Origin: a virus
Lineage: Duplodnaviria; Caudoviricetes
Direction: 5' to 3' (one strand)
DNA: 61,126 nucleotides
Virus record (IMG/VR): IMGVR_UViG_3300025305_000017
Location: 1-61,126 of that record
In this document: piece by piece, positions 1-61,126 of the stretch
Position numbering within the stretch: the stretch's first letter is position 1
How the letters are laid out: each line of letters opens with the position of its first letter
Made by a program: the position numbers and the translations under genes
The notes under the pieces: generated by a model
What the model was told of the DNA's origin: nothing
Seen by the model: only the letters and a program-made list of their open reading frames with translations
The model's database searches: none

Positions 1-15
1 GGGGCGCACAGAAGG
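1..15. repeat. Terminal direct repeat / circular assembly overlap (same as 61112..61126)
   Basis: GGGGCGCACAGAAGG occurs at 1..15 and at 61112..61126. Confidence 0.9.
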
Positions 16-331
16 AATCGACGGGGGGTAGGCTTTTGGGGATGGGGTGCAAAGAGGAGTTGCTATGAAACTGAGAGGATCGGGTGAGCAGAACTGCCTG
101 TGATGGCGTGGGGCGGACCCGTCGTGCCTCAGGGGGGGCCGGGGGTACCCCAGTGGCATGGGCTGGTCCCCAGCAAGTGGCCGGGGCCGTGGCGCAGGCC
201 CAACGGGTGCCGGTGCCAGCGCTGATGGCCGCTGCGTCGACCGGGCGCAGCCATAGCACCAAGCGCTGCATGGTTGCCGGGGAGCGCGCCGCAAGAAACA
301 GGGCAGGGGTAGGGGCACAAATTATTTTGTG

Positions 332-859
332 TTAGCCGGTGCCGGTCTTGTCAGAGAGCAAGCGAGCCAGCCGCTCTTCCAGTTCTGTGCGGATGGTTTC
401 GGCATCGCGGGCATCCTCAGTCACCAGCCTGTCTTGGAACAGCGAGCCGCCTTGATCCGCTAACTTTCCGATTAGTTCAAGCGCGCGGACCCTTGATGCA
501 CTGTTGCTGTCTGCACCTTTGCCAAGGGCTTCGACTTCGAGCCTAGATATAATGAACTCTAAGCGAGAGTGCGCGCAGAGCAGTGCATGTTCATCTTTCT
601 GCGTTTCCAGCGCCTGTCGCCTACTCCTAACCTTATCCTGCGAAGCCAACAAGCTAGCCTTAGTCCACACAGTCTGGTCTGTCATGTTCCCGGTATTGTA
701 GTTCGCCCGGTATGCATCGCTCAGGGACATAGGCTTGCCGTTTTCATCACGGCTCATTAGTGACCTTACAAAGCCAGCTTGCTTGGCGGTTAGCGGCACG
801 TCCCGCTGCGCGACCAAAGACCCATCGACCAGTACCAAGTGGGGTTTCTTCTTTGTCAT
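332..859 (-). CDS. terS: Terminase small subunit
   Basis: LTAKQAGFV..AYRANY..ASLL HTH-like N-terminus; C-terminal SRVRALELIGK motif typical of TerS; co-oriented with and upstream of terL on the circle. Confidence 0.8.
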   Translation of the reverse strand: MTKKKPHLVLVDGSLVAQRDVPLTAKQAGFVRSLMSRDENGKPMSLSDAYRANYNTGNMTDQTVWTKASLLASQDKVRSRRQALETQKDEHALLCAHSRLEFIISRLEVEALGKGADSNSASRVRALELIGKLADQGGSLFQDRLVTEDARDAETIRTELEERLARLLSDKTGTG

Positions 860-1525
860 GTCTTAGTCCCTCTCATTTATGTGATATACGTTCTCTTAGC
901 CCCAGCCAATCCTATTGGTCTGTAACTCTCCCCATCAATGGGGATACATCCGCGCCCTTAAAGCCCCGCAAGCCACTTGCTCTGCGCCGGTCCCTGCCAA
1001 CTGGTATGCATCAAGTCTCAGGCCCCTAAGGTTTCTTATGTCTCCCTCTTACACTGAAGCGTTCCCTGAGTGCAATCACTGCGTGCTTGCTAACGCCGGG
1101 CGTGATCATGGGGAACTATCCGACACAACCGGGACATAACATGTATGCCCGAATCTGTCACATGCCAAAATCGGTCACCCATTCCCGTCCCATCGACACT
1201 GCCTTGCGACAGTGACATCGCCAACCATCCATCTGCGATTGCAGGGGAGCAATCCATGCCAAGTCGGTCATTATCCTGTGGCTGCCTCAACACAGCCCAA
1301 CTGACCCATTTAACCCCTAATTCACCCTATCTAAGCACCTTACAGAAGTCGAATGCCTCTGTGAGGCTCTAGGAAGCTCACTGGTGAGCATTAGTTTTTT
1401 CTGATAGGAAGGTAGCCGAGCATACCGGCATGGCACCTCAGTGACGCTTACAAGGAACGTTTTTTCGGGCCACTTGTTGGGGAGTGCATATTTGTCACAC
1501 AGTATACTTAATCGTCGCTAGGTAG

Positions 1526-1554
1526 CTTGTATTCAACCCTAAGCGTCACTATGT
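1526..1554 (+). promoter_or_regulatory. Putative sigma70 promoter (alphaproteobacterial type) of the early operon
   Basis: CTTGTA-N17-CTATGT resembles CTTGAC-N17-CTATAT; predicted TSS ~1560-1561 coincides with the 5' end of a long RNA stem. Confidence 0.55.
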
Positions 1555-1560
1555 CCCTTA

Positions 1561-1815
1561 TGTCATCTTCTTGTTACGGTGACCGGCTCGCGACCGCATT
1601 CACAACGCGACCCCCGGGCGACCAAGGTGTCGCATAGGCGGGCGAAGTCAGGCGCTAGACGTGCTGACCGCTCTGACCCCGCACCCGCGATGCCCCTAAG
1701 AAGTTCGCGCCCGTGGGAGAACCCCAACCCGTCTGTCGGAATGTGCGTGTCGCAAAATGGAAAAAGCCCCATTCGGGGTACCTGAAAATATAGGTTCTTG
1801 TGACAAAAGATGACA
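1561..1815 (+). ncRNA. Putative structured rod-like RNA / leader RNA
   Basis: Nested helices with G-U pairs: 1561-1579/1798-1815, 1590-1601/1739-1753, 1615-1620/1708-1713, 1626-1633/1687-1694, 1638-1642/1678-1682, 1647-1651/1673-1677. Confidence 0.65.
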
Positions 1816-1948
1816 AAGCCAGAAAGGTGGAAGCATTACACGCAGTGGGTAAGAAAGGACTACGCTGACCTGTTGGTCAGCGCATCCTTAAGTGCATTCA
1901 TAGTGGTGCATTTAATGATGCGTTGAGCGCATCTGAGAGAGAGAGCAA

Positions 1949-3025
1949 ATGAAAAATCTTATTTCGATGGCAGACCTACCCGATGTTATTCGGACTTCCC
2001 ATCGTATCCAAATCGATACGCCTGAAGAGGGACAGCCCCTATACGTTCGAGGCCCCATCGGCGTCGGTAAGAGCCAATGCCCAAAGCAAGTTGCCGAGGA
2101 AGACGGCACCTATTGCAAAATTGTTAACTTGGCCGACTACCAGCCCAGCGAGATCTCTGGTTGGGTCACACAGGTAGGCGACCAGATGGCGCAACTTAAA
2201 CCAAGTTGGTTCGTCGACATTCTTCGCGAGGCTGACAAGGGCCGCGCATCAATTCTGGTTCTTGAGGAATTTGGATTGTGTGATCAGGACCAACAGCGCG
2301 CCGCTGCTAAAATAGTATGCGACCGCACGGTTGCTGGGGAGCAACTGCCTCCCAACTGCCTCATCGTAGCCAACGGAAACCGACGCGAGGATCGAGTCGG
2401 AATTAGGGCAATGCCAGAGCATCTTGTGAGCCGGTTCAGCCATGTCGACGTTGAGGCTGAACTTGAACCGACCCTTGCTCACTTTGCCAAAATAGGCGTC
2501 GACCCAATCGTCAGCGGATACTTGGCGTTCTCAAAAGACTCGCTTCACCGGCATCAGCCTGATGGAACGCCGTTCCCATCTCCCCGGTCGTGGGTCGCGG
2601 TTAGCCGCATCCTCAAAGCTGGCGCGTCAAAGACAATCGAAAGTGTCTTGATCGCTGGGAGGATCGGCGTTGAAGAAGCAGCCAAGTTTATCGGCTTCCA
2701 AAATTTGGCACACTCACTGACAGTGCCGTCGAAAGTTTTCGCGTCACCCGACACTGCGCCGGTCCCCACTACCGACGATGGCGACCCAGCTATGGACGGT
2801 TGCTTTGCGATGGTCTCCGCATTGGTTGCGGCGGTCTCGACAAAGACGGCCAGCGCCTTGGGCGTTTATCTCAAGCGCTTGCCGGTCGAGCTTCACCCTG
2901 TCGCAGGGGCTGCGCTCAAGCTGCGCAACGAGGGCCTAAAGGCGGAGGGCAAGCCTCAAATAAAATCCGCTGAGATCGCTGATATCTATGTCGGAACTCA
3001 GCAGGTTCTAGCTGAGGACGATTAG
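1949..3025 (+). CDS. MoxR-like AAA+ ATPase
   Basis: Walker A GPIGVGKS, Walker B ILVLEE, ANGNRRED, LVSRF arginine-finger region, FPSPRSW motif. Confidence 0.85.
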   Translation: MKNLISMADLPDVIRTSHRIQIDTPEEGQPLYVRGPIGVGKSQCPKQVAEEDGTYCKIVNLADYQPSEISGWVTQVGDQMAQLKPSWFVDILREADKGRASILVLEEFGLCDQDQQRAAAKIVCDRTVAGEQLPPNCLIVANGNRREDRVGIRAMPEHLVSRFSHVDVEAELEPTLAHFAKIGVDPIVSGYLAFSKDSLHRHQPDGTPFPSPRSWVAVSRILKAGASKTIESVLIAGRIGVEEAAKFIGFQNLAHSLTVPSKVFASPDTAPVPTTDDGDPAMDGCFAMVSALVAAVSTKTASALGVYLKRLPVELHPVAGAALKLRNEGLKAEGKPQIKSAEIADIYVGTQQVLAEDD

Positions 3026-3084
3026 CACCTTGAAGAGGGTGTATGAATGGTACACCAAGCGCCCGGGGTTCATCCCCGGGCGCT

Positions 3085-3134
3085 GCGTATCGGGCTAGCT
3101 GCCCGGCTGACGATTCCAACTACGGATGAAACGC
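3085..3134 (+). ncRNA. Type III hammerhead ribozyme 1
   Basis: GCG-UA | UCGGGC-UAGCU-GCCCGG, core CUGACGA, stem II UUCC-AACUAC-GGAU, GAAA-CGC; predicted cleavage after 3089. Confidence 0.8.
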
Positions 3135-3154
3135 TCACACAGGAGAATCACAAA

Positions 3155-4120
3155 ATGGCTAATGACATCTATGCTAAGAACGGCTTGCTTGTCGGCCTAA
3201 GCGCGAAGTGCTTGGGCTGGGAACGCAAGGATGATCACATCACCCGGGCCGTGCAAGAGCAGCACGGCGTCGGTGACGACGCTGGCGGGTGGCGCAAATG
3301 GCTGTTGCCAAAGTCACTCGTTCATGGGCCTCAAGAAATTGTCCGCAAGGCGCGCACCATTCACGAGCGCCTCACGGTTGCGTGGGGCACAAAAGGAATG
3401 CGCTACCTTCCGCTGGAACACTTCGATGTGTACACCGAAAGGTTCGAGAAACTCAAAGGCGAGTTTGACAAGGCAGTGTCCGATTTGCAGGGGAAGGTTC
3501 CCCAGTACATTGAAGATCAGAAGCAGCGCCTCTCAAACGCCAACGACGGCACTACGCTGTACCGCGAAGAAGACTATTCGCATCTCGCGAATATCGCCCC
3601 GTCGTATGATTTCATACGGAGGGTTCAAGCAGTCCCTAAAGAGGGCGACCTGATTGTCGACCTCGTTGGCGAAGAGCTAGACAAACTCAACGCCGACGCC
3701 GCTGCAACCCGCCAAGTGTCGGCGGACGCTGCCAAACTGGATCTAGCCAAGCGCCTCGCCAAGTGCGCCAAGGTTATTGACGATGCGCTCAAGGGTTTCA
3801 GCGTGACGCGCGTCAGGAAGTCGGGCGGAAAATATAAAAACGAGGCCACCCGCAACGGCGCTCCCGGCGCACGTCTCGCTGAGAGCATGATCACCAATCT
3901 GCAAGACCTCATTGAGATCGCTGATGGCTTGAACGTAACCGGCGATGCCGACTTGCGCCAAGCCATTGCCGACGTTCGCGACGGCAGCTTGGTGAAATAT
4001 GACGTTGATGATTTGCGCGACCCAACAGCGTCAGACGTTGTTGAGCAAGTGCGCTCTGATGCGTCTGACCTCGCCGCCAAGATGGCTGGGTTCATTGGGG
4101 CCGACGACCAAGGCGACTGA
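3155..4120 (+). CDS. DUF3150-like protein of the AAA/vWA system
   Basis: ATG at 3155 with AGGAG RBS; helical protein with K-LLP, TVAWG and YREEDY motifs; lies between the AAA and vWA genes. Confidence 0.6.
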   Translation: MANDIYAKNGLLVGLSAKCLGWERKDDHITRAVQEQHGVGDDAGGWRKWLLPKSLVHGPQEIVRKARTIHERLTVAWGTKGMRYLPLEHFDVYTERFEKLKGEFDKAVSDLQGKVPQYIEDQKQRLSNANDGTTLYREEDYSHLANIAPSYDFIRRVQAVPKEGDLIVDLVGEELDKLNADAAATRQVSADAAKLDLAKRLAKCAKVIDDALKGFSVTRVRKSGGKYKNEATRNGAPGARLAESMITNLQDLIEIADGLNVTGDADLRQAIADVRDGSLVKYDVDDLRDPTASDVVEQVRSDASDLAAKMAGFIGADDQGD

Positions 4121-4174
4121 TCGCAGCGCCACTGCCCATCTAGGTCGATGGGCAGCACGGTGCGACCAAGCACC
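4111..4174 (+). repeat. Repeated hairpin element, copy 1 (26 bp identical to 7052..7077)
   Basis: AGGCGACTGATCGCAGCGCCACTGCC, then stem CTGCCCATC/GATGGGCAG and stem GGTGC/GCACC. Confidence 0.75.
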
Positions 4175-4189
4175 TGAGAGAGAGACAAT

Positions 4190-5593
4190 ATGAGTGGTTT
4201 AGTTGCAAAGCTAAAGTCGGGGATTGTCGACCCCGGCGCTGCCATCAAGCGCATGGTAGTAATATCCAAGATCAAGGTCTTGGTTACGCATCCCTTTACG
4301 GGATGCCGATTGCTGCGAATGAAAGTGCTTTACACAACAGCGCTTTCGACTTGCGGCGTCGACGGCACTCACTTGTTCGTTAACCCCGATTACTTTTCCA
4401 AGACACTCGACAAGCCCAAGCGCAAAGGCGTTTTGTGGCATGAAGGTGCGCATGTTTGGATGATGCACCATCTGCGTCGGGGCGACCGCGACCCTCACTT
4501 CTATAATCTGGCTGGCGATGGCGTGATTAATTATCACGCAATCAAAGAGGGTTTTGAACTGCCAGAAAATCACATTTCCTTCGCATCCTTGAGAGCGCAG
4601 GGGTATGACCTCCCTCTGAAAGACGGTGAGTACACCACTGACTCGCTTTACGATGCGCTCATTGCGCAAGGCAAGAACCCCGGCGACCAGCCCGGCAAGA
4701 ACGATGGCGGCGACGACGGCGACGACGGCAAGACCGGCGACCAGCCGGGAGAAACCGGCGACGACGGCGACGACGGCGAAGACAGCGACGACGGCGACAC
4801 TGGTGAGACGGGTGACGGCGAAGGTGCCGACACTGGCGAGACTAGTGGCGGCGAAGACAACCAAGGCGAAGATCCTTTTGAAGACGTTGGCGGCACCGGC
4901 ATTGTCATAGATGCTGAGGACGACGACGGAGAATCTTTGAAGGGTACGGAACTCGCTCAAGCGCAGCGTGAACTGGCGGGTGAGATCTTTAATGACGCGC
5001 AGAACGCAAAGAGCCGGGGAAAGTTGCCCGGGAGTATCGCAGAGTATGTAGACTCTTTGCGCGATGCCGTGATTGATTGGCGAGAGAAACTCGCGCGGTT
5101 CTTCAATCGGGGTTCCGATTTTAGAAGTGACCCCAATCGCATCGACAAAAAGGCAGCGCGCCGTGGCTTGTTTCTGTCACGCCGTGTCAAGGAAGGCACC
5201 GGCACTGTTGTCGTCGGCGTCGACACTTCAGCATCGGTGAGCCAGCGTGAGTATAAGGTGCTGATGGCGGAGCTAAAGGCCATCTGCACAGAGGCTGGCG
5301 CTCAAGAGGTTGTCGTGCTTTACGCCGACACATCGATACGGCACGTCGACATATTTGAAGACCCAAGCGAGATCGAAGAACGCGACCTTGGCCGCTACGG
5401 CGGCGGCGGCACCGACTTCCAGCCGGTCTTCGATTACGTTTACGAGAACGAGGTCGAAGTGGACACGCTGGTCTATCTGACTGACCTTGAGTGCAGACTT
5501 CCAGAGGAACCCGATTACCCCGTCCTCTGGGTCTCGACCACTGACGCCGTCGCGTCTTGGGGGGAGACCATAAAGCTAGACTCTACTGGCTGA
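4190..5593 (+). CDS. Zincin metallopeptidase-vWA domain protein (DUF2201-like)
   Basis: HEGAH..MMH zinc motif, Gly/Asp-rich linker, MIDAS DTSAS, GGGGTDF and YLTD motifs. Confidence 0.85.
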   Translation: MSGLVAKLKSGIVDPGAAIKRMVVISKIKVLVTHPFTGCRLLRMKVLYTTALSTCGVDGTHLFVNPDYFSKTLDKPKRKGVLWHEGAHVWMMHHLRRGDRDPHFYNLAGDGVINYHAIKEGFELPENHISFASLRAQGYDLPLKDGEYTTDSLYDALIAQGKNPGDQPGKNDGGDDGDDGKTGDQPGETGDDGDDGEDSDDGDTGETGDGEGADTGETSGGEDNQGEDPFEDVGGTGIVIDAEDDDGESLKGTELAQAQRELAGEIFNDAQNAKSRGKLPGSIAEYVDSLRDAVIDWREKLARFFNRGSDFRSDPNRIDKKAARRGLFLSRRVKEGTGTVVVGVDTSASVSQREYKVLMAELKAICTEAGAQEVVVLYADTSIRHVDIFEDPSEIEERDLGRYGGGGTDFQPVFDYVYENEVEVDTLVYLTDLECRLPEEPDYPVLWVSTTDAVASWGETIKLDSTG

Positions 5594-5627
5594 CGACTAT
5601 GACGCCCGGGGAGAACCCCCGGGCGCA

Positions 5628-5677
5628 GCGTCTGGGACTAGCGGTCCCATTGACATGCGGTGAGATCCGCGAAACGC
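5628..5677 (+). ncRNA. Type III hammerhead ribozyme 2 (variant core)
   Basis: GCG-UC | UGGGAC-UAGCG-GUCCCA, core UUGACAU (U3-A8 covariation, A9U), GCGG-UGAGAU-CCGC, GAAA-CGC; predicted cleavage after 5632. Confidence 0.75.
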
Positions 5678-5694
5678 AAAGGAGGATGTATCAC

Positions 5695-6582
5695 ATGCAA
5701 GAAGGAACTAAAGATGCGTACCAAGACTTCCTAAAGATGAGGAGGACTCTTGACGCCATGCGAGGAGTGATCGGCAACGAGGCGTTCAACGCCTTCATCC
5801 GCTCACTCAAAGACGACGACTTACACTCTTGGGATCAGCGGAAGATTGTTACGGACGCGCGGCCAGACATCGCTGGTGAACTAATGATCAGCCCCATACT
5901 CGACGCGCTTAAGCGCGTGCAAGACTATCGCGCAACGCGGTCCATTGACCAACTAAGGTACAACCAAGGGCCTACGTTTACCGGGCGCTGGGAAAGTCGA
6001 CTAAACTCCGTCACCAGCGCTTTCAATAGCTGGCGCGAGAAGGTCAAGGTGTCTTTGTATTTCGGGAAGAACGCCGACGTGATCGACGGCTTGAAAGACT
6101 CGCGAGTATCAACCGCCGGTTATTATGGCAACGAGCTACGGGTAAAGATCAAAGTGAATGCGAGGATCTTTACGAAGGTCATGCCGCTTTTCAACGGCGG
6201 CGAGATCCATGCGAGAGATCACTATTCTCCCGGCGATGGCCGTGAGAGTTGGGATCACTTGCCGCAAGTCGAGAGGCTGGGAAACACCCGCACCGGAAAA
6301 TATTTCCAGTATTTAATCTACGATATTGGGGAGCCGGTGTTCGACTTTCCAAAGGATCAAGAAATTGTCCCGATGGAAAACGGCATCCGCGCGTACCCGG
6401 TTGATGTCATTGAGGTCGTCGGTCCATTAGGTGATCGCAGCCTTGACGTGTCGAAGAAGTGGCTGGCATTCATGGGCAAGCACATCAAAGAGGACACCGT
6501 CACGGCGGTACACGATTCGCCGCGACAGGCTTACAACCTCTGCCGACAACGGTTGTGCCGCGACATGGTGGCGCAGTTATGA
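5695..6582 (+). CDS. Hypothetical protein
   Basis: Long ORF; AAGGAGG RBS 9 nt before ATG 5695. Confidence 0.7.
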   Translation: MQEGTKDAYQDFLKMRRTLDAMRGVIGNEAFNAFIRSLKDDDLHSWDQRKIVTDARPDIAGELMISPILDALKRVQDYRATRSIDQLRYNQGPTFTGRWESRLNSVTSAFNSWREKVKVSLYFGKNADVIDGLKDSRVSTAGYYGNELRVKIKVNARIFTKVMPLFNGGEIHARDHYSPGDGRESWDHLPQVERLGNTRTGKYFQYLIYDIGEPVFDFPKDQEIVPMENGIRAYPVDVIEVVGPLGDRSLDVSKKWLAFMGKHIKEDTVTAVHDSPRQAYNLCRQRLCRDMVAQL

Positions 6583-6788
6583 GGCGTACAATTGAGCAAT
6601 GGCGGCGGACGGCGGTGACTATCGCCGCCAACCCCGCCCACTATTCACCATCGCAGCGGTGGATAGCTTGGGCTTTTCTGTACGAGCAGAAAACCGGCCA
6701 GCCGTTGCGCCAGATTAATAGTGAGTTCCCCGGAGGGACACAGTCACCCTCTTGTCGGGGAGCGGTCCAGAACAAAGAGGAGGAGTGA
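6579..6788 (+). CDS. Hypothetical protein
   Basis: ATGA overlap with the upstream stop (MRRTIEQW...). Confidence 0.5.
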   Translation: MRRTIEQWRRTAVTIAANPAHYSPSQRWIAWAFLYEQKTGQPLRQINSEFPGGTQSPSCRGAVQNKEEE

Positions 6789-7061
6789 ATGGACCCCATA
6801 CTGCATACCTTGGTGGCAATGGCCGCATTGGCCGCTGCCTATTACGGCGGTACGTTTGTAGCGAGGCGAACCGTATCGGAATATGCGTTCGACCGCATCC
6901 TCCGCAAGTTGAATGAGGACGGTTTCGTTGCCATCACCGTAGATGACGATGGCGACTATGCTCTCATTCCCATTCGGGAAATTGTCGAGACCGTGGCTAC
7001 CGATATTCGCAGGGGCGACGGTGAAATCGTGGACAGACTGTTGACTAATCTAGGCGACTGA
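6789..7061 (+). CDS. Hypothetical membrane-anchored protein
   Basis: GAGGAG RBS; N-terminal hydrophobic helix. Confidence 0.65.
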   Translation: MDPILHTLVAMAALAAAYYGGTFVARRTVSEYAFDRILRKLNEDGFVAITVDDDGDYALIPIREIVETVATDIRRGDGEIVDRLLTNLGD

Positions 7062-7097
7062 TCGCAGCGCCACTGCCTATCGCAGACGGTAGGCAGC
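7052..7097 (+). repeat. Repeated hairpin element, copy 2
   Basis: 26-bp identity to 4111..4136; stem CTGCCTATCG/CGGTAGGCAG covaries with copy 1. Confidence 0.75.
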
Positions 7098-7172
7098 TTA
7101 CTTGAGCGAGAAGGAAGTCAAGTCCCTCGTTCGAGATGGGGTTACCGTAAACATCACCGCCGACGCAGACGA

Positions 7173-7697
7173 CTAGGCGACAAGCGACGGTTGCCGGTGG
7201 CGACCGTCGCCGCCTAACTTGGCGGTAAAATATTCATCCAGAATCGCAAGCGCTCTCGCAAGTGCTGCGATATCCTTCCCTTTTATCACGCGCCGGTCCT
7301 CAAGAACCGCAGCAAGAATCACATTCTTGGCGTGATCTCCCCCCAATCTTTTGACGACCCCGATCATCTTTCCCGCATCCGCATAGGCTATCGCTTGCCG
7401 CTCGGATATGGTGTGGTGTGGTGTGGTGCAACCCCCACGTTCCCAGTTACTGCTGCCGCCGCCTATCATGCGCGCCCGAAAAAGCACTGACATGAAGTGA
7501 TCAGCGGTGTCATGTTGGTGTGGTGTGATCTTCTGTGCGAGAAGAAGCCTGTCGATCTCGCAACTGTCGACGCGCCTGATCCTGATGTCACCAGCACGGG
7601 TGGACGCTGCCTCTAAAACGAACGTGCCGTTGCCGTTGTCGAAAGGCTCAGAGATCTTTCCACCAAGATTCTTCTTTAACCCACTCGCTAACCTCAT
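7173..7697 (-). CDS. Hypothetical protein (possibly DUF6456-like regulator)
   Basis: GAGGAG before ATG 7697; IDRLL..KIT..Q..TA..F pattern; follows the primase gene. Confidence 0.55.
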   Translation of the reverse strand: MRLASGLKKNLGGKISEPFDNGNGTFVLEAASTRAGDIRIRRVDSCEIDRLLLAQKITPHQHDTADHFMSVLFRARMIGGGSSNWERGGCTTPHHTISERQAIAYADAGKMIGVVKRLGGDHAKNVILAAVLEDRRVIKGKDIAALARALAILDEYFTAKLGGDGRHRQPSLVA

Positions 7698-9456
7698 TCT
7701 TCTCCTCATAGTAACAGCCGGATGGGAGGTCGAAGTCAAGGACACGTTCTCCCTGAGATCCTAACCAACGGTAGCGCTGTTTCCAACAGATAATTTTTAC
7801 ACGCTCACGTTCTTCTTTGGTGTCATCGAAGCGTGCCACCGTGATGCCGGTGTCAGCAAAATTATACCAGTGAGCGCTCCCTGATAAATCATACCCTTTA
7901 GGAACGGGCACATTGCCTTCCTCCCTCCGCATCTTAGCGGGATGTGCAACGAACCACACATGGATATCGTGCAGCTTGGCGAACATGCGCACGTCGGTGA
8001 GCATGTCTGATATCTGCTGTGTCTCTGACTTATCTTTGTTGGGGAGTGCGATGTAGGAATAGGGGTCTATGATCAGCCCGCGCACGCCCATTCGTTGAAC
8101 AGCCGCGCCCGCTCGCTCAAGTATACTGGCAAGCGTGGCCTTCTCCCCCTCATTGTAGTCAATGAAAACAAAATGATCGGCGATGAAATCCTTGGCCTCT
8201 CTCAACGCCTGTTCGTTTAGGCGTGGTGTGGGGCCGTCGAAGAAAGGTTTGCCTGTAAACTTCTCTATCAACTGGGTTATGTGGGTTGCCGGGTCGTTCT
8301 CAAAGCTACATATCGCGAATTTCCACGACCTACTCCGTGCCAAGTTGACCATCACGGCATCCAAGAAACAACTCTTGCCACTCGACGGGATACCTGTGAC
8401 CACCGAAACATGCCCTGTCTTGACAGTGATCAGGTCATCAAGACTCGGGAAGCCCGTGCTTTCCCCGCCAACAATACCCTTACGATAGAGGTCATCGACT
8501 TCAGTTGAATAATGATCGGCGGTATTAAGGCCGCTAAGAGGATAAGGAACCGCGTCGGTGATCGCTTGCGACAGGGCTTCCGCACCGTGCTTAACCAACA
8601 CATCGTTGGCGTCCTTGCAGTCGGGAGGCCATCTTACCAGCCAGCACTTAGCCTTCCCAATTCTTCTGGCGAGTTCCTCAGCAAGTGCGTCACCTTGCGC
8701 GTCTCCGTCGGTCGCTAAAACTATTTTCTCCATGCGTCCGAATAATTCACGCGCTTCCCAAACGTAATTAAATTTCTTGTCCTCGCTTGGATCAACCCTC
8801 CTGTCCGAAAGCTTTGAAGGTGCGCCATTCGGAACAGACACTGCACTGATCTCCTGACCCGTTTCCTCGAATGCACATGTGCAGCTAAGGGCATCGATCT
8901 CTCCCTCGCAAACACACAAGGTGGTCTCACCGTTGATGCGTTGCTCACCGAAGAATGTGTGCGCGCCTCCCCCCGACTGCGTGTGGGCCTTGGCTTCCAC
9001 CGCTCTGAACTTGGTCGCATAGATTTGATCGCCCTCAAAGTAGGGGAAGCCTATGGCTGTGACCTCACGGTCAAGCTTGGGAAAGTATTTCTCGGTGGAG
9101 AACACGCCGAATTGCTGGAGAACGCTCCGTGATATGTGTCGGGTTGTTTCGAGATAAGCAAGAGGCTCATCATCCAGTGCCGCAGCCTCGGCGCGTTTGA
9201 TATCCTGAGGGGGCAGCGGGTCGTGGTGTGGTGTGGTGTGGTGTGGTGTGGTGTGGAACGGAACGCACCCGCTAATGTCACAATGGTGACAGTCGTATAC
9301 GAACCTGTCTTCCTTAATAAGTACACTTAAAACAGGCTCACGTTTGTTGCGCCCCTTCCTGCGGTGTGAGCATTCGGGGCATGTGATTCTAATGTTGGTT
9401 TCAATACGATGAGCAAACGGCTCACAGGCCGCTCTAATAGCGTCATCTAAGTGCAT
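7648..9456 (-). CDS. Primase-helicase (T7 gp4/Twinkle-like)
   Basis: Zn finger CPEC...CHHC; TOPRIM EGEID, DGD and KDAND; SF4 helicase GIPSSGKS, IIDP, VAHP, DLSGS. Confidence 0.93.
   Translation of the reverse strand: MHLDDAIRAACEPFAHRIETNIRITCPECSHRRKGRNKREPVLSVLIKEDRFVYDCHHCDISGCVPFHTTPHHTTPHHDPLPPQDIKRAEAAALDDEPLAYLETTRHISRSVLQQFGVFSTEKYFPKLDREVTAIGFPYFEGDQIYATKFRAVEAKAHTQSGGGAHTFFGEQRINGETTLCVCEGEIDALSCTCAFEETGQEISAVSVPNGAPSKLSDRRVDPSEDKKFNYVWEARELFGRMEKIVLATDGDAQGDALAEELARRIGKAKCWLVRWPPDCKDANDVLVKHGAEALSQAITDAVPYPLSGLNTADHYSTEVDDLYRKGIVGGESTGFPSLDDLITVKTGHVSVVTGIPSSGKSCFLDAVMVNLARSRSWKFAICSFENDPATHITQLIEKFTGKPFFDGPTPRLNEQALREAKDFIADHFVFIDYNEGEKATLASILERAGAAVQRMGVRGLIIDPYSYIALPNKDKSETQQISDMLTDVRMFAKLHDIHVWFVAHPAKMRREEGNVPVPKGYDLSGSAHWYNFADTGITVARFDDTKEERERVKIICWKQRYRWLGSQGERVLDFDLPSGCYYEEKNEVSEWVKEESWWKDL
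9223..9256 (+). repeat. (TGTGG)n pentanucleotide tract in the primase linker
   Basis: GTGG plus six TGTGG units, encoding HTTPHHTTPHH on the - strand. Confidence 0.9.
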
Positions 9457-9518
9457 GTGATACTCCTCTCTCTACCCTTGCGCCTGACTATAAGCTATGT
9501 TAGTTGTTCATTCTACTT

Positions 9519-9815
9519 CTAATCGGGGGCGGCGGGTATCCTCTCTCTCCCCACAACAATCCGCCGCTCCCCCAACCCTTCACGAATCCTTTCAAACCAG
9601 TATCGACGTTGTGCGTTGCCGCGCACCACCAGCTTTCCTACCAACCGTCGCATCTGTACTGGATCCCTCCCCACTAACTGACACACGTCATCGCAGTACT
9701 CAGTCGCGAACCACCCAACAGCCTCTGCTAGGTCACGCTTATTCTTGGCGTGGGCCACGTCCCACAAGGCAGACACCAACACCTCTCGCCACAGCTTGGC
9801 TTCAGCGGAGATCAA
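9519..9815 (-). CDS. Hypothetical phage protein
   Basis: LWREVL..AL.D...AVGWF..VCQL pattern common in phages; TTG start with GAGGT (start uncertain). Confidence 0.55.
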   Translation of the reverse strand: MISAEAKLWREVLVSALWDVAHAKNKRDLAEAVGWFATEYCDDVCQLVGRDPVQMRRLVGKLVVRGNAQRRYWFERIREGLGERRIVVGRERIPAAPD

Positions 9816-10167
9816 CGCTGACCTCAACCCTCGGATCGTCCTTATCAAGCGCCCAATAAATGTGTTTCTCTTTTACTTGTCTATCATTCTGATAGACGCA
9901 CCCCTGCATGGCATCAAGCACCACTGACTCGTCAAGATCAGGACGGCGGGAAGCGTAATAAATTGTCATGGTAACAGATACATCTCCCTCCATGAGGGGA
10001 TCGCACCGTGGAACTTGGAGGCTGAAGGCTTTTAAAAATGACAGAGCTTTAGCACTTTTGATAAAGCGTGGCTTCGATTTGTGCATAACTAGTCTGCGTT
10101 GGTTGGTCTTGCTTGCAGGTTCACCGTGAGCCACAAAAGAAATAGTTGACACATCCTCTCTTTTCAT
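9802..10167 (-). CDS. rusA: RusA-like Holliday junction resolvase
   Basis: GEPASKTN, RRPDLD..VLDAMQG.VY.NDRQV, PRVEV motifs. Confidence 0.85.
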   Translation of the reverse strand: MKREDVSTISFVAHGEPASKTNQRRLVMHKSKPRFIKSAKALSFLKAFSLQVPRCDPLMEGDVSVTMTIYYASRRPDLDESVVLDAMQGCVYQNDRQVKEKHIYWALDKDDPRVEVSVDLR

Positions 10168-10175
10168 CTTATAAC
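10146..10175 (+). promoter_or_regulatory. Putative sigma70 promoter of the recombination operon
   Basis: TTGACA-N18-TATAAC, 17 nt before ATG 10193. Confidence 0.6.
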
Positions 10176-10192
10176 CTCATTGGGAGAGAGAA

Positions 10193-11074
10193 ATGAAAAT
10201 CACTAACAAGTACGAGTTGCCATCAACTATAGTCGATGCGCTGCGTTCCCAGCAAGCCCGATATTCAAAGGGTGATGCTTGGATGTCCGTCACGGGATTG
10301 CAACGTCCTCCCCGCATGTCCGTCCTAACCAAACAACATTGGGGTTCTCTTAGCGAGGACGCCTCCGATGGTGTGTGGAAACTGTTTGGCTCCGCCATTC
10401 ACGAGGTTCTCCAAGAAGGTGAGAGCAACTCCCTGATCAAGGAAGAACGTCTCTTTATGGAGATCGACGGAAAGATTATCAGCGGAGCCATCGACGTGCA
10501 GGAAGTGAGCGACTATGGCATCGCCATTACAGACTGGAAGATGACGAAGGCGCGAAACGTGCAGCCCGATTCGTATTCGATGCGGGGCTGGATTGAACAA
10601 CTAAATAGCTACGCCGCGTTGGTAGAGTTTAACAAAGAGTTCCCCGTCTACGAGCTTGCCGTGTGTGCCATCATCCGTGACCACAATCCCCAACAGAGGG
10701 AGCGTCAGAAAGATTATCCACCGTCGCCTATCCACATGGTGGAAATAGAACTATGGCCCCAAGAGAAGCGGCTGGCATTTATCAAGGATCGCATCGCCGC
10801 TCACGTTGAAGCAGAAGAACTATTCGACGTGACGGGCCTCCTTCCACCATGCACAGATGAGGAGCGCTGGAAGCGTGGCGACAAGTGGGCTGTCATGCCC
10901 AACGAAACGTCCACTAAAGCCTACCGCATTTTTGGTAGCGAAGAAGAAGCCAAGGCGCTGGCAGCCACTAAGGACAAGTATGTCGTGGAGCCTCGCCCAT
11001 CAAGTCCACTCCGGTGCGAGCGTTACTGTAGCGCTGCACCGTTCTGCGACCAATACCAAGGAGAATTGAAATGA
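10193..11074 (+). CDS. PD-(D/E)XK (Cas4/RecB-like) exonuclease
   Basis: G.AIH, GAID...DWK, QLNSY; C-terminal cysteines CERYC...FC. Confidence 0.8.
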   Translation: MKITNKYELPSTIVDALRSQQARYSKGDAWMSVTGLQRPPRMSVLTKQHWGSLSEDASDGVWKLFGSAIHEVLQEGESNSLIKEERLFMEIDGKIISGAIDVQEVSDYGIAITDWKMTKARNVQPDSYSMRGWIEQLNSYAALVEFNKEFPVYELAVCAIIRDHNPQQRERQKDYPPSPIHMVEIELWPQEKRLAFIKDRIAAHVEAEELFDVTGLLPPCTDEERWKRGDKWAVMPNETSTKAYRIFGSEEEAKALAATKDKYVVEPRPSSPLRCERYCSAAPFCDQYQGELK

Positions 11075-11337
11075 ACGCCGATGAGTTCAGAAAGCAAGCT
11101 GCCGAACTAAAGGGTGGCGAAACTATGGTCTATTTTAGCGGGCATCTCGGTGAGGAAGGAGAACGCAGCCGGGATATCTTTGAGTTAGGCCGTGTCGCGT
11201 GGCATTACGCCACCGATATCCACTTTGGAACACTTACCCAACGCCGCAACGGCGACAGGTTTGACTACCTTTTCACTCGTTCCAAGGACAAAACGAAACC
11301 AAGAAGAGATGGGAGAATAGACAATGAAGGGACGTAA
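11071..11337 (+). CDS. Hypothetical protein
   Basis: ATGA overlap, GGAG RBS. Confidence 0.65.
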   Translation: MNADEFRKQAAELKGGETMVYFSGHLGEEGERSRDIFELGRVAWHYATDIHFGTLTQRRNGDRFDYLFTRSKDKTKPRRDGRIDNEGT

Positions 11338-11644
11338 GAACCGCGAGTGCCGCAACCGGCTTCTCGCAGAGAATTATCTACAGCAACGCACGATGGGGCA
11401 GGCGGGGATCATTTCCCGTTTGGGTCAGGCGTTTGGCCTTAACGAGGCATACATCTACAAGCTCCTCGCGATCCATCGTAAGCAGAACCCAGACATATGG
11501 AACGCTCCCGAACAATTATTGATGCAGCCACAAACTCTGCACGGCGAAAGACTGATGGCCTCTAACGCCATCATAGAGCCACACAGGCGGGTAAGCAGGT
11601 GGCAACGGTTCCTCAACAAAATGTCTGTGAAACTAGGAGTATAA
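11324..11644 (+). CDS. Hypothetical (possible HTH) protein
   Basis: Operonic ORF with RBS; helix-turn-helix-like segment. Confidence 0.55.
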   Translation: MKGRKNRECRNRLLAENYLQQRTMGQAGIISRLGQAFGLNEAYIYKLLAIHRKQNPDIWNAPEQLLMQPQTLHGERLMASNAIIEPHRRVSRWQRFLNKMSVKLGV

Positions 11645-11645
11645 G

Positions 11646-12494
11646 ATGGCAGCTAATAAAAAAGTTAAAGAGAAGGCCGAACCCACCTCCGTGTGGGCAA
11701 ATCTTTCGCTCATCGATGTGAGCGGCAGGATCGAAAAGAAGAAGGGAGCCGGGGGCATTACCCTCAGCTACTTATCATGGGCGTGGGCGTGGGGAACACT
11801 AAAGGATTCGTATCCCACAGCCTCATTCGAGAAGCACTGGTTCACCCATGAGAATGGCAGCTTACCTTTCGCCGTTGATGCAGCCGGACATTCATACGTC
11901 AAGGTCACTGTTACTGTGGACGACATCCCAGTAACCGAGACCTACCCCGTCTTGAACTACGCCAACAAGGCGGTGGTTCATCCCGATTCATTTGAGGTCA
12001 ACACAGCCCTGCAACGGTGCCTCGCCAAGGCAATCGCTTATCACGGACTGGGCCACTACATCTATGCGGGTGAAGATCTCCCCCCGGACGCAGCCAAGGC
12101 AGACGACGGCGACGAAGATGTCGGAAACAGTGGTGGTGTGGTGGAACAAGTGGAGAAGTCTGAGTTGACTAAGGCCGTGAAGGAAACATTTCCAGACGCT
12201 GTAACTACTGACATACATCAGGACGATGAACACAAATGTGGGTACGATCCAGATACGAACATGTTCCTGATCGATCCGAAAGAGAAGCCGTCAAAGGCGG
12301 TGGAATACCTCAACGATGCCCTCCCTATGATCGTTGAGAGGATCGACGACATCATGGTGTTAGGGGAGTTTTCTCAGAACCACCTCACCATGTTCAGAAA
12401 GCTGGCTGAGGACACGGGTGTAAAGGTTAAAAGCCTTCCGTTCATAGCCAGCATTAACAAACGCAGAGACGAGCTTGAGAAAGGAACAAAGTAA
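11646..12494 (+). CDS. Single-strand annealing protein (DUF1071/Sak3, Rad52-like)
   Basis: LSYLSWAWAW, PVLNYANK, VNTALQRCLAKAIA.HGLG.YIYAGEDLP. Confidence 0.88.
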   Translation: MAANKKVKEKAEPTSVWANLSLIDVSGRIEKKKGAGGITLSYLSWAWAWGTLKDSYPTASFEKHWFTHENGSLPFAVDAAGHSYVKVTVTVDDIPVTETYPVLNYANKAVVHPDSFEVNTALQRCLAKAIAYHGLGHYIYAGEDLPPDAAKADDGDEDVGNSGGVVEQVEKSELTKAVKETFPDAVTTDIHQDDEHKCGYDPDTNMFLIDPKEKPSKAVEYLNDALPMIVERIDDIMVLGEFSQNHLTMFRKLAEDTGVKVKSLPFIASINKRRDELEKGTK

Positions 12495-12802
12495 TGGCTT
12501 TCGGAAACATTTTCGACAACCGCCCCCTCGCCAACGACGGTAAGTGGCGGCCACAATGGAAGGGCGACATGTCCTTTCGCGAGGTAGATATCAAGTATCT
12601 GGTTGACCAACTAAAGGCGGGGGTCAACGAACCCAAGATGGAAATGCAGGGAGAGGAACGGCAGGGAAAGAAAGGCCCCTACCTTAACATCAAGCTTAAA
12701 CAACCGTGGACTGGAAAATCTTCTCAACCCACCCCTGCTCCCGAACCCAAAAAGGAGAGCGAGGTTGACCTTGATAAAGCTTTTAACTTCGATGATCTCT
12801 AA
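12494..12802 (+). CDS. Putative single-stranded DNA-binding protein
   Basis: P.WKG..GKKGPYLNIKL pattern, Pro-rich linker, acidic tail (FDDL); directly follows the annealing protein. Confidence 0.6.
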   Translation: MAFGNIFDNRPLANDGKWRPQWKGDMSFREVDIKYLVDQLKAGVNEPKMEMQGEERQGKKGPYLNIKLKQPWTGKSSQPTPAPEPKKESEVDLDKAFNFDDL

Positions 12803-13079
12803 GATCAAACGTCTGCGGGACAAGCGTTACCTTGTCCATGTGCGGCAGCAAGCTTGCCTTGCGTGTCGCCGCCCGTGGGCGGGTGACGCCCATCACATCA
12901 TGTTCGCAGAACCAGCCGCCATGAGCATGAAGGTGAGCGACAACTGGGTAGTCCCTTTGTGCAGGAATTGTCACCACGATCTACACATGGCTGGCAATGA
13001 AAAACATTTCTGGGAAGCTGTTGATCGTGACCCCATCGCATGGGCGACCAGTCAATGGAAGGAGTGGAGCAATGCTTGA
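12792..13079 (+). CDS. DUF968-like HNH-type zinc-binding protein
   Basis: YL..VRQQ.CLAC...AHH...KVSD.W.VPLC..CH..LH. Confidence 0.75.
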   Translation: MISKIKRLRDKRYLVHVRQQACLACRRPWAGDAHHIMFAEPAAMSMKVSDNWVVPLCRNCHHDLHMAGNEKHFWEAVDRDPIAWATSQWKEWSNA

Positions 13080-13554
13080 CGAAGAAACATTACGCGAAGC
13101 CATCTTCACGTTTGAAGGCCAGCTTCATAGTGTCACCAACAACATGAAGGCCCAGACGGGGGTGCTGATAAAGATTTTAATACATCCCAACGACGTTCCA
13201 GAGGGGCTGCTTACCCACACCACAGCTACGCGCTTTCGTGTAGCGATGGCCGAGATCGGTGACGACGAACAGCCCGTGGTGCCATCGCACATAGAAGCTG
13301 GCAAGGGCCTCATAGCTAACGCCAGTAAACTGTGCCGTGATGACAGGTTCCAGACCTTCATGGCGACATGGGCTACCAACAATAAGCTTGGCCCCGTAAT
13401 AGAGGACACTCTTGAGGATCAAACCAGAGCATATGTGCGCGCTGCCCTCAACGTAGAGTCTCTCAGTGAACTCAAAGAAAACAAAAGCGTGCAGCGCACC
13501 TTCCGTGCATTGCGTGATGAATTTGAAATGACAACCAACGGAGAGAGTCAATGA
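13072..13554 (+). CDS. Hypothetical protein
   Basis: GGAG RBS; LC.D.RFQ.F motif. Confidence 0.65.
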   Translation: MLDEETLREAIFTFEGQLHSVTNNMKAQTGVLIKILIHPNDVPEGLLTHTTATRFRVAMAEIGDDEQPVVPSHIEAGKGLIANASKLCRDDRFQTFMATWATNNKLGPVIEDTLEDQTRAYVRAALNVESLSELKENKSVQRTFRALRDEFEMTTNGESQ

Positions 13555-13778
13555 GCCAGATGGACAGGCCGCAAAAACTAGGCGGTGAGAACAAGAAGTA
13601 TTCTTTCTTAGCTCCGCGCCACGTTCTTGAGGCGCTTCATATACTAGCAAGGCAGCAACACTGCACCACAGCTACGTTGATGAGGCGCATTATTGAGGAC
13701 TACGTCATGCGATCACCAACCTTTGCCCAGCGTCCCGACCATAACGGGGAGCGGAACGGTGAGCAGACCTCTCTATGA
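13551..13778 (+). CDS. Ribbon-helix-helix DNA-binding protein
   Basis: YSFLAP...EAL..LA......ATLMRRIIEDY pattern. Confidence 0.6.
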   Translation: MSQMDRPQKLGGENKKYSFLAPRHVLEALHILARQQHCTTATLMRRIIEDYVMRSPTFAQRPDHNGERNGEQTSL

Positions 13779-14181
13779 AAGCGAGGAAGACCGCAACCAT
13801 GAAGCTACAATAGCCCAGAAAATTGCATTGGCGTGGGGCTGTGAGATTCATAAGACCCCACCCAAAGCACCTTACGACTACTGTGTCGTAAAGGATGGGC
13901 TGATAAGGGGAGTAGTAGAAATCAAGATGCGGAAGAATACACACGATTATTATGCCACCTTCCTGTTGAGCGTAGACAAGGTCGTGCGCTGCAACCAACA
14001 CGCCCAGCTTATCGGCTGCCCCTTCATCGTCGTGGTTCAATACACAGATGCACTCAAGTGGTGGCGCTTTGCTGAGGGGGAGTACTCCACAGAAATAGGT
14101 GGGCGCTTTGACCGGGGCGATGCTCTGGATGTGGAGCCTGTTATCCATGTACCCCTTCGACACTTCAAGGAGATAGGGTGA
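13759..14181 (+). CDS. PD-(D/E)XK endonuclease-like protein
   Basis: YDY....VVEIKMR motif; GGR.DRGD..D.EPV. Confidence 0.65.
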   Translation: MSRPLYESEEDRNHEATIAQKIALAWGCEIHKTPPKAPYDYCVVKDGLIRGVVEIKMRKNTHDYYATFLLSVDKVVRCNQHAQLIGCPFIVVVQYTDALKWWRFAEGEYSTEIGGRFDRGDALDVEPVIHVPLRHFKEIG

Positions 14182-14987
14182 TGGAGTACATCAGTATAGG
14201 TATAGGGCTACTGCGTCTGTTGTTCGACGCTCATGTCTATGGGGCGTCGGCAGACATCCTTATTGAGGAGTGGGTCTACGGACGTGGGTCATACATCATC
14301 CACTCTGAGATCACCGAAGCACAGGCTTGCGCCAAAGCAGAGTCGAGAGCGAAGCTTGATGCCATACACTCATTCAATGGGGAGTACATTGCCAGCGACA
14401 CCTTCATGGCCTGTAAAGAAAAGGACGACAACGTCGAGTGTCCACTACACACATTCACATGGTCGATGCTTGACGGGTTGATCAGCGGGGTACGCAACAA
14501 GACAGTGCGCGCCACCGAGAACCTAGAAGATCAAAGGATATGCCGTGTCACGCTGGAGGCACGGGTGTCTACGAGACCCGAACCTTTCGATCCCAACTTC
14601 GATTTACAGGTGCGCCTATCAACGGCGACCCTGCGTCATGGCGATCCCCTCACTATAGAGGTCGAGCCGACGCAGCCTATGTACCTCAACATCTTGGTCG
14701 AGGACTACAGCCACACCCTCACCAAAATATTTCCCAACCAGTTTGAAGAGGAGTCGCACACGACAAGTGGGAGGGTCATCCCATCGAGCGAAGCCTATAA
14801 TTTTGTAGCTGAGTTCCCGTCCCACTTATCAGGGAACGACGCGCAGGAGATAGTGCATGTGCTGGGCACACGCGACCCTCTATTACTCCTCGCCCAGTAC
14901 AGCATCGAAGATTTTAACCTCAAGCTTCTTGAGTTACCCAACAGCAAGAAGCGATACGTCAAGAAAGCCTACCGACTTGTTAAATAA
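14178..14987 (+). CDS. Exported protein with DUF4384-like C-terminal domain
   Basis: Hydrophobic N-terminus; GD.L.I.V.....MYL.I....IFPNQF motif. Confidence 0.55.
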   Translation: MMEYISIGIGLLRLLFDAHVYGASADILIEEWVYGRGSYIIHSEITEAQACAKAESRAKLDAIHSFNGEYIASDTFMACKEKDDNVECPLHTFTWSMLDGLISGVRNKTVRATENLEDQRICRVTLEARVSTRPEPFDPNFDLQVRLSTATLRHGDPLTIEVEPTQPMYLNILVEDYSHTLTKIFPNQFEEESHTTSGRVIPSSEAYNFVAEFPSHLSGNDAQEIVHVLGTRDPLLLLAQYSIEDFNLKLLELPNSKKRYVKKAYRLVK

Positions 14988-15036
14988 GTGCAGTTGTAAC
15001 AACACAATCTTAATTCACACAGAAGGATACCACAAA

Positions 15037-15351
15037 ATGGCTACATCAAAAAAAGGACGTGCATCTAAATTGGTTCCCTATTCGGCATTCGAGCAGGGAT
15101 GCCTTGATCTTAATCTCGCCAAGGATAACCTCGCAGCCCAAATGGGTTATTCCAACGGCGTTGCCGTTCACTGGGAGAAGACCGGCTTCATGCCGCGTGT
15201 TGCGGCTATGGCTATCGATAGCCTGCGCAAACGCTCGGGCAGTTGCCAGTCGATGACGACGATGCTGGTTCTGGTCGAGCCTAAGGACATCCAACTGGTC
15301 GAGGGTGTTTTGGACAGTCTCCCCTGCGCTATACAGAAACTACCGATCTAG
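15037..15351 (+). CDS. Putative HTH (Cro/XRE-like) regulator
   Basis: LAAQMGYSNGVAVHWEKTG helix-turn-helix. Confidence 0.6.
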   Translation: MATSKKGRASKLVPYSAFEQGCLDLNLAKDNLAAQMGYSNGVAVHWEKTGFMPRVAAMAIDSLRKRSGSCQSMTTMLVLVEPKDIQLVEGVLDSLPCAIQKLPI

Positions 15352-15368
15352 CGAATGGGAGAAGACAT

Positions 15369-15764
15369 ATGACTGAAGAAGTGAACCATGACCACCTTAA
15401 TTGCCCCATCTGTACCGATGAGGAAGAGATAATACGCTCACAACAAGAAGCTGAAACGCTCCTCCTCCGCAAGCTCAAGTACCCAAGCAAACTTAAGGAA
15501 GAGACTGTACGCGAAGCTATCCGCGTCCTTAGCAAACCACCACCACAACAGGAGAGCGTTATGTCTGATCAGTTAATGATATCTCAGCACCGTATCGCCG
15601 CATTACGCACAGCCTTGGAAGAAATCAAGGACGTGGCACAAGCCAGCGAAGGCGTCGAGTTCTATGCCATGCTAGCTGACAAGGCCCTTACTAGGGACGA
15701 CGACAGTAGCACGCTGGAGAGATCGCCGGACAAGCCCGAAGATCCTGAGGAGCCTGTGCTGTGA
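15369..15764 (+). CDS. Hypothetical protein
   Basis: GGAG RBS, CPIC motif. Confidence 0.6.
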   Translation: MTEEVNHDHLNCPICTDEEEIIRSQQEAETLLLRKLKYPSKLKEETVREAIRVLSKPPPQQESVMSDQLMISQHRIAALRTALEEIKDVAQASEGVEFYAMLADKALTRDDDSSTLERSPDKPEDPEEPVL

Positions 15765-16366
15765 ACATAGTGCTTGGCATCCTCATATACATCACCGTTT
15801 CTTTTCTGCTAGGGGGGTGCTCGTCAACGTCACCCGGTTCTCCAGCAGCATTCCTAGAAAAGCAGGAGGCACGGCTAGAAGCTCGCAAGGAGATGGTCGA
15901 GGAAACCATCGCTGATCTGCCGTCGTGGTTTGTAGAACTACCAAAGGAAGATGGCGCTATCCACTCTGTGGGTAGCGGCACCTCCCCTGACCTTCAGTTC
16001 GCCATCGACAAGAGCATCCTTCATGCCAAGCGTATGCTTGCAGACAGGATAGAGGGACGCTTGAGTTCACAAGTTAAGGAATATCTGACTGAAACGGGGA
16101 GGGAATTGGCACCTGTAGCAGTGACTGATACGGAGCGAGTCACCAAGAACATCATGCGTGAGGTAAATGTGGCTGGGTACAGCCTAAAGGAAATGGAAAT
16201 CCGCCCACACAAAACCTTCTTCCGTGTGTATGTACTGCTGATGTATCCTGTGGGGGAAGCTAACGAGTTGCTTGAACTGCAACGTCAGCGCGCAACCGCT
16301 CTCAACTCTCGGCAACAGGCTGAAGAGGGGTACAAAGAACTGGACAAGGAACGCTTGCGTCAATGA
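15761..16366 (+). CDS. Lipoprotein (LPP20-like)
   Basis: Signal peptide with lipobox LLGG-C; LPSWF, G.G.S.DLQFA.DK...AKR.LA. Confidence 0.7.
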   Translation: MNIVLGILIYITVSFLLGGCSSTSPGSPAAFLEKQEARLEARKEMVEETIADLPSWFVELPKEDGAIHSVGSGTSPDLQFAIDKSILHAKRMLADRIEGRLSSQVKEYLTETGRELAPVAVTDTERVTKNIMREVNVAGYSLKEMEIRPHKTFFRVYVLLMYPVGEANELLELQRQRATALNSRQQAEEGYKELDKERLRQ

Positions 16367-16539
16367 GCAACCCACTCTACCAAAAACCTAAAGGGACAAG
16401 CGTTCTCAAAGAGCGCTTGTGCCTTTTGTGCAAGAGGATCTTTGAAAGTTGGGGTTCCGGCAACAGGATCTGTAGTCGGTGCCGTCAAACCAGTGACTAT
16501 AGAGATCTCAGCTTTGCCGAAACTTACAGGAAAACCTAG
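16363..16539 (+). CDS. Small zinc-finger protein (58 aa, not in the ORF track)
   Basis: MSNP...CLLCKRIFESWGSGNRICSRC; ATGA overlap with the upstream stop. Confidence 0.65.
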   Translation: MSNPLYQKPKGTSVLKERLCLLCKRIFESWGSGNRICSRCRQTSDYRDLSFAETYRKT

Positions 16540-16540
16540 T

Positions 16541-16569
16541 TTGACGATCAGGTAGCAGCTATCTATAGT
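16541..16569 (+). promoter_or_regulatory. Putative sigma70 promoter
   Basis: TTGACG-N17-TATAGT upstream of ATG 16601. Confidence 0.6.
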
Positions 16570-16600
16570 TCAGAAGCTGGCAATAACTTGGAGAATCAAC

Positions 16601-16783
16601 ATGACTTTCCCACGCAAGAGGCCATCGACACCCTCCGCCAAGAGGAAGAGCGCAACCGACGCGCAACCCGGCGGCCATCAGCCGTCACCGCAAGAGAAGC
16701 CCCGGTCAATGATCGACAGATTGATGGACGAAGGGATGACTGAAGAACAGGCCGGAAGAATAATCTCTGATACACTAATGTAA
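16601..16783 (+). CDS. Hypothetical protein
   Basis: GGAG RBS; downstream of the putative promoter. Confidence 0.55.
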   Translation: MTFPRKRPSTPSAKRKSATDAQPGGHQPSPQEKPRSMIDRLMDEGMTEEQAGRIISDTLM

Positions 16784-16803
16784 AGACATCTCGACGGCTC
16801 GCT

Positions 16804-16971
16804 ATGGTAGTTCATTGTCTTACCTGTCAGGGAACAGGACGTGAGATAGTGGAGAAGGTTAAATCTGCTCCTCAAAACTACGACAGGTTTGCGGAGCCGA
16901 TCTACTACGAAGAAGAGGTCGAGTGCGAGGAATGCGAAGGGTCAGGAGTTAATGACTTGCTTCCTCTTTAG
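16804..16971 (+). CDS. Small DnaJ-type zinc-finger protein (55 aa, not in the ORF track)
   Basis: Two CxxCxGxG repeats: CLTCQGTG and CEECEGSG. Confidence 0.65.
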   Translation: MVVHCLTCQGTGREIVEKVKSAPQNYDRFAEPIYYEEEVECEECEGSGVNDLLPL

Positions 16972-17317
16972 GGGAGCCTTCCAACACCAGCCCAAGCCCA
17001 CTTCCCACGACGCAGCCCTCATCATCTATGGAAGTGTGGAGTATTAAGGTCCAATCATTCTGATCCTTATCCACCCACACCTCATAGATATTCGTAGGGT
17101 TCTTTGCGATCATCGACACCAGTAACCTTTCACCCCCTCGCTGAAGACTTTTCTTTAAGATTTCATAGTTAGCACAAGGGCTTCTATGTTGGTATATGCC
17201 GGTGGGCCTTAACGGCACATAACCCTGCGCTATATGTGGATCAACCTGTTGAGCGACAGCACAACCACTACACAGCAGCACCATCAAAGCTATAAGAGAA
17301 GTAGCGGGTGCCATCAT
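16949..17317 (-). CDS. Exported protein or lipoprotein of unknown function
   Basis: Signal peptide with LCSGC; similar to 60605..60985. Confidence 0.6.
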   Translation of the reverse strand: MMAPATSLIALMVLLCSGCAVAQQVDPHIAQGYVPLRPTGIYQHRSPCANYEILKKSLQRGGERLLVSMIAKNPTNIYEVWVDKDQNDWTLILHTSIDDEGCVVGSGLGLVLEGSPKEEASH

Positions 17318-17496
17318 TTCTCGTCCTTGGTATCCTGTACCGGCTGGGCTTGCTCACCGTCGCAACAATCCAAGACAGGTCTGTTGCATCTTCCGCAAAT
17401 ATATTTGGACTGTATGAACTGTGGTCTGGTGACCCCGCCGCACCACGGACACACCACCAAGTCACTTCCAAAAATAGTGTCTTCAGGGGCACTCAT
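17314..17496 (-). CDS. Small zinc-ribbon protein
   Basis: CPWC...CGRC...DCCDGE. Confidence 0.6.
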   Translation of the reverse strand: MSAPEDTIFGSDLVVCPWCGGVTRPQFIQSKYICGRCNRPVLDCCDGEQAQPVQDTKDEK

Positions 17497-18009
17497 CTAG
17501 TAACCCATTTGGTGAGGAGAGGGAGTCATGAAGAGGTCTCTTTCAACTGCACGCCTCCGAACGAGTCCGCGCAATATCTTTCCCCCGGCTCTGCGCCACT
17601 TGGGGAACTCATTAGCTGCACCTATTCTGTCGTTCCGGTTAAGCTTGGCCCGTAACGTAGAAGACTGGAGTCGTCCTGATCCGAGGTTCCATGTGAATGA
17701 ACAAATCGAACTGAACTCATTCTCGTTGAGCGCCACCCGAACCAGATTTCGTACAGAACGCTCGACAGATACCAGCCCCTGTTGAAGAAGATCCTCGCCC
17801 TCATCCTTTGTGATCTCTGGGCTATCCATCGTAACTCGGCTACCGTCACCCAAACGAGTCGATCCAAATCCCTGTGTCGCCACTCCCGCAGGACATCTGT
17901 ACGGGACGGATGAAAATCCCTCGAAGATTTTGATGATGTGTATCCCACTTGCATTGCAGTGTCCGTCCCAGCCGTGCTTTGCAAGCAGGAAGTTAGCGAC
18001 TGACATCAC
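17497..18009 (-). CDS. Endolysin, GH24 lysozyme
   Basis: IKIFEG....YRCPAGVATQGFG; F.WNLG; GLVRRRAVE. Confidence 0.92.
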   Translation of the reverse strand: MMSVANFLLAKHGWDGHCNASGIHIIKIFEGFSSVPYRCPAGVATQGFGSTRLGDGSRVTMDSPEITKDEGEDLLQQGLVSVERSVRNLVRVALNENEFSSICSFTWNLGSGRLQSSTLRAKLNRNDRIGAANEFPKWRRAGGKILRGLVRRRAVERDLFMTPSPHQMGY

Positions 18010-18455
18010 CGACTAAGCCGGGAGATGGCCCTACTCCCGAACCAGAAACTGACGACGGCGCTGAAAAGTGCTATGACCTCGTCGTCGAAAATAAGCTGGG
18101 CCGCATCCAATCCAGATAGTCCACTGGCAGTGAGACTAAGATAGGCGGCGATCTCAACGAAACAGAACAACCCCATAAAAACATAGGTAATAACAGGGCG
18201 CACACTACTGCGAAGACCATCGATCCACCGGACGCCCGATGGCTGCATGGACTTCTGAAGCGCTTCGATCTCTCGTATGTCTGCCTCAACATGGACTGCC
18301 TCCAACTTCTGTGCAGCAACCTCTTTCTGTTGCTTAATCTGCATCTCCATTACAGCTAGCTCATGCTTTTGGTCCTGTTTATTCTGCCAAAACTCCATCA
18401 CCTTTGGCAGGAATGAAGTAGAAAATCCAAGCAAGCTGCCTAATAAAGTGATCAT
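18006..18455 (-). CDS. Holin (3TM, GTA-type)
   Basis: LRSSVRPVITY and FWFGSR motifs, transmembrane segments, directly upstream of the endolysin. Confidence 0.75.
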   Translation of the reverse strand: MITLLGSLLGFSTSFLPKVMEFWQNKQDQKHELAVMEMQIKQQKEVAAQKLEAVHVEADIREIEALQKSMQPSGVRWIDGLRSSVRPVITYVFMGLFCFVEIAAYLSLTASGLSGLDAAQLIFDDEVIALFSAVVSFWFGSRAISRLSR

Positions 18456-18457
18456 CT

Positions 18458-21400
18458 CTACCTCCCTAGCTGAAAAGCTTCCTGTCTCATAGCTGGTAGA
18501 TCCTGTACAGCCAGTAACTCATCCTGCGTAATGTCGTCAATCAAAGCCCTCTTTTCCTCACCTGACATGTCGCCTTCCATTATACTCTTTCTCTCCTCCC
18601 TGAGGTCAGCAAGTATCTGAGCAATAGCATTCACCTCTTGCTCCAAATCCAGCAACGCAGCCCTCTTGTCGGCGAACTCCTCACTCTTAACGATGGTAAG
18701 CTCACCTTTTTCCAACATATCATAAGTACCCACCGCCTGCGTCACAGCTTCCCTTAGTTGATAGAACTGTGTCACCAAACCACGGGCATCGGGGCGCGCA
18801 AAGAAGCGCCTGATAAATGGATACTCGGTAAGCTTGCGAGTCTGCGTTTCACCCAGTTCATCATCAACCGAGCGCACCAACTGATCAACCGTATCAAGCA
18901 ATACCGTACCCAGCGTACCGCCGTATCCCTTGATCATGTGATCGATCTTGATCGGAGAGTAATTGATCGCCTCCCCTAACTCACGCGCCAGTCCTGACGT
19001 TCTACTGGCATAACGATACCCCGGCTCAATGCCCTTTAGGTATTGCCCTTCGATCTCACGTCCCGTCCAGAAACTATAGTTAACGAGAGCTTCTCCTAGA
19101 GGAAGAACCGCTTGAGGTATAGGATTAAACTCGAACGTATTAACCAACCCCCTTCTCAGGGATTGCGTCACATCAAGAGGGACATCTTGCCCGAGGAACA
19201 AAGCCATTAACCTCTCAGGTATGGTCTTGAACAGGTATCCAACCTCAAACGGTATGGGTATCTTGATAGGCGGCCCGTCATATCCGGGGATCCACGACGA
19301 TGGAATGATCCAGTAGTTGTCCTTTACCTCGGGGTTTTGATTGATGTATTCCTCATCGTCATGCACCAAAGTCCAGTAAGCTGCACTGCTCATTCCTACC
19401 AGCAATGACCTCATCAGGAAGCGGCGTTTGACAATGTCGGACTCTGGTCGTGCAGCAAAGCCGGGCCTCCCCATAGACGATCTATAAAGCACGTCGAGTC
19501 CCTGTATCCTAGCGTTCAAGAAGGGCACCATGACAGCGATATTCTGAATTAAGGCAGAAGAACCCCTAGCCGAGAAGTTGATAACTTCCTGTGCCTCCCA
19601 GAAAGCCTGCACTTCATCGCCAGTCTCTTTTAATACCCTGTTGTAAACAGCAATTCTGGTAGCAGCATCTGACGCCCGCGAACCTGTGCCGGTTACATCC
19701 CATAAATACTTGAATGGGTTGCGAATAGCCCGCCTCATCTCAGAAGGATACTGATACTTCTGAAGTTCCTTTTCGATAAAGGTGGTCATCTTGGTAGGAT
19801 CGCCACCAAAATCAAACCCTGTCATCAAGCCTGCGGAAGCCAGTGCGTTAGCCGACTCATCCCCACGCACAGCACTGTACATCCCTTTCATGGTGCCAGC
19901 TAATGCACCAGTCTTGCGCCCGCTAGTAACCCATGCAGACAACGAGTCACGCAGCATGTTAGCGGCCATGAAGTCTGGTGATCTGGTGATCATCTCCCTC
20001 AGGAAACGGGCTGGCATACCAAACAGATTAACCCACGGCGGGATCCGCTGATGTTCTAAGTAGTTAAATAGCGATGAAAAAAGCAGTTGGTCTCCCACAA
20101 AGAGAGTCATAGACTTACCTTTGACTCTGAAGGTTATCGCCCCCGGTGTCCTGATCTTGGCCCTCACCGTTGTCTCAGGCTCTACCAAGACAAGGTTACG
20201 CATCGCACGCTGCACCCCGACATTCATCATGCCCGTTTGTACAGCAGCTAAAGCATTCTCGGTTAGGGTATCAAGGAATCCTCCAATGGGCATTCCGCCT
20301 TCTACTACCGACACCTCAAGATTGGGGTGCTCTTGCTTTAGTTTCTTAGCATAACCCTTTGCGACTGCCTTCTGATGAGACTCAAAGGTCGTTGGAAGAC
20401 GGGTTACTATCTCTTCTCCATTAATGGTCTCTTTGGTAACGATAGTCCATATCGTTCCCTTGCCAGAGAGAGGGGGAGGAGGCCGCGTAGTAATGCCGCT
20501 AAATACCTGCGTCTCCCCCAGCACCTCTTCATATTTTTGGTCAAGTTGCCTGTAAAACGGAACGTAATCCGCGGTCTCTGTCCATTGGTCGGCCTTCTTA
20601 CGGTCGATAACCCCTGTGTCTACTAAAAGATCCACGAAGTAGCTGTTCCACACCTGATAGTTCTTAAATATCTGATCGAAATCTAGGAAGGTATCCTGTC
20701 CCGTAGCTATTATCTTTCGCGCAATGGCATCTTCCGTTAAGGCTGGGTCACCGATTATACGTTGGATCTCAAGAGGCGTGTTGCCGTACCCTAGATACTC
20801 GATGATCTGATCCTGCGTTAAGAGCCTCTCCCTACCCTCTCTCAGCAAGCGCGCTGCCCTGCGCCCGATAGCATAGGCATGGAAAGTACGGAACCTATTG
20901 CCCTCACGCAGGGGTTCGATGATGGGTATCAAACCTGTAGGCGTACCAGCAATGGGACTAGGCGACAGAGAGCCATCGATGTTGGTTTGCATTGCATCTT
21001 TGGGAATGTTTTTAACGGATGTACCGCCATTGGCATAAACAGGGACGCCCTTGGAAAGAGCATAGGCAGTTATAGCCGTTCCCCTTCTGGCCGAACGTAA
21101 AGCCGTCCACGCAGACGACGCCGCACTCAGGAAGCTAGCGTACTTTGTATCCGACTCAGCCAAATAAACATCAGTCCGACGCGCAGGATCCCACATATCA
21201 ACAACGCTTTGACGGAACCACTTGAAAAAATCCGTGTAACTATCTAGCGGCGTGCTACCGAGCATACCAAGATTGGTTAAAACCTTGCTTCCAAGAGTCT
21301 CGTCGGTGGTTTGTGCGGCAGAAATCATACTTAAATCAACATCACCAACGCCCTCTTCCTTGTTTAAAAACGAGAAGGCCCGTGCGGCTTGGTAGGGACG

Positions 21401-24400
21401 CTTGTGCTTGTCCTTGCGGGTGTAGCCCTTGCGGCTACGCACCACCCGCTTCCTGTACTTGGGTGTGCGCAAGTCCTCGGCAATGACGTTGCGCTGACGC
21501 TCTTCCTCGAAAGCCTTTTTGCCCGCCTTGTCCTTGATAAAGGAGCGCGCTTCCTTGGAAGAGAAAATCCTACGCTGGATCTCATCCTCAAGCTCCAACG
21601 CATCGATGATGGGGTCTGCCATAGAGGCAGAGATGTTGCGCGTCTCTCCTGCAAAGAGGGCTGAGAGGTTCGCCATCTGCGGGATCGAGTCGATGATGCG
21701 GTCAAGCCTGCTACCCTCATAGCGTGATCCCACAGCAGGGTGACCCCGTACCTCAATGCGGTTGTCGCCGCTTTGTATGGTTAAGGTCGCCCGGTCAGGA
21801 CGTTGGTCGAGAGTGAGGCGCATCCCGTGGCCGCGGAGGCTGTCGTATTGGGTATCGGTTATGTCGTAGAACGGTCGAGCGGCTTTTGCTTTAGCTCCTT
21901 CTGCAACCCCTTTAGCAACTGCGCCCCTAGGTCGAACGCCCGCGCCCGCCCTTTGAGTGACCTGAACTCTTTTAACGAGTTCTTTGATTCTGCTCGCTCT
22001 TTCCGTGAGCGCTTTCTCGTAGTCTCTGACATTGTTTAAGTCCATTCCTTTTCTTACTTGGTTGAAAGCCCATAGGGCAGCTTGTGTTTCTATTGGCGTC
22101 CAACGCAATTCATTAGCCACCTTGGTGATAAGACGTTGCGCCTCTAAAACCATTCCCTCAGTCGGGCTGTCTCTATTGAAAAGCAATTGAGCGATGTGCC
22201 GGTCAACAACCACCGCTTCATCCGCATCGCGCATGGCCTGTATCATGTCGGGTATTTTCTTGCCCGCAAAATAACGCGCTCCGCCGCCCGGTAACTCAGT
22301 AGGTGGCTTACCAGCCCTTTCCCGAAGAGTTCCCTCCCTAGATGGGAGCCTTCCCATGAGACGATTGATGTTATCTACCACCGGATCCAATAAGAGCTTC
22401 GGTGTAGCAGTTTTGCTAAGAATCCCAAGAGGGTCGCCGGTCTTGATAGCTTCATAAACTACCAGCGCCAGATCAATGTTACGATCAATCCGCTTCTGCT
22501 GGCTGGTGATGGATATGATGTCGTTGAAAAGCTGCATGTCATCACCAAATAGCTCATGCAGAATAGGACGATGGCGCTCATACCAGTCTCGATAATTTCT
22601 TGCTGACTTGGCGTCCTTAATAAGCTGAGTAAAGGTGCGCCTAGATGTAGGCGCTCTGGGCTTACGAGGTAAGACAGGGTACTCTCCTAGCTGTACGGCA
22701 CCCGCAACCATGCGCCGTGCTTCCTTAACCTTGTTGGCTTCATCAGCAAGGATGGCGCGCACTTCACCGGGGTCTACACCGGGAGTATCTTCGGTGATCA
22801 CACCGCTCAAGACATCGTTCTCGAATGCCATCTGGCGGATACGCATGTCTACTTGAGAGGGGCGTAGTAGTTCATCTACTGGAGAAGGACGTAGCGGCTC
22901 AAGAATAAACCGTGGAGTTTCAACTGTAGCAAACTCAGTGTCTAGTGATTGTAAATTAGCCAAGAACTTATTAACAGCAGCGGCACTATCAGACGCTACA
23001 TATCCCTTGAAGTTACCGCTGTCCCAGAACTGAGCTACCGTTTCAAAATTATCTACGAGGATATCTTCAGTTGCTTCCTCGGAGATCATGTTCTTGTGCA
23101 TACCCTCCAGCGTTTCTCGGCTCTTCGCGGTCATCTCTTTCACGCTATAATAGCGTGACTTGAACTTATTTTTCTTTGCCTCCTTCTGATCCCACGCTGG
23201 ACGAGCAGCCATCCCGTCCTTCTCGAATACTTTTTCTTCAATGATGACCAAGCCGTTCTTTTTAGCCAGTTCCTTCATGCGTTTGATTTGAGGCTCACGG
23301 TCAGGAGAAATGAATTGGAATACCATAGCCTCATGGACAACATCATATTTTTTAGGGGGCTGGAAGTAGTAGATAGGAGTGCCATCATCCTCTGCCCACG
23401 CGAGAGTTCCTTCCTGCTCGCGTGATCCAAAGGCTTCTAATTTATAGTCAGAACCGGGAACTGGATCTTTCTGAAAAACCTTAGCCATTTCTATATTGGG
23501 ATCAATGCCAGTCGTTTTGATAGCACCCCCAGATAGAGATGTGATGGTTTTAATTAAAGCCCCTTCCGATGCCCCAACATCCAACATGGTGGAACCGTCC
23601 CCGTATGTGTTGACGATAGCCTCTGCCACAGCCAACTGCACTTCCCCAAAACCGGGAATGCTGGTCTTTATGTGATGCTCGAAATTACCCTTCCACTTAT
23701 CATACAGAGCCGGAACGCCAAAGTAATCGGTAAGACCAATGACTGGAATATATGCGTTACCCGTAGAGGGACGATGTTTGACTCCCAGAGTCGCTGCTGT
23801 AAAAAAATCTGTGTAATCCCTACCAGTTCCGGTCATCACCCGCGCCATCTTGGTCACGGCAGGTTTCTTTAGCTCTAGCTTAGGCATCGTTGGAGGAGAT
23901 CCCACCATCGACCGCGCCATCTTTGGCTTCTTTGTGCCCTTGGCAAGGAACGCATTTACTGAAGCTTCTATAGCTTCTGGAGAAAGGTCACCGAACTGAT
24001 ATTCCCCTAGCGCCTCCATCTTTGTCAGCGCCTCTACCTTCCTTTGGGTAGCTTTGGGTAGCACAGGGTGTGCCGTCTCAAGATAATAGAAAGGCCCTGC
24101 CTCTAAAGTGTCGAGAGCGAGACGTTGGAGACCGCCCCTATGTGCGGGCATACCCGGCATCTCCTCGGGAACGACAAGATCGAACCAACCTCTGATGGGA
24201 TGTGTAGATGCAGGATCATTCCACTCGATCCCTATCTTGGTCGGGGAAGCTATCCTCATCTTCTCCCCTTGATCTATGGTTATAGCAGGGTTGTTCCTCG
24301 GAGCGCCTTTCTCACGGTTCCAATAAGCATCCAACAATGCAGCCACACCCTGCGTTGCATTCTTATAGGGAGTGAAGGCAGCAAATTCCTCGTCGTGCTC

Positions 24401-27400
24401 GGAAGCATGGGCGAGACCGAAATCCTGTGGAGTACCCCGTGGCACAAGAACACGATACTCGTTGCCAGCTACACGCACCCTCCCCCATACGATGGTGGGG
24501 TTGCCAGCAATGTCGCGTCTGGTTTCCAGAGCAAACGCAGAGGCCGGTAAATTGGCGTAGCGGCGGGATTGTTTGACCTTACGCTCCCGTATGGCATCGG
24601 CTAATCTTTGTGCATTACGATTTTCAGCGTTAAACGCTTCCTCATCTATCCGAAAAGCAACTAGTTTCACATCATCAGGGTAAGTATCAAGAGCTACGTT
24701 AGCCCTCTCAACATCTTCAGAGGGTCCGCGTGGAGTAGTGGGGGTTTCGACAATCAATTCTCTCTTTGTTGGCGACCTCTCCACCGCAAACTTTACATCA
24801 TCCTGTTGAATATCTATTGGAGGCCCTAATTCAGCACGATCTTTAGCAATGCCAATGTCATCGAAGGGCACATACCAGCCACTAATGGGTGCAGATAGAT
24901 CAGCGTTAGGAGCGTCAGGAGTACCAAGAAGAGTTCCTAAATCTTCCCGTAACAATCTTGAGTAAACTCGATATGCATCACCCAAGGGATTTTCAAGATA
25001 TCCTTCTGATGGAATCGTCAGAGCCTCAAGGGTTCTCAGGTTTTGAATAGTAGGATCATTATCCCACTCCCCAATGATGAAATTTAATTCATTCTCCTCA
25101 TGTAGCTCTATCCCGGGGAGGCTAACAAAGTCCTGCTTTCTCCAAAATTTATCTAACGCAGTCTCAATGGGTTCTGGCTGGAAAAGAAGATCAGTTTGCG
25201 GGGTGCCCTGCAACCTGACGCGCGGGTTGCCATCATCATCCAACTCACGAACTGGTCTTTTGAGAAGGAGGTCGTCTAATTCATTAAATTGCGTAGACAG
25301 TCCCTCCCAATTAGGAGCGTAAACCTCGAATATTTCACTCCCATCATCCGCAAGCTCCGCGTGAATATAGCCAGTGTTCTCCCCCATAGAAGGTGGCAGC
25401 TTAACCTGCCCATTACTTACATGCCTAACCAGTTGAGCCATACCCTCGTGCGATATAACATAAGCGTCCCACACATAAAGCTCGCCCTTGTTATCGTAAG
25501 CAAAACGTAACTCGGCTCTCTTTCCCACACGCCCAACCAGTCCTTCAGCATGATCTCTCCTGTACTTTTGCGCCATCCTTGTTATCACATGTCGAGAGGG
25601 ATTAATCCTTACCTCCTCAACCTCAGGCTCATAAGTACTGTGAGCGAAAGCTGCCGCTACTTCCTCACCAGTAAACCTTCTGCCGCGTGACCTCCCTACT
25701 TTCTCCTTATCTATGGCACTCATCTCCTCGTCGATAAGAGGATCCCCGATCATGGTGTCTTCGATAGGAAGAAGCCCTATTTTCTGAGGCGCAAAGGGGC
25801 GCTCTTCAATAGGCAGTGAGTCTGCCCGTTTGGCTGGGTCAATGCCGAGACGGTGGAAATTGAACCAAGCGTTGTTTCCCAGTGTCTCAGTAGCCAAAGC
25901 CCAGCGCGCCCACGGACTAGCCATCATACGCGCATGATTAACGTAGGCTGCCTTTCCCCCGAACTTACCCAACGAAAGAGGTGACATGGTGTGAGCGTAG
26001 TAGTCATGCACAGCCCGTAGCACATCATTGTACAACAAGAACGTGCCGTTCATATCGACACGCCCGCTCTGTTTTATGAGGGGATGGTTGGAAGAGAAGT
26101 CACTTTCGTCAGTCTTGAGGATATAGAGATGATTGTTGTTCATAACATCATCTCTCATGGCTGCGCTGTTAGCGTATGGCTCCCCCTCTCCCTCGAACAC
26201 CTCTACCTTGACAGGCAGGGCGTCGAACTGACTAATCGACTCTCGCTGAAGTTCCGTATAGGCTCTTTTAACAGCAGGATTCCCGCTGTCATCATCCGGC
26301 ATAGCGTCGTAGTTGTCGGCTATCCTCTCAAAGGATGTTCTTTCTTCTGGAGTGAGGGTGGTTTGTGGGACGGCAGTGGCAAAGGGCAGCCCACGCAGGA
26401 ATTGAGCTATTCGGTGACTGGTTCTGTTTCCTTCGTGGTACGCCGGGAGACGAAGTGTGCCTGATATCTCTTGATACCCGTTTGTGGCGGCAAATCCACT
26501 ACCGTAAGCCCAGAATCTTCTAATGCTTCTGTTAGCTCGTGATATGCTTTTTCCAAGGGATTGGCGGGCGCGGTTGGCTTGTTGTTGGAACTCTTGGATG
26601 GCGGCTGTGTCATTAGGATCTCCCCAGTAGTATGCCTCTAAATATGTATCAGTTACCGTTAGGCCGGGCAAGCCTGATGACTTAATGACCTCATCGATCT
26701 TTGCCCGCGATAATGGTTTAGGCAAAAGATAGCGAACTGCAATAGTGTTATACGACCCATCTGGATGAACGAACCCGGGAATGTTATTGTTGGGGTCACC
26801 ATCCAAAACGTGGAGTTGTTCTTGATTGAAGTTGGTGGAGAACTGCTTGAGGGCAACCAGCGTATCCTGCCTGTCCGGTTCAGCAAAGCCCACCAGCAAT
26901 CCAACTGATGGCTCACCCTCTCCCGCATAAACCCCCTGCGAGGGGAGTATCTGGAAAGTAGCTGTGGGAATACCGCTCAACAAGTAGGTCAGGGCATCAG
27001 TGGCAATGTCCTGCAACAGGTGAATGGCGTCTTGATTGCCCGTTTGGGCCTGCTCCTGTAAAGCAGCAAGGCCGGGGATCTCAGCATTAACGACCGACAG
27101 GTTGGAAGCTATCTGATTGACAGGGACATCGTCTATGCTCTTGACCTCGCTGCGGTCGAGAACGTCCTGATCCCAAATAACGTAGTTATAAGTACGACTA
27201 TCGCGTAACTCTATCGACCCCGGGTCCGCTGACCATTCTTCTAAAGTCTCTTTTAAATCGCGAGCATCTCTGAGTGTAGATCTTAGATTTTGGGTATAGC
27301 GTCTATTTGCCGCTCTTCCTTTAGGACCAAAAGCAGGTTCTGTCGCTAGAGCAAGAGACGTTTGCAACCGTTCCACCGAAGCCGTGGCCTGCTCTAGCGC

Positions 27401-30400
27401 AAGATCAACATCCCCTGCGGTAGCACGCACAGCACGAGATGCTGCGAGATAGCCTAAATGGTACGGATTGTTTTCATCTATCTCTTCGCCATTATAAAAA
27501 ACACCGATTGGTTTATCCCGACTCAACTGATCCCAATATCTAAGACCCGGAACACCTTCGTCAGCCAACGCCAAAGAAAGAACCTTCTTGGCCTCTCCCC
27601 GCTCTATGCCTTGTTTCTTCTCAATCGCCTCAGTAAGCGCGCGATAAATACCATTAACGGTTCTCTTGGGGTCCAACTGGTATGGTATGTACTTCTGAGG
27701 CACTCCGCTTACCACATTGGTCAGAGCCTCCTGCACTTCTGGAGATTGCTTGTCGAATGCCAGATCAGCATCCATAAACAGCGCCATGTCGGCATCTGGA
27801 ACGTCTATTTCATAGAGGGTAGGCGCGTCTATGGCTGCCCTGACATCTGTACCAGCAGCAATCCATTGATCTATTAGTTGGAGTGCCTCAGAAGTAACTG
27901 CATCCGCTGCTGGTCCGATTTGATATACAAGCGAGTCTAACGATCCGCTTAAATAATCTCTCGCCAACTTTAATAACCGCTGTGGATCAGCACCTAGAGC
28001 TTTCTCTTCTTGTGGATTTCGATAACTACCAAAGAGATCGTTAAGCGCTGCTATTTTATGGCCCCGTTCATGGCTCACAATACCGGAGCTAAGGTCCACA
28101 GCACTGGGCCTAAGGTCTCCAGTCTCCCACCTACCCCGTAGAGATGGATGAGGAAGCGACCTACGCCCCCCTGCATACTCAAGAACCATTTGCAGAATGT
28201 AATTAGCATACGTTAATGGAGAAACCAGTTCCTCTAATGACGGCATTTCCGAGGCAGGCACCACGGGATAACGTCCCCCAACAGGTCTGAGGGGGTTGGG
28301 AAGAACGCCGCCTATTGCACCTTTGTATTCATCACCAAGATGTTGGAGACCCGGCTCTTCCCACGTTTTTTGAGGAACACCATCTATAACAATCTCCCTG
28401 ACAGCATCCTGATTCCTCCACTCCTGCGCACGATCAGCCCTATAAGCCGCACCCGTATCCCGCACCTGCCCCGCATAATAACCCCACCCCTCCATAGTGG
28501 TGTCCTCTCCAGTACCCTGAAAAGCCAGATCTGGCTTGCCGAACACCCGATCCAAAGCCTTACCCCACGGCACGGGACTACCGCTGAACGCGCGCGCCTC
28601 TTTAACCCCCTCCTGCTTTTCCTTCTCAAGCTTCTTACTTAGACTTTCCTCCAGTTCCTCTGGGAAGTCCTCTGTTCGCGCCCCAGTCGGAATAAAGCCA
28701 GCAGGAGTGGGATCAATGATGCGATCAAACACTTGCGCGGCGTTGTAGATTTTGGCGTCAGCAAGACCCCCCTTCAAATTCCTGAAGAAATTGAGGATAC
28801 GCTGCCATATTGTCAGGGGGCGGCCCTTGAGAAAGTTCTGCCCGCTGGCGTGTCCCCTGAACAACTCGGCAGCCACCTCTTCAAGCTGCTCCGTCTCAGA
28901 GAGATCGGAGTAAGTCTCGCGCACCACCTCCATGACGCTCTTAACGGAGCCATCGTCTCTAAGCTGCCCCGTCCAATGAGGAACTTCATTGGCCGCTTCT
29001 GTTAAAGCTTTTATATCGGCAGCATCCAATGTCTTCATATCGACCAGCGCATGGATGGTCTCGTGGTCAAGCAGACCAGCCATGTAACGAGCCATCCATT
29101 TGGGATTCTTGAGAGTGGCTGGAGGTAAGCCATCAAGAGCAATCAAGATCGCTCGCTTAACAGCGGCCTCTTGAGGAATAAATATCGCCTCGTCCCCAAC
29201 CTTCTGACCATATATGCCAGCAATGGTATCGGTAATTATCAGTGGTACCTTGTCTCCTAGATTAGAATACGAGCCAAAGCGACGTAGCAGGTTCTTGCGT
29301 ATCTGACTGAGGATGGCGGGGGTGATATCGGGCTTGATGGTGGCAGTCCGAACAGTATCGGTAAGAGTGGAGATATCTGGAATAATCTGCTTCTCGGCAG
29401 GACCGATGTCCACATGCACAGGATCAATAGCCGACGTAATGATCTCTTTGGTCTCTTCCAGAATAGCCGGTGCCTCTCCACCCACGTCTTCATCGACAGG
29501 ACTGATACCCGGCAGGGCAGCAGGCGGCGTTGCGTCAATGGTTTCTTCTATGATGGGGGGTTCGGGGAGGCGGGTAGTCGGGATAGCTGCCGCAGTCTCA
29601 TCCAGAATAGGAGGCTGTGGAATAGGCTCAAGAGGTATCGCTTCAGCCGTTTCTTCAAGGATCGCGGGCGGCGCGAGCGGCGGCCCCTCTTCTGCTACCG
29701 TTTCAAATTCTTCGGGGAGTCCTTCAGTGGGGTCGGGTGGGGGTACTGGATCCGGTGTGGGGCGAGCAAAGGGGCCACCCACGCTACCAACAAACCCACC
29801 AGTAAGGCCACCAATAGCAATGGCATTAGCAATATTCTCCACCCGCTGTGCCAACTGGATGTCTTCCGGGGAAGCGCCCGTAGCCTCGGTGTATTCACCC
29901 GTCGTCTCCTGAATGATCTGCTGCGCACCTTCGGTAAGCGCCTCTACAGTGAGGCCCTTCTTGCCGAACTGGAGCATCCGCTTGGCAACTGAGTGTGCGA
30001 TTTTTTCTTTGGTTTTTTTCCTGAAGGGAGCAGTGAGGGCAGAGAGACCGGCCATATCCAAAGCGGCCATCGCCACACCCGGACCCAAAGCTATGCTAGC
30101 CGCCGTGTCAGGATCTACCTTTTCCTGCTCAACCAGATAATCATAAGTATCGCCATAGTTCTGGAGGAAAGATCCCGTACCAGCCCCAACACGCATCCCT
30201 ACCCCTACGCCGATAGGGCCACCGGGTGCCCCTGCTATCCCACCAGCAACAGCACCAGCCAATGGCACACCTAAGGAAGCAACGCCTTGCCCTAATCCTT
30301 GACCGACGTAATCCAGAAAAGTATCAAGGTCTTTGATTTGAGTGAGGGAGGGGACGCGAGCAACAAAAGCTTCTTTATCAGGCTCTGCTTCAAAGTCACT

Positions 30401-30667
30401 GACGATCTCAGAACCCCAGTCAGTGACTGTATCTGAGCCAAAGAAACGACCCAGCCCTTCGATGGCGCGCCCAGCCAAACGTGGGTTCTCTTGGGTAAGA
30501 GTGCCCCAAAATGAGCCAGCGAATTGTTCACCAAACCCCGATTCGCTAGGCTGAGGAGGGGGAGCTTCGTAGGGGAATTGTTGATTGATGTACGCTAGAG
30601 CTTCATCTTGCGTAGCGTCATCAGGAAACGAGAACTGCTGCCCTTCAAATTCATAAAGCTGTGCCAT
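18458..30667 (-). CDS. Giant polyvalent virion/ejection protein (4069 aa) with C-terminal LPD38-like region
   Basis: HETIH zincin motif, ART-like, PBECR-like, SAM-dependent and glycosylase-like segments; C-terminal IKIPIPFEVG..FKTIPER and SPIKIDH..KGY.G motifs; last gene of the ejection module. Confidence 0.85.
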   Translation of the reverse strand: MAQLYEFEGQQFSFPDDATQDEALAYINQQFPYEAPPPQPSESGFGEQFAGSFWGTLTQENPRLAGRAIEGLGRFFGSDTVTDWGSEIVSDFEAEPDKEAFVARVPSLTQIKDLDTFLDYVGQGLGQGVASLGVPLAGAVAGGIAGAPGGPIGVGVGMRVGAGTGSFLQNYGDTYDYLVEQEKVDPDTAASIALGPGVAMAALDMAGLSALTAPFRKKTKEKIAHSVAKRMLQFGKKGLTVEALTEGAQQIIQETTGEYTEATGASPEDIQLAQRVENIANAIAIGGLTGGFVGSVGGPFARPTPDPVPPPDPTEGLPEEFETVAEEGPPLAPPAILEETAEAIPLEPIPQPPILDETAAAIPTTRLPEPPIIEETIDATPPAALPGISPVDEDVGGEAPAILEETKEIITSAIDPVHVDIGPAEKQIIPDISTLTDTVRTATIKPDITPAILSQIRKNLLRRFGSYSNLGDKVPLIITDTIAGIYGQKVGDEAIFIPQEAAVKRAILIALDGLPPATLKNPKWMARYMAGLLDHETIHALVDMKTLDAADIKALTEAANEVPHWTGQLRDDGSVKSVMEVVRETYSDLSETEQLEEVAAELFRGHASGQNFLKGRPLTIWQRILNFFRNLKGGLADAKIYNAAQVFDRIIDPTPAGFIPTGARTEDFPEELEESLSKKLEKEKQEGVKEARAFSGSPVPWGKALDRVFGKPDLAFQGTGEDTTMEGWGYYAGQVRDTGAAYRADRAQEWRNQDAVREIVIDGVPQKTWEEPGLQHLGDEYKGAIGGVLPNPLRPVGGRYPVVPASEMPSLEELVSPLTYANYILQMVLEYAGGRRSLPHPSLRGRWETGDLRPSAVDLSSGIVSHERGHKIAALNDLFGSYRNPQEEKALGADPQRLLKLARDYLSGSLDSLVYQIGPAADAVTSEALQLIDQWIAAGTDVRAAIDAPTLYEIDVPDADMALFMDADLAFDKQSPEVQEALTNVVSGVPQKYIPYQLDPKRTVNGIYRALTEAIEKKQGIERGEAKKVLSLALADEGVPGLRYWDQLSRDKPIGVFYNGEEIDENNPYHLGYLAASRAVRATAGDVDLALEQATASVERLQTSLALATEPAFGPKGRAANRRYTQNLRSTLRDARDLKETLEEWSADPGSIELRDSRTYNYVIWDQDVLDRSEVKSIDDVPVNQIASNLSVVNAEIPGLAALQEQAQTGNQDAIHLLQDIATDALTYLLSGIPTATFQILPSQGVYAGEGEPSVGLLVGFAEPDRQDTLVALKQFSTNFNQEQLHVLDGDPNNNIPGFVHPDGSYNTIAVRYLLPKPLSRAKIDEVIKSSGLPGLTVTDTYLEAYYWGDPNDTAAIQEFQQQANRARQSLGKSISRANRSIRRFWAYGSGFAATNGYQEISGTLRLPAYHEGNRTSHRIAQFLRGLPFATAVPQTTLTPEERTSFERIADNYDAMPDDDSGNPAVKRAYTELQRESISQFDALPVKVEVFEGEGEPYANSAAMRDDVMNNNHLYILKTDESDFSSNHPLIKQSGRVDMNGTFLLYNDVLRAVHDYYAHTMSPLSLGKFGGKAAYVNHARMMASPWARWALATETLGNNAWFNFHRLGIDPAKRADSLPIEERPFAPQKIGLLPIEDTMIGDPLIDEEMSAIDKEKVGRSRGRRFTGEEVAAAFAHSTYEPEVEEVRINPSRHVITRMAQKYRRDHAEGLVGRVGKRAELRFAYDNKGELYVWDAYVISHEGMAQLVRHVSNGQVKLPPSMGENTGYIHAELADDGSEIFEVYAPNWEGLSTQFNELDDLLLKRPVRELDDDGNPRVRLQGTPQTDLLFQPEPIETALDKFWRKQDFVSLPGIELHEENELNFIIGEWDNDPTIQNLRTLEALTIPSEGYLENPLGDAYRVYSRLLREDLGTLLGTPDAPNADLSAPISGWYVPFDDIGIAKDRAELGPPIDIQQDDVKFAVERSPTKRELIVETPTTPRGPSEDVERANVALDTYPDDVKLVAFRIDEEAFNAENRNAQRLADAIRERKVKQSRRYANLPASAFALETRRDIAGNPTIVWGRVRVAGNEYRVLVPRGTPQDFGLAHASEHDEEFAAFTPYKNATQGVAALLDAYWNREKGAPRNNPAITIDQGEKMRIASPTKIGIEWNDPASTHPIRGWFDLVVPEEMPGMPAHRGGLQRLALDTLEAGPFYYLETAHPVLPKATQRKVEALTKMEALGEYQFGDLSPEAIEASVNAFLAKGTKKPKMARSMVGSPPTMPKLELKKPAVTKMARVMTGTGRDYTDFFTAATLGVKHRPSTGNAYIPVIGLTDYFGVPALYDKWKGNFEHHIKTSIPGFGEVQLAVAEAIVNTYGDGSTMLDVGASEGALIKTITSLSGGAIKTTGIDPNIEMAKVFQKDPVPGSDYKLEAFGSREQEGTLAWAEDDGTPIYYFQPPKKYDVVHEAMVFQFISPDREPQIKRMKELAKKNGLVIIEEKVFEKDGMAARPAWDQKEAKKNKFKSRYYSVKEMTAKSRETLEGMHKNMISEEATEDILVDNFETVAQFWDSGNFKGYVASDSAAAVNKFLANLQSLDTEFATVETPRFILEPLRPSPVDELLRPSQVDMRIRQMAFENDVLSGVITEDTPGVDPGEVRAILADEANKVKEARRMVAGAVQLGEYPVLPRKPRAPTSRRTFTQLIKDAKSARNYRDWYERHRPILHELFGDDMQLFNDIISITSQQKRIDRNIDLALVVYEAIKTGDPLGILSKTATPKLLLDPVVDNINRLMGRLPSREGTLRERAGKPPTELPGGGARYFAGKKIPDMIQAMRDADEAVVVDRHIAQLLFNRDSPTEGMVLEAQRLITKVANELRWTPIETQAALWAFNQVRKGMDLNNVRDYEKALTERASRIKELVKRVQVTQRAGAGVRPRGAVAKGVAEGAKAKAARPFYDITDTQYDSLRGHGMRLTLDQRPDRATLTIQSGDNRIEVRGHPAVGSRYEGSRLDRIIDSIPQMANLSALFAGETRNISASMADPIIDALELEDEIQRRIFSSKEARSFIKDKAGKKAFEEERQRNVIAEDLRTPKYRKRVVRSRKGYTRKDKHKRPYQAARAFSFLNKEEGVGDVDLSMISAAQTTDETLGSKVLTNLGMLGSTPLDSYTDFFKWFRQSVVDMWDPARRTDVYLAESDTKYASFLSAASSAWTALRSARRGTAITAYALSKGVPVYANGGTSVKNIPKDAMQTNIDGSLSPSPIAGTPTGLIPIIEPLREGNRFRTFHAYAIGRRAARLLREGRERLLTQDQIIEYLGYGNTPLEIQRIIGDPALTEDAIARKIIATGQDTFLDFDQIFKNYQVWNSYFVDLLVDTGVIDRKKADQWTETADYVPFYRQLDQKYEEVLGETQVFSGITTRPPPPLSGKGTIWTIVTKETINGEEIVTRLPTTFESHQKAVAKGYAKKLKQEHPNLEVSVVEGGMPIGGFLDTLTENALAAVQTGMMNVGVQRAMRNLVLVEPETTVRAKIRTPGAITFRVKGKSMTLFVGDQLLFSSLFNYLEHQRIPPWVNLFGMPARFLREMITRSPDFMAANMLRDSLSAWVTSGRKTGALAGTMKGMYSAVRGDESANALASAGLMTGFDFGGDPTKMTTFIEKELQKYQYPSEMRRAIRNPFKYLWDVTGTGSRASDAATRIAVYNRVLKETGDEVQAFWEAQEVINFSARGSSALIQNIAVMVPFLNARIQGLDVLYRSSMGRPGFAARPESDIVKRRFLMRSLLVGMSSAAYWTLVHDDEEYINQNPEVKDNYWIIPSSWIPGYDGPPIKIPIPFEVGYLFKTIPERLMALFLGQDVPLDVTQSLRRGLVNTFEFNPIPQAVLPLGEALVNYSFWTGREIEGQYLKGIEPGYRYASRTSGLARELGEAINYSPIKIDHMIKGYGGTLGTVLLDTVDQLVRSVDDELGETQTRKLTEYPFIRRFFARPDARGLVTQFYQLREAVTQAVGTYDMLEKGELTIVKSEEFADKRAALLDLEQEVNAIAQILADLREERKSIMEGDMSGEEKRALIDDITQDELLAVQDLPAMRQEAFQLGR

Positions 30668-30684
30668 TCAGCAACTCATCACAT

Positions 30685-33159
30685 CTAGAATGGATAGACT
30701 TGTCGTGGCGCGGCAACAATGTCGCCACTGTTAGGATCACGAATAGTCGTGTGAACACCTGCTGCCGTCTGTGGAGCGACACCAGTAGCCGCTCTGATTT
30801 GTTCTAGTTCCTTTTTATATTCCTTTAATAGCTCTTTCTTCACCTTATCAGGATCATCTCCATACAGATCCTTTAGCCTACGTTCAACCCGTTTTCCTGC
30901 GAGGCTCCGTACCCACTGATGATAAGTTTGAAGGGAAGCCTTTGATGCAGCATAAGGAGATTGAGCACTGCCAGCGCCCCAAGCCTTTCTTATTGCTTCT
31001 CTTGCCCCGGGGAGGGGGTTACCGGGTTTACCATCGACATCCTCAAACCACCTTTTCCAATGAGGACTTTCCTTGTGGCTTGCTAATATATCTTCTTCAA
31101 ATCTCTGATAGGCGTCTGGTTTTCTCTTAAGAGCCGCCGCCTGTAATTCCAATGTAGCCCGTGCCAAGTCCTCTTTAGCACCCGCCGCTCTGGAGGCAGC
31201 TAATCCCTTCATGCCCTCCAAGCCACCTCGTCCCAATGAACCAAGGGCAGTTGCTCCGGGCAGTTGCGCTGCCGCCGCCGTCCCAAATCCAGCGCGCGCT
31301 AAAAATTCCCATAGATTCTGTTGGTCTCTTTCTTTTTGGCCCGCCAAGAGAGCACTCGCAGCAGAGGGTATTCCCGCAGCATCATCAACAGTAGCGTCAT
31401 CAAGTGCACCCGGCTTCCCAGCAGCCATATTCCTGAGAGCACCCTGCCTCCAACTTCCCGGCCCCCCGAAAGCAACGGTCCTCGCATAAGCTTCACCCAT
31501 ATCAGGAGGAGCAAAACCCGGCGGAGTAGATGCCGCTACTAACGGCCTCTCACTCTGACTCAGAGCTAACTGCAAGTTAGGTGGATCAGGAATAGGATCA
31601 GCAATTTTATAACCCCCGACAAAGGGCAATCCCCCAACTTTCTCAGCATAAATCCTCTTAAATGCTTCTTTATCCGCAGCACGTTGCTGCTCCATGTTTT
31701 TTCTGTATATCACATCGTTAATCGGGGCTGCTTCAGAAAAACGACCAGTCTGAATACCTGCAAGCTCTGGGACTAGAGGCTGTACTGTTGATGGCGGAGC
31801 ATCAGGCGAACCAGAAAGCACAGTCTCTTCCTTGAAGCGTTCAGGAACCGGCAGCCCAAGCCGCCCCACTAACCGCCTACCCGCGCCCCCTAAATCAATT
31901 GCGCCTTGTAGCACTTTTTCACCTATGCCACCCGCCTGACCTATGCTTGTGCCAGATGCTGCTACCTGTGGCAGTCCACCTGTAGCTCCAGTTGTAGCTC
32001 CAGACATGAACTGCGGCGGAAGCCATGTCCCAGATAAGGGAACTGCTTCCTCAATTCGATTTAACCAATCCACGGCCATCAGCGTTTCATCAGGTGACAC
32101 AATAGGTTGTTCAGCAAGCTGTACTGGAGGCTGTGCTGTAGGCACCGCAGAAATAGCAGCCTCTTCTTCTGTTAGCGGTTTATCCCCGGCAGTAAAGAAA
32201 ACATTCCCGCCAATATCCACCTTATCAGGTGTCAAGGGCGTTGTGAGGTTGCCTTGAGAATCATAGAAATCTTTAAGACTCTTGCTAATAGTCCCTCGTT
32301 TGGCAGTTAAGGTGGGGTTCTCAAAATTGAGCGAGCCACCAACAGGATTCGCCGCATTGAACGACCGCCCATCAAAGAGCGCCCCCGACACGAAGTATCT
32401 CGTCCAGCCGCTTGCTGGTAAAAGCTTGTCTACATCATGTCCTGCCTTCCCCACTGGCTCAAATTGTTGTTTTGCTTCAAGAACTTCCTTAACACTATCC
32501 CCCCATTTGCCATCTCTGAGACGATTTATAATTACTGCCGTTACTGCAAATATGCCCTTTACATCATCCCCAGTTTCCTGATCAACAACCCTCGCAATTC
32601 TGTCTTTATCTTCATCAGTTAGGCTCTCAATCACCTCCTCAATAGACTTAACCCTACCTCCCTTAGCCATCCTCACAACACCACCTTGCTCCATCATCAT
32701 GGGGGGAACAGCCTGACGGGCCATTGGTGGAGGCACTGCTCTGGCAAGAGCCTGCATCTGAGGAGGAACACCCGGTGACATCTGCCGTTGGGGTAGCGCC
32801 CTGATACCCTGCTGGGCTTGCGGGGGCATACGTCCCTGCATCATCTGAGGAGGAGGCCCCTGCATCATTTGAGGTGGAGGACGGCCCTGCATCATCTGAG
32901 GTGGACGGCCCTGCATCATAGCCTGCGGCCCCATTAGAGGACGGGGCTGCTGTGGTGATGCGCCACTAATAACATCATCAGCAACCGTAGTCTCCGCTTC
33001 CTCTACATCAGCCCTATAGGCGTCTTCCATACGCTTACGGCGATCCAACTCACTAATGATTAAATATGTATCAACAGCCCCGGGGTTCTGTACTTGCTGT
33101 AGCAAAACTTCCTTAGAAAGACCCTTCAGAATCTCTGTTATCTGTAAGATATTGGTCAT
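30685..33159 (-). CDS. Ejection protein with SleB/Hydrolase_2 cell-wall hydrolase domain
   Basis: IARVV..E....G..AV.AVI.NRL..G.W..SV..V....QFE; P/Q/M-rich repeat; start reassigned to ATG 33159 (MTNILQ). Confidence 0.75.
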   Translation of the reverse strand: MTNILQITEILKGLSKEVLLQQVQNPGAVDTYLIISELDRRKRMEDAYRADVEEAETTVADDVISGASPQQPRPLMGPQAMMQGRPPQMMQGRPPPQMMQGPPPQMMQGRMPPQAQQGIRALPQRQMSPGVPPQMQALARAVPPPMARQAVPPMMMEQGGVVRMAKGGRVKSIEEVIESLTDEDKDRIARVVDQETGDDVKGIFAVTAVIINRLRDGKWGDSVKEVLEAKQQFEPVGKAGHDVDKLLPASGWTRYFVSGALFDGRSFNAANPVGGSLNFENPTLTAKRGTISKSLKDFYDSQGNLTTPLTPDKVDIGGNVFFTAGDKPLTEEEAAISAVPTAQPPVQLAEQPIVSPDETLMAVDWLNRIEEAVPLSGTWLPPQFMSGATTGATGGLPQVAASGTSIGQAGGIGEKVLQGAIDLGGAGRRLVGRLGLPVPERFKEETVLSGSPDAPPSTVQPLVPELAGIQTGRFSEAAPINDVIYRKNMEQQRAADKEAFKRIYAEKVGGLPFVGGYKIADPIPDPPNLQLALSQSERPLVAASTPPGFAPPDMGEAYARTVAFGGPGSWRQGALRNMAAGKPGALDDATVDDAAGIPSAASALLAGQKERDQQNLWEFLARAGFGTAAAAQLPGATALGSLGRGGLEGMKGLAASRAAGAKEDLARATLELQAAALKRKPDAYQRFEEDILASHKESPHWKRWFEDVDGKPGNPLPGAREAIRKAWGAGSAQSPYAASKASLQTYHQWVRSLAGKRVERRLKDLYGDDPDKVKKELLKEYKKELEQIRAATGVAPQTAAGVHTTIRDPNSGDIVAAPRQVYPF

Positions 33160-33163
33160 AGCG

Positions 33164-34246
33164 CTATCCAGTAAGGGTTTTGTAAGCACCAAGAGCACCA
33201 AGGCCAGCACCAGCCAACTGACCCGTAAATGATCCCGGTGCTTGGTATTGGTAAACCTCGGACTGAGGTGTAACGGGCACTCCCTGTAATAGGCCAGCCA
33301 AGAACTGAAGCTGCCTACGCTCAAAGTCCCGCTGATTAAGGAAGTCCTGATAGGCCAAATCAAGGTTGGCCTGATCCATTTTCTGATAAGCAGCCCCCAC
33401 TCCCTGCAACGCCCCAGCTTGAGAAAGCTGTTGCTGTAATATTTGAGGGTCCATTCCAGCGGCGGCAGCCGCAGCCTGTAATCCATACTGCGCCTCCTGC
33501 AACCTCTCTGCTCCCCCAAGTTGAGCAGCCTGTACGCGAGCAGCACGATCCCGCTGGAACTGATCCATTGCCTGCTGTTGAGCTAAACGAAATCCCTCCG
33601 AGCGTTGACGGCTTTCAAGATCGCCCATACGCTCCTCGAATTGACCGCGTGCCAATGATTCTTCCACGGCAGCACGGCTTCCCGTGCGCGTTCCACGCCC
33701 CACACGGGCAGCTTCCCTTTGCTGGGCCTGTAACCCAAACTGCGTTTCAGCACTCCTCCGCTGCCCACCAAGAACATCCTCCAAATAGGGATCAAAATAG
33801 TCCTTATAATCATAAGATGGCCTGTATTCCCCTATAAGCCCGCTGTAGCCCTGTGCTTGAAATGGGCGTGGTCCGAACCCGGCAGCAGGAGAAGGCCCCT
33901 CAGCACCCCCTACAGGAGCCTGAGGAGGCGCCCCCACCTCACCAGCAGGGGGTGGGGGAGCATACGGACGGTTAAGAATATTGGAGTAATAGTCCTGCGC
34001 AGCGTACATTCCCTGAGGAGCGGTTGCGCCTGCCTGTGTCTGCAACCCAAATCCTAGGCTCTGCTCCGGTGCAAATGGGGCAATGCGTGGTCCCGGGTAA
34101 CCCAAATAGGGCTGATCGGTAACCGTTTCGCCTCGCGTTAAAAGACGCTCGTAGTAAGGCTGTGCGTATTCGGGAAGACTAGTCTGTGTAACCGTGCTCT
34201 TAGTGGGCGTAGGGTTGACACCCCCGCCACCTCCACCTTTACTCAT
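33164..34246 (-). CDS. DNA transfer/pilot (ejection) protein
   Basis: MSKGGGG start, LPEYAQPY, Gln/Ala-rich, Gly-rich hydrophobic C-terminus. Confidence 0.65.
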   Translation of the reverse strand: MSKGGGGGGVNPTPTKSTVTQTSLPEYAQPYYERLLTRGETVTDQPYLGYPGPRIAPFAPEQSLGFGLQTQAGATAPQGMYAAQDYYSNILNRPYAPPPPAGEVGAPPQAPVGGAEGPSPAAGFGPRPFQAQGYSGLIGEYRPSYDYKDYFDPYLEDVLGGQRRSAETQFGLQAQQREAARVGRGTRTGSRAAVEESLARGQFEERMGDLESRQRSEGFRLAQQQAMDQFQRDRAARVQAAQLGGAERLQEAQYGLQAAAAAAGMDPQILQQQLSQAGALQGVGAAYQKMDQANLDLAYQDFLNQRDFERRQLQFLAGLLQGVPVTPQSEVYQYQAPGSFTGQLAGAGLGALGAYKTLTG

Positions 34247-34652
34247 AGCCTTTCTCCGTAATAAAGAACGTCGCGTTCCATCCGATGTCTCTCAATGCGC
34301 GAACCCATCCCCTGCGTCCCGTCAGTTCAATGCCTGCGCAACCATGATCCATACCCCACCTTTGCAGCATCTCATCAAGATCCCCCATCCATTCCATTAA
34401 ACGGGTGCCACCCAGAAACTGGCCCGTCAGCATTCTCTTGCGCGGGTACTGCGTGAATGTGGTGGTACATGTTGCGATAATCTCGTCCTCATCCAACACC
34501 ACCCACAGGTGGCTCTCTTGTGTGACTACCAAATGGTACACATCCTCAAGAGTGAACCTTCCTAAGGACTGCTCCACAGCAGGCTTGAGCAACGGAGCGA
34601 CTTCATCCCAACACTCCGCCACCCTATCGTAGGGGACAATGGAAACCTTCAC
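34239..34652 (-). CDS. GNAT-fold virion-module protein
   Basis: YPRKR...FLGG...GC.GIE..GRRGW motif. Confidence 0.6.
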   Translation of the reverse strand: MKVSIVPYDRVAECWDEVAPLLKPAVEQSLGRFTLEDVYHLVVTQESHLWVVLDEDEIIATCTTTFTQYPRKRMLTGQFLGGTRLMEWMGDLDEMLQRWGMDHGCAGIELTGRRGWVRALRDIGWNATFFITEKGYE

Positions 34653-36763
34653 GCAACCCCTACTTCTTCAAAGACTTCCTCAACCCCTTCCTCGCCTATG
34701 TAGTTGGGGCGCTTGATAGTTCCATGTGCCATCATCCTTAGCTTATTGCGCGCCGCATCCAACCGCCTAGCTCCTGCCTCGGTATTGCCGTCACCGGCCA
34801 ATGCCACATCATCGGCAGACCAGATGTGTTCACCGCTGCTCACATTAATCGCCTCCCTGCCGTCGATGTTACCTCGCCGCAAGTCGTCACGGCCACCGTC
34901 TGCACCACGAACAAGGCCCTCGTGCGCACGACCCAACCCCCTTGCGCGCTCTTCCTGTATAATTATACGGCGCAGTCCCTCGAAAGCACCGGGACCAAAG
35001 ACCTCGGCAAAGCGGGTGATAGCTATTTCAGGCTCTGGATGGTCACCTTTTATGGCCGCGATAGCCTGTTGAGTGACATCTTCAATCAAAGCCTCAGCGC
35101 CTCCCGCTATGGGAAGGGAACCAATGCCGCCTTCAGCAAGCTCCGTAGGCGCTTCTACCGGGAGATCGGTTATGCTGCCCTCGACCTCTTCAACTGTTTC
35201 GGTCTCTTCAACCTCGTCATCAATGGGGAGAGACTGAAGGCCGCCAGCTTGAGCGTATTGCGTGTAACCCAAACGATGGGGGTCCATGATATTAGGATAG
35301 AAGAAGCGTCCCTCGGGACCGTAGCCATACTGGGTCAAGTCAGCAGTCTGAGCTAATTGTGTGGGCCGACGGGTGTCGGGCACAAGTCTGGGATCGCGAT
35401 AGGTTCCACCTGTACCTGACGTAGGCAGAGGGCCAGTATACTTAGGTAGCATAGCCTGTTCGGCAGCCATCCCACCCAGTCCACTAAACGCCCCAGCAGC
35501 GGTAAACGGATTATCCAACATAGACGCAGTCATTTTTTGAGCGCCACTTTGAATGCCAGATAGCCCCGAACCCCCAGCAAACTGGGGAGCACCAAAAGTC
35601 CTTTGATAGTCAGCGAGATTATATGACCCAGTCAAGGGATCTGTTCCCTGAGCAACCATTTCTTCTATTGGAAGAAATTGCTGACTGGCTCCAAGACCCC
35701 CCTCACCCACAACTTGACCTGCTTGAAGGCTACCAGCTTTAATTGGCTCATATCCCGTTGGTGCGCCACCTAAAAATTCCGCACCTCCTCTGAAAAGACC
35801 AGCAGTTACTGCCGTCCCTAATCCTGCTAGTAGCCCCTTTTTGAGAGGATCTTCTTCTCCCAGCATATAACTCTGTGCAGCTTGTCCAAGCCCTGCACCA
35901 GCCCCCGTTGCTAAAGCCCCTCCTAACCACCCAGCAGGCCCCAAGGATGCACCCAACATACCCCCTAACAACGGCCCCAAGAAATTCTCAGGCAATCCAG
36001 TATCAGGGTTCCTAGTGACTCCCCCCAGAGAAGCAAGTCCCGCCACTTCATCGGGGCGCATATGCATGAGCATGGTGTCGCCGCCACGTCCTTGGCGCGC
36101 CACCTGTTTGGCTTGGTTGCGTAGCCCCATCAAACCGCCTCCTTGTGCCACTTGGGGCCGATAAAATAAATCACTAGGCAACCCCCTAAAGCCCGCTGTA
36201 GTAAAATCATAACCCTCATACGGCTGCGGGTTAAAAACCTGTGGCCCATAAGGATCACGGTAGGTAGCCGCCTCTTCCAAGGCAGGCAGAGGTGGAGGAC
36301 GCCGTAGTTGAGGTGGGAGAGGTTCATCATCTCGACCCCCAAAGTCTTGCGGTGGCGTTTGCAATCCCAATTGTGCGACAGCCGTCTCCGCATATGGATC
36401 GCCTACACCACGACGCTCTTTAAAACCAAACTGAGGATCATTCTCCGCCCTATATGGACCGAATCCAAAAAAATTCCCAAGCCCTCCGAGCCAACTCTCC
36501 TCCTCAAGTTCCGCTTGAGCAATAGGTAGAGAGAAAGGACGACCCGCACCTTGAAGCCTAGCAGCAGTAGCTGCCTCAATAATATCCCCTACCCCTTCTG
36601 AAGAGAGTCCCCCTGTACCACCACCACCGCCGCCACCATAGTCGACGCCCCAGCCTTCCGGCCCACCATAATCAGCACCAATATCAGCAGGAGCAAACCC
36701 ACCCCCGCCACCAACATCAATGCCGTCCCAATCTGTTCCAGCGCCGCCGATATCTTCTGGCAT
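34649..36763 (-). CDS. Internal virion/ejection protein
   Basis: GRGGDT.L.HM.P.EV..L...GG..RNP.TGLPE; DG..D.....S.GE...AD.V; Gly-rich hydrophobic segments. Confidence 0.65.
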   Translation of the reverse strand: MPEDIGGAGTDWDGIDVGGGGGFAPADIGADYGGPEGWGVDYGGGGGGGTGGLSSEGVGDIIEAATAARLQGAGRPFSLPIAQAELEEESWLGGLGNFFGFGPYRAENDPQFGFKERRGVGDPYAETAVAQLGLQTPPQDFGGRDDEPLPPQLRRPPPLPALEEAATYRDPYGPQVFNPQPYEGYDFTTAGFRGLPSDLFYRPQVAQGGGLMGLRNQAKQVARQGRGGDTMLMHMRPDEVAGLASLGGVTRNPDTGLPENFLGPLLGGMLGASLGPAGWLGGALATGAGAGLGQAAQSYMLGEEDPLKKGLLAGLGTAVTAGLFRGGAEFLGGAPTGYEPIKAGSLQAGQVVGEGGLGASQQFLPIEEMVAQGTDPLTGSYNLADYQRTFGAPQFAGGSGLSGIQSGAQKMTASMLDNPFTAAGAFSGLGGMAAEQAMLPKYTGPLPTSGTGGTYRDPRLVPDTRRPTQLAQTADLTQYGYGPEGRFFYPNIMDPHRLGYTQYAQAGGLQSLPIDDEVEETETVEEVEGSITDLPVEAPTELAEGGIGSLPIAGGAEALIEDVTQQAIAAIKGDHPEPEIAITRFAEVFGPGAFEGLRRIIIQEERARGLGRAHEGLVRGADGGRDDLRRGNIDGREAINVSSGEHIWSADDVALAGDGNTEAGARRLDAARNKLRMMAHGTIKRPNYIGEEGVEEVFEEVGVA

Positions 36764-36771
36764 TGTATTTC

Positions 36772-37068
36772 CTAACTTGTTGTAACCGTTACGGTTCCAA
36801 TTGCACTAGCTGCCGAAACGGAACCTGAGTATCCTACATTAACAAGCACGATCTTCAATGTGCCACTGTCGTTAAAAACAGAACCTGTCGCCAACTGAAA
36901 GCCACTCGTGGGCAAGTCCGTCAGCACCAACGTAGTGCCGCGCAAGGCCCCCGGGTTGGCTACCTGTTGCACGAACGCATTAAGCGTCCTCACCAGATCA
37001 TCGGCATATGCCCTCTCATACCCTTCTGGCGGGGAAGGGAAGACCGGCAGGCCGCCCTTGAAGTTCAT
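36772..37068 (-). CDS. Small virion structural protein
   Basis: Operonic position after the tail nozzle gene; LPTS..L..G.V..D.GTLKIV. Confidence 0.6.
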   Translation of the reverse strand: MNFKGGLPVFPSPPEGYERAYADDLVRTLNAFVQQVANPGALRGTTLVLTDLPTSGFQLATGSVFNDSGTLKIVLVNVGYSGSVSAASAIGTVTVTTS

Positions 37069-39365
37069 CTCCTGCCATCCGGCCTTATGTTAAGGCGCGG
37101 TACTCCCAGCCTCCATTGCACGCCAATCTCGGTGCTCGATACCCTGAGAGCAACGCCGCGCCCTCTAATGCGGACGTGCAACTGGTTGGTGAACTGCTCC
37201 ACAGGGGTGGTAGCAGTACGGGTGGCCGTCTCATCCTGAGATTCATCGTAGGCAGCACCGGGATAGTTACGCGCCTTGATGGTGAACGTCGCCGTGGGGT
37301 CCATAGATGTCGACCCATCGAACGTGAGGTCAGGAAGGACGCGGTCCACGAAACTGACGCTATCCCCCTGCCCTATATCAAACTGAGAGCTTTCAATATA
37401 AGAATCAATAGCGGAGCCATCGTCGTCATTCCCATTCTCGTGGTTATAAAGATAAGGCGAAGCAGTCGTCCCCGTTGCCTGAGGGTAGGTTCTGATGCCC
37501 CTGTCGATCCACGCTGTTCTAGCTAACGACCCATAATACCACAGGTTTTCCCCATAGTTATAGACAACATACGAATCGTTTTCAGTCGCCGTGGACGACG
37601 GATAAAACCATATAACCTCCGTAAACTCTGAATTGACCCCCGCATAGATGGTCCGCAAGAGATTAGCATTAAGGTTGCCGAAGACCTTGAAGCGCACCGC
37701 ACACGGGAGCGCCTGAACGCGCCCATCGTAACGATAGAAGGTATCCCTGCCCATCCAGAAGATGAGGTCGTCGACACTGGCTACGGCATTGGGACCAATA
37801 ATCGTAATGGCCCCCGAAATCTGGGCCAGACCAAACGTATCGGGAGGTCCGAGAAACGTCATCGAATGAAGGGAGGTGTCAGTCCATATCAATATTTCTC
37901 TTTTGGTTTCAACGGCCTTGACGAAAGTAGAACCCGATCCAAGAACCAAATCACCGGCAGTAGTGGTCTCGTCAATATCCCAATTAATCCTGCTGTCCTG
38001 ATCGGACCAACGGACAAGAAGGGGATCTTGAGCAGAAGAACCCACGGCATTGCAACCAAAAGCAATAATGTGGCCGTCCCTATCCGAGGTCAGTATCTGC
38101 TTGGCAACGGTGGGCACGTTGCTGGCGTCCGTCTCAGTCGCCAAATCAACAGCCGCAGTGAGCAGACCGTTGTCCCTTTCCCAGACATAAATAGCGCTAT
38201 CCCTCACGTTAGCAAGAAGGTCTTCGCCATAGTTATCCTGCGACCACAGAGGTAGCTCAGTTCTCACGGCGATCTCCGCAGGATCTCCCCAGCCAATAAA
38301 GGCCCTCGCATCCTGTACAGGTGCGGCATCGGCATGAGTAGCTCCCGTTGTCCCCCTAGTGCCCCGGGTTATTCCAGTGAGATCATTAGTCGAAACACCC
38401 GTATAAGTGATCAGTTCATTATCTACGAGGATCACCCCGAGATAAGTAACAGCATCAGAAGCCGTGTGAGGAGCAGCAGTCGTACCAAAAGCGCCCCGAG
38501 TTAAGTCACTGAATACATTACCAGACAGGGTTTTGTAGCCGATAATCTCTGTGTTAATCGATACCGTTCCGGCTGCCGCAAAGCCTGTCGAGCTAGCCAC
38601 TGTAAACGACGTGTCGGCATCCGTTATACCGTCACTCAAGGTGGTGCTACCCGCAGCAAAGTCAGTAGCGCTCGTCAGGGCAATATTCGACGTGGACGTT
38701 GGACTTGATATCGCGCCGTTTAATGTGGTGGAAACAGCACCAGTAACAGCACCGCCCCACAAGCCAGCACTCCAACCAGTACCGCCAGCGGTCGAAGCAG
38801 GGCCAGTATTGATCTGATACGTCGCTGTGAACGCATCTCCTCCCGAACCAGTTCCGGTCGAGGTTGCGGCACTCCCCACGGTAATGGTGTAAATATTGGC
38901 ATCGGTAACACTTGTTATCTGGTGCTCCGTGTTAAGGTCGGCAGCAAGGATTCCGTTGACCGCACTAAGTCCGGTAAACGTCACAAAGTCATTCTGTATA
39001 GCACCATGTCCTGAATCCGTAACCGTTACCGTCGTCTCCGTGTCAACTGTAGCCAACGCCGCTGCCGTCAATGACGCCGTCCGTCGAATAGGAGTAATGT
39101 CGTAAAACGAAACACCCTCTTGAATATAGAGCTTGAGGTTCGTCCCCACCCCTAAGAAATCAGAGCCATCATTGGCAACCCAATTGTGCAAAGAACGGCA
39201 CGCCCCTTGGAAGGTTGAAGAAGAAACCTTCTGCCAACCACCAAATTTTTCCGGCAGGCCGAAACGAAAGCGAACCATATCCCCATCAAACCACCCTCCC
39301 TCGTTGGCATAGGAAGTCGTCTCCGTCACGATACCGGGGCGGAGGGTGATGTTCTGCAAGGGCAT
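37065..39365 (-). CDS. Tail nozzle / packaged-DNA stabilization protein with inserted beta-rich domains
   Basis: WFDGDMVRFR.GLPEK.GGW, VRWSDQ, C-terminal PDGRR; start at ATG 39365. Confidence 0.75.
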   Translation of the reverse strand: MPLQNITLRPGIVTETTSYANEGGWFDGDMVRFRFGLPEKFGGWQKVSSSTFQGACRSLHNWVANDGSDFLGVGTNLKLYIQEGVSFYDITPIRRTASLTAAALATVDTETTVTVTDSGHGAIQNDFVTFTGLSAVNGILAADLNTEHQITSVTDANIYTITVGSAATSTGTGSGGDAFTATYQINTGPASTAGGTGWSAGLWGGAVTGAVSTTLNGAISSPTSTSNIALTSATDFAAGSTTLSDGITDADTSFTVASSTGFAAAGTVSINTEIIGYKTLSGNVFSDLTRGAFGTTAAPHTASDAVTYLGVILVDNELITYTGVSTNDLTGITRGTRGTTGATHADAAPVQDARAFIGWGDPAEIAVRTELPLWSQDNYGEDLLANVRDSAIYVWERDNGLLTAAVDLATETDASNVPTVAKQILTSDRDGHIIAFGCNAVGSSAQDPLLVRWSDQDSRINWDIDETTTAGDLVLGSGSTFVKAVETKREILIWTDTSLHSMTFLGPPDTFGLAQISGAITIIGPNAVASVDDLIFWMGRDTFYRYDGRVQALPCAVRFKVFGNLNANLLRTIYAGVNSEFTEVIWFYPSSTATENDSYVVYNYGENLWYYGSLARTAWIDRGIRTYPQATGTTASPYLYNHENGNDDDGSAIDSYIESSQFDIGQGDSVSFVDRVLPDLTFDGSTSMDPTATFTIKARNYPGAAYDESQDETATRTATTPVEQFTNQLHVRIRGRGVALRVSSTEIGVQWRLGVPRLNIRPDGRR

Positions 39366-39369
39366 TAAA

Positions 39370-39891
39370 TCAGTCCAGTGGATCGGGCCAGTCGTGCATG
39401 GGAGCGTTGCCGTCATCAGGCGCGACAAACATATTCTTCAGCCCAGTGACTGTCTTCTTTGCGGCAATGGCCTTGGTGATCTTCTTCTCCACCGCCCTCA
39501 CCGCAGCACGATATGTCGCCACGTCATCGGGGATCGCTTCCTCTGTCTCTGTCTGCCTAATGACGTACCAGTCAGTAGACTTCAATAAGCTCAGAGCACT
39601 CTGCGCTGTACGCTCCGTGTGTTTTTTCCTCAACTCATCCATCGGCTTAGGCGTGACGTTGTCCCACACACGCACCACCTTCTCGGATTGGATGTCGTAG
39701 CGCTCTCCCCTGTAAGTGTAGAACTCGCTGTCTTGATGCTGGATCTCCAACGGGAAGACGCCGATGTTGGCAAGCTGGTGTTTGTCCCATGCACGGAAGA
39801 TCGCCGCCGGGTGCTGTATCTCATCAATGGTGATGGCTTGAGCGCCATTGATGATTTTGATGACCTGATTACCCTTACGCACACACCACAT
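39370..39891 (-). CDS. Tail fibre assembly-like protein
   Basis: LL..TDWYV.R..E....IP..V..YR..VR...WP motif. Confidence 0.65.
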   Translation of the reverse strand: MWCVRKGNQVIKIINGAQAITIDEIQHPAAIFRAWDKHQLANIGVFPLEIQHQDSEFYTYRGERYDIQSEKVVRVWDNVTPKPMDELRKKHTERTAQSALSLLKSTDWYVIRQTETEEAIPDDVATYRAAVRAVEKKITKAIAAKKTVTGLKNMFVAPDDGNAPMHDWPDPLD

Positions 39892-39902
39892 AACTCACCT
39901 CG

Positions 39903-40214
39903 CTACGTCTTGTTTGCCTTTACAACTACCTTTTTCAGATGCTCTATCTCGCTCCTGAGCGTGGCTAGTTCTCTGGTATCCTTCTCCAACTTCTCGGGAC
40001 TGAGGATGCTGCTCACTATATCCAGCCTGTGCTTAAACAATCCATTGGACTGTTCGATTGAGTCGAGACGATTATCCAACTCTGTTTTGCTCTTGAACAA
40101 CACCTCCACTCTTTCCAGCAGACCGTTGATCTTGTATTTGGCAATCGCCGCCGATCCTATTATCGCCGCCACCATCGCTGCGAGGGATATGAGATTAGAG
40201 GTTGTAAGCTCCAT
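39903..40214 (-). CDS. Membrane-anchored coiled-coil protein
   Basis: N-terminal TM helix followed by heptad repeats. Confidence 0.55.
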   Translation of the reverse strand: MELTTSNLISLAAMVAAIIGSAAIAKYKINGLLERVEVLFKSKTELDNRLDSIEQSNGLFKHRLDIVSSILSPEKLEKDTRELATLRSEIEHLKKVVVKANKT

Positions 40215-40216
40215 CT

Positions 40217-43200
40217 CTACCTCGCTCTTGCCTGTGCAACTCCTGAACCTCCAAACGGATTTTCCGCAAAGGCAATGTAGATATAATCAGCAGTGTCTGT
40301 ATTTTGGAATGTACTGCGGAGTTTGAATCCATTTGCTAAGAAATCCTGCGTTGCACCTGTATTTGTTCCATCAGTATCATCAACAACTAAAAAATCATCA
40401 AGTGGGTTAAATGGATCTCTCTTATTATCTACTAAGGTATAACTACCAACAGCACTAAACTTTTTCTGAAACAAATAACTAGGACGAAACCCCGTACAGA
40501 CAAACGGACCGTCCGCATCACCATTACCGACATAGCTTCCGAAAGAGGAATATCCTTCAACGGGAAACCACGCATAGAAGACATATTCTTCAACTAAATT
40601 AACAGCATTATTATTTAAATTTTTTGCAAGAGTTATCGTTGTTGAAGATACTGCACTTATATACCCAGCATTTGGAGTTACTTCGGCACCATTATGATCT
40701 ATTTGCAGGATCTTATTAGCGGATAATGAAGTATGCCAAAGAGTCCACGAACTAGACCTCTCAAGAGGTTTCACTATAACCAATTCAGGGGTAACCCCAA
40801 GTCCGTGACCTATCGTAGAAGAGACAGCGGCATTATCACCTGTATAAGTACCCATCGAAAATCCGGCAGCGGTATTTGCCCTGATCGTAGTCGTAATGGC
40901 ACCATCCCCGTTACTGGTTTCCGCACCATCATTCGCCCATTGCCACAGAACATAACTTTCGGCAGACGTATTAACTGCATCCATGTTTCCTATCTGTACA
41001 CCCTGCTGAAGGAATCGTTGTACAGAATTAGTATCGGTATCTTGACCGTCAGTAGTATTACTTTCTACATAATTATAAATTCCAGTTACCCTCGTCTGAA
41101 GGATATGATTATCAGTAGCATCCCGGTTCTTGATCCAAGAGAAGCCGGTGATGCCAGCGGTGTTGGCTGGTAGGTTGTCCTGTTGGAAAGCTAAAAAATC
41201 TGTTGGTGGTGTATATCTGAAATACCCACCGGCAGTAGCATCTAGTGTCGTTGTCGCCCCATCGAAATAACGCCACTGACCGAAATTAAAAGTACAGGTA
41301 TGACTAGCATTAAAAAGCAACTCTATAGCCCATTTCGATATATTCGGACCTCCGAATATTCCCGTTATGGCAGGGTTTGTGCCAGCACTAGGATCACCGC
41401 TACCCATCCACGTATCATTTTTTGCAAACCACATATGTCCCGCATCTAAATCCATTGCGATTTGAAACACATCTCCAGATACATAACCCGTTCCGAAAGT
41501 TGTAAAGTCACCCCTCACATTTTTTTGCCCTGTAGACCCTGATGTAGTACCACCAGCACTATCATAATTTCTGTATCCAAATGCATTTTCGCCATAAATA
41601 CTATTATCCGCAATTAGATTGTTAAGATCAATAATTCCAAATGCCATTGTATTAGCGCCAACCACCATCGTATCTATTCCAATTTCAACATACCATTTTC
41701 CGGTAGAAGCACCCATAAAAGCAGGGCCAGAAGGATTACCCGATGATTGCGTATATGTTAAGTTTCCCTGCGTTAATCCCGCTGCTAGAGGTTGTATCCA
41801 TGATATGCCGGTACTATCCCAACCACCATCCATTACATTAAAGTTCTGTGACGGCGTGTCGTACATCTGGTTGCTGCCGTTGGTGCTGTCCAGATTAGTT
41901 TCGGCCCAATCATTACCTTCACCGGAGGTATCATCACCTAAATTATTTTCAGAAGCATAGGCAAGGTAAGTGCCGTTGGTTCCAAAGGTTAGACCTGAAA
42001 CATCCTTTGGTATCCAACGACCTGTTGAAGTATCAGTCTCACCAAAGCTGGAAGCAGCGTAAGCCGTTCCATCAATAAAAACAGTTTCAGCTAAATATCC
42101 ATCATAGGGTATATCCCCCGCTGGTTCTCGTTGACCTATTCCGTGTTCAACATTGGTTTGTACGCCACCCTCAAAATTTAATGCTGGATTCGTATCCGTT
42201 GAAAAATTGGTAAGTTCCACCCCATCATAATATATCCGAACTCTGTCACCTGCTGTGGCATCGGTAGTATCCCATGTCAGCACGATATTGTGCCATGAAC
42301 TTGTATCTAAAAATAATCGGTCTGTGGCGAGATAAGTAGTACCTCCAGCATTAAATTGAAGTGTATTAGCACTTCCAAATATAAGAACACCAGAATTAGC
42401 TGTGGTTGCACCAGAAGCTGGTTGTGTCCCAAATATGTGTCCGTTAACATCAACTTTCCCTCGTTTTACCCAAGTTGAGAACGTCCACGTTTTTCTATCA
42501 CTAGCATCAAAGGTCCGGCTTAAAAAATCACTGTCACCACTATCAAACCTACAAGAAGCACCAACAGCAAACGTATCGGTGAAGGGTATGAAGTTACCTA
42601 CACGCTGACCAGCGCCGTTGCCTTCATAGAGTATGGGGAGGAACTGATCTGTGGGTTTGGTTATGGTTGGGGCTGCAAGGTTAGCCGTGCATATAGGAAG
42701 ATGGTCTGTAGCTGGAGTATCGTCAAACCCAAATTGTCCGGCGTTAATATTCGATATTGTAGTGCCATTATTAGTAAAATAGAGAGTGTACGGCCCGGTG
42801 GCTAATGTCATGCCAGAATCAGTGAATATATTTGAACCATCGAAAGATCCTGCAATAGTTCCGTTATCAAGATCTATATCCACCGCCACCCGCTGTCCAG
42901 CAGTTACTACCGTCAAACTGCCACTTTGCTCTACACCTCCCAACTGCGTCATTCCATCACCTGAAGAAGGCTTCATGAACCAGTTCCAGTAGCCACTAGC
43001 ACTTGGATTGAAGGTACTGAGAGTGGGTGTTAGTCCAAGTCTATGATGACCACTACCACCAAGAGTTGTCATAACAAATTCTATGTGCCATTTCCCAGTA
43101 AGTATAGGTGTTGTAGTAAGCGGTATAAAAACATCGCCACTGGCTATAGCTATTACTACTTTAGTATTCCCCTCACTCCAAGTCACTTCAGAAGCATAAC

Positions 43201-44032
43201 CACCAGGAGCGGTGTAAATAGAAGACCCTGTACTATAATTCCCAATCGTCGTGCCGCTATCGGTGGGACTGTCGAGGGTTTGGTTTGATGCAGACATACT
43301 AGTTGTTGTAAAGTCGTTATCATTACCAGATACGTCGTTACCTAAATCGGAACTGTCTTCAAAATCCAACCAGAAACCATTTGTACCAAATGTTAAATCT
43401 GTAGGATTAACTGGTATCCAAACTCCATCCGAATTAAATTCCCCAAAATCACTAGGAGACGCTTCCACGCCATCAAGCATTACTGTCTCAGCCATGTACC
43501 CATCAAAAAAAGCATCTGTTAGTGTTGTATTTCCCGGTACTCCTTGAAGCACGGCACTAGAATTAATGTAACCATTAACATCGGCAACAGCTACATCAAC
43601 TGTTGTGGCTGTCTGCACAATTCCATTTATATAAAACCTTACTCTGGTATTAGCCGCATCTTTCGTCACCATGTAATGTGACCAAGCAGTTGGATCTCGT
43701 TGAATTGCGGTACAATATATTTTACCTTTTTCTACACTCCCAACAGTTACATCCCACGCAAACCGTAAAGCAGAACTCACGGCTCTAAAAGAAAGACGTT
43801 CAAAATCATTCCCTGAAGTTCCGGCAATATAAAAATTACCTTCATTGGTGAAGTCCGATCCCAACTTCATCCACGTTGAAAAAGTAAACACCTTTAAATT
43901 ATCTGCTGAACTCCCCGGCGTATAAGTCATAACGTCGTTAGTACCGTCATACCATACTGAGTTATCAATCGTATAGGCAGCAGCAACAGTAGTGCCGCTA
44001 AAGAAGCTGCTTGATCCAAAAGGTCCAGACAT
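40217..44032 (-). CDS. Receptor-binding/tail fibre protein with two LamG-SPRY repeats
   Basis: Duplicated FTFSTW.K, GY.AETV..DG....S.FGE...G.WIP...LTFGTNG..L and GKWY.E motifs. Confidence 0.8.
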   Translation of the reverse strand: MSGPFGSSSFFSGTTVAAAYTIDNSVWYDGTNDVMTYTPGSSADNLKVFTFSTWMKLGSDFTNEGNFYIAGTSGNDFERLSFRAVSSALRFAWDVTVGSVEKGKIYCTAIQRDPTAWSHYMVTKDAANTRVRFYINGIVQTATTVDVAVADVNGYINSSAVLQGVPGNTTLTDAFFDGYMAETVMLDGVEASPSDFGEFNSDGVWIPVNPTDLTFGTNGFWLDFEDSSDLGNDVSGNDNDFTTTSMSASNQTLDSPTDSGTTIGNYSTGSSIYTAPGGYASEVTWSEGNTKVVIAIASGDVFIPLTTTPILTGKWHIEFVMTTLGGSGHHRLGLTPTLSTFNPSASGYWNWFMKPSSGDGMTQLGGVEQSGSLTVVTAGQRVAVDIDLDNGTIAGSFDGSNIFTDSGMTLATGPYTLYFTNNGTTISNINAGQFGFDDTPATDHLPICTANLAAPTITKPTDQFLPILYEGNGAGQRVGNFIPFTDTFAVGASCRFDSGDSDFLSRTFDASDRKTWTFSTWVKRGKVDVNGHIFGTQPASGATTANSGVLIFGSANTLQFNAGGTTYLATDRLFLDTSSWHNIVLTWDTTDATAGDRVRIYYDGVELTNFSTDTNPALNFEGGVQTNVEHGIGQREPAGDIPYDGYLAETVFIDGTAYAASSFGETDTSTGRWIPKDVSGLTFGTNGTYLAYASENNLGDDTSGEGNDWAETNLDSTNGSNQMYDTPSQNFNVMDGGWDSTGISWIQPLAAGLTQGNLTYTQSSGNPSGPAFMGASTGKWYVEIGIDTMVVGANTMAFGIIDLNNLIADNSIYGENAFGYRNYDSAGGTTSGSTGQKNVRGDFTTFGTGYVSGDVFQIAMDLDAGHMWFAKNDTWMGSGDPSAGTNPAITGIFGGPNISKWAIELLFNASHTCTFNFGQWRYFDGATTTLDATAGGYFRYTPPTDFLAFQQDNLPANTAGITGFSWIKNRDATDNHILQTRVTGIYNYVESNTTDGQDTDTNSVQRFLQQGVQIGNMDAVNTSAESYVLWQWANDGAETSNGDGAITTTIRANTAAGFSMGTYTGDNAAVSSTIGHGLGVTPELVIVKPLERSSSWTLWHTSLSANKILQIDHNGAEVTPNAGYISAVSSTTITLAKNLNNNAVNLVEEYVFYAWFPVEGYSSFGSYVGNGDADGPFVCTGFRPSYLFQKKFSAVGSYTLVDNKRDPFNPLDDFLVVDDTDGTNTGATQDFLANGFKLRSTFQNTDTADYIYIAFAENPFGGSGVAQARAR

Positions 44033-44033
44033 T

Positions 44034-45272
44034 TTAGGTCACATTCGCTAACGCTAACTGTGGAGTGCCGAGAGCTATCTTGTCAGCAGCCCAGCAGAAG
44101 TAGGGGATGACATCGATTGCCGATGCCGCTGTTGAGATCGTAAGACTGGCACCGGGAGCATAAAACTGAGTACCAATAGAAAGCGTTCTCGATCCCGATC
44201 CATCCTGCTCGAAGATGATCACCCCCGATTGCCCGATGCTTTCCGTCGTTGGGTTAGACAGCGTCACGTTGCCGGTGGCCGTCAAATAGAAGTTCTGGTA
44301 GGTATCGAAGTCGAGTGTCGTAGCGCCTGTAGTGGTGGCATCAACAAACACACTTGCATAAGCGCTATTGGCAAAGGCCACCTTACCACTGGATACGATG
44401 CGCATGACTTCGGCGGCAGTGGCTCCCCCTTTCATGGTTTTAAAGACCATGTCGAAGTCTTCTGCCGTAGACGTTACGTCGGTCGTCAGCGACTGAATGA
44501 CGCCCCCCGTCTCGTTATTACCAGCACCAGTCTCGGTGATGAAATCCATGCCCACACCGATACCGGCAGCGGGCGATCCACTACTGGTGCGTGTCAAGGT
44601 GAGGGGATTGAGGACGGTAGTGGTGCCAGAATCCTCTTTACTCAAAACAGCCCCGGCGCTTCCCGTGATGCCACTGGTAACGGCAAGGGTAGAACTCAAT
44701 GTCGTCGCTGCCGTGACGCCCAGCGTCGAGCTAAGAGTTGCCCCACTGGTAACAGCCAGCGTACTCCCTAGGGTAGCTGCCCCGTCAATGGCAGCCGCTC
44801 CGGTGCATTCAAGAGTGGCTATCTGAAGATCGGCCAAGGCATCCAAAACCGCAGCCCCAGCACCTGCACCGTCGCAGTATACGGCTACATTCTTGCCATT
44901 CTGGATAGTGACGTTGGCTCCAGCCCCCTGAGATACGTCTATGGTGCGGCTGGCAGAGAGGGCGTTCTCCATAATAAACCACGCCGTCGTCGTATTGGGT
45001 TCGATGGTGACAGTGCAATTTCCTCCAATATCCCCCGAATCCGCGAACTTGAGAACACGAAACATCCCAGCTTGAACATTGGATGTACCGCTGCCCGGCG
45101 AAGCCTCGCGCACAGTAAGAGTGTGGGATGTGCTGGACACCGTCACTGGAGAATACGCAGCGATCCGATCTATGATGTCCCAGTTGTAATTGGAGGTGGT
45201 TCCCCAAGTGCCAGCTTGGTCGCCACTCCCCATTTCCTCAATGCCTAAGTTGGTCGTGTATGAACTTGCCAT
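44034..45272 (-). CDS. Proximal tail fibre protein
   Basis: MASSY..LGIE....G...GTWG..N.N start; Thr/Ser-rich repeats; QD..GSRTL C-terminal motif. Confidence 0.7.
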   Translation of the reverse strand: MASSYTTNLGIEEMGSGDQAGTWGTTSNYNWDIIDRIAAYSPVTVSSTSHTLTVREASPGSGTSNVQAGMFRVLKFADSGDIGGNCTVTIEPNTTTAWFIMENALSASRTIDVSQGAGANVTIQNGKNVAVYCDGAGAGAAVLDALADLQIATLECTGAAAIDGAATLGSTLAVTSGATLSSTLGVTAATTLSSTLAVTSGITGSAGAVLSKEDSGTTTVLNPLTLTRTSSGSPAAGIGVGMDFITETGAGNNETGGVIQSLTTDVTSTAEDFDMVFKTMKGGATAAEVMRIVSSGKVAFANSAYASVFVDATTTGATTLDFDTYQNFYLTATGNVTLSNPTTESIGQSGVIIFEQDGSGSRTLSIGTQFYAPGASLTISTAASAIDVIPYFCWAADKIALGTPQLALANVT

Positions 45273-45279
45273 TTTTACC

Positions 45280-45876
45280 TCACGCTGCTCTGCTTCCTAT
45301 TTCAATCCAGTCTGGTGTCTGACTGGGCACAATCGGCTCCCAAATCACCGGGTAATTAAGAGTGTGGGTTGCCTCGACCCCCGTCACGCTGAAGATAAAT
45401 CCGGGGGCGGTAACCGTTCCTATAGCACCCGCAGCCTCCACACCCGTAGGCTGTACAACCACACCGCCGCCTTCAACCACCGTCTCACTGCCCGTCGCCC
45501 CCGCAGCCGACACCCCGGTAACCGCAATGTCGGTTCCCCCAGCCACGGTAGAGCTACCAATAGCGGCAGAGATCTCTTCACCAGTAGCCGTAACAAGAAC
45601 ATCCCCACTAACGCTTTCAGTGCCGGTAGCGAACGCTCCTTCGACGCCGCTCTCGACAATGGTAACGCCGGTTCCTTCACCTACCGTATAGGTGCCAAAC
45701 GAATACTGAGCCTGAACACCTGTCGCAGTAACCGTAACCCCCGCACCCTCGACAACGGTCGTCGTGCCGATACCCGAAGCAAAGGTAAGAGTAGCCAGAC
45801 CGCCTGTGTTCCACGCCCCCTCGTTCCAGCCGGATCTTCCCCAGCCGGTTCCAAAGATAATGGTGACGGCAGCCAT
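45280..45876 (-). CDS. Virion structural protein
   Basis: GWGR..W..GAW start; repeated V.VTGV.A..G.G units. Confidence 0.65.
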   Translation of the reverse strand: MAAVTIIFGTGWGRSGWNEGAWNTGGLATLTFASGIGTTTVVEGAGVTVTATGVQAQYSFGTYTVGEGTGVTIVESGVEGAFATGTESVSGDVLVTATGEEISAAIGSSTVAGGTDIAVTGVSAAGATGSETVVEGGGVVVQPTGVEAAGAIGTVTAPGFIFSVTGVEATHTLNYPVIWEPIVPSQTPDWIEIGSRAA

Positions 45877-45880
45877 GACT

Positions 45881-46390
45881 TTACGCTAGACGAATGATGG
45901 CGTTGTTCGCGTCGTTGGCGGGATACTGGATGGTGAAGTCACCCGCTGAAGACGACTTGTCTCCGCCAAAGTCGAGCACAGCTACCGATGGATCGGCGTC
46001 ATGGGTGACATCTCCGCCAGTCCCAGCGGTGCTGAGAGTGGAGTTGTAGATCACGGCACATCGGGCATTTGAGATAGTGGACGAAGCCCACGTCGTATCA
46101 GCGAAGTCGAGAAACGCCGTGGGTACGGAACTGCTGTTGTCAGACAGCCCAAGAGTAACGCTTCCAAGCGCCTCCCCGCCAGCCGAATAGGCTGTTCCTG
46201 TAACCTCGTTGGTCGCCGTATACCCGGTCAGGTCTTCATTCGCATCGGTCTTGCTCGACGTGAACATTGCGATCTTGAAAGTGTCAGCCGCAATCACACT
46301 GGCCCCGGTGCGGGAATGGGACATCCAAAAGTGGATGCCAGCCGTTATCTGTTCCTTATAGGAACCACACATCGCTTGGTTAATTGCCAT
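45881..46390 (-). CDS. Virion structural protein
   Basis: FKIA...Y...NEV.G..Y.AGG, AVLDFGGDK.S.AGDFTI. Confidence 0.7.
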   Translation of the reverse strand: MAINQAMCGSYKEQITAGIHFWMSHSRTGASVIAADTFKIAMFTSSKTDANEDLTGYTATNEVTGTAYSAGGEALGSVTLGLSDNSSSVPTAFLDFADTTWASSTISNARCAVIYNSTLSTAGTGGDVTHDADPSVAVLDFGGDKSSSAGDFTIQYPANDANNAIIRLA

Positions 46391-46681
46391 CTAAAGTCTC
46401 CTTATGATCTCTGCTTCCTCGTGGAACCCTTCCTTCTTCAGAACATTCCACAGCGTGGTACGGTCACTAGCGATAGCTCTCTTCATGTACTCCGTAATGA
46501 CCGCCTTGACCTTCTCACGGAAGGCGAGAGCCTGCTCACGCACATGAGGCGGTGCATCCTGCGAAATAAAACAAATCTTATTGACAGCCATCTCGGCTAT
46601 CTCTTCGGGGGAGTGTCCTCGATCAGTCGTCGTGAACACTTTAACCGCACCGATCTCCCCGGTGCCTACCGATCCTTCCAT
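46391..46681 (-). CDS. Conserved hypothetical phage protein
   Basis: TT..RGHSPEEIAE motif; operonic. Confidence 0.65.
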   Translation of the reverse strand: MEGSVGTGEIGAVKVFTTTDRGHSPEEIAEMAVNKICFISQDAPPHVREQALAFREKVKAVITEYMKRAIASDRTTLWNVLKKEGFHEEAEIIRRL

Positions 46682-47322
46682 CAGGTCACCGCAATGCGAA
46701 GCTGACCTGACCGGAAGACATCCTTGCGATCCCTTCCCTCACCGAGGTTCTTAACCCTCGGCAAGGTCTCTTGATAGCGCGTCTGATAATAGGTCAACAA
46801 CTCTGCATCGCCCTTCATAAAGATATAGGCTTCGATCAACGAAGCGTAGAGCAATGCGTCGTAAGCATTGGTGCCGAGCCACGTTGTAGTGTTGCTCGAA
46901 GAAAGTCCATCTGGCTTATAAACATAATGGAACTCCATCGTGTAATCGGCATCCGGTACAGGAGCAACCAAGAGATTGGTATCGTCAAAGATGGAATAAT
47001 AAAGAGGCCGTCCCGTCTCTGTGGTGTCGGGGTAGGACTCCTGAAGAAAGTTCACGTCCTTGTTGAGGAGGAAGTAGTAGGTATTGGACGACACCACCGA
47101 CAGCGAGAAGGGTGCCAGAAAATCGTTAGGCAGCGCCAGATACTTGTTCGCAGAGGTCAGCGTTCCCTGCGTGTTTTTCCTGAACACGGGCAACTGAACC
47201 TCGAACAGGATCCTCTGTTCGGCATTAGAAATGAACTGGTCTATCTGCGATACGAAGACCGTTTCGGTATTGTCCGTGTAATCTTTGATCGCCTGCACCA
47301 GTGTCGAGTAAGTAAGCGCCAT
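46681..47322 (-). CDS. Tail adaptor / tubular protein A-like
   Basis: FI..AE.RI, LP.DFL, G.P.YY, P.PD..Y, LLYASL.EA..FMK. Confidence 0.75.
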   Translation of the reverse strand: MALTYSTLVQAIKDYTDNTETVFVSQIDQFISNAEQRILFEVQLPVFRKNTQGTLTSANKYLALPNDFLAPFSLSVVSSNTYYFLLNKDVNFLQESYPDTTETGRPLYYSIFDDTNLLVAPVPDADYTMEFHYVYKPDGLSSSNTTTWLGTNAYDALLYASLIEAYIFMKGDAELLTYYQTRYQETLPRVKNLGEGRDRKDVFRSGQLRIAVT

Positions 47323-47326
47323 CTCA

Positions 47327-47680
47327 TCAACTCGTTGTAATCGTTACAGTGCCAATAGCGGAATTGATCTGCATCGTCTCCAGTCCCTGAGTCCCCAAGA
47401 CCTCGGCACTGTTGCCATCCCCCACGGGATCCCACGCAAACAGCCCACGACCAGCAGTCCCTCCATTGGGACGGGGATCGAACAAAGCCTGAGGATCGAC
47501 AATGGGAATAGCACCCACCCAGTTCTGTGGTTGATCGGGATCGAACACATCCTGACCCACCCTCAGCCCTGTACGCATTCCCCTCTGAACTTCATAAACC
47601 AGTTGGCTCAAGGGATAACGGAAGCCCGTCTTGTCACAATACCCATAAGCATACTTGCCGCGCGCATAGGGATAGCTCAT
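47327..47680 (-). CDS. Conserved hypothetical virion protein
   Basis: YA.GK.A...CD..GFRY, DP..L..PRP motif. Confidence 0.65.
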   Translation of the reverse strand: MSYPYARGKYAYGYCDKTGFRYPLSQLVYEVQRGMRTGLRVGQDVFDPDQPQNWVGAIPIVDPQALFDPRPNGGTAGRGLFAWDPVGDGNSAEVLGTQGLETMQINSAIGTVTITTS

Positions 47681-48378
47681 GCCGAATAGTACTCAGCAAG
47701 TGGGATCAACCTAAAGGGAGCCTTGACCCTGTTCTCTTCGGCAGCCAATCTGAACTGTTCCTCGTATTCCTGCTTCAACATAGGCACCCGTGGTGCCGCT
47801 TCTGGCTTCTTGATGGCGATGTAATAAGCAAGACCTGCCACCATCGCAGGAAGGAAAAGAGCAGGGATGTCGTAATTATTTGAACCCTTGGTTCCCGTAT
47901 CCGTCATTCGCCTGACGCGCCAGTAGACAAACTGGGCAGTGGTGAAGGTTGAACTGGCGGTGGGGTATATATAAATGGTGGGGGCTGTGCGCTGACGGTC
48001 AACCCAGTACTGGTTGGGACGCCCCTTCTCCAACTTGTCAGGGATAGTTGCGTAGGTAACGGGTGATACGCGCGAGATGGACGAGTCAATTTGAAGGGTG
48101 GCATTGGATGGGTCTGTCCTCACCACGGCCTCTATGATGTCAACGGTATCATCCGGCAGGCTATAGGACGCGGTTCCCTCCGTGAAAGCAAAGTAGCCCT
48201 CTTCGATACACCACAGATTAAGCCCACGGTTCTGCCACTCAAGGCCCATCAGGTTGAGGCTGCGGCGAGCCGTCTTTAGATCGTAACCGCTGCGCATCTC
48301 AAGCCCTGCGCGCTCGAACGCTTCCTCGGCTATCTCGTTTATATCGAGGTTGAATGTGGCAGTCGTCTCTACAGCCAT
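47677..48378 (-). CDS. Head-tail adaptor protein
   Basis: EEAFERAG...GYDLKTARRSLN...EW.NRGLNLW; GLAYY. Confidence 0.75.
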   Translation of the reverse strand: MAVETTATFNLDINEIAEEAFERAGLEMRSGYDLKTARRSLNLMGLEWQNRGLNLWCIEEGYFAFTEGTASYSLPDDTVDIIEAVVRTDPSNATLQIDSSISRVSPVTYATIPDKLEKGRPNQYWVDRQRTAPTIYIYPTASSTFTTAQFVYWRVRRMTDTGTKGSNNYDIPALFLPAMVAGLAYYIAIKKPEAAPRVPMLKQEYEEQFRLAAEENRVKAPFRLIPLAEYYSA

Positions 48379-48384
48379 GAAAGC

Positions 48385-48576
48385 CTACGCCTTTTTCTTA
48401 CGAAGCTTGCCAAGAGTCACAGCGAGGCGCGCCCTCTGTCCTTCCTTGCCGCCCTTCTTAGCGGCTGCCCGAAGTTTCTTCTTGGGGATAGGCTTGCCCT
48501 TCTTAGCTCCCAGTTCCTTGCGCAGCGCGCCCTTGTTCTTGGTCGCGTCCTTTATCCAGTTCTTTTTCGTAGCCAT
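48385..48576 (-). CDS. Small highly basic protein
   Basis: MATKKNWIKDA.K.KGALR..LG...G..IP..KL...RARLA.TL; GAGG RBS. Confidence 0.7.
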   Translation of the reverse strand: MATKKNWIKDATKNKGALRKELGAKKGKPIPKKKLRAAAKKGGKEGQRARLAVTLGKLRKKKA

Positions 48577-48583
48577 AACGCCC

Positions 48584-48871
48584 TCACCTGTTCTGGTTGT
48601 TATAGCGCCGATTGTATGAACTGGCCGCACCGCCTCCTTCAAAACCACTCCGACGCCCAAGACGCTTGTCACGCTCGAACATGGTCTCGCCTGCCTCACG
48701 CACGGGAAGGGCACCACGACGGCCCAACTCACCCGCCATCGTCCCACGCCCCGTCTCCGTGAGACCACCGAGGTAACCGCCAGCCTGCATAAGGACAGCA
48801 CTATCGTCCTCACGCGGAAGCCGGGTGAGTCCGCCTATCGCGTAACCGTCACGAGAATCTCTCTTCGCCAT
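48584..48871 (-). CDS. Small Arg/Gly-rich protein
   Basis: GGAG RBS; repeated xxxGG motifs. Confidence 0.55.
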   Translation of the reverse strand: MAKRDSRDGYAIGGLTRLPREDDSAVLMQAGGYLGGLTETGRGTMAGELGRRGALPVREAGETMFERDKRLGRRSGFEGGGAASSYNRRYNNQNR

Positions 48872-48880
48872 AATCGACTC

Positions 48881-49087
48881 CTAAGCCATCGGCCCGTAGG
48901 TGAAAAGACCCTTAGTCTGCCTGATCACCTTACCGCCCTTGTTGTTGCCATAAGCCGCGACACGCCTCTTCTTGGCTTCTCCTACGTCGCCGCCTGTTCC
49001 ATCGACCTCAACAGGCATACTGCCATACGCTTCGTCGGTCTTGACCTTGTTGAGAGCCGCCGTTTTTGGGTTCAATGTCGGCATCAT
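48881..49087 (-). CDS. Small hypothetical protein
   Basis: Overlaps the upstream stop; ends in GPMA. Confidence 0.55.
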   Translation of the reverse strand: MMPTLNPKTAALNKVKTDEAYGSMPVEVDGTGGDVGEAKKRRVAAYGNNKGGKVIRQTKGLFTYGPMA

Positions 49088-49446
49088 GCTTTCCTTTTCT
49101 TGGCTTTCTTTTTCTTGCCCTTGTCCATCGTCTTGACAGCAGCATAGGCCCTTCGCCCAAGCGCCTTCTCCTCGCCCTTGCTTTCCTTTGCGCGTGCGGC
49201 CAGATTGCCCTTGGTGCCGCGATGGCGCTCCCCCAAGGACATTTTAAGGCGGGAGCCGAACTTTCCCTTACCCTTCGTAGGTTTCTTGGTCGTCTTTCCT
49301 TTCTTACGCATAACCCTGTTCCCTTCACTGTTGGCAATCGCCAATGCCTGTTTGCGATTGGTAACCTTCTTGCCGGAACTACTCTTGAGAGTCCCGCGTT
49401 TGAACTCGCCCATGACGATGGCGATCTTGTCGTCCCTCGTCGTCAC
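49084..49446 (-). CDS. DUF6496-like basic protein
   Basis: KI..VM.EFK.G.L.SSSG.KVT.RKQA.AIA.SE; GTG start at 49446. Confidence 0.7.
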   Translation of the reverse strand: MTTRDDKIAIVMGEFKRGTLKSSSGKKVTNRKQALAIANSEGNRVMRKKGKTTKKPTKGKGKFGSRLKMSLGERHRGTKGNLAARAKESKGEEKALGRRAYAAVKTMDKGKKKKAKKRKA

Positions 49447-49619
49447 TGGATTCCCCGCACGACAATGGATATCAAAGCCGACACGATAGCCACGTTTGAT
49501 ACCCAAATCACCCGCTCTAAACGAACCAGCCTACGTTCAACCGACTCCCAGCGCACAGCACACTCGCGCTCGTGCGCCATCAGTTCAGCGGCAACGTCCC
49601 GCTCCGCCACCGATGCCAT
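49443..49619 (-). CDS. Small membrane protein (58 aa, not in the ORF track)
   Basis: MASVAERDVAAELMAHERECAVRW...RLERVIW plus C-terminal TM; fills the gap between its neighbours. Confidence 0.65.
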   Translation of the reverse strand: MASVAERDVAAELMAHERECAVRWESVERRLVRLERVIWVSNVAIVSALISIVVRGIQ

Positions 49620-49623
49620 GACA

Positions 49624-50601
49624 CTACCCGTCGAACATGAAGGTGACGGAGGACAGAAGGTCTGTATCCACAGGCATATCCATACTCATAGCGGTGGCAA
49701 AACGAATACCCGTACCACCGATGTTGGGATAATTGACGCTACCGTCTGTCTCGCCGGGATTGAAAGTGAGGCGAGCCGTACCCGAAGCGGAAGACGTAGC
49801 GCCGTCTTCAATGTCGATTGTCTCGCCAGCAGCATTAGCCCCCTCAACCAGATACCAGTTCTTCAGACGGGTATCCTGATTATTGATCATAATTCGGATA
49901 CCAGCCACCACCCCCGCACTCACACTGTTACTGTCGGAGCCGCTGGCCTTAATGGAAGAAATGAAACGGAAGTAGCTTGAGCCTGTTGCCGTCCCAGAAC
50001 TTGGTCCGGTAATGCTCTCAGTCTGAACATTGCCGTAAACATCCAAGCCCACCACGCTGTAGGTGATGGCGGTAGAGTTACCATCCGAGGTGATGTTGAC
50101 GGTACGACATAGTTCTCCCAAGTTCACATAACCGGCATTATCGCCCACCGTCAACGAGGTCGTCGCCGAATCGCTATAGATGAGATCGATAACCGAGTAG
50201 AGATTAGATGAGTAAACGCTTGCCGCGTTAGGCCCAGTCACCTCTTCCGTTACCGGAATGCCGCTCCCGTCCTTTCCTTTGACAGTCAACGTCACCGAAG
50301 AATTGTCACTCGCAGAAGCGAATGACACACGGCGCGGCGCGGCCCTTCCATAGTTGACCCTACGGATACCGTTCTTCTCTTCTGAATCGGCTCCATCAAT
50401 CGCCAACTGACCATTGACGCTCTGGGACGTACAAACACCATCACCATCCCCAGCAGTCGCCATGCCGCCGTCGAGGAGCATGTAGTACTCGTCATCGGTT
50501 AAAGCAGCAGCATCCCCGCAGGCGTCAACGTCCGCCGCAGGGTTGCTCGTGCTTTCAGCGGTACCAGAATAGGTGTAGGTAAAAGACCTTAGATCGGTCA
50601 T
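49624..50601 (-). CDS. Virion structural protein with internal duplication
   Basis: GGAGG RBS; two similar units (V.G.D..G....E..TGP). Confidence 0.65.
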   Translation of the reverse strand: MTDLRSFTYTYSGTAESTSNPAADVDACGDAAALTDDEYYMLLDGGMATAGDGDGVCTSQSVNGQLAIDGADSEEKNGIRRVNYGRAAPRRVSFASASDNSSVTLTVKGKDGSGIPVTEEVTGPNAASVYSSNLYSVIDLIYSDSATTSLTVGDNAGYVNLGELCRTVNITSDGNSTAITYSVVGLDVYGNVQTESITGPSSGTATGSSYFRFISSIKASGSDSNSVSAGVVAGIRIMINNQDTRLKNWYLVEGANAAGETIDIEDGATSSASGTARLTFNPGETDGSVNYPNIGGTGIRFATAMSMDMPVDTDLLSSVTFMFDG

Positions 50602-50610
50602 GGTACCCTC

Positions 50611-51066
50611 CTATGTCAGGTTGATGTTCTGGATATACCAGACAGTCAAAACACCAACGCCGCTTCCGGTTGCCACAGAGTCGACTGAAATCCTTACATC
50701 GGTCGTCCCGACATCGCGCCAGTTGGCTCCTGTGCCGGTGGTCGCCGCCGTCATGTTCACCAGACCAGCCGCCGACGTTACCATGCCGTTGACATACAGG
50801 TCGGTAGTGGTGCCGTCTCCGACATCGAGGGTGTTAGTGCCGCCGTCCCACACCGTTGTGACAAGACATTTGATGTCTATGATCTGACTGTTGGCGGGAA
50901 TGATCATGTCGGTGCTGGCTGAAGTGGCAGCTTCGGTAATGGCCTCAGACTGCGCCATTACAACAAAACCAATATTCTTCATGTCAGTGCCTACCGTAGT
51001 GCCGGTAGTGTTGTTGATCGTGCCAGCCTTGACTGGCCCAGAAAAAGTTGTCGTACCCATAACCAA
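50611..51066 (-). CDS. Putative capsid decoration protein
   Basis: TTFSGPVKAG start; IPANSQI..I; located just after the major capsid gene. Confidence 0.65.
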   Translation of the reverse strand: MVMGTTTFSGPVKAGTINNTTGTTVGTDMKNIGFVVMAQSEAITEAATSASTDMIIPANSQIIDIKCLVTTVWDGGTNTLDVGDGTTTDLYVNGMVTSAAGLVNMTAATTGTGANWRDVGTTDVRISVDSVATGSGVGVLTVWYIQNINLT

Positions 51067-51069
51067 GTT

Positions 51070-51140
51070 CTCCTATGAGAGAAAGGCCCCAGTGTCTTCA
51101 TAGCGTCTGCTGGGTCAGTCCCAAGGGCCATTGATCCCAG
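51070..51140 (-). ncRNA. Structured RNA downstream of the capsid gene (possibly Mu-gpT-DE motif)
   Basis: CUGGG/CCCAG, GGCCC/GGGCC and UAUGA/UCAUA pairings next to the RBS; position 3' of a gpT-like capsid gene. Confidence 0.5.
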
Positions 51141-51254
51141 AAAAGGTGGGGGCCTGCGATCCCCCTTACTATAACAGCGCGCCCGTAAGCTCCACTCTAT
51201 AGCTTGCTTATACTAGCGCTGGGTCGCTATCCCAACATAACCACCATACAAGCC

Positions 51255-51286
51255 AAAAAAGAAAGCGGGGGCACGAAGCCCCCGCT
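51255..51286 (-). terminator. Rho-independent terminator after the major capsid gene
   Basis: AGCGGGGGC-TTCGT-GCCCCCGCT followed by TTCTTTTTT. Confidence 0.85.
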
Positions 51287-51291
51287 CGCCT

Positions 51292-52209
51292 TTAGGATGC
51301 TCCCTCGCAACCGAACATTCCGAGGGGATCTGAGACACCGAACACATAGCGTTCGCGTGCCTTGTAACGCACGTTACCCGTATCGAAGTCGCCGTCCATC
51401 GATGTCTGGAGCGGAACACGAGTAAAGTGTTTCATGCCATTGGGCACATCGGTGACGATGTACCACGAGTCGGTATCCGTGAGATAGTGGTTCACAGCAT
51501 ACCCCTCGGGGATCGTACCGTTGTGGTTGATGGCGTTGATGTCATTGTCCGCCGTTCCCGTGCGGCCTTCCGAATCGAGGATCCGGGTAGCCACGAACAT
51601 GTTGTTTGGCGGAACAATAAGCTTCCGAGGTTTGGCAGCAATCAACAAACCCTTCTCATCCACGAACGCGGCGATAGAAATAACAGCCGCTTCAAGACTG
51701 GTCTCATTGAGATCGGTCTGGGTGGTGGGAGTGTTGGCATTGGTGCCACCGGCAACGGTTGGGTGAGCCGTATTAAACAGCGAAACGCCGTCACCCGAAT
51801 CGAAGTTGTCGGTAGTCGGAAGACCTTGGTTGAGCGGAACAGCGGCCTTCACCTGCTTGGTGTAAGCCATCGCTCTCGCAAGTGCTTTTGTATAACGCGC
51901 AGACAGCGAGTCATACAGGTTGTCTTCCATCGCTTCCTCGGTAATCGCAAAGCCCATTGCGATGGTCTCGTTGTTATAGCGAACAGAGAAGCTCTCACTT
52001 GCCGTGTCGTAATTGATCGCTTCACCTTCCGCTTTAACAGGAGCCTGTCCGAAGCCCGTCAGCTTAACCTCCTCTTCAAACGAACGGTCAGAAGTCTCTG
52101 TCTCGTAAATCTGCTCGCTCTCGTTCTCGTAGGTTTCGTAAGTCAAGCCGAACAAAGCATTGAGACCGGGCAGTAGCTCCTTCAGCATTTGTGCTCTTGA
52201 AATAGCCAT
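51292..52209 (-). CDS. Major capsid protein (Mu gpT-like family)
   Basis: MAISRAQ.LKEL.PGLNALFG, DGVSLF...HP, DFDTGN.RYKARERY.FG.SDP.G. Confidence 0.9.
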   Translation of the reverse strand: MAISRAQMLKELLPGLNALFGLTYETYENESEQIYETETSDRSFEEEVKLTGFGQAPVKAEGEAINYDTASESFSVRYNNETIAMGFAITEEAMEDNLYDSLSARYTKALARAMAYTKQVKAAVPLNQGLPTTDNFDSGDGVSLFNTAHPTVAGGTNANTPTTQTDLNETSLEAAVISIAAFVDEKGLLIAAKPRKLIVPPNNMFVATRILDSEGRTGTADNDINAINHNGTIPEGYAVNHYLTDTDSWYIVTDVPNGMKHFTRVPLQTSMDGDFDTGNVRYKARERYVFGVSDPLGMFGCEGAS

Positions 52210-52218
52210 GCCAGCCTC

Positions 52219-52833
52219 CTATGCCAAGGTGCTCGTCTGGTACTGATGCACACCGAAGTTCCATGTAACGAGAACGTCTGGATATGTATCAGTCCAGTTG
52301 TTATTGGGAGCTTCAAACAGCCCAACAACACGAACAGCTAGAGTTGCGGTCGTTGCAGCATCCGCATCAACGGTAAGTTTGCTCTGCTTACTGAGGTCAA
52401 GCGTATTAACATCAGTAACATTCGTAAGAGCAGAGTTCTTCCCTTGATCCGTGGCGACCATAGCGCCATCTGCTTGGACCTTAAAAACCGCCCTCGGGTT
52501 ATCCCACACATACACCTGTACGGCAGAATGACCTGAAGAGGTCATCGAACTCGCAACAAGATTGTTGGAGAACGTCAATTGCCCCGTGCTTCCGTCGATA
52601 TAACGGAAGCCAGAAGCGACGCCTATGGGAGTGGTCGTAGCGCCATAGGTGGTAGTCGGGGTGGCCGTGATCGGAACGGTAACACCATCCGAGAAACATA
52701 CGGGTTGCCCCGCAAAAATCGCGTTGGTGTTATTCGATCCGAGCGGATATTGAGTGGCACCACCCGTATTGTAACTATCACCAAGAACGCCAACTTGGAT
52801 CATCCCATAAGGAGCTTGTACTGAACCAGCCAT
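52219..52833 (-). CDS. Capsid-associated protein
   Basis: Located between scaffold and major capsid genes; PYG, IF.G..V, V.D.P...F.VQAD. Confidence 0.65.
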   Translation of the reverse strand: MAGSVQAPYGMIQVGVLGDSYNTGGATQYPLGSNNTNAIFAGQPVCFSDGVTVPITATPTTTYGATTTPIGVASGFRYIDGSTGQLTFSNNLVASSMTSSGHSAVQVYVWDNPRAVFKVQADGAMVATDQGKNSALTNVTDVNTLDLSKQSKLTVDADAATTATLAVRVVGLFEAPNNNWTDTYPDVLVTWNFGVHQYQTSTLA

Positions 52834-52863
52834 GATTCAATGTCCTCATGTTATGGAGGGCAA

Positions 52864-53328
52864 CTACCCTCCTTTGCCAAAGTCTACCCGCGTCTTCCGC
52901 TCTGATTTAAGAAGCGGCATACGAGGATCGTTCGCCCGCATGTAATTCGACTCGACGGCATCCATCTGTTGTTCCGCCTTGTCCCGATAATGTTCAGCCC
53001 TTTTCTGGTGCTTCTCGTGCGGCATCTTGCACAAAAGAAGACCGCCAACCTCGATGTTTCCATCGGATCCAAAACGCGAACCTACATCAGACTGGATGCA
53101 AAGTTCAGGATGGTCTTCTGCCCGGCAGGGCACCCAACCGCCTCTGAACATCTTGGACACATTGGTGTTGTCAGCGTGGCCCATTATCGAAGTGCGCACC
53201 CACCTGAAAACCCATCCCTCCTGCGGGTCGGGGTCGGGTAGTAGTGATGGGGGTACCCACTGTGTCTCGGTGCGTGATTCCTTTTCACGGGTTTCGTGGT
53301 GTCTCGGTGTACGAGCGTCATCTTCCAT
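52864..53328 (-). CDS. Conserved head-module protein
   Basis: W.PPS.LP.P...G..FRWVR, GGLLLCKMP; GGAG RBS before ATG 53328. Confidence 0.7.
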   Translation of the reverse strand: MEDDARTPRHHETREKESRTETQWVPPSLLPDPDPQEGWVFRWVRTSIMGHADNTNVSKMFRGGWVPCRAEDHPELCIQSDVGSRFGSDGNIEVGGLLLCKMPHEKHQKRAEHYRDKAEQQMDAVESNYMRANDPRMPLLKSERKTRVDFGKGG

Positions 53329-54235
53329 GCGCCATCTCCTTCGCGACTTGCTTCGCATATTGTTCGGGCGTAATCCCCAGTTTCTTGGCGAGATCAATCT
53401 GGGTGCCGGTGAGTGTTACTTTGCGTGGCGGCTTGCTTCCTCTTGTCGCAGGAGCAACCACGGATTTGCGAGGAGTCCCCTCACGCGCAGGCTCTTCCTC
53501 GAAGCGTTCAGGAAAGACCTCCCTTACGCGCTTGTCGACCCTGAGGTAGTAATCTTCTGAACGGGGATCAATCCGCTCGTCAACCACCAGCTTGTCGTGC
53601 AGGCCGTAGGCGAAAGAAGTCATTTCCTTGTCTTGCCCGAACCAAGGGTTGTCGCGTAACCATTGGATGGCACGGGGGTCAGGAGGCGCTACATAGTCTT
53701 GTTGCGGAGCGGGGCTGTCTTGCCCGTTACCGGGTGGCGCTTCCTGTGCAGGCGGACGCATGTCTTCGACGCTCCGCTTGGTGTAATAGGCTTCATTAAC
53801 CATCTTCTGAGCCTCGACGATGCGGTCACTATCACCGGCGTCGTAGGCTTCACGAAATTCCTTCTCGGCAACCGATAGCTCTGTATCAGTCTTGGCCTCG
53901 GTGGCCTTGTAGAGAGCCTCGTTGCCTCGCTTCAAAAGGTTCTTGAGATCATTGTTCTCTGACACCATGCGTTGAGCGTGAGCGAGAGCCTCTGTATTCT
54001 GGCGCTCTGCCGTCTCCTTTGCACGGCGCTGCTCGTGGAACTCATACTTCAAACGCTTGATGCGCTTCTGAACGCGATCAGAATATTGCCCTATCTCGTC
54101 TTCAGAGATATCGAAGTCGGCTGCCGCTTCCCTGTCGCGCGCAGACACCCTGTCGTCGGCAGGGGTGTCGTCCACGACCTCAACCTCAATGCCGTCTTCT
54201 TCCTCAAATTCAACTTCCTGTTGTTCAGCCATCAT
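53318..54235 (-). CDS. Scaffolding protein
   Basis: Acidic coiled coil, W...NPWFG, C-terminal AKKLGI..EQYAK. Confidence 0.75.
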   Translation of the reverse strand: MMAEQQEVEFEEEDGIEVEVVDDTPADDRVSARDREAAADFDISEDEIGQYSDRVQKRIKRLKYEFHEQRRAKETAERQNTEALAHAQRMVSENNDLKNLLKRGNEALYKATEAKTDTELSVAEKEFREAYDAGDSDRIVEAQKMVNEAYYTKRSVEDMRPPAQEAPPGNGQDSPAPQQDYVAPPDPRAIQWLRDNPWFGQDKEMTSFAYGLHDKLVVDERIDPRSEDYYLRVDKRVREVFPERFEEEPAREGTPRKSVVAPATRGSKPPRKVTLTGTQIDLAKKLGITPEQYAKQVAKEMAHGR

Positions 54236-54603
54236 GCCCTCGCATATCCTCTGGGATCATCAACCACACCCTCGACACTGTCGTCGTTTATAAAACGAAA
54301 CTCCTTGCCGTGGATCTTGAGACGGGTACCTTGGAAAGCCCTGAAGAGAACAAAGTCCCCTTCCTTGCACCACGGTCCCGATGGGAACCTCTTGGTGTCA
54401 CTGTAAGCATCAGGCCCCATTTTTAGAACGAAACCCACAACACTCGACACCGCTTCCGTTTCCATCGCATTGTCCGTCTTGAAGATACCTCCCTCAGTCT
54501 TCTCGTCGACCTCTGGAAGGGCGATCAGCAATCTGTAACCAGAAGGCTGCGGCAATTGCTTGGCCGCTTTTTCCTCTTGGAAATCAACCACTTTTGCCAT
54601 CAC
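54232..54603 (-). CDS. groES: GroES-like co-chaperonin
   Basis: P.GYRLLI, KTEGGI, V.KMGPDAY, WCKEGD.V, FINDD.V.GV. Confidence 0.8.
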   Translation of the reverse strand: MMAKVVDFQEEKAAKQLPQPSGYRLLIALPEVDEKTEGGIFKTDNAMETEAVSSVVGFVLKMGPDAYSDTKRFPSGPWCKEGDFVLFRAFQGTRLKIHGKEFRFINDDSVEGVVDDPRGYARA

Positions 54604-54650
54604 TTACCTCATCATGCGTTGCTTCATAAAGGGGCAACGGTTCCCTTGCG

Positions 54651-54851
54651 CTATTCCTCGTCTTCGTCTTCATCCTTTACGAGATCGAGGAGTTCACGTT
54701 CTGCGAGGGCTATGCCATCGATGCGCCCTACCATGCGCTGGTATTCGGCGTAATCCTTTGCGCCTCCCGTTGCGAGGTGATCGGCACCTTCGTTCATAAA
54801 CTCACGAAGACGCTTCTGCAACAAAGCTGCGAGATCAGGTTGGTCCATCAA
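54651..54851 (-). CDS. Conserved hypothetical protein
   Basis: G.AKD.AEY...VG.I.G motif; follows the portal gene. Confidence 0.65.
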   Translation of the reverse strand: MMDQPDLAALLQKRLREFMNEGADHLATGGAKDYAEYQRMVGRIDGIALAERELLDLVKDEDEDEE

Positions 54852-55039
54852 GACGCTGTGCGTTTGATGTTTGCCCAGTATTCTTTAGCTTGGGCTGGGT
54901 ACATCCTGTCGCCATCCAAGGTGACCAGCGGAATGACCGCAGCTTTCTTGGCTTTCTTGGCAGCCCTCTTTTGAGGTTTGTTGGCCTTAGCCGACACACC
55001 CCCTATAGAAATACTCTGCTTGATAGACTTCCTTGCCAT
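54848..55039 (-). CDS. Small basic hypothetical protein
   Basis: Overlaps the portal stop; Lys-rich. Confidence 0.5.
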   Translation of the reverse strand: MARKSIKQSISIGGVSAKANKPQKRAAKKAKKAAVIPLVTLDGDRMYPAQAKEYWANIKRTAS

Positions 55040-57504
55040 TACTCACCCTTTCCTTTGGTGTCTATGAGAGCCTTGGCGATCTCGACACCGAGACGCGCCC
55101 CTTCCATCTTTTCCTTTTCGGCAAGCTCGACGCCCTTGATTTCTCCCTCAAGAACATCTCCAGCGATCTTCGCGCCGATCTGAGCACCAACAACCCTCTC
55201 GGTGGATTCGATGCGTTCGCGCTCGCGGGCATCAGTCATGGCTGCCTTCTCAAGCTCGACATCTGCCTTGAGCTTGTCTGCCTTGGCTTTCCTCTGAACG
55301 TCCATCTCGCGGATCTCAAGCTCGCGCTGCTGCTGCTGCACGATGGGATCCTCTGCCATACGCTGTGCTTCTGCCTGACGCGCCTCAGCGATGTCCTTCT
55401 GCAAGAGCTTCTCTGACGCTTGCGCAAGCAATCCTGCGAGTTGCTTCTCAACGTCGCGCGGGAGAGGTTCTCCCTCTGGCGGGAGGGGAGCGCCGAACTG
55501 TTCTTCGATCTCGTCCCTGTAGAGGAACGCCAAGTGCTGACGGATGTGCGACTCGGCTGCCGCCTGTATGGAAGGAGCCATAGGAGACTGCCTCACAAGC
55601 GAGAGGATCTTGGGATCCTGAAGGGCCGTCATGTGGACGGTGATGTGAGCCTTCTGATCCTGATACGAGAAAGCCTTGACGGGCTTTCCATTGATGATGT
55701 TCTCGTTCTCGGTAACGGGGTCGATGGCCTTGATGTCGTCCTTGTCTGGAACGATCTTGTCGACATCCTTGAGGCCCATCGTTTCGAGCATCTGGCGGTG
55801 CAATTCAGGGAGGTCGTACATCTGAGGAGCCTGCGCAGCCAACTGTAGGGCGGCCTGATACTGCATCACCCTCTGCGCCATCGTGGTGGCGTTTGGATCG
55901 GACACCGGAATGATGTCTATGCGGTCGTCGAAGTCCTCAGCCCTGATACCGCCCACTTCGTAGTCGTAAGCCTCAGGAAGATATTCCTTTATCAATGCCG
56001 CGAGGATGGAGAACTCCTTGCGCATGGATGCGTGAAGTCTCGCCTGCACAGCAGACATCACCTTCATGCCGCGTTCTATAATCGCGAGGGTCGTTCCGAC
56101 AGGGGCTTCATTGTTCATGTCGCTGACCTTCATGTCGGCCAGCGAAGCGAAGCGCCTCCCTTCCTCCACAATGTTCCCCAGCAACTGGTAGAGAACAGAG
56201 CTAGGCTCCTTGTAGGGAAGGAAGGTTATGTTGTCCCTTATCGCGCCACCGGGAACATCCACATCCCTGAACTCTCCCGGCATGATGGGGGTTTCGTCTC
56301 CCTTGATCCTAAGCCCCCTAGACTTGAGACCGGCGGGAAGATTGGAGAGCGTCCCGGCATCCACAAGCTGACGTAGTATTGAGGTCGCAGATTTAGTCAG
56401 GCCGCCGATGCAGTGGATCAACCCGTATCCGTAAAAACCCAATGATGGCAAGTACTTATAGTGAACGAAGTGAAGCATCTTCTTTTTGAGTGGGTCGTCT
56501 TCCAGCCAATTCCTGTAGACCGACAGAACCTTCCCAGAGGACTTGTCTATAGTCACCACATAGGGCAACGCGATGCCCGTAGGCTCGCCATCCTTAGTGT
56601 CCTCGAAATCAGCGAGGTCCAAGTCGGCGTGACATTCGAGAAGAGTGAACCTGTCGTCATACTCGAAGGCGGGTCTCTCTCCCTGCAAGCTATTGTATTG
56701 CTCCTGTATCTTGGTGTAGTCGGGGGCGGGTTCCCCGAGATCGATGTCTCGATAGAAGCCAGCTACCTGAAGTTTACGCACCTCATTCTTGGTCTTCTTC
56801 ATGACATGGGTGTAGCGCGCGCAACTCATCAAATCGGCAGCCCCATAAGACACCACGAGATCCTCTGCCGGAACAAAGGCTGCGGTGGGCCTTCCCATGT
56901 CTATGTCGTAATAGATCTTCTTGAAGGCGCTACCCGCCAACGGCAACGCGAACAACATGTTCTCGTGCTCGCTGCGGTAGTCAGGCATCCCTTCGGTAAG
57001 CTGGTAGTTCATTTCCTCCTGAACGCGGAGGGCCTGCTTTTCCTTGTCGTCGTTTAGTTCTCCGAGGATCTGCGTCTTCACCGGACCCTTCGCGGGGAAC
57101 GTCTCCATGATGGACTGAGCCTGAAAACGTATCACGGCCTCAGACAGGACGGGATGGAAAACGCCGCACGCACCCGGCCAAGGGATGGTCCTCTCTTCGA
57201 TCTTGAGACCGAGGAGGTCAAGACCCTTGATGTAGGTTTCCTCCCAGTCGCTACGCGAATTTCTGTCTGCCTCGAAAGCCCCCATCAACTCAGAACGAAC
57301 ATGCGATAGTTCGTCCTCTTCGATGTGCTCCGCGAGATTGGCGTCGTGGGAAACTGCCTCGCTTGCCTCGCTCTCTGGATCGAAGTCGATGACCATGCCG
57401 CCGTCTGGCGTTTCGATGGATATGGCCTCTGGATTGACGACGGCTATCTCGATAGCTTCTTCGGTGTCCCCGCCAATTCCCTCAAGTGCCCTGTCAATCG
57501 CCAT
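55039..57504 (-). CDS. Portal protein
   Basis: PWPGACGV.HP.L.EA, LPL.GSAFKK.YYD, LRQLVDAGTLSNLP.G; follows terL. Confidence 0.9.
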   Translation of the reverse strand: MAIDRALEGIGGDTEEAIEIAVVNPEAISIETPDGGMVIDFDPESEASEAVSHDANLAEHIEEDELSHVRSELMGAFEADRNSRSDWEETYIKGLDLLGLKIEERTIPWPGACGVFHPVLSEAVIRFQAQSIMETFPAKGPVKTQILGELNDDKEKQALRVQEEMNYQLTEGMPDYRSEHENMLFALPLAGSAFKKIYYDIDMGRPTAAFVPAEDLVVSYGAADLMSCARYTHVMKKTKNEVRKLQVAGFYRDIDLGEPAPDYTKIQEQYNSLQGERPAFEYDDRFTLLECHADLDLADFEDTKDGEPTGIALPYVVTIDKSSGKVLSVYRNWLEDDPLKKKMLHFVHYKYLPSLGFYGYGLIHCIGGLTKSATSILRQLVDAGTLSNLPAGLKSRGLRIKGDETPIMPGEFRDVDVPGGAIRDNITFLPYKEPSSVLYQLLGNIVEEGRRFASLADMKVSDMNNEAPVGTTLAIIERGMKVMSAVQARLHASMRKEFSILAALIKEYLPEAYDYEVGGIRAEDFDDRIDIIPVSDPNATTMAQRVMQYQAALQLAAQAPQMYDLPELHRQMLETMGLKDVDKIVPDKDDIKAIDPVTENENIINGKPVKAFSYQDQKAHITVHMTALQDPKILSLVRQSPMAPSIQAAAESHIRQHLAFLYRDEIEEQFGAPLPPEGEPLPRDVEKQLAGLLAQASEKLLQKDIAEARQAEAQRMAEDPIVQQQQRELEIREMDVQRKAKADKLKADVELEKAAMTDARERERIESTERVVGAQIGAKIAGDVLEGEIKGVELAEKEKMEGARLGVEIAKALIDTKGKGE

Positions 57505-57513
57505 GTCGATCCT

Positions 57514-59010
57514 TTAATAAAATTCTGCGTATCTTGGGGGCATCCACTCGTCATCCTCGTCTGATGGGTTGCGGATGAAACCACCCTGCCTGAAGCGCAA
57601 CAACGCCTGCGTCGAGCTATCTACGAGGTCGTCGTGATCCCCAGAGGGGAATGACGCGAACTCTTCGATGACCTCTTCTGCCCACCGCGTGTTGGGTGCC
57701 CACACCATTCCAGAAGCGAACATGTCTGCGACGGCGTTGACGCGGGCTATCTTGTCGTTTCCCTTTGATGGAGTGAACTCTGAGACGGGTATACCCATCT
57801 GCCTCAACTCGAACACCAAGGGCATTCCAGAAGCCTTTCCCTCGACGATGAAGGCATCTGGATCTGTGTCCTTCCACATCTCGAAGGCGCGCTTCTTGAG
57901 TTCTGGAAACTCAAGCCTCTCCTTGTACGAATCGACAAGGATGATGTCCATCCTGTCTTCGTCCTCGTTGAGGAAGACGCCCCATGTAGTACACGCTGAA
58001 TAGTCTGAGCGCTCAGTCTTGAGGAATGCCGTGTCCCAAGACTGTATGACGAACTCGCAGTGTGGAGGCTTCTTTTCCTTCCACTCCTTCCACCACTCCC
58101 TTTTGACGAGAGCGCCCTCCTCAGAGGTTGGATCCTGCTGATATTGCGCGGACCACTTTGAGAGGGGCAACTCAGAGCGAAGGGCTTCAAGTTCTGTAAT
58201 GCCCCAATACTCCGGCCACAAGGGATTTCCAGAGGGCATGATGGCGGGAAGCTCTATAACCTCCCACTCGTCAGAACCCATCCTCTTGACAGAGTTGTCG
58301 ATAATCTTTCCGGTGAGGTCTCTCTTAGACCACCTCGTCATCACGACGATGATGGCACCTCCCGGCTGAAGTCTTTGGCGAGGCCCAGAGGTGTACCATT
58401 CATACACCCTATCGAAGACCTCTGGGTTGTATTGTCCCTGCGCTGCATCCTGCTCAGAGTGGGGGTCGTCGATGATAAGAATATCAGCACCCTTACCCGT
58501 GACCGCGCCGCCAACGCCGATAGCGAAGTACTCACCACCCTTGTTGGTGTTCCATCTTCCGGCAGCCTTGCTGTCCGATTGCAAACGCGAATCGGGGAAG
58601 ATGTCCTTGAACTCCTTGTCGTTGAAGAGGTTACGGACCTTCCTTCCGAAGCCCACCGCAAGCTCTGCGGTGTGAGCCGTCTGGATGACCTTTTTATGTG
58701 GATACTTCCCCAAGAACCATGCCGGTAGGAGATAAGAAGCGAACTCAGACTTGGTGTGCCTCGGAGGCATATTAACAATGAGGCGCTTTAACTTTCCCTC
58801 AGCCACCCTCTCGAAGGCATCAGCCATCGTGGCGTGGTGTTTTCCCTCTATGAAAGGGGGCCACACCGTCTTGACGAAAGTGAGAAAACTCTCGTGGCTC
58901 TTCTCTCTTGCCTGAGCACTCTCGTATTGATCGACAAGATCGAGAAGCTCGCGCTGCTCATTGAGGGGGAGCGCCGCGATCTGATCGTGCAGGGCGACGG
59001 CGGGTTGCAT
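57514..59010 (-). CDS. terL: Terminase large subunit
   Basis: NMPPRHTKSE Walker A, IIDDP Walker B, YQQ.P, SWDTA and HDDLVDS nuclease motifs. Confidence 0.95.
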   Translation of the reverse strand: MQPAVALHDQIAALPLNEQRELLDLVDQYESAQAREKSHESFLTFVKTVWPPFIEGKHHATMADAFERVAEGKLKRLIVNMPPRHTKSEFASYLLPAWFLGKYPHKKVIQTAHTAELAVGFGRKVRNLFNDKEFKDIFPDSRLQSDSKAAGRWNTNKGGEYFAIGVGGAVTGKGADILIIDDPHSEQDAAQGQYNPEVFDRVYEWYTSGPRQRLQPGGAIIVVMTRWSKRDLTGKIIDNSVKRMGSDEWEVIELPAIMPSGNPLWPEYWGITELEALRSELPLSKWSAQYQQDPTSEEGALVKREWWKEWKEKKPPHCEFVIQSWDTAFLKTERSDYSACTTWGVFLNEDEDRMDIILVDSYKERLEFPELKKRAFEMWKDTDPDAFIVEGKASGMPLVFELRQMGIPVSEFTPSKGNDKIARVNAVADMFASGMVWAPNTRWAEEVIEEFASFPSGDHDDLVDSSTQALLRFRQGGFIRNPSDEDDEWMPPRYAEFY

Positions 59011-59152
59011 TCTAGATAATTATCCCCACCGCGAGGCCGACGATGAAACCGCCGATGATGCATTTGTAGTGATCTGTGAGGTACTCGAATATTACAGCCA
59101 TGTCCAAACCTTCAAGCTAATTGCCACAATTGCCAAAACGGCGATCATCACA

Positions 59153-59728
59153 TCAAACCAAGAAATCGGCGTCATGGCTTCGGGTCCAAACCTCGTAACG
59201 GCAGCTATCCGAATGAGGTCTTTCCCACATCGCCACGGCGAGTGCCCTATCTGGGGAGCCGCCCTTCTGTAAATAATCTTCGCGCCAGTCCATGTTTGCC
59301 CAACGACTTGGGCGGTGACGCATTAATTGATCTCTTCCCTTCTTGCAGGCCCACAGTCTTTCTGGACAAACCAGAGCCATCTTCTGAACACCGATGTCGA
59401 AAGCGTGATCGATGAATGGACGGATGTACCTGAAGGGTGGGTTGGTGATAATCGTGGGCGCGAGAGTGTCGGTGTAGTCGAAGAAGTCCTGAAGCCTTGC
59501 GATGTCGGTAGCGACAACCTTGCACCCTCTCTTGGTTAGGGCGTCACTCAATATACCATCCCCCGAGCAAGGTTCCCACACCATCATAGTGGGGAGCGCC
59601 CATCGATGAACAAGTTCAGTCACCAGACTCACCGGGGTGGGGTAGTTGTCGTTTAGCTTTCTCAGTTGACCAACACTGTCGTTGCTCCGAAAAAGAGGCG
59701 GCTCCCGTGGGGTTGAGGTTCTGGGCAC
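59153..59728 (-). CDS. Orphan amino-(N6A/N4C) DNA methyltransferase
   Basis: D.YPTP, WEPCSGDG SAM motif, ITNPPF catalytic motif (start uncertain). Confidence 0.8.
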   Translation of the reverse strand: MPRTSTPREPPLFRSNDSVGQLRKLNDNYPTPVSLVTELVHRWALPTMMVWEPCSGDGILSDALTKRGCKVVATDIARLQDFFDYTDTLAPTIITNPPFRYIRPFIDHAFDIGVQKMALVCPERLWACKKGRDQLMRHRPSRWANMDWREDYLQKGGSPDRALAVAMWERPHSDSCRYEVWTRSHDADFLV

Positions 59729-59816
59729 CTTTCACCTTACGGAAGCCGCCTAGTCAGGGAGGAGTATCACAAACCGTAGCTACATCTAGCCGCAACTAAC
59801 GGGAAGTGTACAATAT

Positions 59817-60155
59817 CTACCCCTCTTGACAGGTGTCTGTCAACTGTTTGTGAAGCTCTTTTCCTAATTGAGCATATCCACAGATGTCATCCCAATGATC
59901 GGGAGTGAAGGTTCCGCACTGGATGCGCGCGATCTTATGAAGAATATTAATAATGGCGACCTCATGTGGGAGGACGTGGCAATCCTTAAACTCTCCACTC
60001 ACTTCAATAACGTGGTGTTGTTCATGCTTCATCATCAAAATATTAGTGATGAGATTGCCTGCAAGCTCTAGGGTCTCTCTGGGATCACCGTGTGTCGTCT
60101 GGCGTTTATGTAATAGATCTTCAGTCCTTTTGGCTGCTTCTTCGTTGTAGGTCAT
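59817..60155 (-). CDS. DUF6378-like protein
   Basis: R...HGD, EVA...KIAR...D.W.DI.GYA; GGAG RBS before ATG 60155. Confidence 0.7.
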   Translation of the reverse strand: MTYNEEAAKRTEDLLHKRQTTHGDPRETLELAGNLITNILMMKHEQHHVIEVSGEFKDCHVLPHEVAIINILHKIARIQCGTFTPDHWDDICGYAQLGKELHKQLTDTCQEG

Positions 60156-60273
60156 GGGACACTCCTTGAGGGCGAGGACGCCCTTTAAAAAATGGTGATT
60201 GTATTGAACGATCTTCCACCCTTGCGCCTCATAGTGCGCGCGGTGGGCTGATGGTATGTATTTGGCGAGCAAT

Positions 60274-60531
60274 CTAATGAATGGAGGTTATCTTGATGTC
60301 CACTCCCCCAACGTCGCCATTGTCTGGGTGTAGGTCTGATTCGTCAGTGGGAAGATACACCAACACCTGACATGCGCAATTTGGGCAGTGTAGGTTGGTG
60401 ACCATGAAGTAAACGATGCCGTCTTCTTCCTCGCAATCGTGATCTCCACCCCATATCAACTGTGTCTTACAATGCCAGCAATTCACGATCTCCCTCCCCT
60501 GCAACGGCTCCACATCCTGCGCCACAACCAA
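60274..60531 (-). CDS. Small zinc-binding protein
   Basis: CWHC..LIWGGDHD...TNL.CP.C...V.VYLP (start uncertain). Confidence 0.65.
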   Translation of the reverse strand: MVVAQDVEPLQGREIVNCWHCKTQLIWGGDHDCEEEDGIVYFMVTNLHCPNCACQVLVYLPTDESDLHPDNGDVGGVDIKITSIH

Positions 60532-60604
60532 CCATCCGCCATTGCAACCTTACGCGCAACCCACCTCATCAAAGATGAGTGCCACAACCAATGGCGATAC
60601 ACCC

Positions 60605-60985
60605 TCAATGGGCCATTCCAATGTTGGGAAGGATGAGATCCTGCTCCATGCCCGTACTGATAGCACACACTTCCCTAGATGGGAAAGTGACGAACAATCC
60701 CCAATTACCAGTGTTGTGGTTGCGATGGAGGGTGAGAACACTCTGGAACTCGTTCATGCCCCACCACAATGGGTCCATACCGTAGGCGGGCTTTAAATTC
60801 TTGAGGAACTGTGGGGAGTAGTCGCAGTCGATTGTGATGTACTCTGTGCCGCTCTTCGGTACCTTAGGTACCATAGGTACCCTCTTAGGTACAAGCTTTA
60901 AGTTAGTATCTAAATTAGTACAGTACCCATATAGGGGTACCAACAAGGTACCTAGAAACAGTAGTGCTGTAATTGTTCTCAACAT
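60605..60985 (-). CDS. Exported protein, similar to 16949..17317
   Basis: GAGGAG RBS, signal peptide, C...L...YG..P.W.G...TG.W......C....G. Confidence 0.6.
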   Translation of the reverse strand: MLRTITALLFLGTLLVPLYGYCTNLDTNLKLVPKRVPMVPKVPKSGTEYITIDCDYSPQFLKNLKPAYGMDPLWWGMNEFQSVLTLHRNHNTGNWGLFVTFPSREVCAISTGMEQDLILPNIGMAH

Positions 60986-61126
60986 GTGAACTCCTCGGTA
61001 CATGGTACCATTTTATTTTTAGGGGGTGCCCCCTTTGTGAAACTATCCAGAAGATAGCAAAATGGGGGGTGGGGGTCAAGTAACAGAGAAGATGTAAGAA
61101 GATAAGTATGGGGGGCGCACAGAAGG

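What the first reader, a model, noticed from the sequence alone, without database searches (positions are those of the whole stretch)
3058..5697. Two variant-core hammerhead ribozymes punctuate the MoxR-DUF3150-vWA operon
Seen: two intergenic cassettes with the same architecture. Each has a GC-rich hairpin (CGCCCGGGG/CCCCGGGCG; 3058-3084 and 5603-5625), then an exactly 50-nt type III hammerhead (3085-3134 and 5628-5677), then an RBS and ATG about 20 nt later. Stems I and II differ in sequence but keep pairing; both copies share loop I UAGC, GAAA and a 4-bp stem III. Copy 1 has the canonical CUGACGA core but a U-U pair closing stem II and a GUA site. Copy 2 has UUGACAU (the C3-G8 pair covaried to U3-A8, plus A9U) and a GUC site. 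Known: hammerheads occur in phages and some core variants are active. Inferred: the early mRNA self-cleaves into hairpin-protected upstream pieces and 5'-OH downstream pieces, and the different cores could tune AAA:adaptor:vWA stoichiometry.
Basis: partly seen in the sequence, partly recalled or inferred. Interest (0 to 1): 0.9.

Follow-up and report, generated by a model that had tools for sequence, protein, structure and literature searches.

The report
Variant hammerhead ribozymes in phage operon
Two 50-base intergenic RNA elements in this phage genome are relatives of the self-cutting hammerhead ribozyme, one carrying a previously reported core variant and one carrying a core change for which I found no published report, and they probably cut a multi-gene phage message into separate pieces.

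Summary
3085-3134 and 5628-5677 (+ strand) are the only two such elements in the 61-kb phage record. Each follows a GC-rich hairpin and lies 17-20 nt before a start codon with an RBS.

Rfam does not detect them, even at E<=10. A covariance model built only from nine canonical type III hammerheads of related phage contigs does: 41.4 and 36.0 bits, next best 14. Those relatives score 32.8-40.1 bits on RF00008, all below the 48.5 cut-off. All three stems covary.

Copy 1 has the full consensus core plus a U10.1/U11.1 mismatch, which is kept in two diverged relatives and already reported as a natural variant (PMC3088659).

Copy 2 has U3-A8 plus U9. A diverged copy (L146) has U3·G8 plus U9, three compensated stem pairs and no change at the nine strictly conserved core positions I tracked. 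The variant therefore looks maintained, not decaying.

No cleavage was tested here. I estimate activity at about 0.8 for copy 1 and 0.55 for copy 2.

Hammerheads flanking phage genes are known. The new points are the U9 core, for which I found no report, and the recurring hairpin-ribozyme-RBS cassette. "DUF3150", "MoxR", "early" and "stoichiometry tuning" are unsupported.

The parts
1949..3025 (+). AAA-type ATPase gene, upstream of cassette 1
   Evidence: phrog_1297 ATPase, E 3.8e-54. Pfam AAA 17.1 bits, below its cut-off; AAA_5 E 0.052. 51-52% identical to the ATPase of L001 and L004.
3058..3084 (+). GC-rich hairpin 1: 11-bp stem, 5-nt loop, no U tract
   Evidence: Sequence and fold. The terminator scan does not call it. 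The same hairpin precedes the orthologous element in L060.
3085..3134 (+). Type III hammerhead copy 1. Consensus core CUGACGA...GAAA, GUA site (predicted cut after 3089), U10.1/U11.1 mismatch, stems I/II/III of 6/3/4 bp
   Evidence: Leave-out model R3: 41.4 bits, E 6.3e-10. Orthologues in L060 and L146 have compensatory changes and keep U/U. No RF00008 hit.
3141..3157 (+). RBS (AGGAGA) and ATG of the next gene
   Evidence: The start is conserved in L060 and L146, and L060 has an in-frame TAA between ribozyme and ATG.
3155..4120 (+).
   Evidence: No Pfam or PHROG family.
4190..5593 (+). Metallopeptidase-like plus VWA-like protein gene
   Evidence: PF13203 E 5.9e-31 and PF09967 E 1.2e-22; phrog_1314.
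5603..5625 (+). GC-rich hairpin 2: 9-bp stem identical in sequence to hairpin 1, 5-nt loop, no U tract
   Evidence: Conserved in L060 and L146. Most close relatives have only a GC hairpin at this place.
5628..5677 (+). Hammerhead-derived copy 2. Core UUGACAU (U3-A8, U9), GUC site (predicted cut after 5632), G10.1-C11.1, stems I/II/III of 6/4/4 bp
   Evidence: R3: 36.0 bits, E 2.7e-8. L146 orthologue has U3·G8, U9 and three compensated pairs. L064 has a canonical hammerhead at the same place. No RF00008 hit.
5680..5697 (+). RBS (AGGAGGA) and ATG of the downstream gene
   Evidence: The start is conserved in L060 and L146.
5695..6582 (+). 295-aa gene of unknown family, downstream of cassette 2
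   Evidence: No Pfam or PHROG family. Relatives at 99% and 65% identity.

Best explanation
Both elements are type III hammerhead-family RNAs on the + strand transcript of a tailed dsDNA phage. They belong to a phage-clade subfamily whose other members have the canonical core.

Inferred mechanism:
1. The ATPase, unknown and VWA-like genes and the next gene are co-transcribed.
2. Each ribozyme cuts itself after position 17 (after 3089 and after 5632).
3. The 4-bp stem III lets the two products part.
4. The upstream piece ends in a stable GC hairpin plus 5-7 nt with a 2',3'-cyclic phosphate. This should shield its 3' end from exonucleases.
5. The downstream piece starts with a 5'-OH and about 45 nt of folded ribozyme, 6 nt (copy 1) and 2 nt (copy 2) before the RBS. 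Each downstream gene thereby gets a defined, insulated leader.

Copy 1 (consensus core, U10.1/U11.1) probably cleaves; my estimate is 0.8. Copy 2 (U3-A8, U9) is a maintained variant whose catalysis is uncertain; my estimate is 0.55.

Shown here: sequence, fold, homology to canonical hammerheads, covariation, and conservation of the variants.
Inferred: co-transcription, cleavage, and the fate of the products.
For: (1) Model R1, built from the two window copies alone, retrieved elements in related contigs at 30.1 and 21.3 bits. These have GUC, CUGAUGA and GAAAC, and RF00008 scores them at 36.3-37.3 bits, E about 1e-4.

(2) I searched 132 loci around homologues of the VWA-like gene with model R2. 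In the first 100 loci there were 15 hits at E<=6.9e-9 in 12 loci. In the other 32 loci nothing was stronger than E 9e-4. The hits were at three kinds of intergenic site, each a few to about 30 nt before an RBS and ATG, and usually after a GC hairpin.

(3) Leave-out test. R3 was built from 9 relatives, none of them the window or L060. It scores the window copies at 41.4 and 36.0 bits, full length; the next best is 14.0.

(4) Covariation over 12 sequences: 98.2% of cells paired, 11 of 14 pairs changed on both sides, 0 of 500 shuffles as high, and slid registers reach at most 54%. Within the window lineage (5 sequences): 100% paired, 8 pairs changed on both sides, and the 3-8 pair reads CG x3, UA x1, UG x1.

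(5) Substitutions avoid the core. There are 12 (copy 2 vs L146), 15 (copy 1 vs L146) and 12 (copy 1 vs L060) differences, and none falls in the 9 strictly conserved core columns. Position N7 varies among C, A and U, as expected.

(6) L064 has a hairpin plus a canonical hammerhead at the same vWA-downstream place, with the same stem III as copy 2.

(7) G·U pairs in the stems would be A·C mismatches on the other strand. The structure is therefore RNA of the + strand.

(8) Literature, PMC3088659 (section 8 read whole, other passages read):
- U3-A8 covariation occurs in nature, and such variants cleave in vitro.
- A natural U10.1-U11.1 exists and is the best-tolerated mismatch.
- Several hammerheads flank genes in prophages, suggesting processing of long phage transcripts.
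- A halovirus hammerhead lies 13 nt before a start codon, with a mapped 5' end near its cut site.

(9) No + strand promoter-like or terminator-like site was found between 1949 and 6582.
Against: - No Rfam hammerhead model matches either copy at gathering or at E<=10, even on slices of about 110 nt.
- Even the canonical relatives stay below RF00008's 48.5-bit cut-off.
- Copy 2 departs from the consensus at three core positions. I found no report of U9 being tolerated. A deep mutational scan of another type III hammerhead reports that, apart from the C3G:G8C swap, single and double mutants in the CUGA/G8 region had low activity (PMC9901934, passages read).
- The loop I-loop II Watson-Crick complementarity (UGCU/AGCA) seen in 4 relatives is weak in copy 1 (3 bp, 260 of 1000 shuffles as good) and absent in copy 2. 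Fast cleavage at physiological Mg2+ is therefore not assured.
- Copy 2 is 100% identical in L060, but the DNA downstream is also near-identical there. That identity says nothing about constraint.
- Only one independent copy of the U9 form (L146) was found.
- P(no core hit) is only 0.065 for that pair.
- A decayed hammerhead-like element exists in L024 (2027-2074, 16 bits), so these elements can die.
- The count alignments were fitted to a model descended from the window copies, which leans them toward the structure.
- No cleavage or transcript data exist.
Confidence: 0.75

Rival explanations
1. Copy 2, and less likely copy 1, is a catalytically dead descendant of a hammerhead. It is kept as a structured leader: a three-way junction that insulates the RBS, binds a protein, or is cut by a host RNase rather than by itself.
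For: - Three departures from the consensus core in copy 2, and no RF00008 match.
- No published tolerance of U9 found, and low activity of most core mutants in PMC9901934 (passages read).
- No loop-loop complementarity.
- A U9·G12 wobble could extend stem II and occupy the general base. This is my inference, not tested.
- Most close relatives manage with only a hairpin at this place.
- A decayed copy exists in L024.
Against: - A purely structural junction would not need U4, G5, A6, G12, A13, A14, A15.1-U16.1 and C17. All are unchanged between the window and L146 despite 12 differences.
- Position 8 changed A<->G while keeping a pair with U3. This is the constraint expected of an active core.
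Confidence: 0.2
2. The elements are coding sequence. ORF 3047-4120 (ATG) and ORF 5557-6582 (TTG) are open through them, so the 'ribozymes' would be N-terminal extensions of the two proteins.
For: Both longer ORFs exist and are in frame with the shorter ones. In L146 the ATPase frame even runs through the copy-1 element into the next gene, giving 674 aa.
Against: - L060 has an in-frame TAA between the element and the ATG.
- A strong RBS lies 8 nt before each proposed ATG.
- The changes between homologues are paired stem changes, not codon-like.
- ORF 5557 would overlap the end of the VWA-like gene.
Confidence: 0.02
3. Chance resemblance, or a DNA-level repeat such as a palindromic mobile repeat, a polymerase pause or termination site, or a promoter hairpin. 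On this reading the hairpin is the functional part and the hammerhead-like fold is incidental.
For: - The hairpin stems of the two cassettes are identical in sequence while the hammerhead stems differ. This hints at sequence-specific recognition of the hairpin, or a recent cassette duplication.
- Rfam is silent.
Against: - 0 of 100 shuffles give a 0-mismatch descriptor hit, and 0 of 100 give two hits at up to 3 mismatches.
- R3 E-values are 6e-10 and 3e-8.
- Covariation with strand-specific G·U pairs.
- Hairpin sequences differ freely among relatives while the hammerhead core does not.
- No U tract follows the hairpins.
Confidence: 0.03

Closest known systems
Type III hammerhead ribozyme (Rfam RF00008, clan CL00010)
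   Same: - Open stem III, with stems I and II closed by loops.
- U-H cleavage site, U4-G5-A6, G12-A13-A14 and the A15.1-U16.1 pair.
- Copy 1 has the whole consensus core.
- Canonical relatives of the same subfamily score 32.8-40.1 bits on RF00008.
   Different: - Neither window copy reaches E<=10 on RF00008.
- Copy 1 has U/U at 10.1/11.1.
- Copy 2 has U3, A8 and U9.
- Very compact at 50 nt, with a 4-bp stem III.
Clustered hammerheads flanking genes in prophages and phages, and natural core variants (Perreault et al. 2011, PMC3088659; section 8 and passages read)
   Same: - Several hammerheads in one phage transcription unit, between genes.
- Processing of long phage transcripts was proposed there.
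- U3-A8 covariation and the U10.1-U11.1 mismatch are both described as natural variants.
   Different: - U9 is not mentioned in the text I read. Figure 5 and the supplementary figures could not be seen.
- The fixed hairpin-ribozyme-RBS cassette and the ATPase/VWA-like module are not described there.
HHphage of haloviruses HF1/HF2 (PMC3088659, discussion passage read)
   Same: A variant-core hammerhead 13 nt upstream of the start codon of an early gene in a polycistronic phage transcript. A mapped 5' end lies within 3 nt of its cleavage site.
   Different: That variant has a 2-nt insertion near C3 and depends on high salt. Here the changes are substitutions at 3, 8, 9 or at 10.1/11.1. The host and conditions are unknown.
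Synthetic ribozyme insulators such as RiboJ
   Same: A hammerhead placed just upstream of an RBS removes the upstream RNA and leaves a defined, structured 5'-OH leader. That is what this cassette would do.
   Different: RiboJ is an engineered part. This is a natural phage cassette with a hairpin on the upstream side, not the downstream side.
Type II hammerheads near phage-like genes in Desulfovibrio vulgaris, shown to cleave in vivo by cyPhyRNA-seq (PMC8782182; abstract and passages read)
   Same: Hammerheads next to phage-like genes, with in vivo cleavage demonstrated. The method would test this case.
   Different: Different topology (type II), a bacterial chromosome, and consensus cores.

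Membership tests
Hammerhead ribozyme, type III | Three-way junction with stems I and II closed by loops and stem III open | tested here: met
   The MFE and centroid of the 86-nt cassettes give this fold. The stems covary: 98.2% paired, 11 of 14 pairs changed on both sides. Within the window lineage 100% are paired.
Hammerhead ribozyme, type III | Consensus core C3 U4 G5 A6 N7 G8 A9 ... G12 A13 A14, with A15.1-U16.1 and H17 (consensus as used in PMC3088659) | tested here: met
   COPY 1 ONLY. CUGACGA, GAAA, an A-U closing pair and A17. N7 varies C/A among its orthologues.
Hammerhead ribozyme, type III | The same consensus core, for copy 2 | tested here: not met
   Copy 2 reads UUGACAU. The pair U3-A8 is kept, but U9 replaces A9. 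L146 reads UUGAUGU: U3·G8 and U9. By consensus, copy 2 is a hammerhead-derived variant, not a consensus member.
Hammerhead ribozyme, type III | Paired 10.1-11.1, usually G-C. A mispair here was a rejection criterion in PMC3088659's screen. | tested here: not met
   Copy 1 has U/U, kept in L060 and L146. Copy 2 has G-C. PMC3088659 section 8 reports a natural U10.1-U11.1 and calls it the best-tolerated mismatch.
Hammerhead ribozyme, type III | Match to Rfam RF00008 at the gathering score (48.5 bits) | tested here: not met
   No match for either copy at gathering or at E<=10. Canonical relatives score 32.8-40.1 bits, also below the cut-off.
Hammerhead ribozyme, type III | Homology to bona fide consensus hammerheads | tested here: met
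   Leave-out model R3 from 9 canonical relatives: 41.4 and 36.0 bits, E 6.3e-10 and 2.7e-8. A canonical element lies at the orthologous place in L064. L151 and L155 are canonical members with the same 50-nt layout and loop I.
Hammerhead ribozyme, type III | Tertiary contact between loops I and II that gives fast cleavage at low Mg2+ | tested here: inconclusive
   Watson-Crick complementarity of 4 bp (UGCU/AGCA) in 4 relatives. Only 3 bp in copy 1 (260 of 1000 shuffles as good) and none in copy 2. Non-Watson-Crick contacts cannot be judged. Loop motifs UAGCN and CAGUAY recur.
Hammerhead ribozyme, type III | Site-specific self-cleavage giving 2',3'-cyclic phosphate and 5'-OH ends | not testable with these tools
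   No RNA holder was listed for this DNA. An in vitro assay is needed.
   ATPase: AAA 17.1 bits and AAA_5 E 0.052, both below cut-off, but phrog_1297 ATPase at E 3.8e-54. Middle gene: no DUF3150 hit at E<=10. Third gene: DUF2201_N plus DUF2201 (VWA-like), well over cut-off.

The most novel reading that the evidence does not exclude
This phage lineage keeps two different hammerhead cores, and both alter the same corner of the active site: the A9 / G10.1 divalent-metal pocket. One has U10.1·U11.1. The other has U9 with a U3·R8 pair.

The boldest reading not excluded is that these are selected, attenuated or ion-tuned ribozymes. They might prefer Mn2+, as reported for the natural A6C variant (PMC7151607, abstract), or be conditionally active. 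Partial cleavage would then set different stabilities and translation rates for neighbouring genes of one operon.

U9 would be a natural hammerhead core variant that I did not find described.
Probability: 0.2. Interest if true: 0.7.

Novelty: new variant of a known kind. Interest (0 to 1): 0.5.

Why it matters
Hammerheads in phages have been known since 2011, but their role is still unsettled. This case offers three things.

1. A clade of uncultured phages in which the ribozyme sits in a fixed cassette (protective hairpin, ribozyme, RBS, start codon). It has been gained, lost and moved among the intergenic sites of one gene module. That is a natural experiment on what such ribozymes do for operon expression.

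2. Two ribozymes that the standard Rfam model misses completely. Clade-specific models are therefore needed to count phage ribozymes.

3. A core variant (U9 with U3·G8 or U3-A8) kept in two diverged genomes. If active, it widens the accepted hammerhead consensus. It also bears on the role of the A9·G12 pair and the A9/G10.1 metal site. If inactive, it shows a ribozyme exapted as a structural leader.

Either outcome can be tested with two short transcripts.

Tried and rejected
- Rfam at gathering score on the whole window: nothing. At E<=10 on 2950-5750 and on two slices of about 110 nt: only chance hairpin matches (SorX, rteR, His_leader, L4-Archaeoglobi and the like) and no hammerhead. RF00008 through the genome search on the window: 0 matches at E<=10.
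- blastn of 1900-6700 against the deposited phage collection: no match.
- Single-protein locus searches with the middle gene and the downstream gene in viral contigs: nothing.
- A MAFFT alignment of 11 elements (A6) misaligned the 5' ends and was not used. Model-fitted alignments (A7, A8, A9) were used instead.
- With filters off, R1 dropped L058. R2 recovered it.
- R1's weak hits were judged chance or unclear and left out of all counts: L009 5348 (inside a coding region), L019, L030, L059, L109 and L122. The same goes for R2's weak hits: L079 4318, L115/L118 7171, L128 and L109. L024 2027-2074 was kept only as a 'decayed copy' note.
- My descriptor's hits with long loops or 3-bp stem III (L115/L118 minus strand, L127, L044 and others) were judged chance.
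- Pattern scan for the U9 core with its stem II: only the L146 contig.
- Loop-anchored pattern scan: 7 stretches. One is the L146 contig, two are new canonical hammerheads (L151, L155), and four (three distinct) do not fold.
- The genome search with R3 on the L146 record found only the copy-2 element. The copy-1 element there was found by eye. L067's record was not held.
- Sequencing runs: no RNA holder listed.
- Literature on U9: searches for 'A9U', for 'G10.1' with core mutations, and for A9G/A9C/A9-G12 gave nothing on a U at position 9 of a hammerhead. This covers the held library only. My recollection that classical mutagenesis found A9 substitutions harmful comes from memory, not from a call.
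- The hairpins as intrinsic terminators: rejected, since there is no U tract and the scan does not call them.
- The hairpins as conserved promoters: rejected, since their sequences differ freely among relatives.

Full report
WHAT THE WINDOW IS. The window is a complete 61,126-base virus record. It is a tailed dsDNA phage. It has terminase, portal and virion proteins on the minus strand, and a primase-helicase and an exonuclease among its replication genes. The finding lies in a + strand block near the left end. The block holds an AAA-type ATPase (1949-3025), a 321-aa protein of no known family (3155-4120), a metallopeptidase-like plus VWA-like protein (4190-5593), and a 295-aa protein of no known family (5695-6582). 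'DUF3150' was not detected and 'MoxR' is not established. Nothing here shows that the block is early.

THE OBSERVATION. The two 50-nt elements align without gaps, and so do the hairpins before them. The hairpin stems are identical in the two cassettes while the ribozyme stems differ. With the hairpin included, both cassettes fold into hairpin plus three-way junction (z about -4.4). A descriptor search finds exactly these two sites in the window. In 100 dinucleotide shuffles there was never a 0-mismatch site and never two sites at up to 3 mismatches. Models built from the copies find no third copy.

RFAM IS SILENT. There is no hammerhead match at gathering score or at E<=10 on the whole region, on two slices of about 110 nt, or through the genome search. 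Taken alone this would speak against the reading, so I turned to relatives.

RELATIVES. I searched with the VWA-like protein and then with a four-sequence alignment of it. This gave 52 viral and 80 metagenomic loci, many of them duplicates of one contig.
- Model R1, made from the two window copies only, hit L001 and L004. The hits are textbook type III hammerheads: GUC site, CUGAUGA, G10.1-C11.1, GAAAC. RF00008 scores them at 36-37 bits with E about 1e-4, below its 48.5-bit cut-off. On whole records, 4 of 5 relatives have RF00008 matches at 32.8-40.1 bits.
- The broader model R2 gave 15 hits at E<=6.9e-9 in 12 of 100 loci, and nothing stronger than E 9e-4 in the other 32.
- The distinct elements are L008-type, L012-type, L009 and L067 (each just upstream of the ATPase gene), three in L024, one in L058, one in L064, and two in L060.
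- The layout is nearly always the same: a GC-rich hairpin of free sequence, then the hammerhead, then a few to about 30 nt, then GGAG-type RBS and ATG.
- At the vWA-downstream place, most close relatives have only the hairpin. L064 has hairpin plus a canonical hammerhead with the same stem III as copy 2.

LEAVE-OUT TEST. R3 was built from the nine elements of relatives only, with no window or L060 sequence. It scores copy 1 at 41.4 bits (E 6.3e-10) and copy 2 at 36.0 bits (E 2.7e-8), both full length. The next best site in 61 kb scores 14 bits. One caveat applies: the column structure of R3 descends from a model first drawn on the window copies.

COVARIATION. On 12 distinct elements, 98.2% of cells are paired and 11 of 14 pairs change on both sides. 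No shuffle of 500 reaches this, and slid registers reach at most 54%. U4, G5, A6, G12, A13, A14 and A15.1-U16.1 are invariant. N7 is U, C or A, and H17 is C or A.

THE TWO VARIANTS ARE MAINTAINED.

Copy 1 type is present in the window, in L060 (VWA-like protein 70% identical) and in L146 (downstream protein 65% identical).
- They differ at 12-15 of 50 positions.
- The changes are compensated pairs in stems I, II and III, loop changes, and N7.
- The U10.1/U11.1 mismatch and the whole core are unchanged.

Copy 2 type gives less information in L060. It is identical there, but the flanking DNA is too, so nothing can be learned from it. The informative copy is L146, reached through the downstream protein.
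- It has 12 differences.
- Three are fully compensated pairs: one in stem III and two in stem I.
- N7 changes C to U.
- Position 8 changes A to G, so the 3-8 pair is U·G instead of U-A.
- U9 is kept, and none of the nine strictly conserved core columns changes.

C-G, U·G and U-A at 3-8 form the path expected for a pair under selection. A junction kept only for its shape would not need G5, A6, G12-A14 or C17. The statistics are modest (P 0.065 for no core hit) and rest on a single independent pair.

WHAT IS ALREADY KNOWN. Perreault et al. 2011 (PMC3088659; section 8 read in full, other passages by search) report the following.
- Several hammerheads often flank genes or short gene blocks in prophages, implying that long phage transcripts are processed.
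- C3-G8 covaries to U3-A8 in several natural examples, and such variants are active in vitro.
- Weak stems III are common.
- A variant hammerhead of haloviruses HF1/HF2 lies 13 nt before a start codon, with a mapped transcript end at its cut site.

In vivo cleavage of hammerheads next to phage-like genes has been shown in D. vulgaris (PMC8782182, passages). The A6C natural variant prefers Mn2+ (PMC7151607, abstract). A pairwise mutational scan found that only the C3G:G8C swap rescued activity in the CUGA/G8 region (PMC9901934, passages). That is a warning for copy 2. I found nothing on U9, but I could not see figures or supplements.

MECHANISM. The steps below are inferred.
1. The genes are co-transcribed. 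No + strand promoter- or terminator-like site lies between them.
2. Each ribozyme cuts after position 17.
3. The 4-bp stem III releases the upstream piece. Its 3' end is then a strong hairpin plus a few bases ending in a cyclic phosphate.
4. The downstream piece begins with a 5'-OH and the folded ribozyme body, 6 nt (copy 1) and 2 nt (copy 2) before the RBS.

This resembles engineered ribozyme insulators (recalled, not read). The identical hairpin stems in the two cassettes suggest either that hairpin plus ribozyme duplicated as a unit or that the hairpin is recognised in a sequence-specific way. I cannot tell which. Tuning of protein ratios by different cores is possible but has no evidence.

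RIVALS.
- A dead, exapted ribozyme for copy 2: about 0.2.
- Coding sequence: about 0.02. L060 has an in-frame stop, strong RBSs are present, and the changes are stem-like. In L146, however, the ATPase frame does read through the element.
- Chance or a DNA-level repeat: about 0.03.

VERDICT. Copy 1 is a new member carrying a known natural variant. Copy 2 is a new core variant whose activity is open. Phage hammerheads between genes are known, so this is a moderate finding and not a major one. Its value lies in the U9 core, the recurring cassette, and a clade in which the ribozymes have moved among the intergenic sites of one module.

Noticed in passing
L146:1122-3146 (element at L146:2156-2205): In this relative the ATPase gene has lost its stop codon and the 5' half of the hairpin. 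One 674-aa frame runs through the copy-1-type hammerhead into the next gene. If the ribozyme cuts, ribosomes on the ATPase message would reach a non-stop end. An assembly error is not excluded.
   Followed up: partly
L024:2027-2074: A hammerhead-like element with intact stem I and CUGAUGA, but a short stem II and an A where G12 should be (16 bits with R2). It looks like a decaying copy. L024 also has three good hammerheads (654-702, 1704-1755, 3243-3289), each just before a gene start.
   Followed up: partly
window 1888-1951 and 4132-4192: The other two intergenic regions of the block, before the ATPase gene and the VWA-like gene, share a different leader: two hairpins, then a TGAGAGAGAGA run, then ATG. 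The first is conserved almost letter for letter in L146:1030-1125. The block therefore alternates two leader types.
   Followed up: partly
window 3047-4120 and 5557-6582: The longest ORFs called mechanically run through both ribozymes (ATG at 3047, TTG at 5557). A gene caller could annotate the ribozymes as coding sequence.
   Followed up: yes
L151:1594-1639(-), L155:647-692(-), L060, L146, window: A subfamily signature. A 5-nt loop I reading UAGCN and a 6-nt loop II reading CAGUAY recur in canonical (L151, L155) and variant members. The group upstream of the ATPase gene instead has a UGCU/AGCA loop-loop complement. These may be two kinds of tertiary contact.
   Followed up: partly
window 3058-3084 and 5603-5625: The two hairpin stems are identical (they include a CCCGGGG/CCCCGGG palindrome) although the loops and the ribozyme stems differ. 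L060 and L146 carry near-identical hairpin stems (8-10 bp of the same GC-rich palindrome). This suggests cassette duplication or sequence-specific recognition of the hairpin.
   Followed up: no
window 4190-5593: PHROGs names its family phrog_1314 'HNH endonuclease'. Pfam instead finds a putative metallopeptidase domain (DUF2201_N) plus a VWA-like domain (DUF2201). The PHROG name looks wrong for this protein.
   Followed up: no
window 18458-30667 (-): A single 4069-aa ORF on the structural strand. I did not study it. Earlier notes of the scan discuss it as a giant virion protein.
   Followed up: no
window 4117-4248 (-): Weak Rfam match to L4-Archaeoglobi leader (27.5 bits, E 0.019, below the cut-off of 34.5). 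It is on the opposite strand, over the hairpins before the VWA-like gene, and is most likely a chance hairpin match.
   Followed up: no

Follow-up and report, generated by a model that had tools for sequence, protein, structure and literature searches.

A recurring short peptide motif at cargo-module joints of a giant phage polyvalent virion protein, with a possible role in self-processing

Comparable systems and the protein studied here

MARTX toxins contain an internal cysteine protease domain that cuts between effector domains. In T4-like and phiKZ-like phages, prohead proteases cut internal head proteins at consensus motifs, and these enzymes usually act on head proteins too. The joint motifs of polymorphic toxins are VENN in CdiA and DPxGL in Rhs. 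For phage polyvalent proteins, Iyer, Burroughs, Anand, de Souza and Aravind (2017, PMC5512222) predict that MPTase domains process them into functional units, yet the N4 virion RNA polymerase, in which an MPTase domain is present, is packaged unprocessed. What exactly LPD1 to LPD40 do is described there as elusive. Processing of such proteins has already been predicted, and we found no description of a site motif: the available text of that paper names no cleavage-site or joint motif, contains 'linker', 'boundar' and 'interdomain' 0 times, and has 'cleavage site' in a reference only.

The giant virion protein of a marine phage, here called P0001, is a 4069-aa ORF (18458-30667, minus strand) in the window, the whole 61,126-nucleotide stretch of DNA that was analysed. 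Within the virion module it is flanked by a 953-aa cell-wall-hydrolase protein and a lysozyme, and the terminase, portal, capsid, tail and ejection-type proteins are encoded on the same strand. Pfam LPD38 (PF18857) is matched at residues 3771-3951 (E = 1.9e-32, 113.3 bits against a cutoff of 27). With LPD38, several unrelated domains and a place among virion genes, P0001 is by its sequence a phage large polyvalent virion protein with a polyprotein-like build. Separate sets of homologues were obtained for its HExxH domain, module B, methyltransferase module, DUF7178-like module and LPD38 module. The modules are as follows.

28604-30667, minus strand: N-terminal module, residues 1-688; Gly-rich hydrophobic stretch, Pro-rich repeats and the HExxH domain
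28703-29326, minus strand: HExxH...EE domain, zincin-like, residues 448-655; HETIH at 29051-29065, E596/E597 at 28877-28882
23924-24562, minus strand: module B, residues 2036-2248; in 16/16 relatives mapped
22898-23839, minus strand: methyltransferase module, residues 2277-2590; PHROG 4752, E = 3.5e-16
21887-22711, minus strand: DUF7178-like module, residues 2653-2927; Pfam DUF7178 at E = 0.0024, sub-cutoff
21557-21874, minus strand: small module, residues 2932-3037; common to P0017, P0018 and P0028
18461-21379, minus strand: C-terminal conserved module (~970 aa), residues 3097-4069; includes LPD38 at 18815-19357

A PHROG virion structural protein matches residues 65-296, and Pfam Methyltransf_12/23 matches the methyltransferase module below cutoff. 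The best stretches for the DUF7178-like module span 694-980 and 704-978 of the query, and the module begins at 2643-2653 in the P0115 and P0120 matches.

P0001 resembles MARTX as a giant delivered protein with an internal, here predicted, protease and short recurring sites in inter-module linkers. The protease class and the site differ and there is no homology; moreover, MARTX is a bacterial toxin directed against eukaryotic cells, and cutting is a prediction here. A short consensus motif is also shared with the prohead-processed proteins of T4-like and phiKZ/SPN3US-like phages, where packaged and ejected proteins are trimmed. There, a separate head protease cuts capsid and scaffold too, whereas no such gene was recognised here. 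As with VENN and DPxGL, a short conserved peptide stands at the border of swapped variable modules; those motifs mark one border before a C-terminal toxin, whereas P0001 has about ten copies and the motif class changes between lineages.

Like the MPTase polyvalent proteins in the available text of Iyer et al. (2017, PMC5512222), P0001 is multi-domain and virion-delivered, with LPD38 C-terminally and one HExxH domain, but unlike those MPTases its HExxH domain has no Pfam MPTase match. It also resembles gp47 of phi24B and gp69/gp75 of Bcep22-like phages, very large LPD38-bearing virion proteins of podoviruses. Of these, gp47 was detected in virions and proposed as an ejection protein; the available parts of the sources report no processing sites for any of them (10.64898/2026.04.10.717836; PMC9144972). 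Aeromonas LPD38 proteins (MuF_C/InPase architecture in precomputed Pfam annotation), possibly related to gp47 to judge solely by shared domain names, have none of the four motif classes described below.

A recurring peptide motif at module joints

K-x-[AS]-R occurs nine times in P0001, and each copy is followed by x-[F/M/Y] (9/9). The nine copies of K.[AS]R.[FMY] compare with an average of 0.17 over 2000 shuffles, none of which (0/2000) reached nine. The shorter patterns K.[AS]R and K.AR are found 9 and 8 times against 1.92 and 1.25 expected. The fraction of F, M and Y residues in P0001 is 0.089, giving P = 3.6e-10 for 9/9 at position +5. The motif was defined post hoc, on the data then tested, and K.AR is not among the top eight exact-residue patterns in an unbiased enumeration of P0001; relatives and controls therefore have to provide the independent support. 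In relatives P0003-P0016 the strict 6-mer is found 2-8 times, or K.[AS]R 3-9 times, where 0.1-1.5 would be expected, and KQAR and K.SR.Q rank highest among the de novo patterns of P0013 and P0015. The 149 other polyvalent-type proteins (360,849 residues) contain 19 copies against 18.7 expected, and none of them has three or more. Elsewhere in the virion module of the window, the other 23 ORFs together hold three copies of K.[AS]R.

We counted ten strict sites, namely the nine K-x-[AS]-R copies and QAARAF, and kept degenerate copies apart. All are confined to residues 689-3093; K-x-[AS]-R is absent from the N-terminal (688 aa) and C-terminal (973 aa) modules.

28586-28603, minus strand: site 1, KEARAF, residue 689; 39 residues past the HExxH domain
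27953-27970, minus strand: KLARDY, residue 900; motif match without a detectable boundary, nearest HSP endpoint 18 residues off
27188-27205, minus strand: RDSRTY, residue 1155; degenerate, R for K; one HSP endpoint 1 residue off
25673-25702, minus strand: KVGRSRGRRF, residue 1656; degenerate; 29 HSP endpoints within 10 residues
24776-24793, minus strand: KFAVER, residue 1959; lone copy of the motif type of other lineages; no HSP endpoint within 10 residues
24557-24574, minus strand: KQSRRY, residue 2032; start of conserved module B
23906-23923, minus strand: KMARSM, residue 2249; end of module B, HSPs end at 2237-2259
23834-23851, minus strand: KMARVM, residue 2273; directly N-terminal of the methyltransferase module
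22709-22726, minus strand: KEARRM, residue 2648; HSPs end at 2649 and 2657
22592-22609, minus strand: KSARNY, residue 2687; within the DUF7178-like module, not at a boundary
21869-21886, minus strand: KAARPF, residue 2928; HSPs start at 2907-2940; aligned with ELYD of P0017
21539-21556, minus strand: KEARSF, residue 3038; HSPs end at 3032 and 3058
21374-21391, minus strand: QAARAF, residue 3093; directly N-terminal of the conserved C-terminal module

A first-pass annotation of this DNA had listed eight of these sites, and every one is real and lies where it was placed, the 12-nt spans given there being the K-x-[AS]-R part. The looser KVGRSRGRRF that it put near 25690 corresponds to residues 1656-1665. 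Two strict sites were missing from that list (KLARDY at 900 and KSARNY at 2687). The x-[F/M/Y] that follows all nine K-x-[AS]-R copies had also been overlooked. The observation of a recurring motif is confirmed and is stronger than first stated.

Strict sites are within 10 residues of an internal BLASTP HSP endpoint in eight of ten cases, against a mean of 4.2 for random positions (P = 0.017, 20000 draws). The HSPs of seven relatives begin exactly at 2032 and face a KEAR or KQAR of their own. Right after KMARVM, at 2276-2281, begin 80 of the 150 best stretches listed for the methyltransferase, and the motif adjoins the domain start directly (KMAR-VM-TGTGRDYTDFF). The flanks of KVGR resemble the KEAR flanks of relatives ('IDEEMLDIASPD KEAR NF' versus 'IDEEMSAIDKE KVGR SR'). 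In close relatives K-[EQM]-[AS]-R is repeated at the joints of differing cargo cassettes; a cassette map shows that whole motif-flanked cassettes distinguish them, and P0011 and P0013 are similar up to 'APAD KQAR' and diverge beyond it. The earlier proposal that the motif delimits cargo domains is thus borne out by homology blocks that start or end at it and by the cassette-wise differences among relatives. It holds for the eight sites near block boundaries; the other two, at 900 and 2687, are inside modules with no detectable boundary, KLARDY falling within a stretch (755-946) that is missing from P0003. The motif is also missing at one clear boundary at least, the methyltransferase end at ~2590. 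As in a self-processing polyprotein, a short site recurs at domain joints, and by sequence comparison the same signature marks most cargo-module joints of P0001.

Codon usage at the strict sites is mixed: AAA/AAG (CAA at QAARAF), GAG/GAA, GCG/GCA/GCT (TCC at KQSRRY) and CGC/CGG/CGA/AGA. The 12-nt cores vary at nearly every synonymous position across the ten sites, and because the codons differ between sites, selection appears to act on the peptide. There is no DNA word common to the joints. The exception is the KMAR pair, whose 12 nt are identical (AAGATGGCGCGG), as the first-pass annotation had noted; its suggestion of recombination joints, taken as a DNA-level feature, finds no support in these codons.

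The HExxH domain and the motif classes of its lineages

H535, E536, H539 and E596/E597 are invariant in 28/28 and 22/22 aligned homologues. The AF2 model of the domain is helical, with a mean pLDDT of 81.7 and 10-residue block means of at least 88 over model residues 71-190. H535-E-T-I-H539 lies in model helix 88-96, so that the HExxH is on a helix as in zincins and gluzincins, and E596/E597, candidates for the third zinc ligand, lie in model helix 144-160; the HExxH-to-Glu spacing of 57 residues is long. The domain has no match to a Pfam peptidase family or MPTase model, and Foldseek gave no match at E <= 0.001. VIA-align aligned it to anthrax lethal factor chains (Z 3.2-3.6, rmsd 3.6-6.2 over 76-86 residues), PPEP-2 (Z 3.6, rmsd 2.9 over 59) and 3dl1 (Z 3.6), but these zincin scores are within the tool's stated noise range and below those of unrelated helical matches (Z 5-6.3). 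The ESM neighbours carry LPD23, LPD1 or MuF_C; PF18838 LPD23 is present in 18-20% of members of the nearest clusters, and it has 0 occurrences in the main text of PMC5512222.

Among 10 close relatives aligned, conservation in the variable linker ~40 residues past the HExxH domain is confined to the first motif copy; its A, R and F are invariant and its K nearly so. In every lineage the position of the first copy, shortly behind the HExxH domain, is constant.

Distant relatives have the same HExxH...EE domain and other motifs (R[FY]SIDR, K[FY]SLx[RP], E-x-Y-D), partly at homologous joints. R/K-[FY]-[SA]-I-[DE]-R is found in three to four copies in P0019-21, and K[FY]SLx[RP] in four to six copies in P0032-37 and P0041. 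P0017 has six copies of E-x-Y-D. It keeps the flanking modules, and E-x-Y-D stands at or a few residues from the positions of KAARPF, KEARSF and QAARAF, with flanks of ~70% identity at these three homologous joints despite the change of motif. At the QAARAF position P0017 has ERYD and the relatives have K[LFAQM][AS]R-P-[IV]; its E-K-Y-D copy follows a few residues past the position aligned to KEARSF. A diverged copy of the HExxH domain goes with a different recurring motif, lineage by lineage. With a flag set at three or more copies and Poisson p < 1e-3, for four classes defined on the same proteins that were counted, 19 of the 36 proteins with the HExxH signature were flagged for exactly one class and none for two. 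Common descent makes the motif class vary together with the HExxH-domain lineage and with every other phage gene, and the link between motif and zincin is therefore not exclusive.

Candidate self-processing and its alternatives

Self-processing by the protein's own HETIH zincin-like domain is the best-supported reading. We hold it tentatively, as a serious candidate somewhat short of probable. The first-pass annotation had suggested it as one option. In its favour are the excess of the motif, its place at cassette joints, selection on the peptide, the tie to the HExxH domain, the lineage-specific change of motif class, the control proteins at chance level, the failure to recognise a separate head protease and the prediction of Iyer et al. 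The absence of Pfam peptidase and Foldseek matches, the low zincin Z scores, the two strict sites inside modules, the unmarked boundary at ~2590 and the unprocessed N4 virion RNA polymerase count against it.

There is a modest chance that the motif is left uncut and serves for docking or handling, as a signal repeated along exposed linkers; it might tether the protein to portal, scaffold or the inside of the capsid in assembly or be read during ejection. Peptide-level conservation, position in linkers and lineage-specific change would fit any co-evolving trans-acting reader, and some MPTase-bearing virion proteins stay intact according to the available text of Iyer et al. (2017, PMC5512222). 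Such a signal has no obvious reason, however, to sit exactly at joints or to abut a domain start as KMARVM does, it leaves the fixed distance behind the HExxH domain across lineages unexplained, and no partner was identified. Cleavage by a host enzyme or by a phage protease that escaped recognition, such as a head-maturation enzyme inside the prohead, is unlikely. The R at the fourth position suits a trypsin-like enzyme, internal head proteins cut at consensus motifs provide a precedent, Mu-like gpT is matched by the capsid protein, and the C-terminal portion of Mu-like protein I weakly and below cutoff by ORF 53318-54235 (E = 0.0054). The latter match spans only the last 75 profile positions, though, and the ORF is scaffold-like, with scaffolding proteins as its ESM neighbours. 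In the ten ORFs scanned, portal-to-capsid ORFs included, protease families were absent and neither Pfam nor PHROGs recognised a separate head protease. A prohead protease would usually be expected to cut head proteins at the same site, but K.[AS]R is found 0 times in the portal, scaffold-like and capsid proteins. The fixed place of the first copy just after the HExxH domain argues against another enzyme as well.

It is quite improbable that the motif is a by-product of cassette shuffling, a DNA microhomology for in-frame recombination of modules without a function as peptide. Relatives do differ by whole motif-flanked cassettes, P0011 and P0013 part at their KQAR, the KMAR pair is identical in DNA, and the phage has genes for a Sak-like annealing protein and for an exonuclease. 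The synonymous differences among the ten strict sites weaken this explanation, because they leave no shared DNA word; F/M/Y two residues downstream and its 9/9 co-occurrence are peptide features, and recombination alone does not explain a motif change at three joints of P0017 between ~70% identical flanks. Chance or composition in a long K/R/A-rich protein has a negligible probability. The post hoc definition and the rank of K.AR outside the top eight patterns would favour it, but it is contradicted by the shuffles, by the F/M/Y co-occurrence, by relatives in which the motif recurs at non-homologous cassettes, and by the 149 controls at chance level.

For the motif in P0001, cutting, the enzyme responsible and its timing are all what we infer. 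On the self-processing reading, the protein would consist of an N-terminal module ending in the HExxH...EE domain, followed by exchangeable cargo cassettes and the ~970-aa LPD38 module, with K-x-[AS]-R-x-[F/M/Y] as a putative peptide-level recognition signal at the joints. Zincins in general have a hydrophobic S1' pocket, and the scissile bond may therefore lie just before F/M/Y. The protein's own zincin-like domain would most likely cut at the motif copies. The methyltransferase, the DUF7178-like and other cargo modules would thereby be freed individually, as would the C-terminal module, while the protein is still in the capsid or once it has been ejected into the host.

Genome setting of the 4069-residue protein

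The window, 61,126 bp long, covers the entire available genome sequence. The large terminase encoded in it is closest to those of the Pelagibacter phages HTVC027P and HTVC023P and of the seawater phage 023Pt_psg01 (54–58% amino acid identity). The phage is podovirus-like. Its virion genes lie on the minus strand and encode the terminase, portal, a scaffold-like ORF, a Mu-gpT-like capsid protein, tail proteins, ejection-type proteins, the 4069-residue protein under study (P0001) and a lysozyme. P0001 and its upstream neighbors are located as follows.

30685-34246, minus strand: 953-residue protein with a cell-wall hydrolase domain (PF07486) and 360-residue "DNA ejection protein" (PHROG 4287), directly upstream of the P0001 gene
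18458-30667, minus strand: P0001, between the 953-residue hydrolase-domain protein and the lysozyme

We place P0001 in the ejection-protein cluster because these two proteins adjoin it upstream. The Pfam domain LPD38 is found near its C-terminus (113 bits against a cutoff of 27). This domain places P0001 among the phage-type large polyvalent proteins of Iyer et al. 2017 (PMC5512222). The five large late proteins of 023Pt_psg01, the nearest phage by terminase (58% amino acid identity), gave no BLASTP match to P0001 at E ≤ 1e-3. Sequence searches of solved structures with P0001 and with profile A2 returned nothing below E = 0.26.

Three further features of the genome and protein were observed. 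A recombination pair, made up of an exonuclease and a Sak-like single-strand annealing protein (10193-12494, plus strand), could help cassette exchange. GC content is 0.431 at 40001-44000, against about 0.50–0.57 elsewhere; the stretch spans a 1271-residue tail-fibre-like ORF (40217-44032), and the drop suggests an acquired receptor-binding gene. Residues ~320-400 of P0001 (about 29470-29700, minus strand) hold proline-rich imperfect repeats, PPAILEETAEAIP / PPILDETAAAIP / PPIIEETIDATP, in which the pattern P.I.EE occurs four times against 0.08 expected.

The recurring motif and the cargo modules

P0001 repeats a short motif, K-x-[AS]-R-x-[F/M/Y]. The core K-x-[AS]-R occurs nine times (1.92 expected), and all nine copies are followed by x-[F/M/Y] (P = 3.6e-10, with F, M and Y together making up 8.9% of the residues). 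For the six-residue pattern the expectation is 0.17, and none of 2000 shuffles contained nine or more copies. All eight sites named in the first-pass annotation are present where it placed them, and its looser KVGRSRGRRF was found at residue 1656. It had overlooked two strict sites, KLARDY (residue 900) and KSARNY (residue 2687). Two variant copies complete the set.

Residue 3093: QAARAF, Q replacing K; the tenth strict site
Residue 1155: RDSRTY, a looser copy

All copies fall within residues 689-3093, and K-x-[AS]-R is absent from the N module (688 residues) and the C module (973 residues). The sites did not stand out by a simple score of polar residues in windows around them. The motif was defined post hoc, and an unbiased enumeration of exact patterns in P0001 did not place it in the top eight, so independent controls carry more weight here. 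Across 149 further polyvalent-type proteins (360,849 residues), the count of the six-residue pattern was 19 against 18.7 expected, and none had three copies. The 23 other virion ORFs of the window hold three K.[AS]R in total, with zero in the portal, scaffold-like and capsid proteins. Chance is, for practical purposes, excluded as the source of the motif.

The position of the sites was compared with the modular structure of the protein, which is summarized here.

Residues 1-688: N module
Residues 2036-2248 (23924-24562, minus strand): module B, present in all 16 mapped relatives, with the alignment consensus signature "FG..H...H..EF"
Residues 2277-2590: methyltransferase module
Residues 2604-2645 (22733-22858, minus strand): mini-element SQVDMRIRQMAFEND...RAILAD, between the methyltransferase and KEARRM; 65–74% identical in P0016 and P0017 and recognisable in P0257, in differing neighbourhoods
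Residues 2643/2653-2927/2929: DUF7178-like module, running from KEARRM to KAARPF
Residues 3097-4069: C module

BLASTP of P0001 against 103 homologues in a local database, leaving out the near-identical P0003, gave 215 internal HSP endpoints. For eight of the ten strict sites such an endpoint is no more than 10 residues away, against 4.2 at random (P = 0.017). Seven relatives have an HSP whose start is residue 2032 exactly, across from a KEAR or KQAR of their own. By the same alignments, module B ends at 2237-2259, a module at 2926/2940-3032/3058 is bracketed by sites 2928 and 3038, and the C module starts at about 3076-3093. Residues 1950-3130, run by phmmer against the whole library, matched 742 proteins at E ≤ 1e-3; in 80 of the 150 matches listed, the best stretch starts at residues 2276-2281, directly after KMAR (2273-2276). 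There are counter-examples. Sites 900 and 2687 lie within modules, and the methyltransferase ends (about 2590) without a motif, the conserved mini-element of about 40 residues coming next.

The set of relatives numbers about 16. Fourteen relatives (P0003-P0016, with C modules 58–95% identical) repeat K-[EQMxx]-[AS]-R, in copies such as "PD KEAR NF", "AD KQAR VF" and "KE KFAR PI", with "KESR xQ" in P0014 and P0015. De novo, KQAR is the top pattern in P0013 and K.SR.Q in P0015. A cassette map was made by cutting 17 proteins at motif sites and clustering the pieces. Most relatives have the order N, cargo, B, C. P0001 and P0003 have six additional motif-delimited pieces between B and C. Five small DKQAR-delimited pieces replace the long second module in P0013; an extra 171-residue piece is present in P0007, P0009 and P0010, and P0008 has one of 84 residues instead. 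P0011 and P0013 are alike as far as "APAD KQAR" and different beyond. Since these differences run from motif to motif, the motif delimits exchangeable cargo, and the earlier proposal of a linker that delimits the cargo domains is supported by both the HSP endpoints and the cassette map. Shorter or split forms at the C-module junction gave 11 matches; the six examined start mid-domain or come from short contigs and give no sign of a natural split at the motif.

The two KMAR sites (23834-23923, minus strand) are spaced exactly 24 residues apart, and a double site, KISR ... KFAR, has the same spacing at the module B end in P0005 and P0007-P0010.

The HExxH domain and lineage-specific motifs

A conserved domain occupies residues ~450-650 of P0001. 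H535, E536, H539 and E596/E597 are invariant in 28/28 locally aligned homologues and in 22/22 sequences of alignment A5. The AF2 model built on A5 is confident (mean pLDDT 81.7) and largely helical. No Pfam peptidase family was found in P0001, and Foldseek on the domain model found nothing at E ≤ 0.001. A wide structural search placed zincin catalytic domains (anthrax lethal factor, PPEP-2 and a metal-dependent hydrolase) no higher than Z 3.2–3.6, within the tool's stated noise range, and unrelated helical matches rank above them at Z 5–6.3. The domain is thus called zincin-like on the strength of its invariant HExxH and EE. ESM-Atlas neighbours, taken as a lead only, are polyvalent clusters with LPD23 (0.96 and 0.95; 18–20% of members), LPD1 or MuF_C. 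The P0001 HExxH region as a single query had no match among viral contigs, and a search with alignment A3 returned the same contigs again and one more. By tblastn against 50,697 phage records the domain had no match at E ≤ 1e-3, hence no cultured phage carrying it was found.

In every lineage the domain is followed by a variable acidic linker, with a short conserved motif about 40 residues on. An alignment of 10 close relatives shows conservation in this linker at K, A, R and F of the motif and nowhere else. Distant homologues with the HExxH domain have another motif at this place, and it recurs along the same protein, for example:

P0019/P0020: R[FY]SIDR, three to four copies
P0021: K[FY][AS]I[DE]R, three copies
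P0032, P0036, P0041: K[FY]SLx[RP], four to six copies
P0017: E-x-Y-D, six copies

In all, P0017, P0019-P0021, P0027, P0032-P0037, P0040, P0041 and P0047 each have their own recurring motif in 3–7 copies, of the kinds E-x-Y-D, R[FY]SIDR, K[LF]SLR, K[FY]SLx[RP] and Q-x-M-A-[AG]-P; those that carry the HExxH domain have one copy just after it. P0017 is highly identical to P0001 in the modules around residues 2930-3100, and has ELYD, EKYD and ERYD at, or a few residues from, KAARPF, KEARSF and QAARAF of P0001. Among 105 tabulated proteins, 36 have the HExxH signature; 19 of these were flagged, each for a single class out of three, and none for two. Among the 69 without it, only P0040 and P0047 were flagged, for a further class, Q-x-M-A-[AG]-P, the fourth. 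Because the classes were drawn from the very proteins that were counted, these counts are a description and not a test. Eleven polyvalent proteins without this signature were checked; all have HExxH, ten of them once and P0044 twice.

The motif has changed at all joints together while the flanks were kept, which points to a single reader whose specificity differs between lineages. Judged from the sequences, the HExxH domain is the obvious candidate, because the first motif copy is fixed behind it. AF2 on residues 448-760, including the tail (alignment A6, 11 rows), gave a mean pLDDT of 43.4, hence docking of site 1 in the active site is unreadable. A complex prediction of the domain with residues 2236-2295 scored 0.02, which is evidence neither way.

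Processing, docking or recombination

Cleavage of the motif copies by the protein's own zincin-like domain is the best explanation, and we hold it with nearly balanced confidence. The copies may instead be uncut docking signals, which we consider unlikely. Cutting by another protease appears more doubtful: no head protease was recognised in the ten ORFs scanned, which include those from portal to capsid protein, the ORF before the capsid gene looks like a scaffold, its match to Mu protein I being weak, below cutoff and confined to the C-terminal end of the latter, and the head proteins lack the motif.

That the sites are recombination scars only is improbable. The first-pass annotation had offered recombination joints as an option and had noted 12 identical bp at the two KMAR sites. 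The identity was borne out, and this is the sole identical pair among the ten strict sites; the joints fared worse, as no DNA word for recombination is shared among the ten. In the 12-nt cores, K is AAA or AAG (Q is CAA at QAARAF), E is GAG or GAA, A is GCG, GCA or GCT (S is TCC at KQSRRY) and R is CGC, CGG, CGA or AGA. Because synonymous codons differ between sites, selection evidently acts on the motif as a peptide.

We describe P0001 as a polyvalent protein whose joints carry an explicit, lineage-specific code. Beyond the proposed self-processing of P0001, we tentatively propose that LPD38-type polyvalent proteins of marine podoviruses may be polyproteins, in which an in-cis zincin-like protease and a private cleavage code at every cargo joint co-evolve in each lineage, as in RNA-virus polyproteins. 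The code would be K-x-[AS]-R-x-F/M/Y in P0001 and R[FY]SIDR, K[FY]SLx[RP], E-x-Y-D or Q-x-M-A-[AG]-P elsewhere. A common code would allow new cassettes to be inserted and correctly released.

In the searchable text of Iyer et al. 2017 (PMC5512222), MPTase domains are said to probably process polyvalent proteins into functional units, with P1 DdrB and DarA cited as processed and the N4 virion RNA polymerase as unprocessed. That text defines no cleavage site, and its main part contains none of the words linker, boundar- or interdomain. The LPD38 protein gp47 of phi24B is present in virions, with a proposed role in ejection, and the accessible part of that report gives no processing sites for it (10.64898/2026.04.10.717836). 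The JC1 paper (PMC9144972), in its accessible part, offers domain annotation only. In a full-text literature search, no report of a motif at the joints of polyvalent proteins was found.

The 2017 prediction was that the metallopeptidase domains of polyvalent proteins split them into individual effectors; a recurring, lineage-specific joint motif yields exact, testable site predictions. It lets the cargo of giant proteins be parsed into units without knowledge of their folds and supplies a rule for adding new anti-host modules. If cleavage is confirmed, this DNA phage would offer a parallel to viral polyprotein processing and a handle on what marine phages inject alongside their DNA.

Follow-up and report, generated by a model that had tools for sequence, protein, structure and literature searches.

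ArfA is textbook bacterial quality control; T4 Alt, a packaged phage protein, is an ADP-ribosyltransferase acting on RNA polymerase, and internal virion proteins in general are usually present in few copies per particle. ArfA has been described as restricted to some beta- and gamma-proteobacteria; its active form measures 55-60 residues, with 46-48 of them ordered when bound to the ribosome, and its contacts have been assigned: F25 and Q27-E30 recruit release factor 2 (RF2), and the KH motif touches the mRNA channel (PMC8012679). According to the parts of the same source that treat the analogous peptides, BrfA and ArfT evolved independently of ArfA and have very low sequence similarity to it, BrfA sharing the KH motif (PMC8012679). 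On the phage side, gp30 of pelagiphage HTVC027P has been named ArfA in print, by annotation, and is reported to reach high expression at 3 hpi, early in infection, as well as late, at 12-15 hpi (PMC12753301). Phage-type polyvalent proteins, exemplified by P1 DarB/DdrB and the N4 virion RNA polymerase, are giant multidomain proteins that an embedded metallopeptidase has been proposed to cut into units (Iyer, Burroughs, Anand, de Souza, Aravind 2017; PMC5512222).

Here we describe a locus at which these two themes meet. The window is the whole 61,126-nucleotide stretch analysed, IMG/VR virus record IMGVR_UViG_3300025305_000017 (Caudoviricetes). An original prediction, made from the letters alone, had proposed that an ArfA-like ribosome-rescue peptide is embedded in a giant virion protein encoded there. 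We conclude that the module derives from a small, free-standing gene that is very common in phages, and that it was captured and fused into a linker of a polyvalent protein.

The giant protein and its gene context

The ORF list and translation give a giant ORF of 4069 aa at 18458..30667 on the minus strand, and the public collection contains an identical protein, P0002, with 22 member sequences. The ORF lies at the end of the structural module, on the same strand as and downstream of the terminase, portal, major head protein and tail-fibre/structural genes, and also after a 953-aa ORF containing an endolysin-like piece. A Pfam search recovered LPD38 (PF18857), the hallmark of phage-type polyvalent proteins, at residues 3771-3951 (18815..19357, minus strand), with 113.3 bits against a cut-off of 27. 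A domain resembling SAM-dependent methyltransferases occupies residues 2357-2480 (23228..23599, minus strand), about 600 residues upstream of the ArfA-like module, and scores below the Pfam cut-offs (24.4 bits for Methyltransf_12, E 4.9e-5, where the cut-off is 30; E 0.13 for Methyltransf_31). The protein combines PF18857 and a length of 4069 aa with a module cargo that varies among 17 relatives. Its C-terminal region has relatives in 153 isolate phage records; examples are labelled 'large polyvalent protein' and 'putative virion structural protein', which are annotations and not experiments. The gene order and the LPD38 family lead us to infer that this polyvalent protein, one of a class predicted to be injected with the DNA, is a virion component and is itself delivered in that way.

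Positions 21392-21545 (minus strand) are in frame with this ORF and encode residues 3041-3092, RSFIKDKAGKKAFEEERQRNVIAEDLRTPKYRKRVVRSRKGYTRKDKHKRPY; the predicted embedding in a multidomain protein of giant size, with repeated linker motifs on either side, is borne out. The expected module of about 50 aa between two such motifs was also located: the upstream motif, KEARSF, was found by motif scans at residues 3038-3043 (21539..21556, minus strand), and a linker-like downstream motif, QAARAF, by a looser scan at residues 3093-3098 (21374..21391, minus strand). The latter is identical in L141, a relative with 91% identity. These linker positions delimit a unit of 49 aa (residues 3044-3092; 21392..21538, minus strand), and the ArfA-like core within it, the 31-residue peptide RNVIAEDLRTPKYRKRVVRSRKGYTRKDKHK quoted in the original prediction, occupies residues 3059-3089 (21401..21493, minus strand), with matches by BLASTP, PF03889, DUF7230 and phrog_20887. 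No second copy of the module was found elsewhere in the 61-kb genome. Just upstream lies a conserved small domain (residues 2990-3037; 21557..21700, minus strand) that also occurs independently, since P0014 and P0018 retain it and lack the module; the matches of P0020, P0022, P0038 and P0055 are confined to query positions 1-52.

Homology of the module to ArfA

The E. coli ArfA core given in the original prediction agrees with the translation of arfA from NC_000913.3, and the match noticed there by eye was recovered by alignment. In BLASTP with composition adjustment, the module shares 14 of 32 positions with residues 14-45 of E. coli K-12 ArfA (pairwise E 8e-6). When all six frames of the 61-kb genome were searched with PF03889, the module was the sole match (21401-21472, E 0.008); the scores, from 9.4 bits for the 52-aa piece to 12.5 bits in the six-frame search, lie below the gathering cut-off of 25.5, and 10 of 14 control genomes also give matches in the same search at E <= 10. 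More sensitive comparisons used alignment A1, consisting of the module and 43 small relatives (44 rows). When its profile was compared with the PDB, the first six matches were all ArfA chains (E 7.9e-5 to 4.6e-4), the next standing at E 0.22 and 0.48, and hhalign of A1 against 15 enterobacterial ArfA sequences aligned 41 columns, spanning ArfA residues 11-54, with a probability of 90.3% (E 1.5e-6). The module itself scored 14.8 bits against the enterobacterial ArfA profile, the best of 1000 shuffles reaching 10.6. A check of profile similarity against basic composition had been set beforehand, and the similarity exceeds composition: in each of three tests, none of 1000 composition-preserving shuffles reached the real score. 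Bridging sequences, namely chromosomal 35-aa proteins of SAR11 and HTVC027P gp30, join the N-terminal half of the phage type to the KKGKGS[FY] stretch of the E. coli type. At the level of sequence profiles, the likeness to ArfA is therefore homology and not base composition, and residues ~3044-3092 are, by this measure, a genuine member of the ArfA superfamily, in the branch known as DUF7230 in Pfam and phrog_20887 in PHROGs.

The residues kept in the module (N14, I16, L20, P23, an aromatic at 25, R26, R28, V29, K34, G35, Y39, R41, K42, K44 and H45 in ArfA numbering) form a conserved stretch spanning the RF2-recruiting strand of ArfA and the KH motif of its mRNA-channel tail. In the BLASTP alignment, Y3071 corresponds to F25 and KRVV 3073-3076 to Q27-E30 (QRVE), and the basic C-terminal tail RSRKGYTRKDKH aligns with the ArfA tail, K3087-H3088 pairing with K44-H45. 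At the family level, the residues numbered P18, K19, Y20 and R23 in A1 are nearly invariant. The module lacks the KGS insertion of ArfA, and Glu3064 replaces the small residue A18, a position at which the family has K/R/Q/E/A. Note that E. coli ArfA(A18T) still binds and recruits RF2, whose activation is blocked (PMC8012679), so the RF2 activation step may differ in the module.

A widespread free-standing family and a rare fusion

The module's family consists of free-standing proteins of 35-107 aa, described as DUF7230 (PF23876), phrog_20887 and phrog_2701. The module scores 16.7 bits against PF23876 (E 0.008; cut-off 27) and matches phrog_20887 at E 6.7e-7; 30 of the 44 rows of A1 match PF23876 at E <= 0.01. 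Among 1.84 billion representative proteins, 43 of 47 matches are free-standing proteins of 37-93 aa with 42-73% identity over the module, and both forms share the signature RN-IA-DLRTPKYR-RVV-S-K-YTRK-KH. At least 517 confirmed viral loci of the family are present in IMG/VR, and 79 of the 80 viral loci inspected there carry free-standing copies. Bacterial genomes also contain copies, including the chromosomes of SAR11, SAR86 and Rhodospirillales, among others. HTVC027P, the carrier of gp30, is itself among the nearest isolates by terminase (56% identity). That the module is not peculiar to the giant ORF and has a common free-standing phage family behind it had escaped the original prediction.

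The fused form, by comparison, is rare and was seen in the source phage lineage and in one relative (P0004) that is 48% identical. Three relatives, each at least 92% complete, have neither the module nor a free-standing copy, and the function of the module is therefore dispensable in this phage group.

Linker motifs and a candidate processing peptidase

KEARSF and, more loosely, QAARAF belong to the motif K-x-[AS]-R-x-[FMY], which occurs nine times in the giant ORF, against 0.18 copies expected from 500 shuffles, and its strict form has six copies, confined to the giant ORF among all six-frame ORFs of at least 100 codons. The K-x-A-R-x-hydrophobic sites mark off domain-sized units. An HExxH motif (HETIH, residues 535-539; 29051..29065, minus strand) is a possible, unproven processing peptidase: it recurs in the same context in all eight homologues checked, and its H, E and H, together with three downstream Glu, are invariant in alignment A3. 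The region gave no Pfam family match, no match in a PDB profile search and no Foldseek match at E <= 0.001 with a poor model (mean pLDDT 57.5). The private linker motif, the domain-sized units, the conserved HExxH and the metallopeptidase proposal made for other polyvalent proteins (PMC5512222) together lead us to propose that the giant protein may be processed.

Proposed function and alternatives

Our main reading, to which we give a probability of about 0.5, is that the module is a captured ArfA-superfamily member which is delivered, cut out and used for the rescue of stalled ribosomes via RF2. The giant protein would be packaged and then ejected into the cell with the DNA, and cleavage at the K-x-A-R-x-hydrophobic linkers, possibly by its own HExxH domain, would free a peptide of about 50 aa. 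Its basic tail, with the KH motif at the end, would insert into the mRNA channel left empty when a ribosome stalls at the 3' end of a cleaved mRNA, and Y3071 and the strand KRVV would recruit RF2, leading to release of the peptide chain. Ribosomes trapped by host mRNA breakdown or defence RNases might in this way be freed at the very start of infection. The low copy number of internal virion proteins implies that the dose of rescue factor would be small unless the factor turns over. We are more tentative about the fuller version, in which the virion is pre-loaded with a rescue factor: the HExxH peptidase of the ejected polyvalent protein would free the ArfA-like peptide at the private K-x-A-R linker sites, and the peptide would recruit the release factor of the host to clear ribosomes stalled on mRNAs that defence RNases or host shut-off have cut, ahead of all phage gene expression; this we regard as doubtful.

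Delivery could be dispensed with if the giant protein were a late polyprotein, processed in the producing cell, whose peptide rescues ribosomes late in infection. The phage is uncultured and the virion location of the protein is deduced, a linker motif private to the giant ORF would fit self-processing anywhere, and free-standing copies presumably act late; HTVC027P gp30 is reported to be highly expressed at 3 and 12-15 hpi (PMC12753301). However, LPD38 and a place after the tail genes, beside an ORF of wall-lysis type, are typical of ejected internal proteins, and the names given to the relatives, for what annotations are worth, point in the same direction; we consider undelivered processing unlikely.

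It is also conceivable, with a still smaller share of our belief, that an ArfA-derived module acts while still tethered or as a blocker and does not trigger release of the nascent peptide, either by plugging the unoccupied mRNA channel in vacant ribosomes or 30S subunits, which would shut off host translation, or by docking the giant protein or its methyltransferase-like neighbour on the ribosome. The bulky Glu at the A18-equivalent position would suit a protein that recruits RF2 without activating it, as ArfA(A18T) does, and a C-terminal extension might be tolerated, given that ArfA residues past ~48 are flexible on the ribosome (PMC8012679); the methyltransferase-like domain is near at hand, and cleavage of the giant protein is itself deduced. 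However, the chromosomal copies of SAR11, SAR86 and Rhodospirillales, for which a role as rescue factors of the cells themselves is the simplest reading, have the same bulky residue; a blocker acting stoichiometrically would have little effect at few copies per virion; and conservation within the family is highest at the RF2-contact residues, the aromatic followed by R-V.

That the module has lost any ribosomal role and is only a basic linker, engaged for example in DNA binding in the capsid, with its ArfA likeness a relic, seems to us improbable. Other short basic stretches occur at the same place in relatives (P0014 and a group of 2600-2850 aa), and relatives lacking the module manage without it. 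Yet the signature positions that are not basic (N, I, L, P, Y, V, G, Y and H) are retained, and P0004 shares 31 of 35 residues of the module, whereas identity in the region around it is 48%. Compared with L141, the 44 codons of the module show two synonymous and no non-synonymous changes, against seven and ten in the 132 upstream codons, both being small samples. Moreover, a profile of the 43 small family members, built with the module's own row excluded, gives the module 72.4 bits, and its shuffles at most 8.1.

Finally, a coincidental likeness between two peptides rich in lysine and arginine, although both are very basic and the PF03889 search is under its cut-off and answered by most control genomes, is in our view ruled out by the PDB matches of A1, the hhalign result, the shuffle controls and the bridging sequences, and keeps only a residual probability.

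Comparison with known systems

The original prediction knew of no fusion of ArfA to an ejection protein, and none was found in the literature searched. For DUF7230 no literature was found, and that on PF03889 has little on phages; the only source in this literature that names a phage copy is the part of PMC12753301 dealing with gp30. The family reaches far beyond the beta- and gamma-proteobacteria: it includes copies on chromosomes of SAR11, SAR86 and Rhodospirillales and on at least 517 viral contigs. Phages carry the ArfA-type family as a common small gene, and one lineage has built such a peptide into a giant protein of a class predicted to be injected.

The giant ORF resembles the phage-type polyvalent proteins in its size and multidomain make-up, its LPD38 and methyltransferase-like domains and a module cargo that varies between relatives; like them, it is predicted to be delivered with the DNA and may be cut into units by an embedded peptidase (PMC5512222). 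The counterpart of that peptidase is here a conserved HExxH motif only, without a family match. A translation-rescue module is absent from the polyvalent catalogue, the main text of PMC5512222 containing neither 'ArfA' nor 'rescue' nor 'linker'.

If delivery and activity hold true, the module would be the first known case of virion cargo that serves translation rescue, linking ribosome rescue to the conflict between phages and host defence, where non-stop ribosomes arise from RNase toxins, abortive infection and host mRNA decay; with hundreds of free-standing phage homologues, ArfA-type rescue would then be a common, so far unstudied phage strategy. The peptide would act like T4 Alt and other packaged, injected host-modifying proteins, that is, as a pre-made effector at work before phage gene expression (PMC5512222), although, unlike T4 Alt, it would not be an enzyme and would serve as an adaptor for a release factor of the host.

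The module differs from the ArfA (YhdL) of E. coli and other beta- and gamma-proteobacteria, a free-standing protein of ~55-72 aa made from a non-stop mRNA under tmRNA control, in being embedded in a 4069-aa protein, where such control is not available to it. The DUF7230/phrog_20887 proteins are likewise separate genes, whereas the module is fused into a giant protein of the structural module. With its 49 aa, the unit between the linkers is close in size to active truncated ArfA. It would join BrfA of Bacillus and ArfT of Francisella as a small basic peptide recruiting RF2 or RF1 to non-stop ribosomes, but, unlike these, it is homologous to ArfA itself.

Position of the module

The window, a linear virus record of 61,126 bp, is complete (CheckV 100%); the original prediction had noted in it, at 21392-21545, a peptide lying in the frame of a giant protein. 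Coordinates and translation bear this out: the region is read from the minus strand and encodes residues 3041-3092, in frame, of an ORF of 4069 codons (18458..30667), and its core, the peptide RNVIAEDLRTPKYRKRVVRSRKGYTRKDKHK, is found at 21401-21493 of the same strand (residues 3059-3089). Since an identical protein of 4069 aa (P0002) exists in the public protein collection, the giant frame is not an assembly accident of one record. From the sequence comparisons described below we consider homology of this module to the ribosome rescue factor ArfA to be established, with a probability of about 0.9 or better. The wider interpretation offered in the original prediction is partly supported: ArfA homology and a setting within the giant protein between linker motifs both held, and delivery, cleavage and rescue are steps that we infer.

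Likeness to ArfA

The ArfA sequence on which the original comparison relied agrees with arfA of E. coli K-12 (NC_000913.3). BLASTP with composition adjustment aligns N3060-H3088 of the module with ArfA N14-H45 (14/32 identities, one 3-residue gap, pairwise E 8e-6). The Pfam ArfA model, with its cut-off of 25.5 bits, scores 9.4 bits against a 52-aa piece, and in a six-frame search of the genome the module is its sole match (12.5 bits, E 0.008); because 10 of the 14 control genomes also match the model at E <= 10 in the same search, this match is insufficient by itself.

Residues 2990-3139 were searched exhaustively with phmmer against 1.84 billion representative proteins, which gave 47 matches at E <= 0.001. 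Of these, 43 are proteins of 37-93 aa that align to the module alone, with 42-73% identity, the remaining four aligning solely to the domain upstream of it. The alignment of the module with 43 small relatives has the consensus RN-IA-DLRTPKYR-RVVRSKK-YTRK-KH, and its profile finds eight matches at E <= 10 among all PDB sequences. The top six are ArfA chains from ribosome complexes (5mdv, 5h5u, 5u4i, 5mdw, 7oj0 and 5mgp; E 7.9e-5 to 4.6e-4), followed by two others at E 0.22 and 0.48. A single 97-aa stretch used as query matched nothing in the PDB at E <= 10, so that ArfA is reached there by the family profile only. When the family alignment was compared by hhalign with that of 15 enterobacterial ArfA sequences, the probability was 90.3% (E 1.5e-6) over 41 columns, corresponding to ArfA residues 11-54.

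Mere composition as the cause of this likeness is excluded by three shuffling tests, in each of which none of 1000 shuffles reached the real score: the module against the ArfA profile (14.8 bits; best shuffle 10.6), E. coli ArfA 1-55 against a profile of the small proteins from which the window's row had been left out (25.4 bits; best shuffle 9.4), and the module against that same profile (72.4 bits; best shuffle 8.1). Moreover, the gap between the phage-type sequences and E. coli ArfA is closed by natural intermediates, namely chromosomal Pelagibacteraceae proteins of 35 aa and gp30 of pelagiphage HTVC027P, which join a phage-type N-terminal half (NPIAEDLRSPKYKKRIV) to an E. coli-type KKGKGS[FY]. 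A complex prediction for the module, run with the family alignment and Swiss-Prot RF2_ECOLI, gave no answer and speaks neither for nor against binding, E. coli RF2 being a stand-in.

Free-standing relatives

At E <= 0.01, 30 of the 44 rows of the family alignment match the Pfam family DUF7230 (PF23876) and three match ArfA. In PHROGs, 34 rows match phrog_20887 and 11 match phrog_2701, both listed as of unknown function. The module itself scores 16.7 bits against DUF7230 (cut-off 27) and E 6.7e-7 against phrog_20887; searches of NCBIfam with the module and with each of the 44 rows gave no match apart from one to an unrelated YD-repeat family.

Among phages, the gene for the small ArfA-like protein is very common. 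In IMG/VR, a pattern scan picked out at least 599 stretches, at least 517 of them confirmed by tblastn, and among the best 80 of these at least 517 loci, 79 lie in stop-to-stop frames of 37-107 codons, the sole large-frame case being L003, a fragment from the window's own phage lineage. Some of the free-standing copies inspected (within L003-L082) are located on viral contigs of 160-174 kb. In prokaryotes, searched with one genome per species, there are 54 confirmed loci, all in short frames of 35-132 codons, in records of Pelagibacteraceae (SAR11), SAR86, Rhodospirillales, Micavibrio and others, several on contigs of > 1 Mb; bacterial proteins of 35-50 aa occur among loci L086-L139 (for example L102 and L124-L126). 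The range of the ArfA family thus seems much wider than in a review of the subject, which gives ArfA as confined to some beta- and gamma-proteobacteria (PMC8012679).

Among isolate phages, tblastn with a small family member gave no match at E <= 1e-3; at E <= 10 there are weak matches in 19 records (best E 2e-3), including Roseobacter phages CRP-13, CRP-212, CRP-9 and CRP-2 and Acinetobacter phages ZZ1, 133 and Ac42, which are leads only. HTVC027P gp30 is described as a protein that 'contains an ArfA (PF03889.18) domain', with high expression at 3 hpi and again at 12-15 hpi (PMC12753301). By comparison of the large terminase, phage 023Pt_psg01 (58% identity) and HTVC027P (56%) are the isolates nearest to the window's phage; with a G+C of 46-56%, the window does not seem to point to SAR11 as the host.

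Rarity and apparent upkeep of the fused form

Three of 17 relatives of the giant protein carry the module: P0002, which is identical to the window's protein, P0003, which is nearly so, and P0004, which has 48% identity over residues 2900-3250 and keeps 31 of 35 core residues, the four changes being conservative. In P0014 and P0018 the upstream domain is present and other sequence takes the module's place, and relatives of 2600-2850 aa have a different short segment there. The viral fragment L141, with 91% identity in the C-terminal region, differs from the window by two synonymous and no non-synonymous changes in the module's 44 codons, and by seven synonymous and 10 non-synonymous changes in the 132 codons upstream, a small sample that points the right way for a maintained module. 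The fused form is rare in these comparisons and looks maintained.

No second, free-standing copy was found in the window. A pattern in which the module would be either fused or free-standing was dropped, since none of four related records with a module-less giant protein (100, 95, 92 and 71% complete, three of them thus at least 92%) has a free-standing copy at E <= 1. Its distribution among relatives marks the module as an accessory that one sub-lineage has acquired, and not as a core function. A weak search among proteins of 80-2000 residues found no other fused forms, and positions 20000-24000 of the window, used as a nucleotide query, matched nothing in the phage collection.

The giant protein and its gene surroundings

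Close to its C-terminus the giant protein, encoded throughout on the minus strand, carries an LPD38 domain (residues 3771-3951; Pfam, 113 bits). It also contains a SAM-methyltransferase-like domain (23228-23599, residues 2357-2480; Methyltransf_12 at 24.4 bits against a cut-off of 30), and when searched in pieces against Pfam it gives a weak DUF7178 match. LPD38 is described as restricted to phage-type polyvalent proteins, for which the prediction is that they are packaged, enter the cell together with the DNA and are separated into units by a metallopeptidase that they contain (PMC5512222). Directly upstream of the module is a small domain (LSALFAGETR...IIDALELEDEIQRR; 21557-21700, minus strand, residues 2990-3037) that is present in module-less relatives too, as well as in proteins of 85-998 aa (P0020, P0022, P0038 and P0055).

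The genes of the minus strand follow one another as terminase (57514-59010), portal (55039-57504), major head protein (51292-52209), tail-fibre or structural proteins (40217-44032 and 37065-39428), a 704-aa ORF and a 953-aa ORF (30685-33546) that adjoins the giant gene. The last has an endolysin-like piece (residues 302-367; phrog_15649, E 3.6e-7) and may be a wall-degrading internal virion protein. Podovirus-like genomes appear to keep their genes for internal or ejection proteins at the place held here by the giant gene. Relatives of the last 580 aa occur in 153 records of isolate phages under varied annotations, such as 'large polyvalent protein' and 'putative virion structural protein'. 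Given LPD38, the gene order and these annotations, the giant protein is likely located in the virion. We also observed that its C-terminal relatives in isolate phages are frequently annotated as DNA methylases. HTVC027P gp85 ('putative structural protein') has no similarity to the C-terminal 963 aa (best E 2.6).

Two further features of the window may be mentioned here. Its G+C falls to 0.456 at 40001-45000, over a tail-fibre/structural gene of 1271 aa, compared with 0.51-0.56 elsewhere, which could reflect exchange of a host-recognition gene. A tRNA/tmRNA scan of the window found none.

Linkers and candidate processing

The giant protein has nine copies of the motif K-x-[AS]-R-x-[FMY]; in 500 shuffles the motif appears 0.18 times on average and at most twice. 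A stricter form, K-[EMQ]-[AS]-R-x-hydrophobic, occurs six times in the giant ORF (18458-30667, minus strand; residues 689, 2032, 2249, 2273, 2648 and 3038) and is absent from the window's other six-frame ORFs of >= 100 codons. These sites split the protein into domain-sized pieces, with the methyltransferase-like domain between 2273 and 2648, and motifs of this kind (e.g., DKQAR and DKEAR) are found in relatives too. The ArfA-like unit is flanked by KEARSF (residues 3038-3043) upstream and QAARAF (residues 3093-3098) downstream, with 49 residues between them; active ArfA is 55-60 residues long, and 46-48 of these are ordered when it is bound to the ribosome (PMC8012679).

The linker motifs may be processing sites, and a candidate for cutting them is the domain containing an HExxH motif at 29051-29065 on the minus strand (residues 535-539), in the context YxAG-x-x-DHE-x-x-H. 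HExxH is present in all eight homologues checked, and in a six-row alignment the H, E and H are invariant, together with three Glu some 60 residues downstream; ArdC-type MPTase domains presumably have a similar EE-x-x-AE helix. Assignment of this region to a known peptidase is unsupported by three approaches: Pfam, searched with ten overlapping 500-aa pieces, has no match there; an AlphaFold2 model from a six-row alignment (mean pLDDT 57.5) has no Foldseek match in the PDB at E <= 0.001; and the region's profile finds nothing below E 0.3 among PDB sequences.

Standing in the literature

In the searched part of the open literature, no fusion of an ArfA-type peptide to a polyvalent or ejection protein was found and DUF7230 is unmentioned. 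Phage-borne free-standing ArfA is noted there once, by annotation (PMC12753301, in its account of gp30), and is to that level already known. Burroughs and Aravind (2019; PMC6514570) use 'phage' 0 times and 'ArfA' two times, and the main text of PMC5512222 contains none of the words 'ArfA', 'rescue' and 'linker'. What appears to be new here is that a phage polyvalent protein has recruited, as one of its modules, a rescue peptide assigned to the ArfA family by homology.

Proposed action and comparison with ArfA

The BLASTP alignment places Y3071 at ArfA F25, KRVV (3073-3076) at Q27-E30 and K3087-H3088 at the KH motif. In ArfA, F25 and the strand formed by 27-30 recruit RF2 by extending its beta-sheet, and the basic tail, which includes KH, occupies the mRNA entry channel, a site left empty only when the ribosome is stalled at an mRNA 3' end, as a review describes (PMC8012679). 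On the simplest reading, the freed peptide would act like ArfA; its purpose, at entry, might be to release ribosomes caught on mRNAs that had been cut by defence RNases or in the course of host shut-off. This purpose should be weighed against the likely low number of copies of the giant protein per virion and the absence of the module from close relatives.

One difference from E. coli ArfA concerns A18, where the module has Glu3064. Replacement of A18 by Thr in E. coli ArfA blocks RF2 activation (PMC8012679), and Glu3064 might be read as the sign of an inhibitor. Because the same difference recurs in chromosomal bacterial members of the family, Glu3064 is taken instead as a family trait; the RF2 activation step may still differ in detail from that of ArfA. 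After the conserved KH(K), free-standing homologues (P0023, P0026, P0028, P0039 and others of the family alignment) carry unrelated tails of very varied length, and these recall the C-terminus of E. coli ArfA, which is little conserved, dispensable and lost through non-stop mRNA (PMC8012679).

Follow-up and report, generated by a model that had tools for sequence, protein, structure and literature searches.

A giant protein encoded in a complete phage genome bears a SAM-binding module that, judged from profile comparisons, is a true but distant homologue of the carboxy-SAM synthase CmoA, beyond a generic methyltransferase. The module retains the fold and most of the SAM-binding residues of CmoA and has lost its carboxylate-clamp arginine. 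The reading towards which we lean, and which we hold to be somewhat probable, is that of a CmoA-derived SAM enzyme acting on a small substrate with changed chemistry, within a giant protein that would be delivered in the virion.

The window, that is the whole stretch of 61,126 nucleotides that was analysed, corresponds to a complete 61-kb phage genome. The first-pass annotation had placed a CmoA-like domain, as virion cargo, at 22985-23690. The plus-strand frame is riddled with stops there; the CmoA-like finding lies on the minus strand, where this segment corresponds to residues 2326-2561 of a 4069-residue open reading frame. The giant ORF and its parts are as follows.

18458..30667, minus strand: giant ORF of 4069 aa, a single open frame, encoding a phage-type polyvalent protein bearing the CmoA-like module
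22925..23770, minus strand: CmoA-like SAM-binding module as modelled, aa 2300-2581 (model, hhalign, phrog_4752)
about 22979-23692, minus strand: structurally aligned core of the module, aa 2326-2563 (structure alignment)
18815..19357, minus strand: LPD38 domain, aa 3771-3951 (Pfam PF18857, E 1.9e-32, 113.3 bits for a cut-off of 27)
29780..30475, minus strand: N-terminal region, aa 65-296, matching phrog_6958, annotated as virion structural protein (E 8.9e-19)

A protein identical to the ORF product is already on record, with 22 member sequences. Using Pfam on the whole protein, LPD38 alone was detected above its cut-off and ART-PolyVal was not found. LPD38, which forms the C-terminal part, is a marker of phage-type polyvalent proteins. 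Distinct PHROG matches are spread along the 4069 residues, and a weak DarB-like PHROG match is located at aa 217-329. The giant ORF thus shows the large size and the several unrelated domains, including an LPD, of polyvalent proteins.

Homology of the segment to CmoA was found at the level of profiles. A profile of 45 sequences compared with the PDB returned three CmoA structures as its top matches (1im8, 6.7e-11; 4gek, 6.2e-9; 4iwn, 6.6e-9), followed by BelI (1.2e-3) and CysG (7e-3), the CysG/BelI matches ranging from 1.2e-3 to 1.7e-2; the best match outside these families was at 0.23. The only PHROG matched by the segment was the CmoA family phrog_4752 (E 9.5e-19; 1.4e-101 for E. coli CmoA). 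Aligned with hhalign to eight CmoAs including that of E. coli, the segment gave a probability of 99.4% and an E-value of 7.9e-22 over 236 columns, with a one-residue gap inside the FKSRYY...ETLE stretch. The homology to bona fide CmoAs thus extends over the whole length, at about 18-20% identity, and three approaches (PDB profile, PHROG, hhalign) designate the segment as specifically CmoA-like, as had been proposed. All seven motifs quoted in the first-pass annotation were found on the minus strand within aa 2329-2558, at aa 2329-2340, 2362-2369, 2387-2394, 2449-2453, 2472-2479, 2502-2521 and 2547-2558 (window 22994-23683), and their proposed parallels with CmoA were reproduced column for column by hhalign, that one gap being the only one, far beyond chance.

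Some searches gave weaker results. No match was obtained with phmmer for the single sequence against the PDB (best E 0.79), and Pfam applied to the segment returned generic methyltransferase families alone, all below their cut-offs. The ESM Atlas gave generic methyltransferase clusters, 'tRNA (Cmo5U34)-methyltransferase' appearing first at rank 11, and was not decisive. Among NCBIfam profiles the top match was TIGR00740 (CmoA), with 27.7 bits for an equivalog cut-off of 193.3, and the second was CpaM (NF043040; 7.5e-6, 25.5 bits for a cut-off of 180). Searching the genome with TIGR00740 yielded two sub-threshold matches. The profile of the module family scored 57.9 bits against the CmoA of Synechococcus phage S-B43 and 39.8 against that of E. 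coli. The module shares with the former a His at the Met31 column and a Lys at the K74 column. By these comparisons its nearest relatives among the CmoAs are the His-type phage enzymes, S-B43 CmoA being one of them.

The AlphaFold2 model of aa 2300-2581 has a mean pLDDT of 90.7. Compared with 48,161 representative chains, its top three matches were MM_2633 (Z 21.8), BelI (21.3) and CmoA (20.6); below them came 8k5l (18.4) and everything else at 17.0 or less. Using VIA-align, the model was superimposed on MM_2633 (3dtn; Z 21.8, 208 aligned residues, rmsd 2.3), CysG/BelI (Z 21.3-21.8, 205-209, 2.2-2.4) and the CmoAs 4iwn (Z 20.9, 210, 2.5), 1im8 (Z 20.9, 208, 2.4) and 4gek (Z 20.6-20.7, 211-212, 2.6). 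In the 208-212 residues aligned with CmoA, lid included, the model shows the class I SAM-binding fold together with the N-terminal helices and the closed lid that are typical of CmoA and that CysG, BelI and MM_2633 also have. Foldseek and VIA-align do not separate CmoA from these three, all lying within about 1 Z, and hence the fold by itself does not single out CmoA. The possibility that the best structural matches would be unrelated methyltransferases was not borne out: CmoA lies at most 1.2 Z from the best match and the CysG/BelI-MM_2633-CmoA group stands about 4 Z above ordinary methyltransferases.

MM_2633 of Methanosarcina mazei, which ties for top match, has no established function, and neither has CpaM. 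CysG and BelI are lid-closed small-molecule enzymes, described as Ca2+-dependent carboxyl O-methyltransferases of beta-lactone biosynthesis acting on alkylmalate substrates through a His-His-Asp metal motif (9fcl, 9fce; PMC11408123). Their structural scores are among the best, but their sequence relation to the module is far weaker than that of CmoA (6.7e-11) and their metal motif is absent from it: the His-His pair aligns, in a weak stretch, with the Q-F pair of the module, whose family has one conserved His. BelI also lacks the S, Q-F and E-K of the residue signature that the module shares with CmoA. This signature (S-x-x-P, G-x-S-x-G, Q-F, E-K and a lid Lys) belongs to a wider set of common residues: F30, S37, D64, G66, S68, G70, Q152, F153, R158, E179, K180, K204, K216, N253 and F254 in the numbering of the segment. 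The CmoAs compared (E. coli b1870, H. influenzae YecO 1im8, TIGR00740, phrog_4752, phage S-B43) are thus like the module in whole-length homology, in fold and in SAM-binding residues, whereas the module carries an additional hairpin, inserted between beta3 and beta4, and is embedded in a giant protein. Three sites of the module are given below.

23561..23584, minus strand: motif I LDVGASEG, aa 2362-2369; D2363, G2365 and S2367 align with D62-G64-S66 of E. coli CmoA, and E2368 is added
23309..23332, minus strand: post-beta4 motif HEAMVFQF, aa 2445-2452, running on to I2453; family-invariant E2446 and the Q-F pair common to CmoA
23117..23125, minus strand: lid-helix triplet K2515-S2516-R2517, aligned to K198-R199-S200 of CmoA

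The SAM contacts of CmoA are given in PMC3663124 as Tyr39, Asp62, Gly64, Ser66, Asp89 and Asn132. Four of the six are identical in the window protein (D2363, G2365, S2367 and D2389, conserved at 96-98% in the family), one is replaced conservatively (Tyr39 by Phe, with Phe or Tyr in relatives) and one is changed (Asn132 aligns with Ala). Among 208 relatives, motif I keeps its D in 200, its S in 202 and E2368 in 205. HEAMVFQF, which aligns with LNFTLQF of CmoA, keeps its E in 206/208, its Q in 208/208 and its F in 100%.

The carboxylate clamp is different. According to PMC3663124 and PMC4482062, R199 is the sole contact of CmoA with the Cx-SAM carboxylate. In the window protein this position is S2516 and the arginine, R2517, comes one residue later, as the first-pass annotation had noticed for the Arg of QKRS. 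The preceding lysine is kept by 200 of the 208 relatives, whereas the clamp column holds A in 60, R in 40, K in 30, S in 21, Q in 21 and D in 15. Arginine occurs in 40, 13, 1 and 0 relatives at columns 217, 218, 221 and 222, respectively, and at any of these four candidate columns in 49/208. Neither the R199 position nor the position four residues later (L2520/E2521) therefore carries a conserved arginine, the register of this stretch, near the one-residue gap, being uncertain. The phage S-B43 CmoA, reported as highly active (PMC12783734), has a Glu at the R199 column and an Arg four residues later, as do 80/80 of its close relatives. Thus loss of R199 alone does not exclude Cx-SAM synthesis.

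Changes are not limited to the clamp. E2368, E2446, E2496 and K2499 (E69, E147, E197 and K200 of the segment) are conserved at 99-100% in the module family and absent from 8/8 CmoAs, where the columns of the three glutamates hold Leu, Ser, Thr or variable residues. PMC10491745 describes a hydrophobic pocket around the SAM methyl in CmoA. H2332 is the sole His conserved in at least 90% of the 208 relatives. Together with the four gained residues, this His suggests a cationic or metal-bound substrate. As key residues are changed, the module probably does a different SAM-dependent job.

A divergent but genuine Cx-SAM synthase would instead be delivered with the DNA and would turn host SAM and prephenate into Cx-SAM on entry, either draining or replacing the SAM needed by SAM-dependent defences or feeding a carboxymethyltransferase of host or phage. 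In three independent libraries no characterised family comes nearer than CmoA, nearly all residues invariant in the eight CmoAs are kept, and the S-B43 enzyme, which is biochemically validated, gives the best score with the family profile and has the same His and Lys columns; enzymes of the S-B43 type likewise lack R199. Whether defences suffer when CmoA depletes SAM is a question put in the discussion of PMC12783734. Against such a synthase stand the absence of a conserved arginine at the 199- or 203-equivalent column, the invariant glutamates where CmoA has a hydrophobic pocket, the low TIGR00740 score and the very long stem of the module family. Stand-alone phage cmoA genes adjoin cytosine methyltransferase genes, CmoA standing by itself beside a cmoB or C5-methyltransferase gene, whereas no match to CmoB (TIGR00452) or to a C5-methyltransferase (PF00145) was found in the complete 61-kb phage. 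PF00145 was detected in 1/5 other phage records bearing the module, and a link of the module to CmoX was rejected on these grounds. A link to the cmo5U pathway was also set aside with CmoB not found in the phage, a host CmoB being possible. Finally, a few injected copies would face a very large SAM pool, apparently 180 uM in E. coli, while the in vitro activity of CmoA is given as relatively low in PMC4482062; bulk SAM depletion by canonical chemistry seems unlikely on this quantity. Canonical conversion of SAM and prephenate to Cx-SAM is thus the less likely chemistry for the module, and we consider a genuine Cx-SAM synthase unlikely as a whole. The Cx-SAM synthesis put forward by the first-pass annotation is not supported by the clamp, the glutamates or the gene content, and its suggestion of altered wobble modification has no backing, since the phage has neither CmoB nor a C5-methyltransferase.

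The gene order bears on delivery. On the same strand, upstream of the giant gene, lie terminase, portal, tail-fibre-like, DNA-ejection and lysozyme-like genes, and an endolysin gene lies downstream. The giant ORF comes after the ejection-protein genes, its nearest upstream neighbours being the following.

30685-33546, minus strand: 953-aa protein with a lysozyme/endolysin-like stretch (PHROG), in the ejection block 30685..34246
33164-34246, minus strand: DNA-ejection-protein homologue (PHROG)

The PHROG matches in this block are phrog_15649 (3.6e-7) and phrog_4287 (2.1e-7). The giant ORF is thus encoded with virion or DNA-delivery genes, as polyvalent proteins are, and judging from gene order and domain content the 4069-aa protein is probably carried inside the virus particle. 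The virion-cargo setting proposed at first gains from the LPD38 domain, the virion-structural-like N-terminus and the position after the ejection genes.

The giant ORF resembles the phage polyvalent proteins of Iyer et al. 2017 in its multidomain organisation with LPD38, in its location within a structural and ejection block and in the shuffling of modules between relatives. The module was found in 121 giant proteins and in at least 505 representative clusters (50% identity, E <= 1e-3), but in only one of 50,697 GenBank phage records, that of Maribacter phage Panino. Relatives join it to ART-PolyVal, InPase, DUF7178, RadC, GGDEF and other domains, with ART-PolyVal directly after the module in 2/3 relatives scanned. 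No fixed partner domain was detected beside it: each of the 14 flanking segments of the window protein matches 0 to 20 of 209 module-bearing proteins, at scattered offsets. The module is freely shuffled, almost solely in giant phage polyvalent proteins. Searching by term did not bring it up in the main text of PMC5512222, although the supplementary domain lists of that paper may include it, and literature combining CmoA with polyvalent consisted of unrelated papers alone.

A tree was calculated from 8 CmoAs and 31 of the 208 module sequences, namely that of the window and 30 drawn at random. The module family, which is tightly conserved, forms one clade with 100/100 support, and its stem measures 5.5 changes per site. 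The tree, which has no outgroup and in which several CmoA rows are long-branched, shows the separation of this family from the CmoAs and does not bear on an origin within phage CmoAs.

We consider it quite unlikely that the module methylates a macromolecule in the conventional way, whether the incoming DNA, tRNA, rRNA or a protein of host or virion. In N- and O-methyltransferases, invariant Glu and His residues commonly serve in catalysis or substrate binding, and the Panino homologue, a protein of 1829 aa, is labelled 'tRNA methyltransferase' in GenBank. For polyvalent proteins, modification of proteins and nucleic acids has also been predicted (PMC5512222). The Panino label, however, derives from the CmoA PHROG, and according to PMC4482062 tRNA is not what CmoA itself acts on. 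The nearest solved structures with known activity, CmoA and CysG/BelI, are lid-closed small-molecule enzymes; no function has been assigned to MM_2633. The region with which TrmA and RumA bind RNA is obstructed in CmoA by the lid (PMC3663124), and the model aligns with that lid included. The CmoA-type module is also unrelated to the DarB-type methylase that PMC5512222 treats in its main text, in which a DNA adenine methylase of the EcoKI/TaqI kind is joined to a helicase.

A catalytically dead or non-enzymatic module, which would bind SAM or a SAM-derived signal or serve as a structural domain of an internal virion protein, appears very improbable. Sponge-like counter-defence proteins are known in phages, and no acceptor or partner of the module could be identified. 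On the other side, conservation of at least 90% is seen for about twenty polar residues in the 208 relatives, whose overall identity is only about 40-50%, and some of these residues (E2496, K2499, K2503 and N2552) lie beyond the SAM site, a pattern typical of an active enzyme.

In the CmoA-derived enzyme with changed chemistry that we favour, the giant protein would be packaged into virions and would enter the cell together with the DNA. Once inside, the module would bind host SAM and react on a small substrate enclosed by the lid. The reaction would most likely be a transfer from SAM to an acceptor bound or deprotonated by H2332, E2368, E2446, E2496 and K2499. A bolder proposal, improbable in our view, is that this phage-specific offshoot of carboxy-SAM synthases is an injected effector with an undescribed SAM reaction that disarms SAM-dependent defences before phage gene expression. 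For instance, SAM or a SAM-derived immune signal might be converted to an inactive or inhibitory analogue, or a cationic host metabolite alkylated, within seconds after DNA entry.

That phage-encoded CmoA provides the Cx-SAM with which DNA is carboxymethylated is a recent finding, from a study that raised the effect of phage CmoA on SAM-dependent defences and left it unanswered (PMC12783734). The active S-B43 enzyme indicates that the 'defining' Arg199 of CmoA can be moved by one helical turn, and the 'tRNA methyltransferase' annotation of the Panino homologue is a likely mis-annotation, corrected here. The window shows a second recruitment of the CmoA scaffold, here into giant polyvalent proteins that are probably delivered in the virion and in which the module is conserved. 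The module is small and folds confidently. If it is at work as soon as infection begins, it would be a candidate for metabolic counter-defence of a new kind.

The CmoA-like feature at 22985-23690 is read on the minus strand, the plus-strand frame of this interval being interrupted by stops. It is part of a giant gene in a virus record of 61,126 bases (completeness 100% by CheckV, GC 52.5%), whose features are the following.

18458-30667, minus strand: giant ORF of 4069 aa, one open frame containing the CmoA-like feature
aa 65-296, minus strand: 'virion structural protein' PHROG family (8.9e-19)
aa 217-329, minus strand: weak DarB-like PHROG match
aa 535-539 (window 29051-29065), minus strand: HExxH motif HETIH, N-terminal third of the protein
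aa 866-870 (window 28058-28072), minus strand: HExxH motif HERGH, N-terminal third of the protein
aa 1445-1602 (window 25862-26335), minus strand: phrog_3170, function unassigned (6e-12)
aa 3546-4048, minus strand: two PHROG families, function unassigned
aa 3771-3951, minus strand: LPD38 (Pfam E 1.9e-32, 113.3 bits, cut-off 27)

The two HExxH motifs may belong to a zincin-like processing peptidase, such as has been described in polyvalent proteins; in the giant protein, no domain of that type was reported by Pfam at E <= 1. Upstream on the same strand are genes for the large terminase, the portal, tail-fibre-like proteins, a homologue of DNA-ejection proteins and a 953-aa protein part of which resembles lysozyme; an endolysin gene lies downstream. 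The opposite strand carries the replication genes (primase/helicase, exonuclease, Sak-like annealing protein and HNH endonuclease). The minus-strand ORFs 30685-33546 (the 953-aa gene) and 33164-34246 share 383 bases, and the 953-aa gene probably starts downstream of its first GTG. Polyvalent proteins have been proposed to be injected together with the DNA (Iyer et al., PMC5512222); from synteny and domain content, we reasonably infer that the giant protein is virion cargo.

The segment had been called a carboxy-SAM (Cx-SAM) synthase-like domain in the first-pass annotation. All seven motifs quoted there were found, at aa 2329-2558 (window 22994-23683, minus strand). The CmoA signal is faint from the single sequence and clear once relatives are added. 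With the single sequence, Pfam gave only the generic Methyltransf_12/23/31/11/25 families, each under its cut-off, NCBIfam ranked TIGR00740 (CmoA; 27.7 bits, cut-off 193.3) first, ahead of CpaM, and phmmer detected no match in the PDB. Using a profile of 11 sequences, the three solved CmoA sequences led the PDB search (2.5e-7 to 1.3e-5; next match 0.19). With 45 sequences they reached 6.7e-11 (1im8), 6.2e-9 (4gek) and 6.6e-9 (4iwn), followed by BelI (1.2e-3) and CysG (7e-3 to 1.7e-2), the best match outside these being 0.23. The sole PHROG match of the segment, phrog_4752 (9.5e-19), is also matched by E. coli CmoA (NC_000913.3, 1.4e-101). Finally, hhalign was run between the 45-sequence alignment and eight CmoAs (E. 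coli; Synechococcus phage S-B43; a Staphylococcus SPbeta-like phage; Erwinia, PaBG, Alcaligenes, SM1 and Gordonia Evaa phages); it recovered all the motif pairings initially suggested (99.4%, E 7.9e-22, 236 columns). Homology to CmoA is thus confirmed by profile, PHROG and hhalign comparisons.

An AlphaFold2 model built from the 11-sequence alignment had a mean pLDDT of 90.7 and a pTM of 0.91. The Foldseek leaders were CysG/BelI (7e-12 to 8e-11), CmoA (2.6e-11 to 1.2e-10) and MM_2633 (3.8e-11), followed by 8k5l (1.0e-8) and the remaining methyltransferases (1.4e-8 or worse). VIA-align matched CysG, BelI and MM_2633 at Z 21.3-21.8 and the three CmoA structures at Z 20.6-20.9, aligning 205-212 residues with an rmsd of 2.2-2.6; 8k5l (18.4) and Coq5 (17.0) came next. 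An unbiased scan of 48,161 representatives gave the same ranking. Because the leading matches score almost alike, the fold assigns the module to a small structural group, not to CmoA in particular. Within this group, the enzymes of known activity have a closed lid and act on small molecules: SAM and prephenate for CmoA, alkylmalates for CysG and BelI (PMC11408123). The lid of CmoA is described as covering what in RNA methyltransferases is the RNA-binding site (PMC3663124).

Almost all residues invariant in the eight CmoAs are kept by the module family (F30, S37, D64, G66, S68, G70, F153, G173, K180 and K216, in segment numbering), which also retains Q152, R158, E179, K204 and N253. Four near-invariant residues, E69 (E2368 of the giant protein), E147 (E2446), E197 (E2496) and K200 (K2499), occur in none of the eight CmoAs, where these columns hold Leu, Thr, Arg, Ser or are variable; the CmoA pocket near the SAM methyl is described as hydrophobic (review PMC10491745). 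An unrooted maximum-likelihood tree was built from the window module, the eight CmoAs and 30 randomly drawn modules of the 207 others. In it, the family forms a single clade (100/100) whose stem measures 5.5 changes per site and whose internal branches are short; several CmoA branches are long as well. The family HMM scored S-B43 CmoA best (57.9 bits), then the SPbeta-like (51.8), Evaa (41.4) and E. coli (39.8) proteins.

Arg199 is described as the sole contact to the carboxylate of bound Cx-SAM, kept across CmoAs and not in ordinary methyltransferases (PMC3663124, PMC4482062). In every alignment, K2515-S2516 of the giant protein pairs with K198-R199 of CmoA, an Arg following one residue on. 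Among the 208 family domains aligned to the family HMM, the K198-equivalent column holds Lys in 200, the Arg199 column is mixed (A 60, R 40, K 30, S 21, Q 21, D 15) and so is the next one (K 63, A 45, E 42, Q 22, R 13). S-B43 CmoA, reported to be highly active (PMC12783734), has Glu at the R199 column and Arg four residues later. The same arrangement is found in the SPbeta-like and Evaa CmoAs, and in 80/80 close S-B43 relatives from viral contigs (loci L093-L172), which read K-E-x-x-L-R. The S-B43, SPbeta-like and Evaa CmoAs also have His at the position of E. coli Met31. Their Arg at the alternative column indicates that the clamp can sit one helical turn away, and among real CmoAs it seems, from the alignments (L085:6022-6714 and loci L093-L172), to swap between positions 199 and 203. 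The E. coli, Erwinia, PaBG and Alcaligenes phage CmoAs combine Arg at 199 with Glu at 203; SM1 CmoA has Arg at neither. In the polyvalent family, the alternative column is hydrophobic or acidic, with Arg in 1/208 (column 221) or 0/208 (column 222). Only 49/208 domains carry Arg in at least one of the four candidate columns; 78 lack both Arg and Lys in all of them. This family does not conserve the clamp.

Stand-alone phage cmoA genes adjoin a cytosine methyltransferase gene in S-B43, the SPbeta-like phage and PaBG, which fits the CmoA-CmoX pathway as presented in PMC12783734. No match to PF00145 or CmoB was detected in the complete phage studied here, and a PF00145 gene was present in 1/5 other large module-carrying records. 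One module-bearing record, L092, encodes a full-length C5 cytosine methyltransferase (G004:C1:41585-42685, PF00145 2.4e-52).

Within the size range of 2237-7121 aa, a word-indexed search returned 121 carrier proteins. By hand count, LPD38 was present in 34 of the 120 listed; ART-PolyVal, DUF7178, InPase, RadC or GGDEF occur in many. An exhaustive HMMER search yielded 505 representative clusters at E <= 1e-3 and 252 at E <= 1e-30, 16 of the best 150 being shorter than 1000 aa (hand count). Twenty short carriers (246-481 aa), some on 9-50 kb contigs, show that solo forms exist, and they retain the family's own invariant residues. The module moves independently of its flanks: flanking segments of the window protein recur in 0-20 of 209 carriers, at variable distance and on either side. 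The segment aa 1500-1800, with the phrog_3170 match, is found in 19/209 carriers, before the module in some and after it in others. Weak matches to ART-PolyVal, an ADP-ribosyltransferase domain, follow the module by ~10-110 residues in two relatives (P0030 aa 1057-1118, P0020 aa 2097-2147), and PF18760 is listed for many other carriers. Among 50,697 GenBank phage records the module occurs once, in the podovirus Maribacter phage Panino:

PP540027.1 28228-33717: carrier of 1829 aa at the end of the structural genes, labelled 'tRNA methyltransferase'

The CmoA PHROG is probably the source of this label, which is likely to mislead. The gene adjoins a 15-tRNA array. The main text of the Panino paper does not mention a methyltransferase. 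In the main text of PMC5512222, a term search found no CmoA-type module, the only methylase retrieved being a DarB-type adenine methylase; the papers retrieved for 'CmoA' in combination with 'polyvalent' were all unrelated.

The homology first proposed is confirmed, the function only in part: the diverged active-site signature argues against orthodox Cx-SAM synthesis. That the module makes Cx-SAM appears unlikely; the idea keeps some credit from the example of an active phage CmoA with a displaced clamp. Sequence and model together point to a CmoA-derived, SAM-binding, lid-closed enzyme module, carried by a polyvalent protein that is probably injected. Its diverged signature argues for a different small-substrate reaction, and the module is cheap to test.
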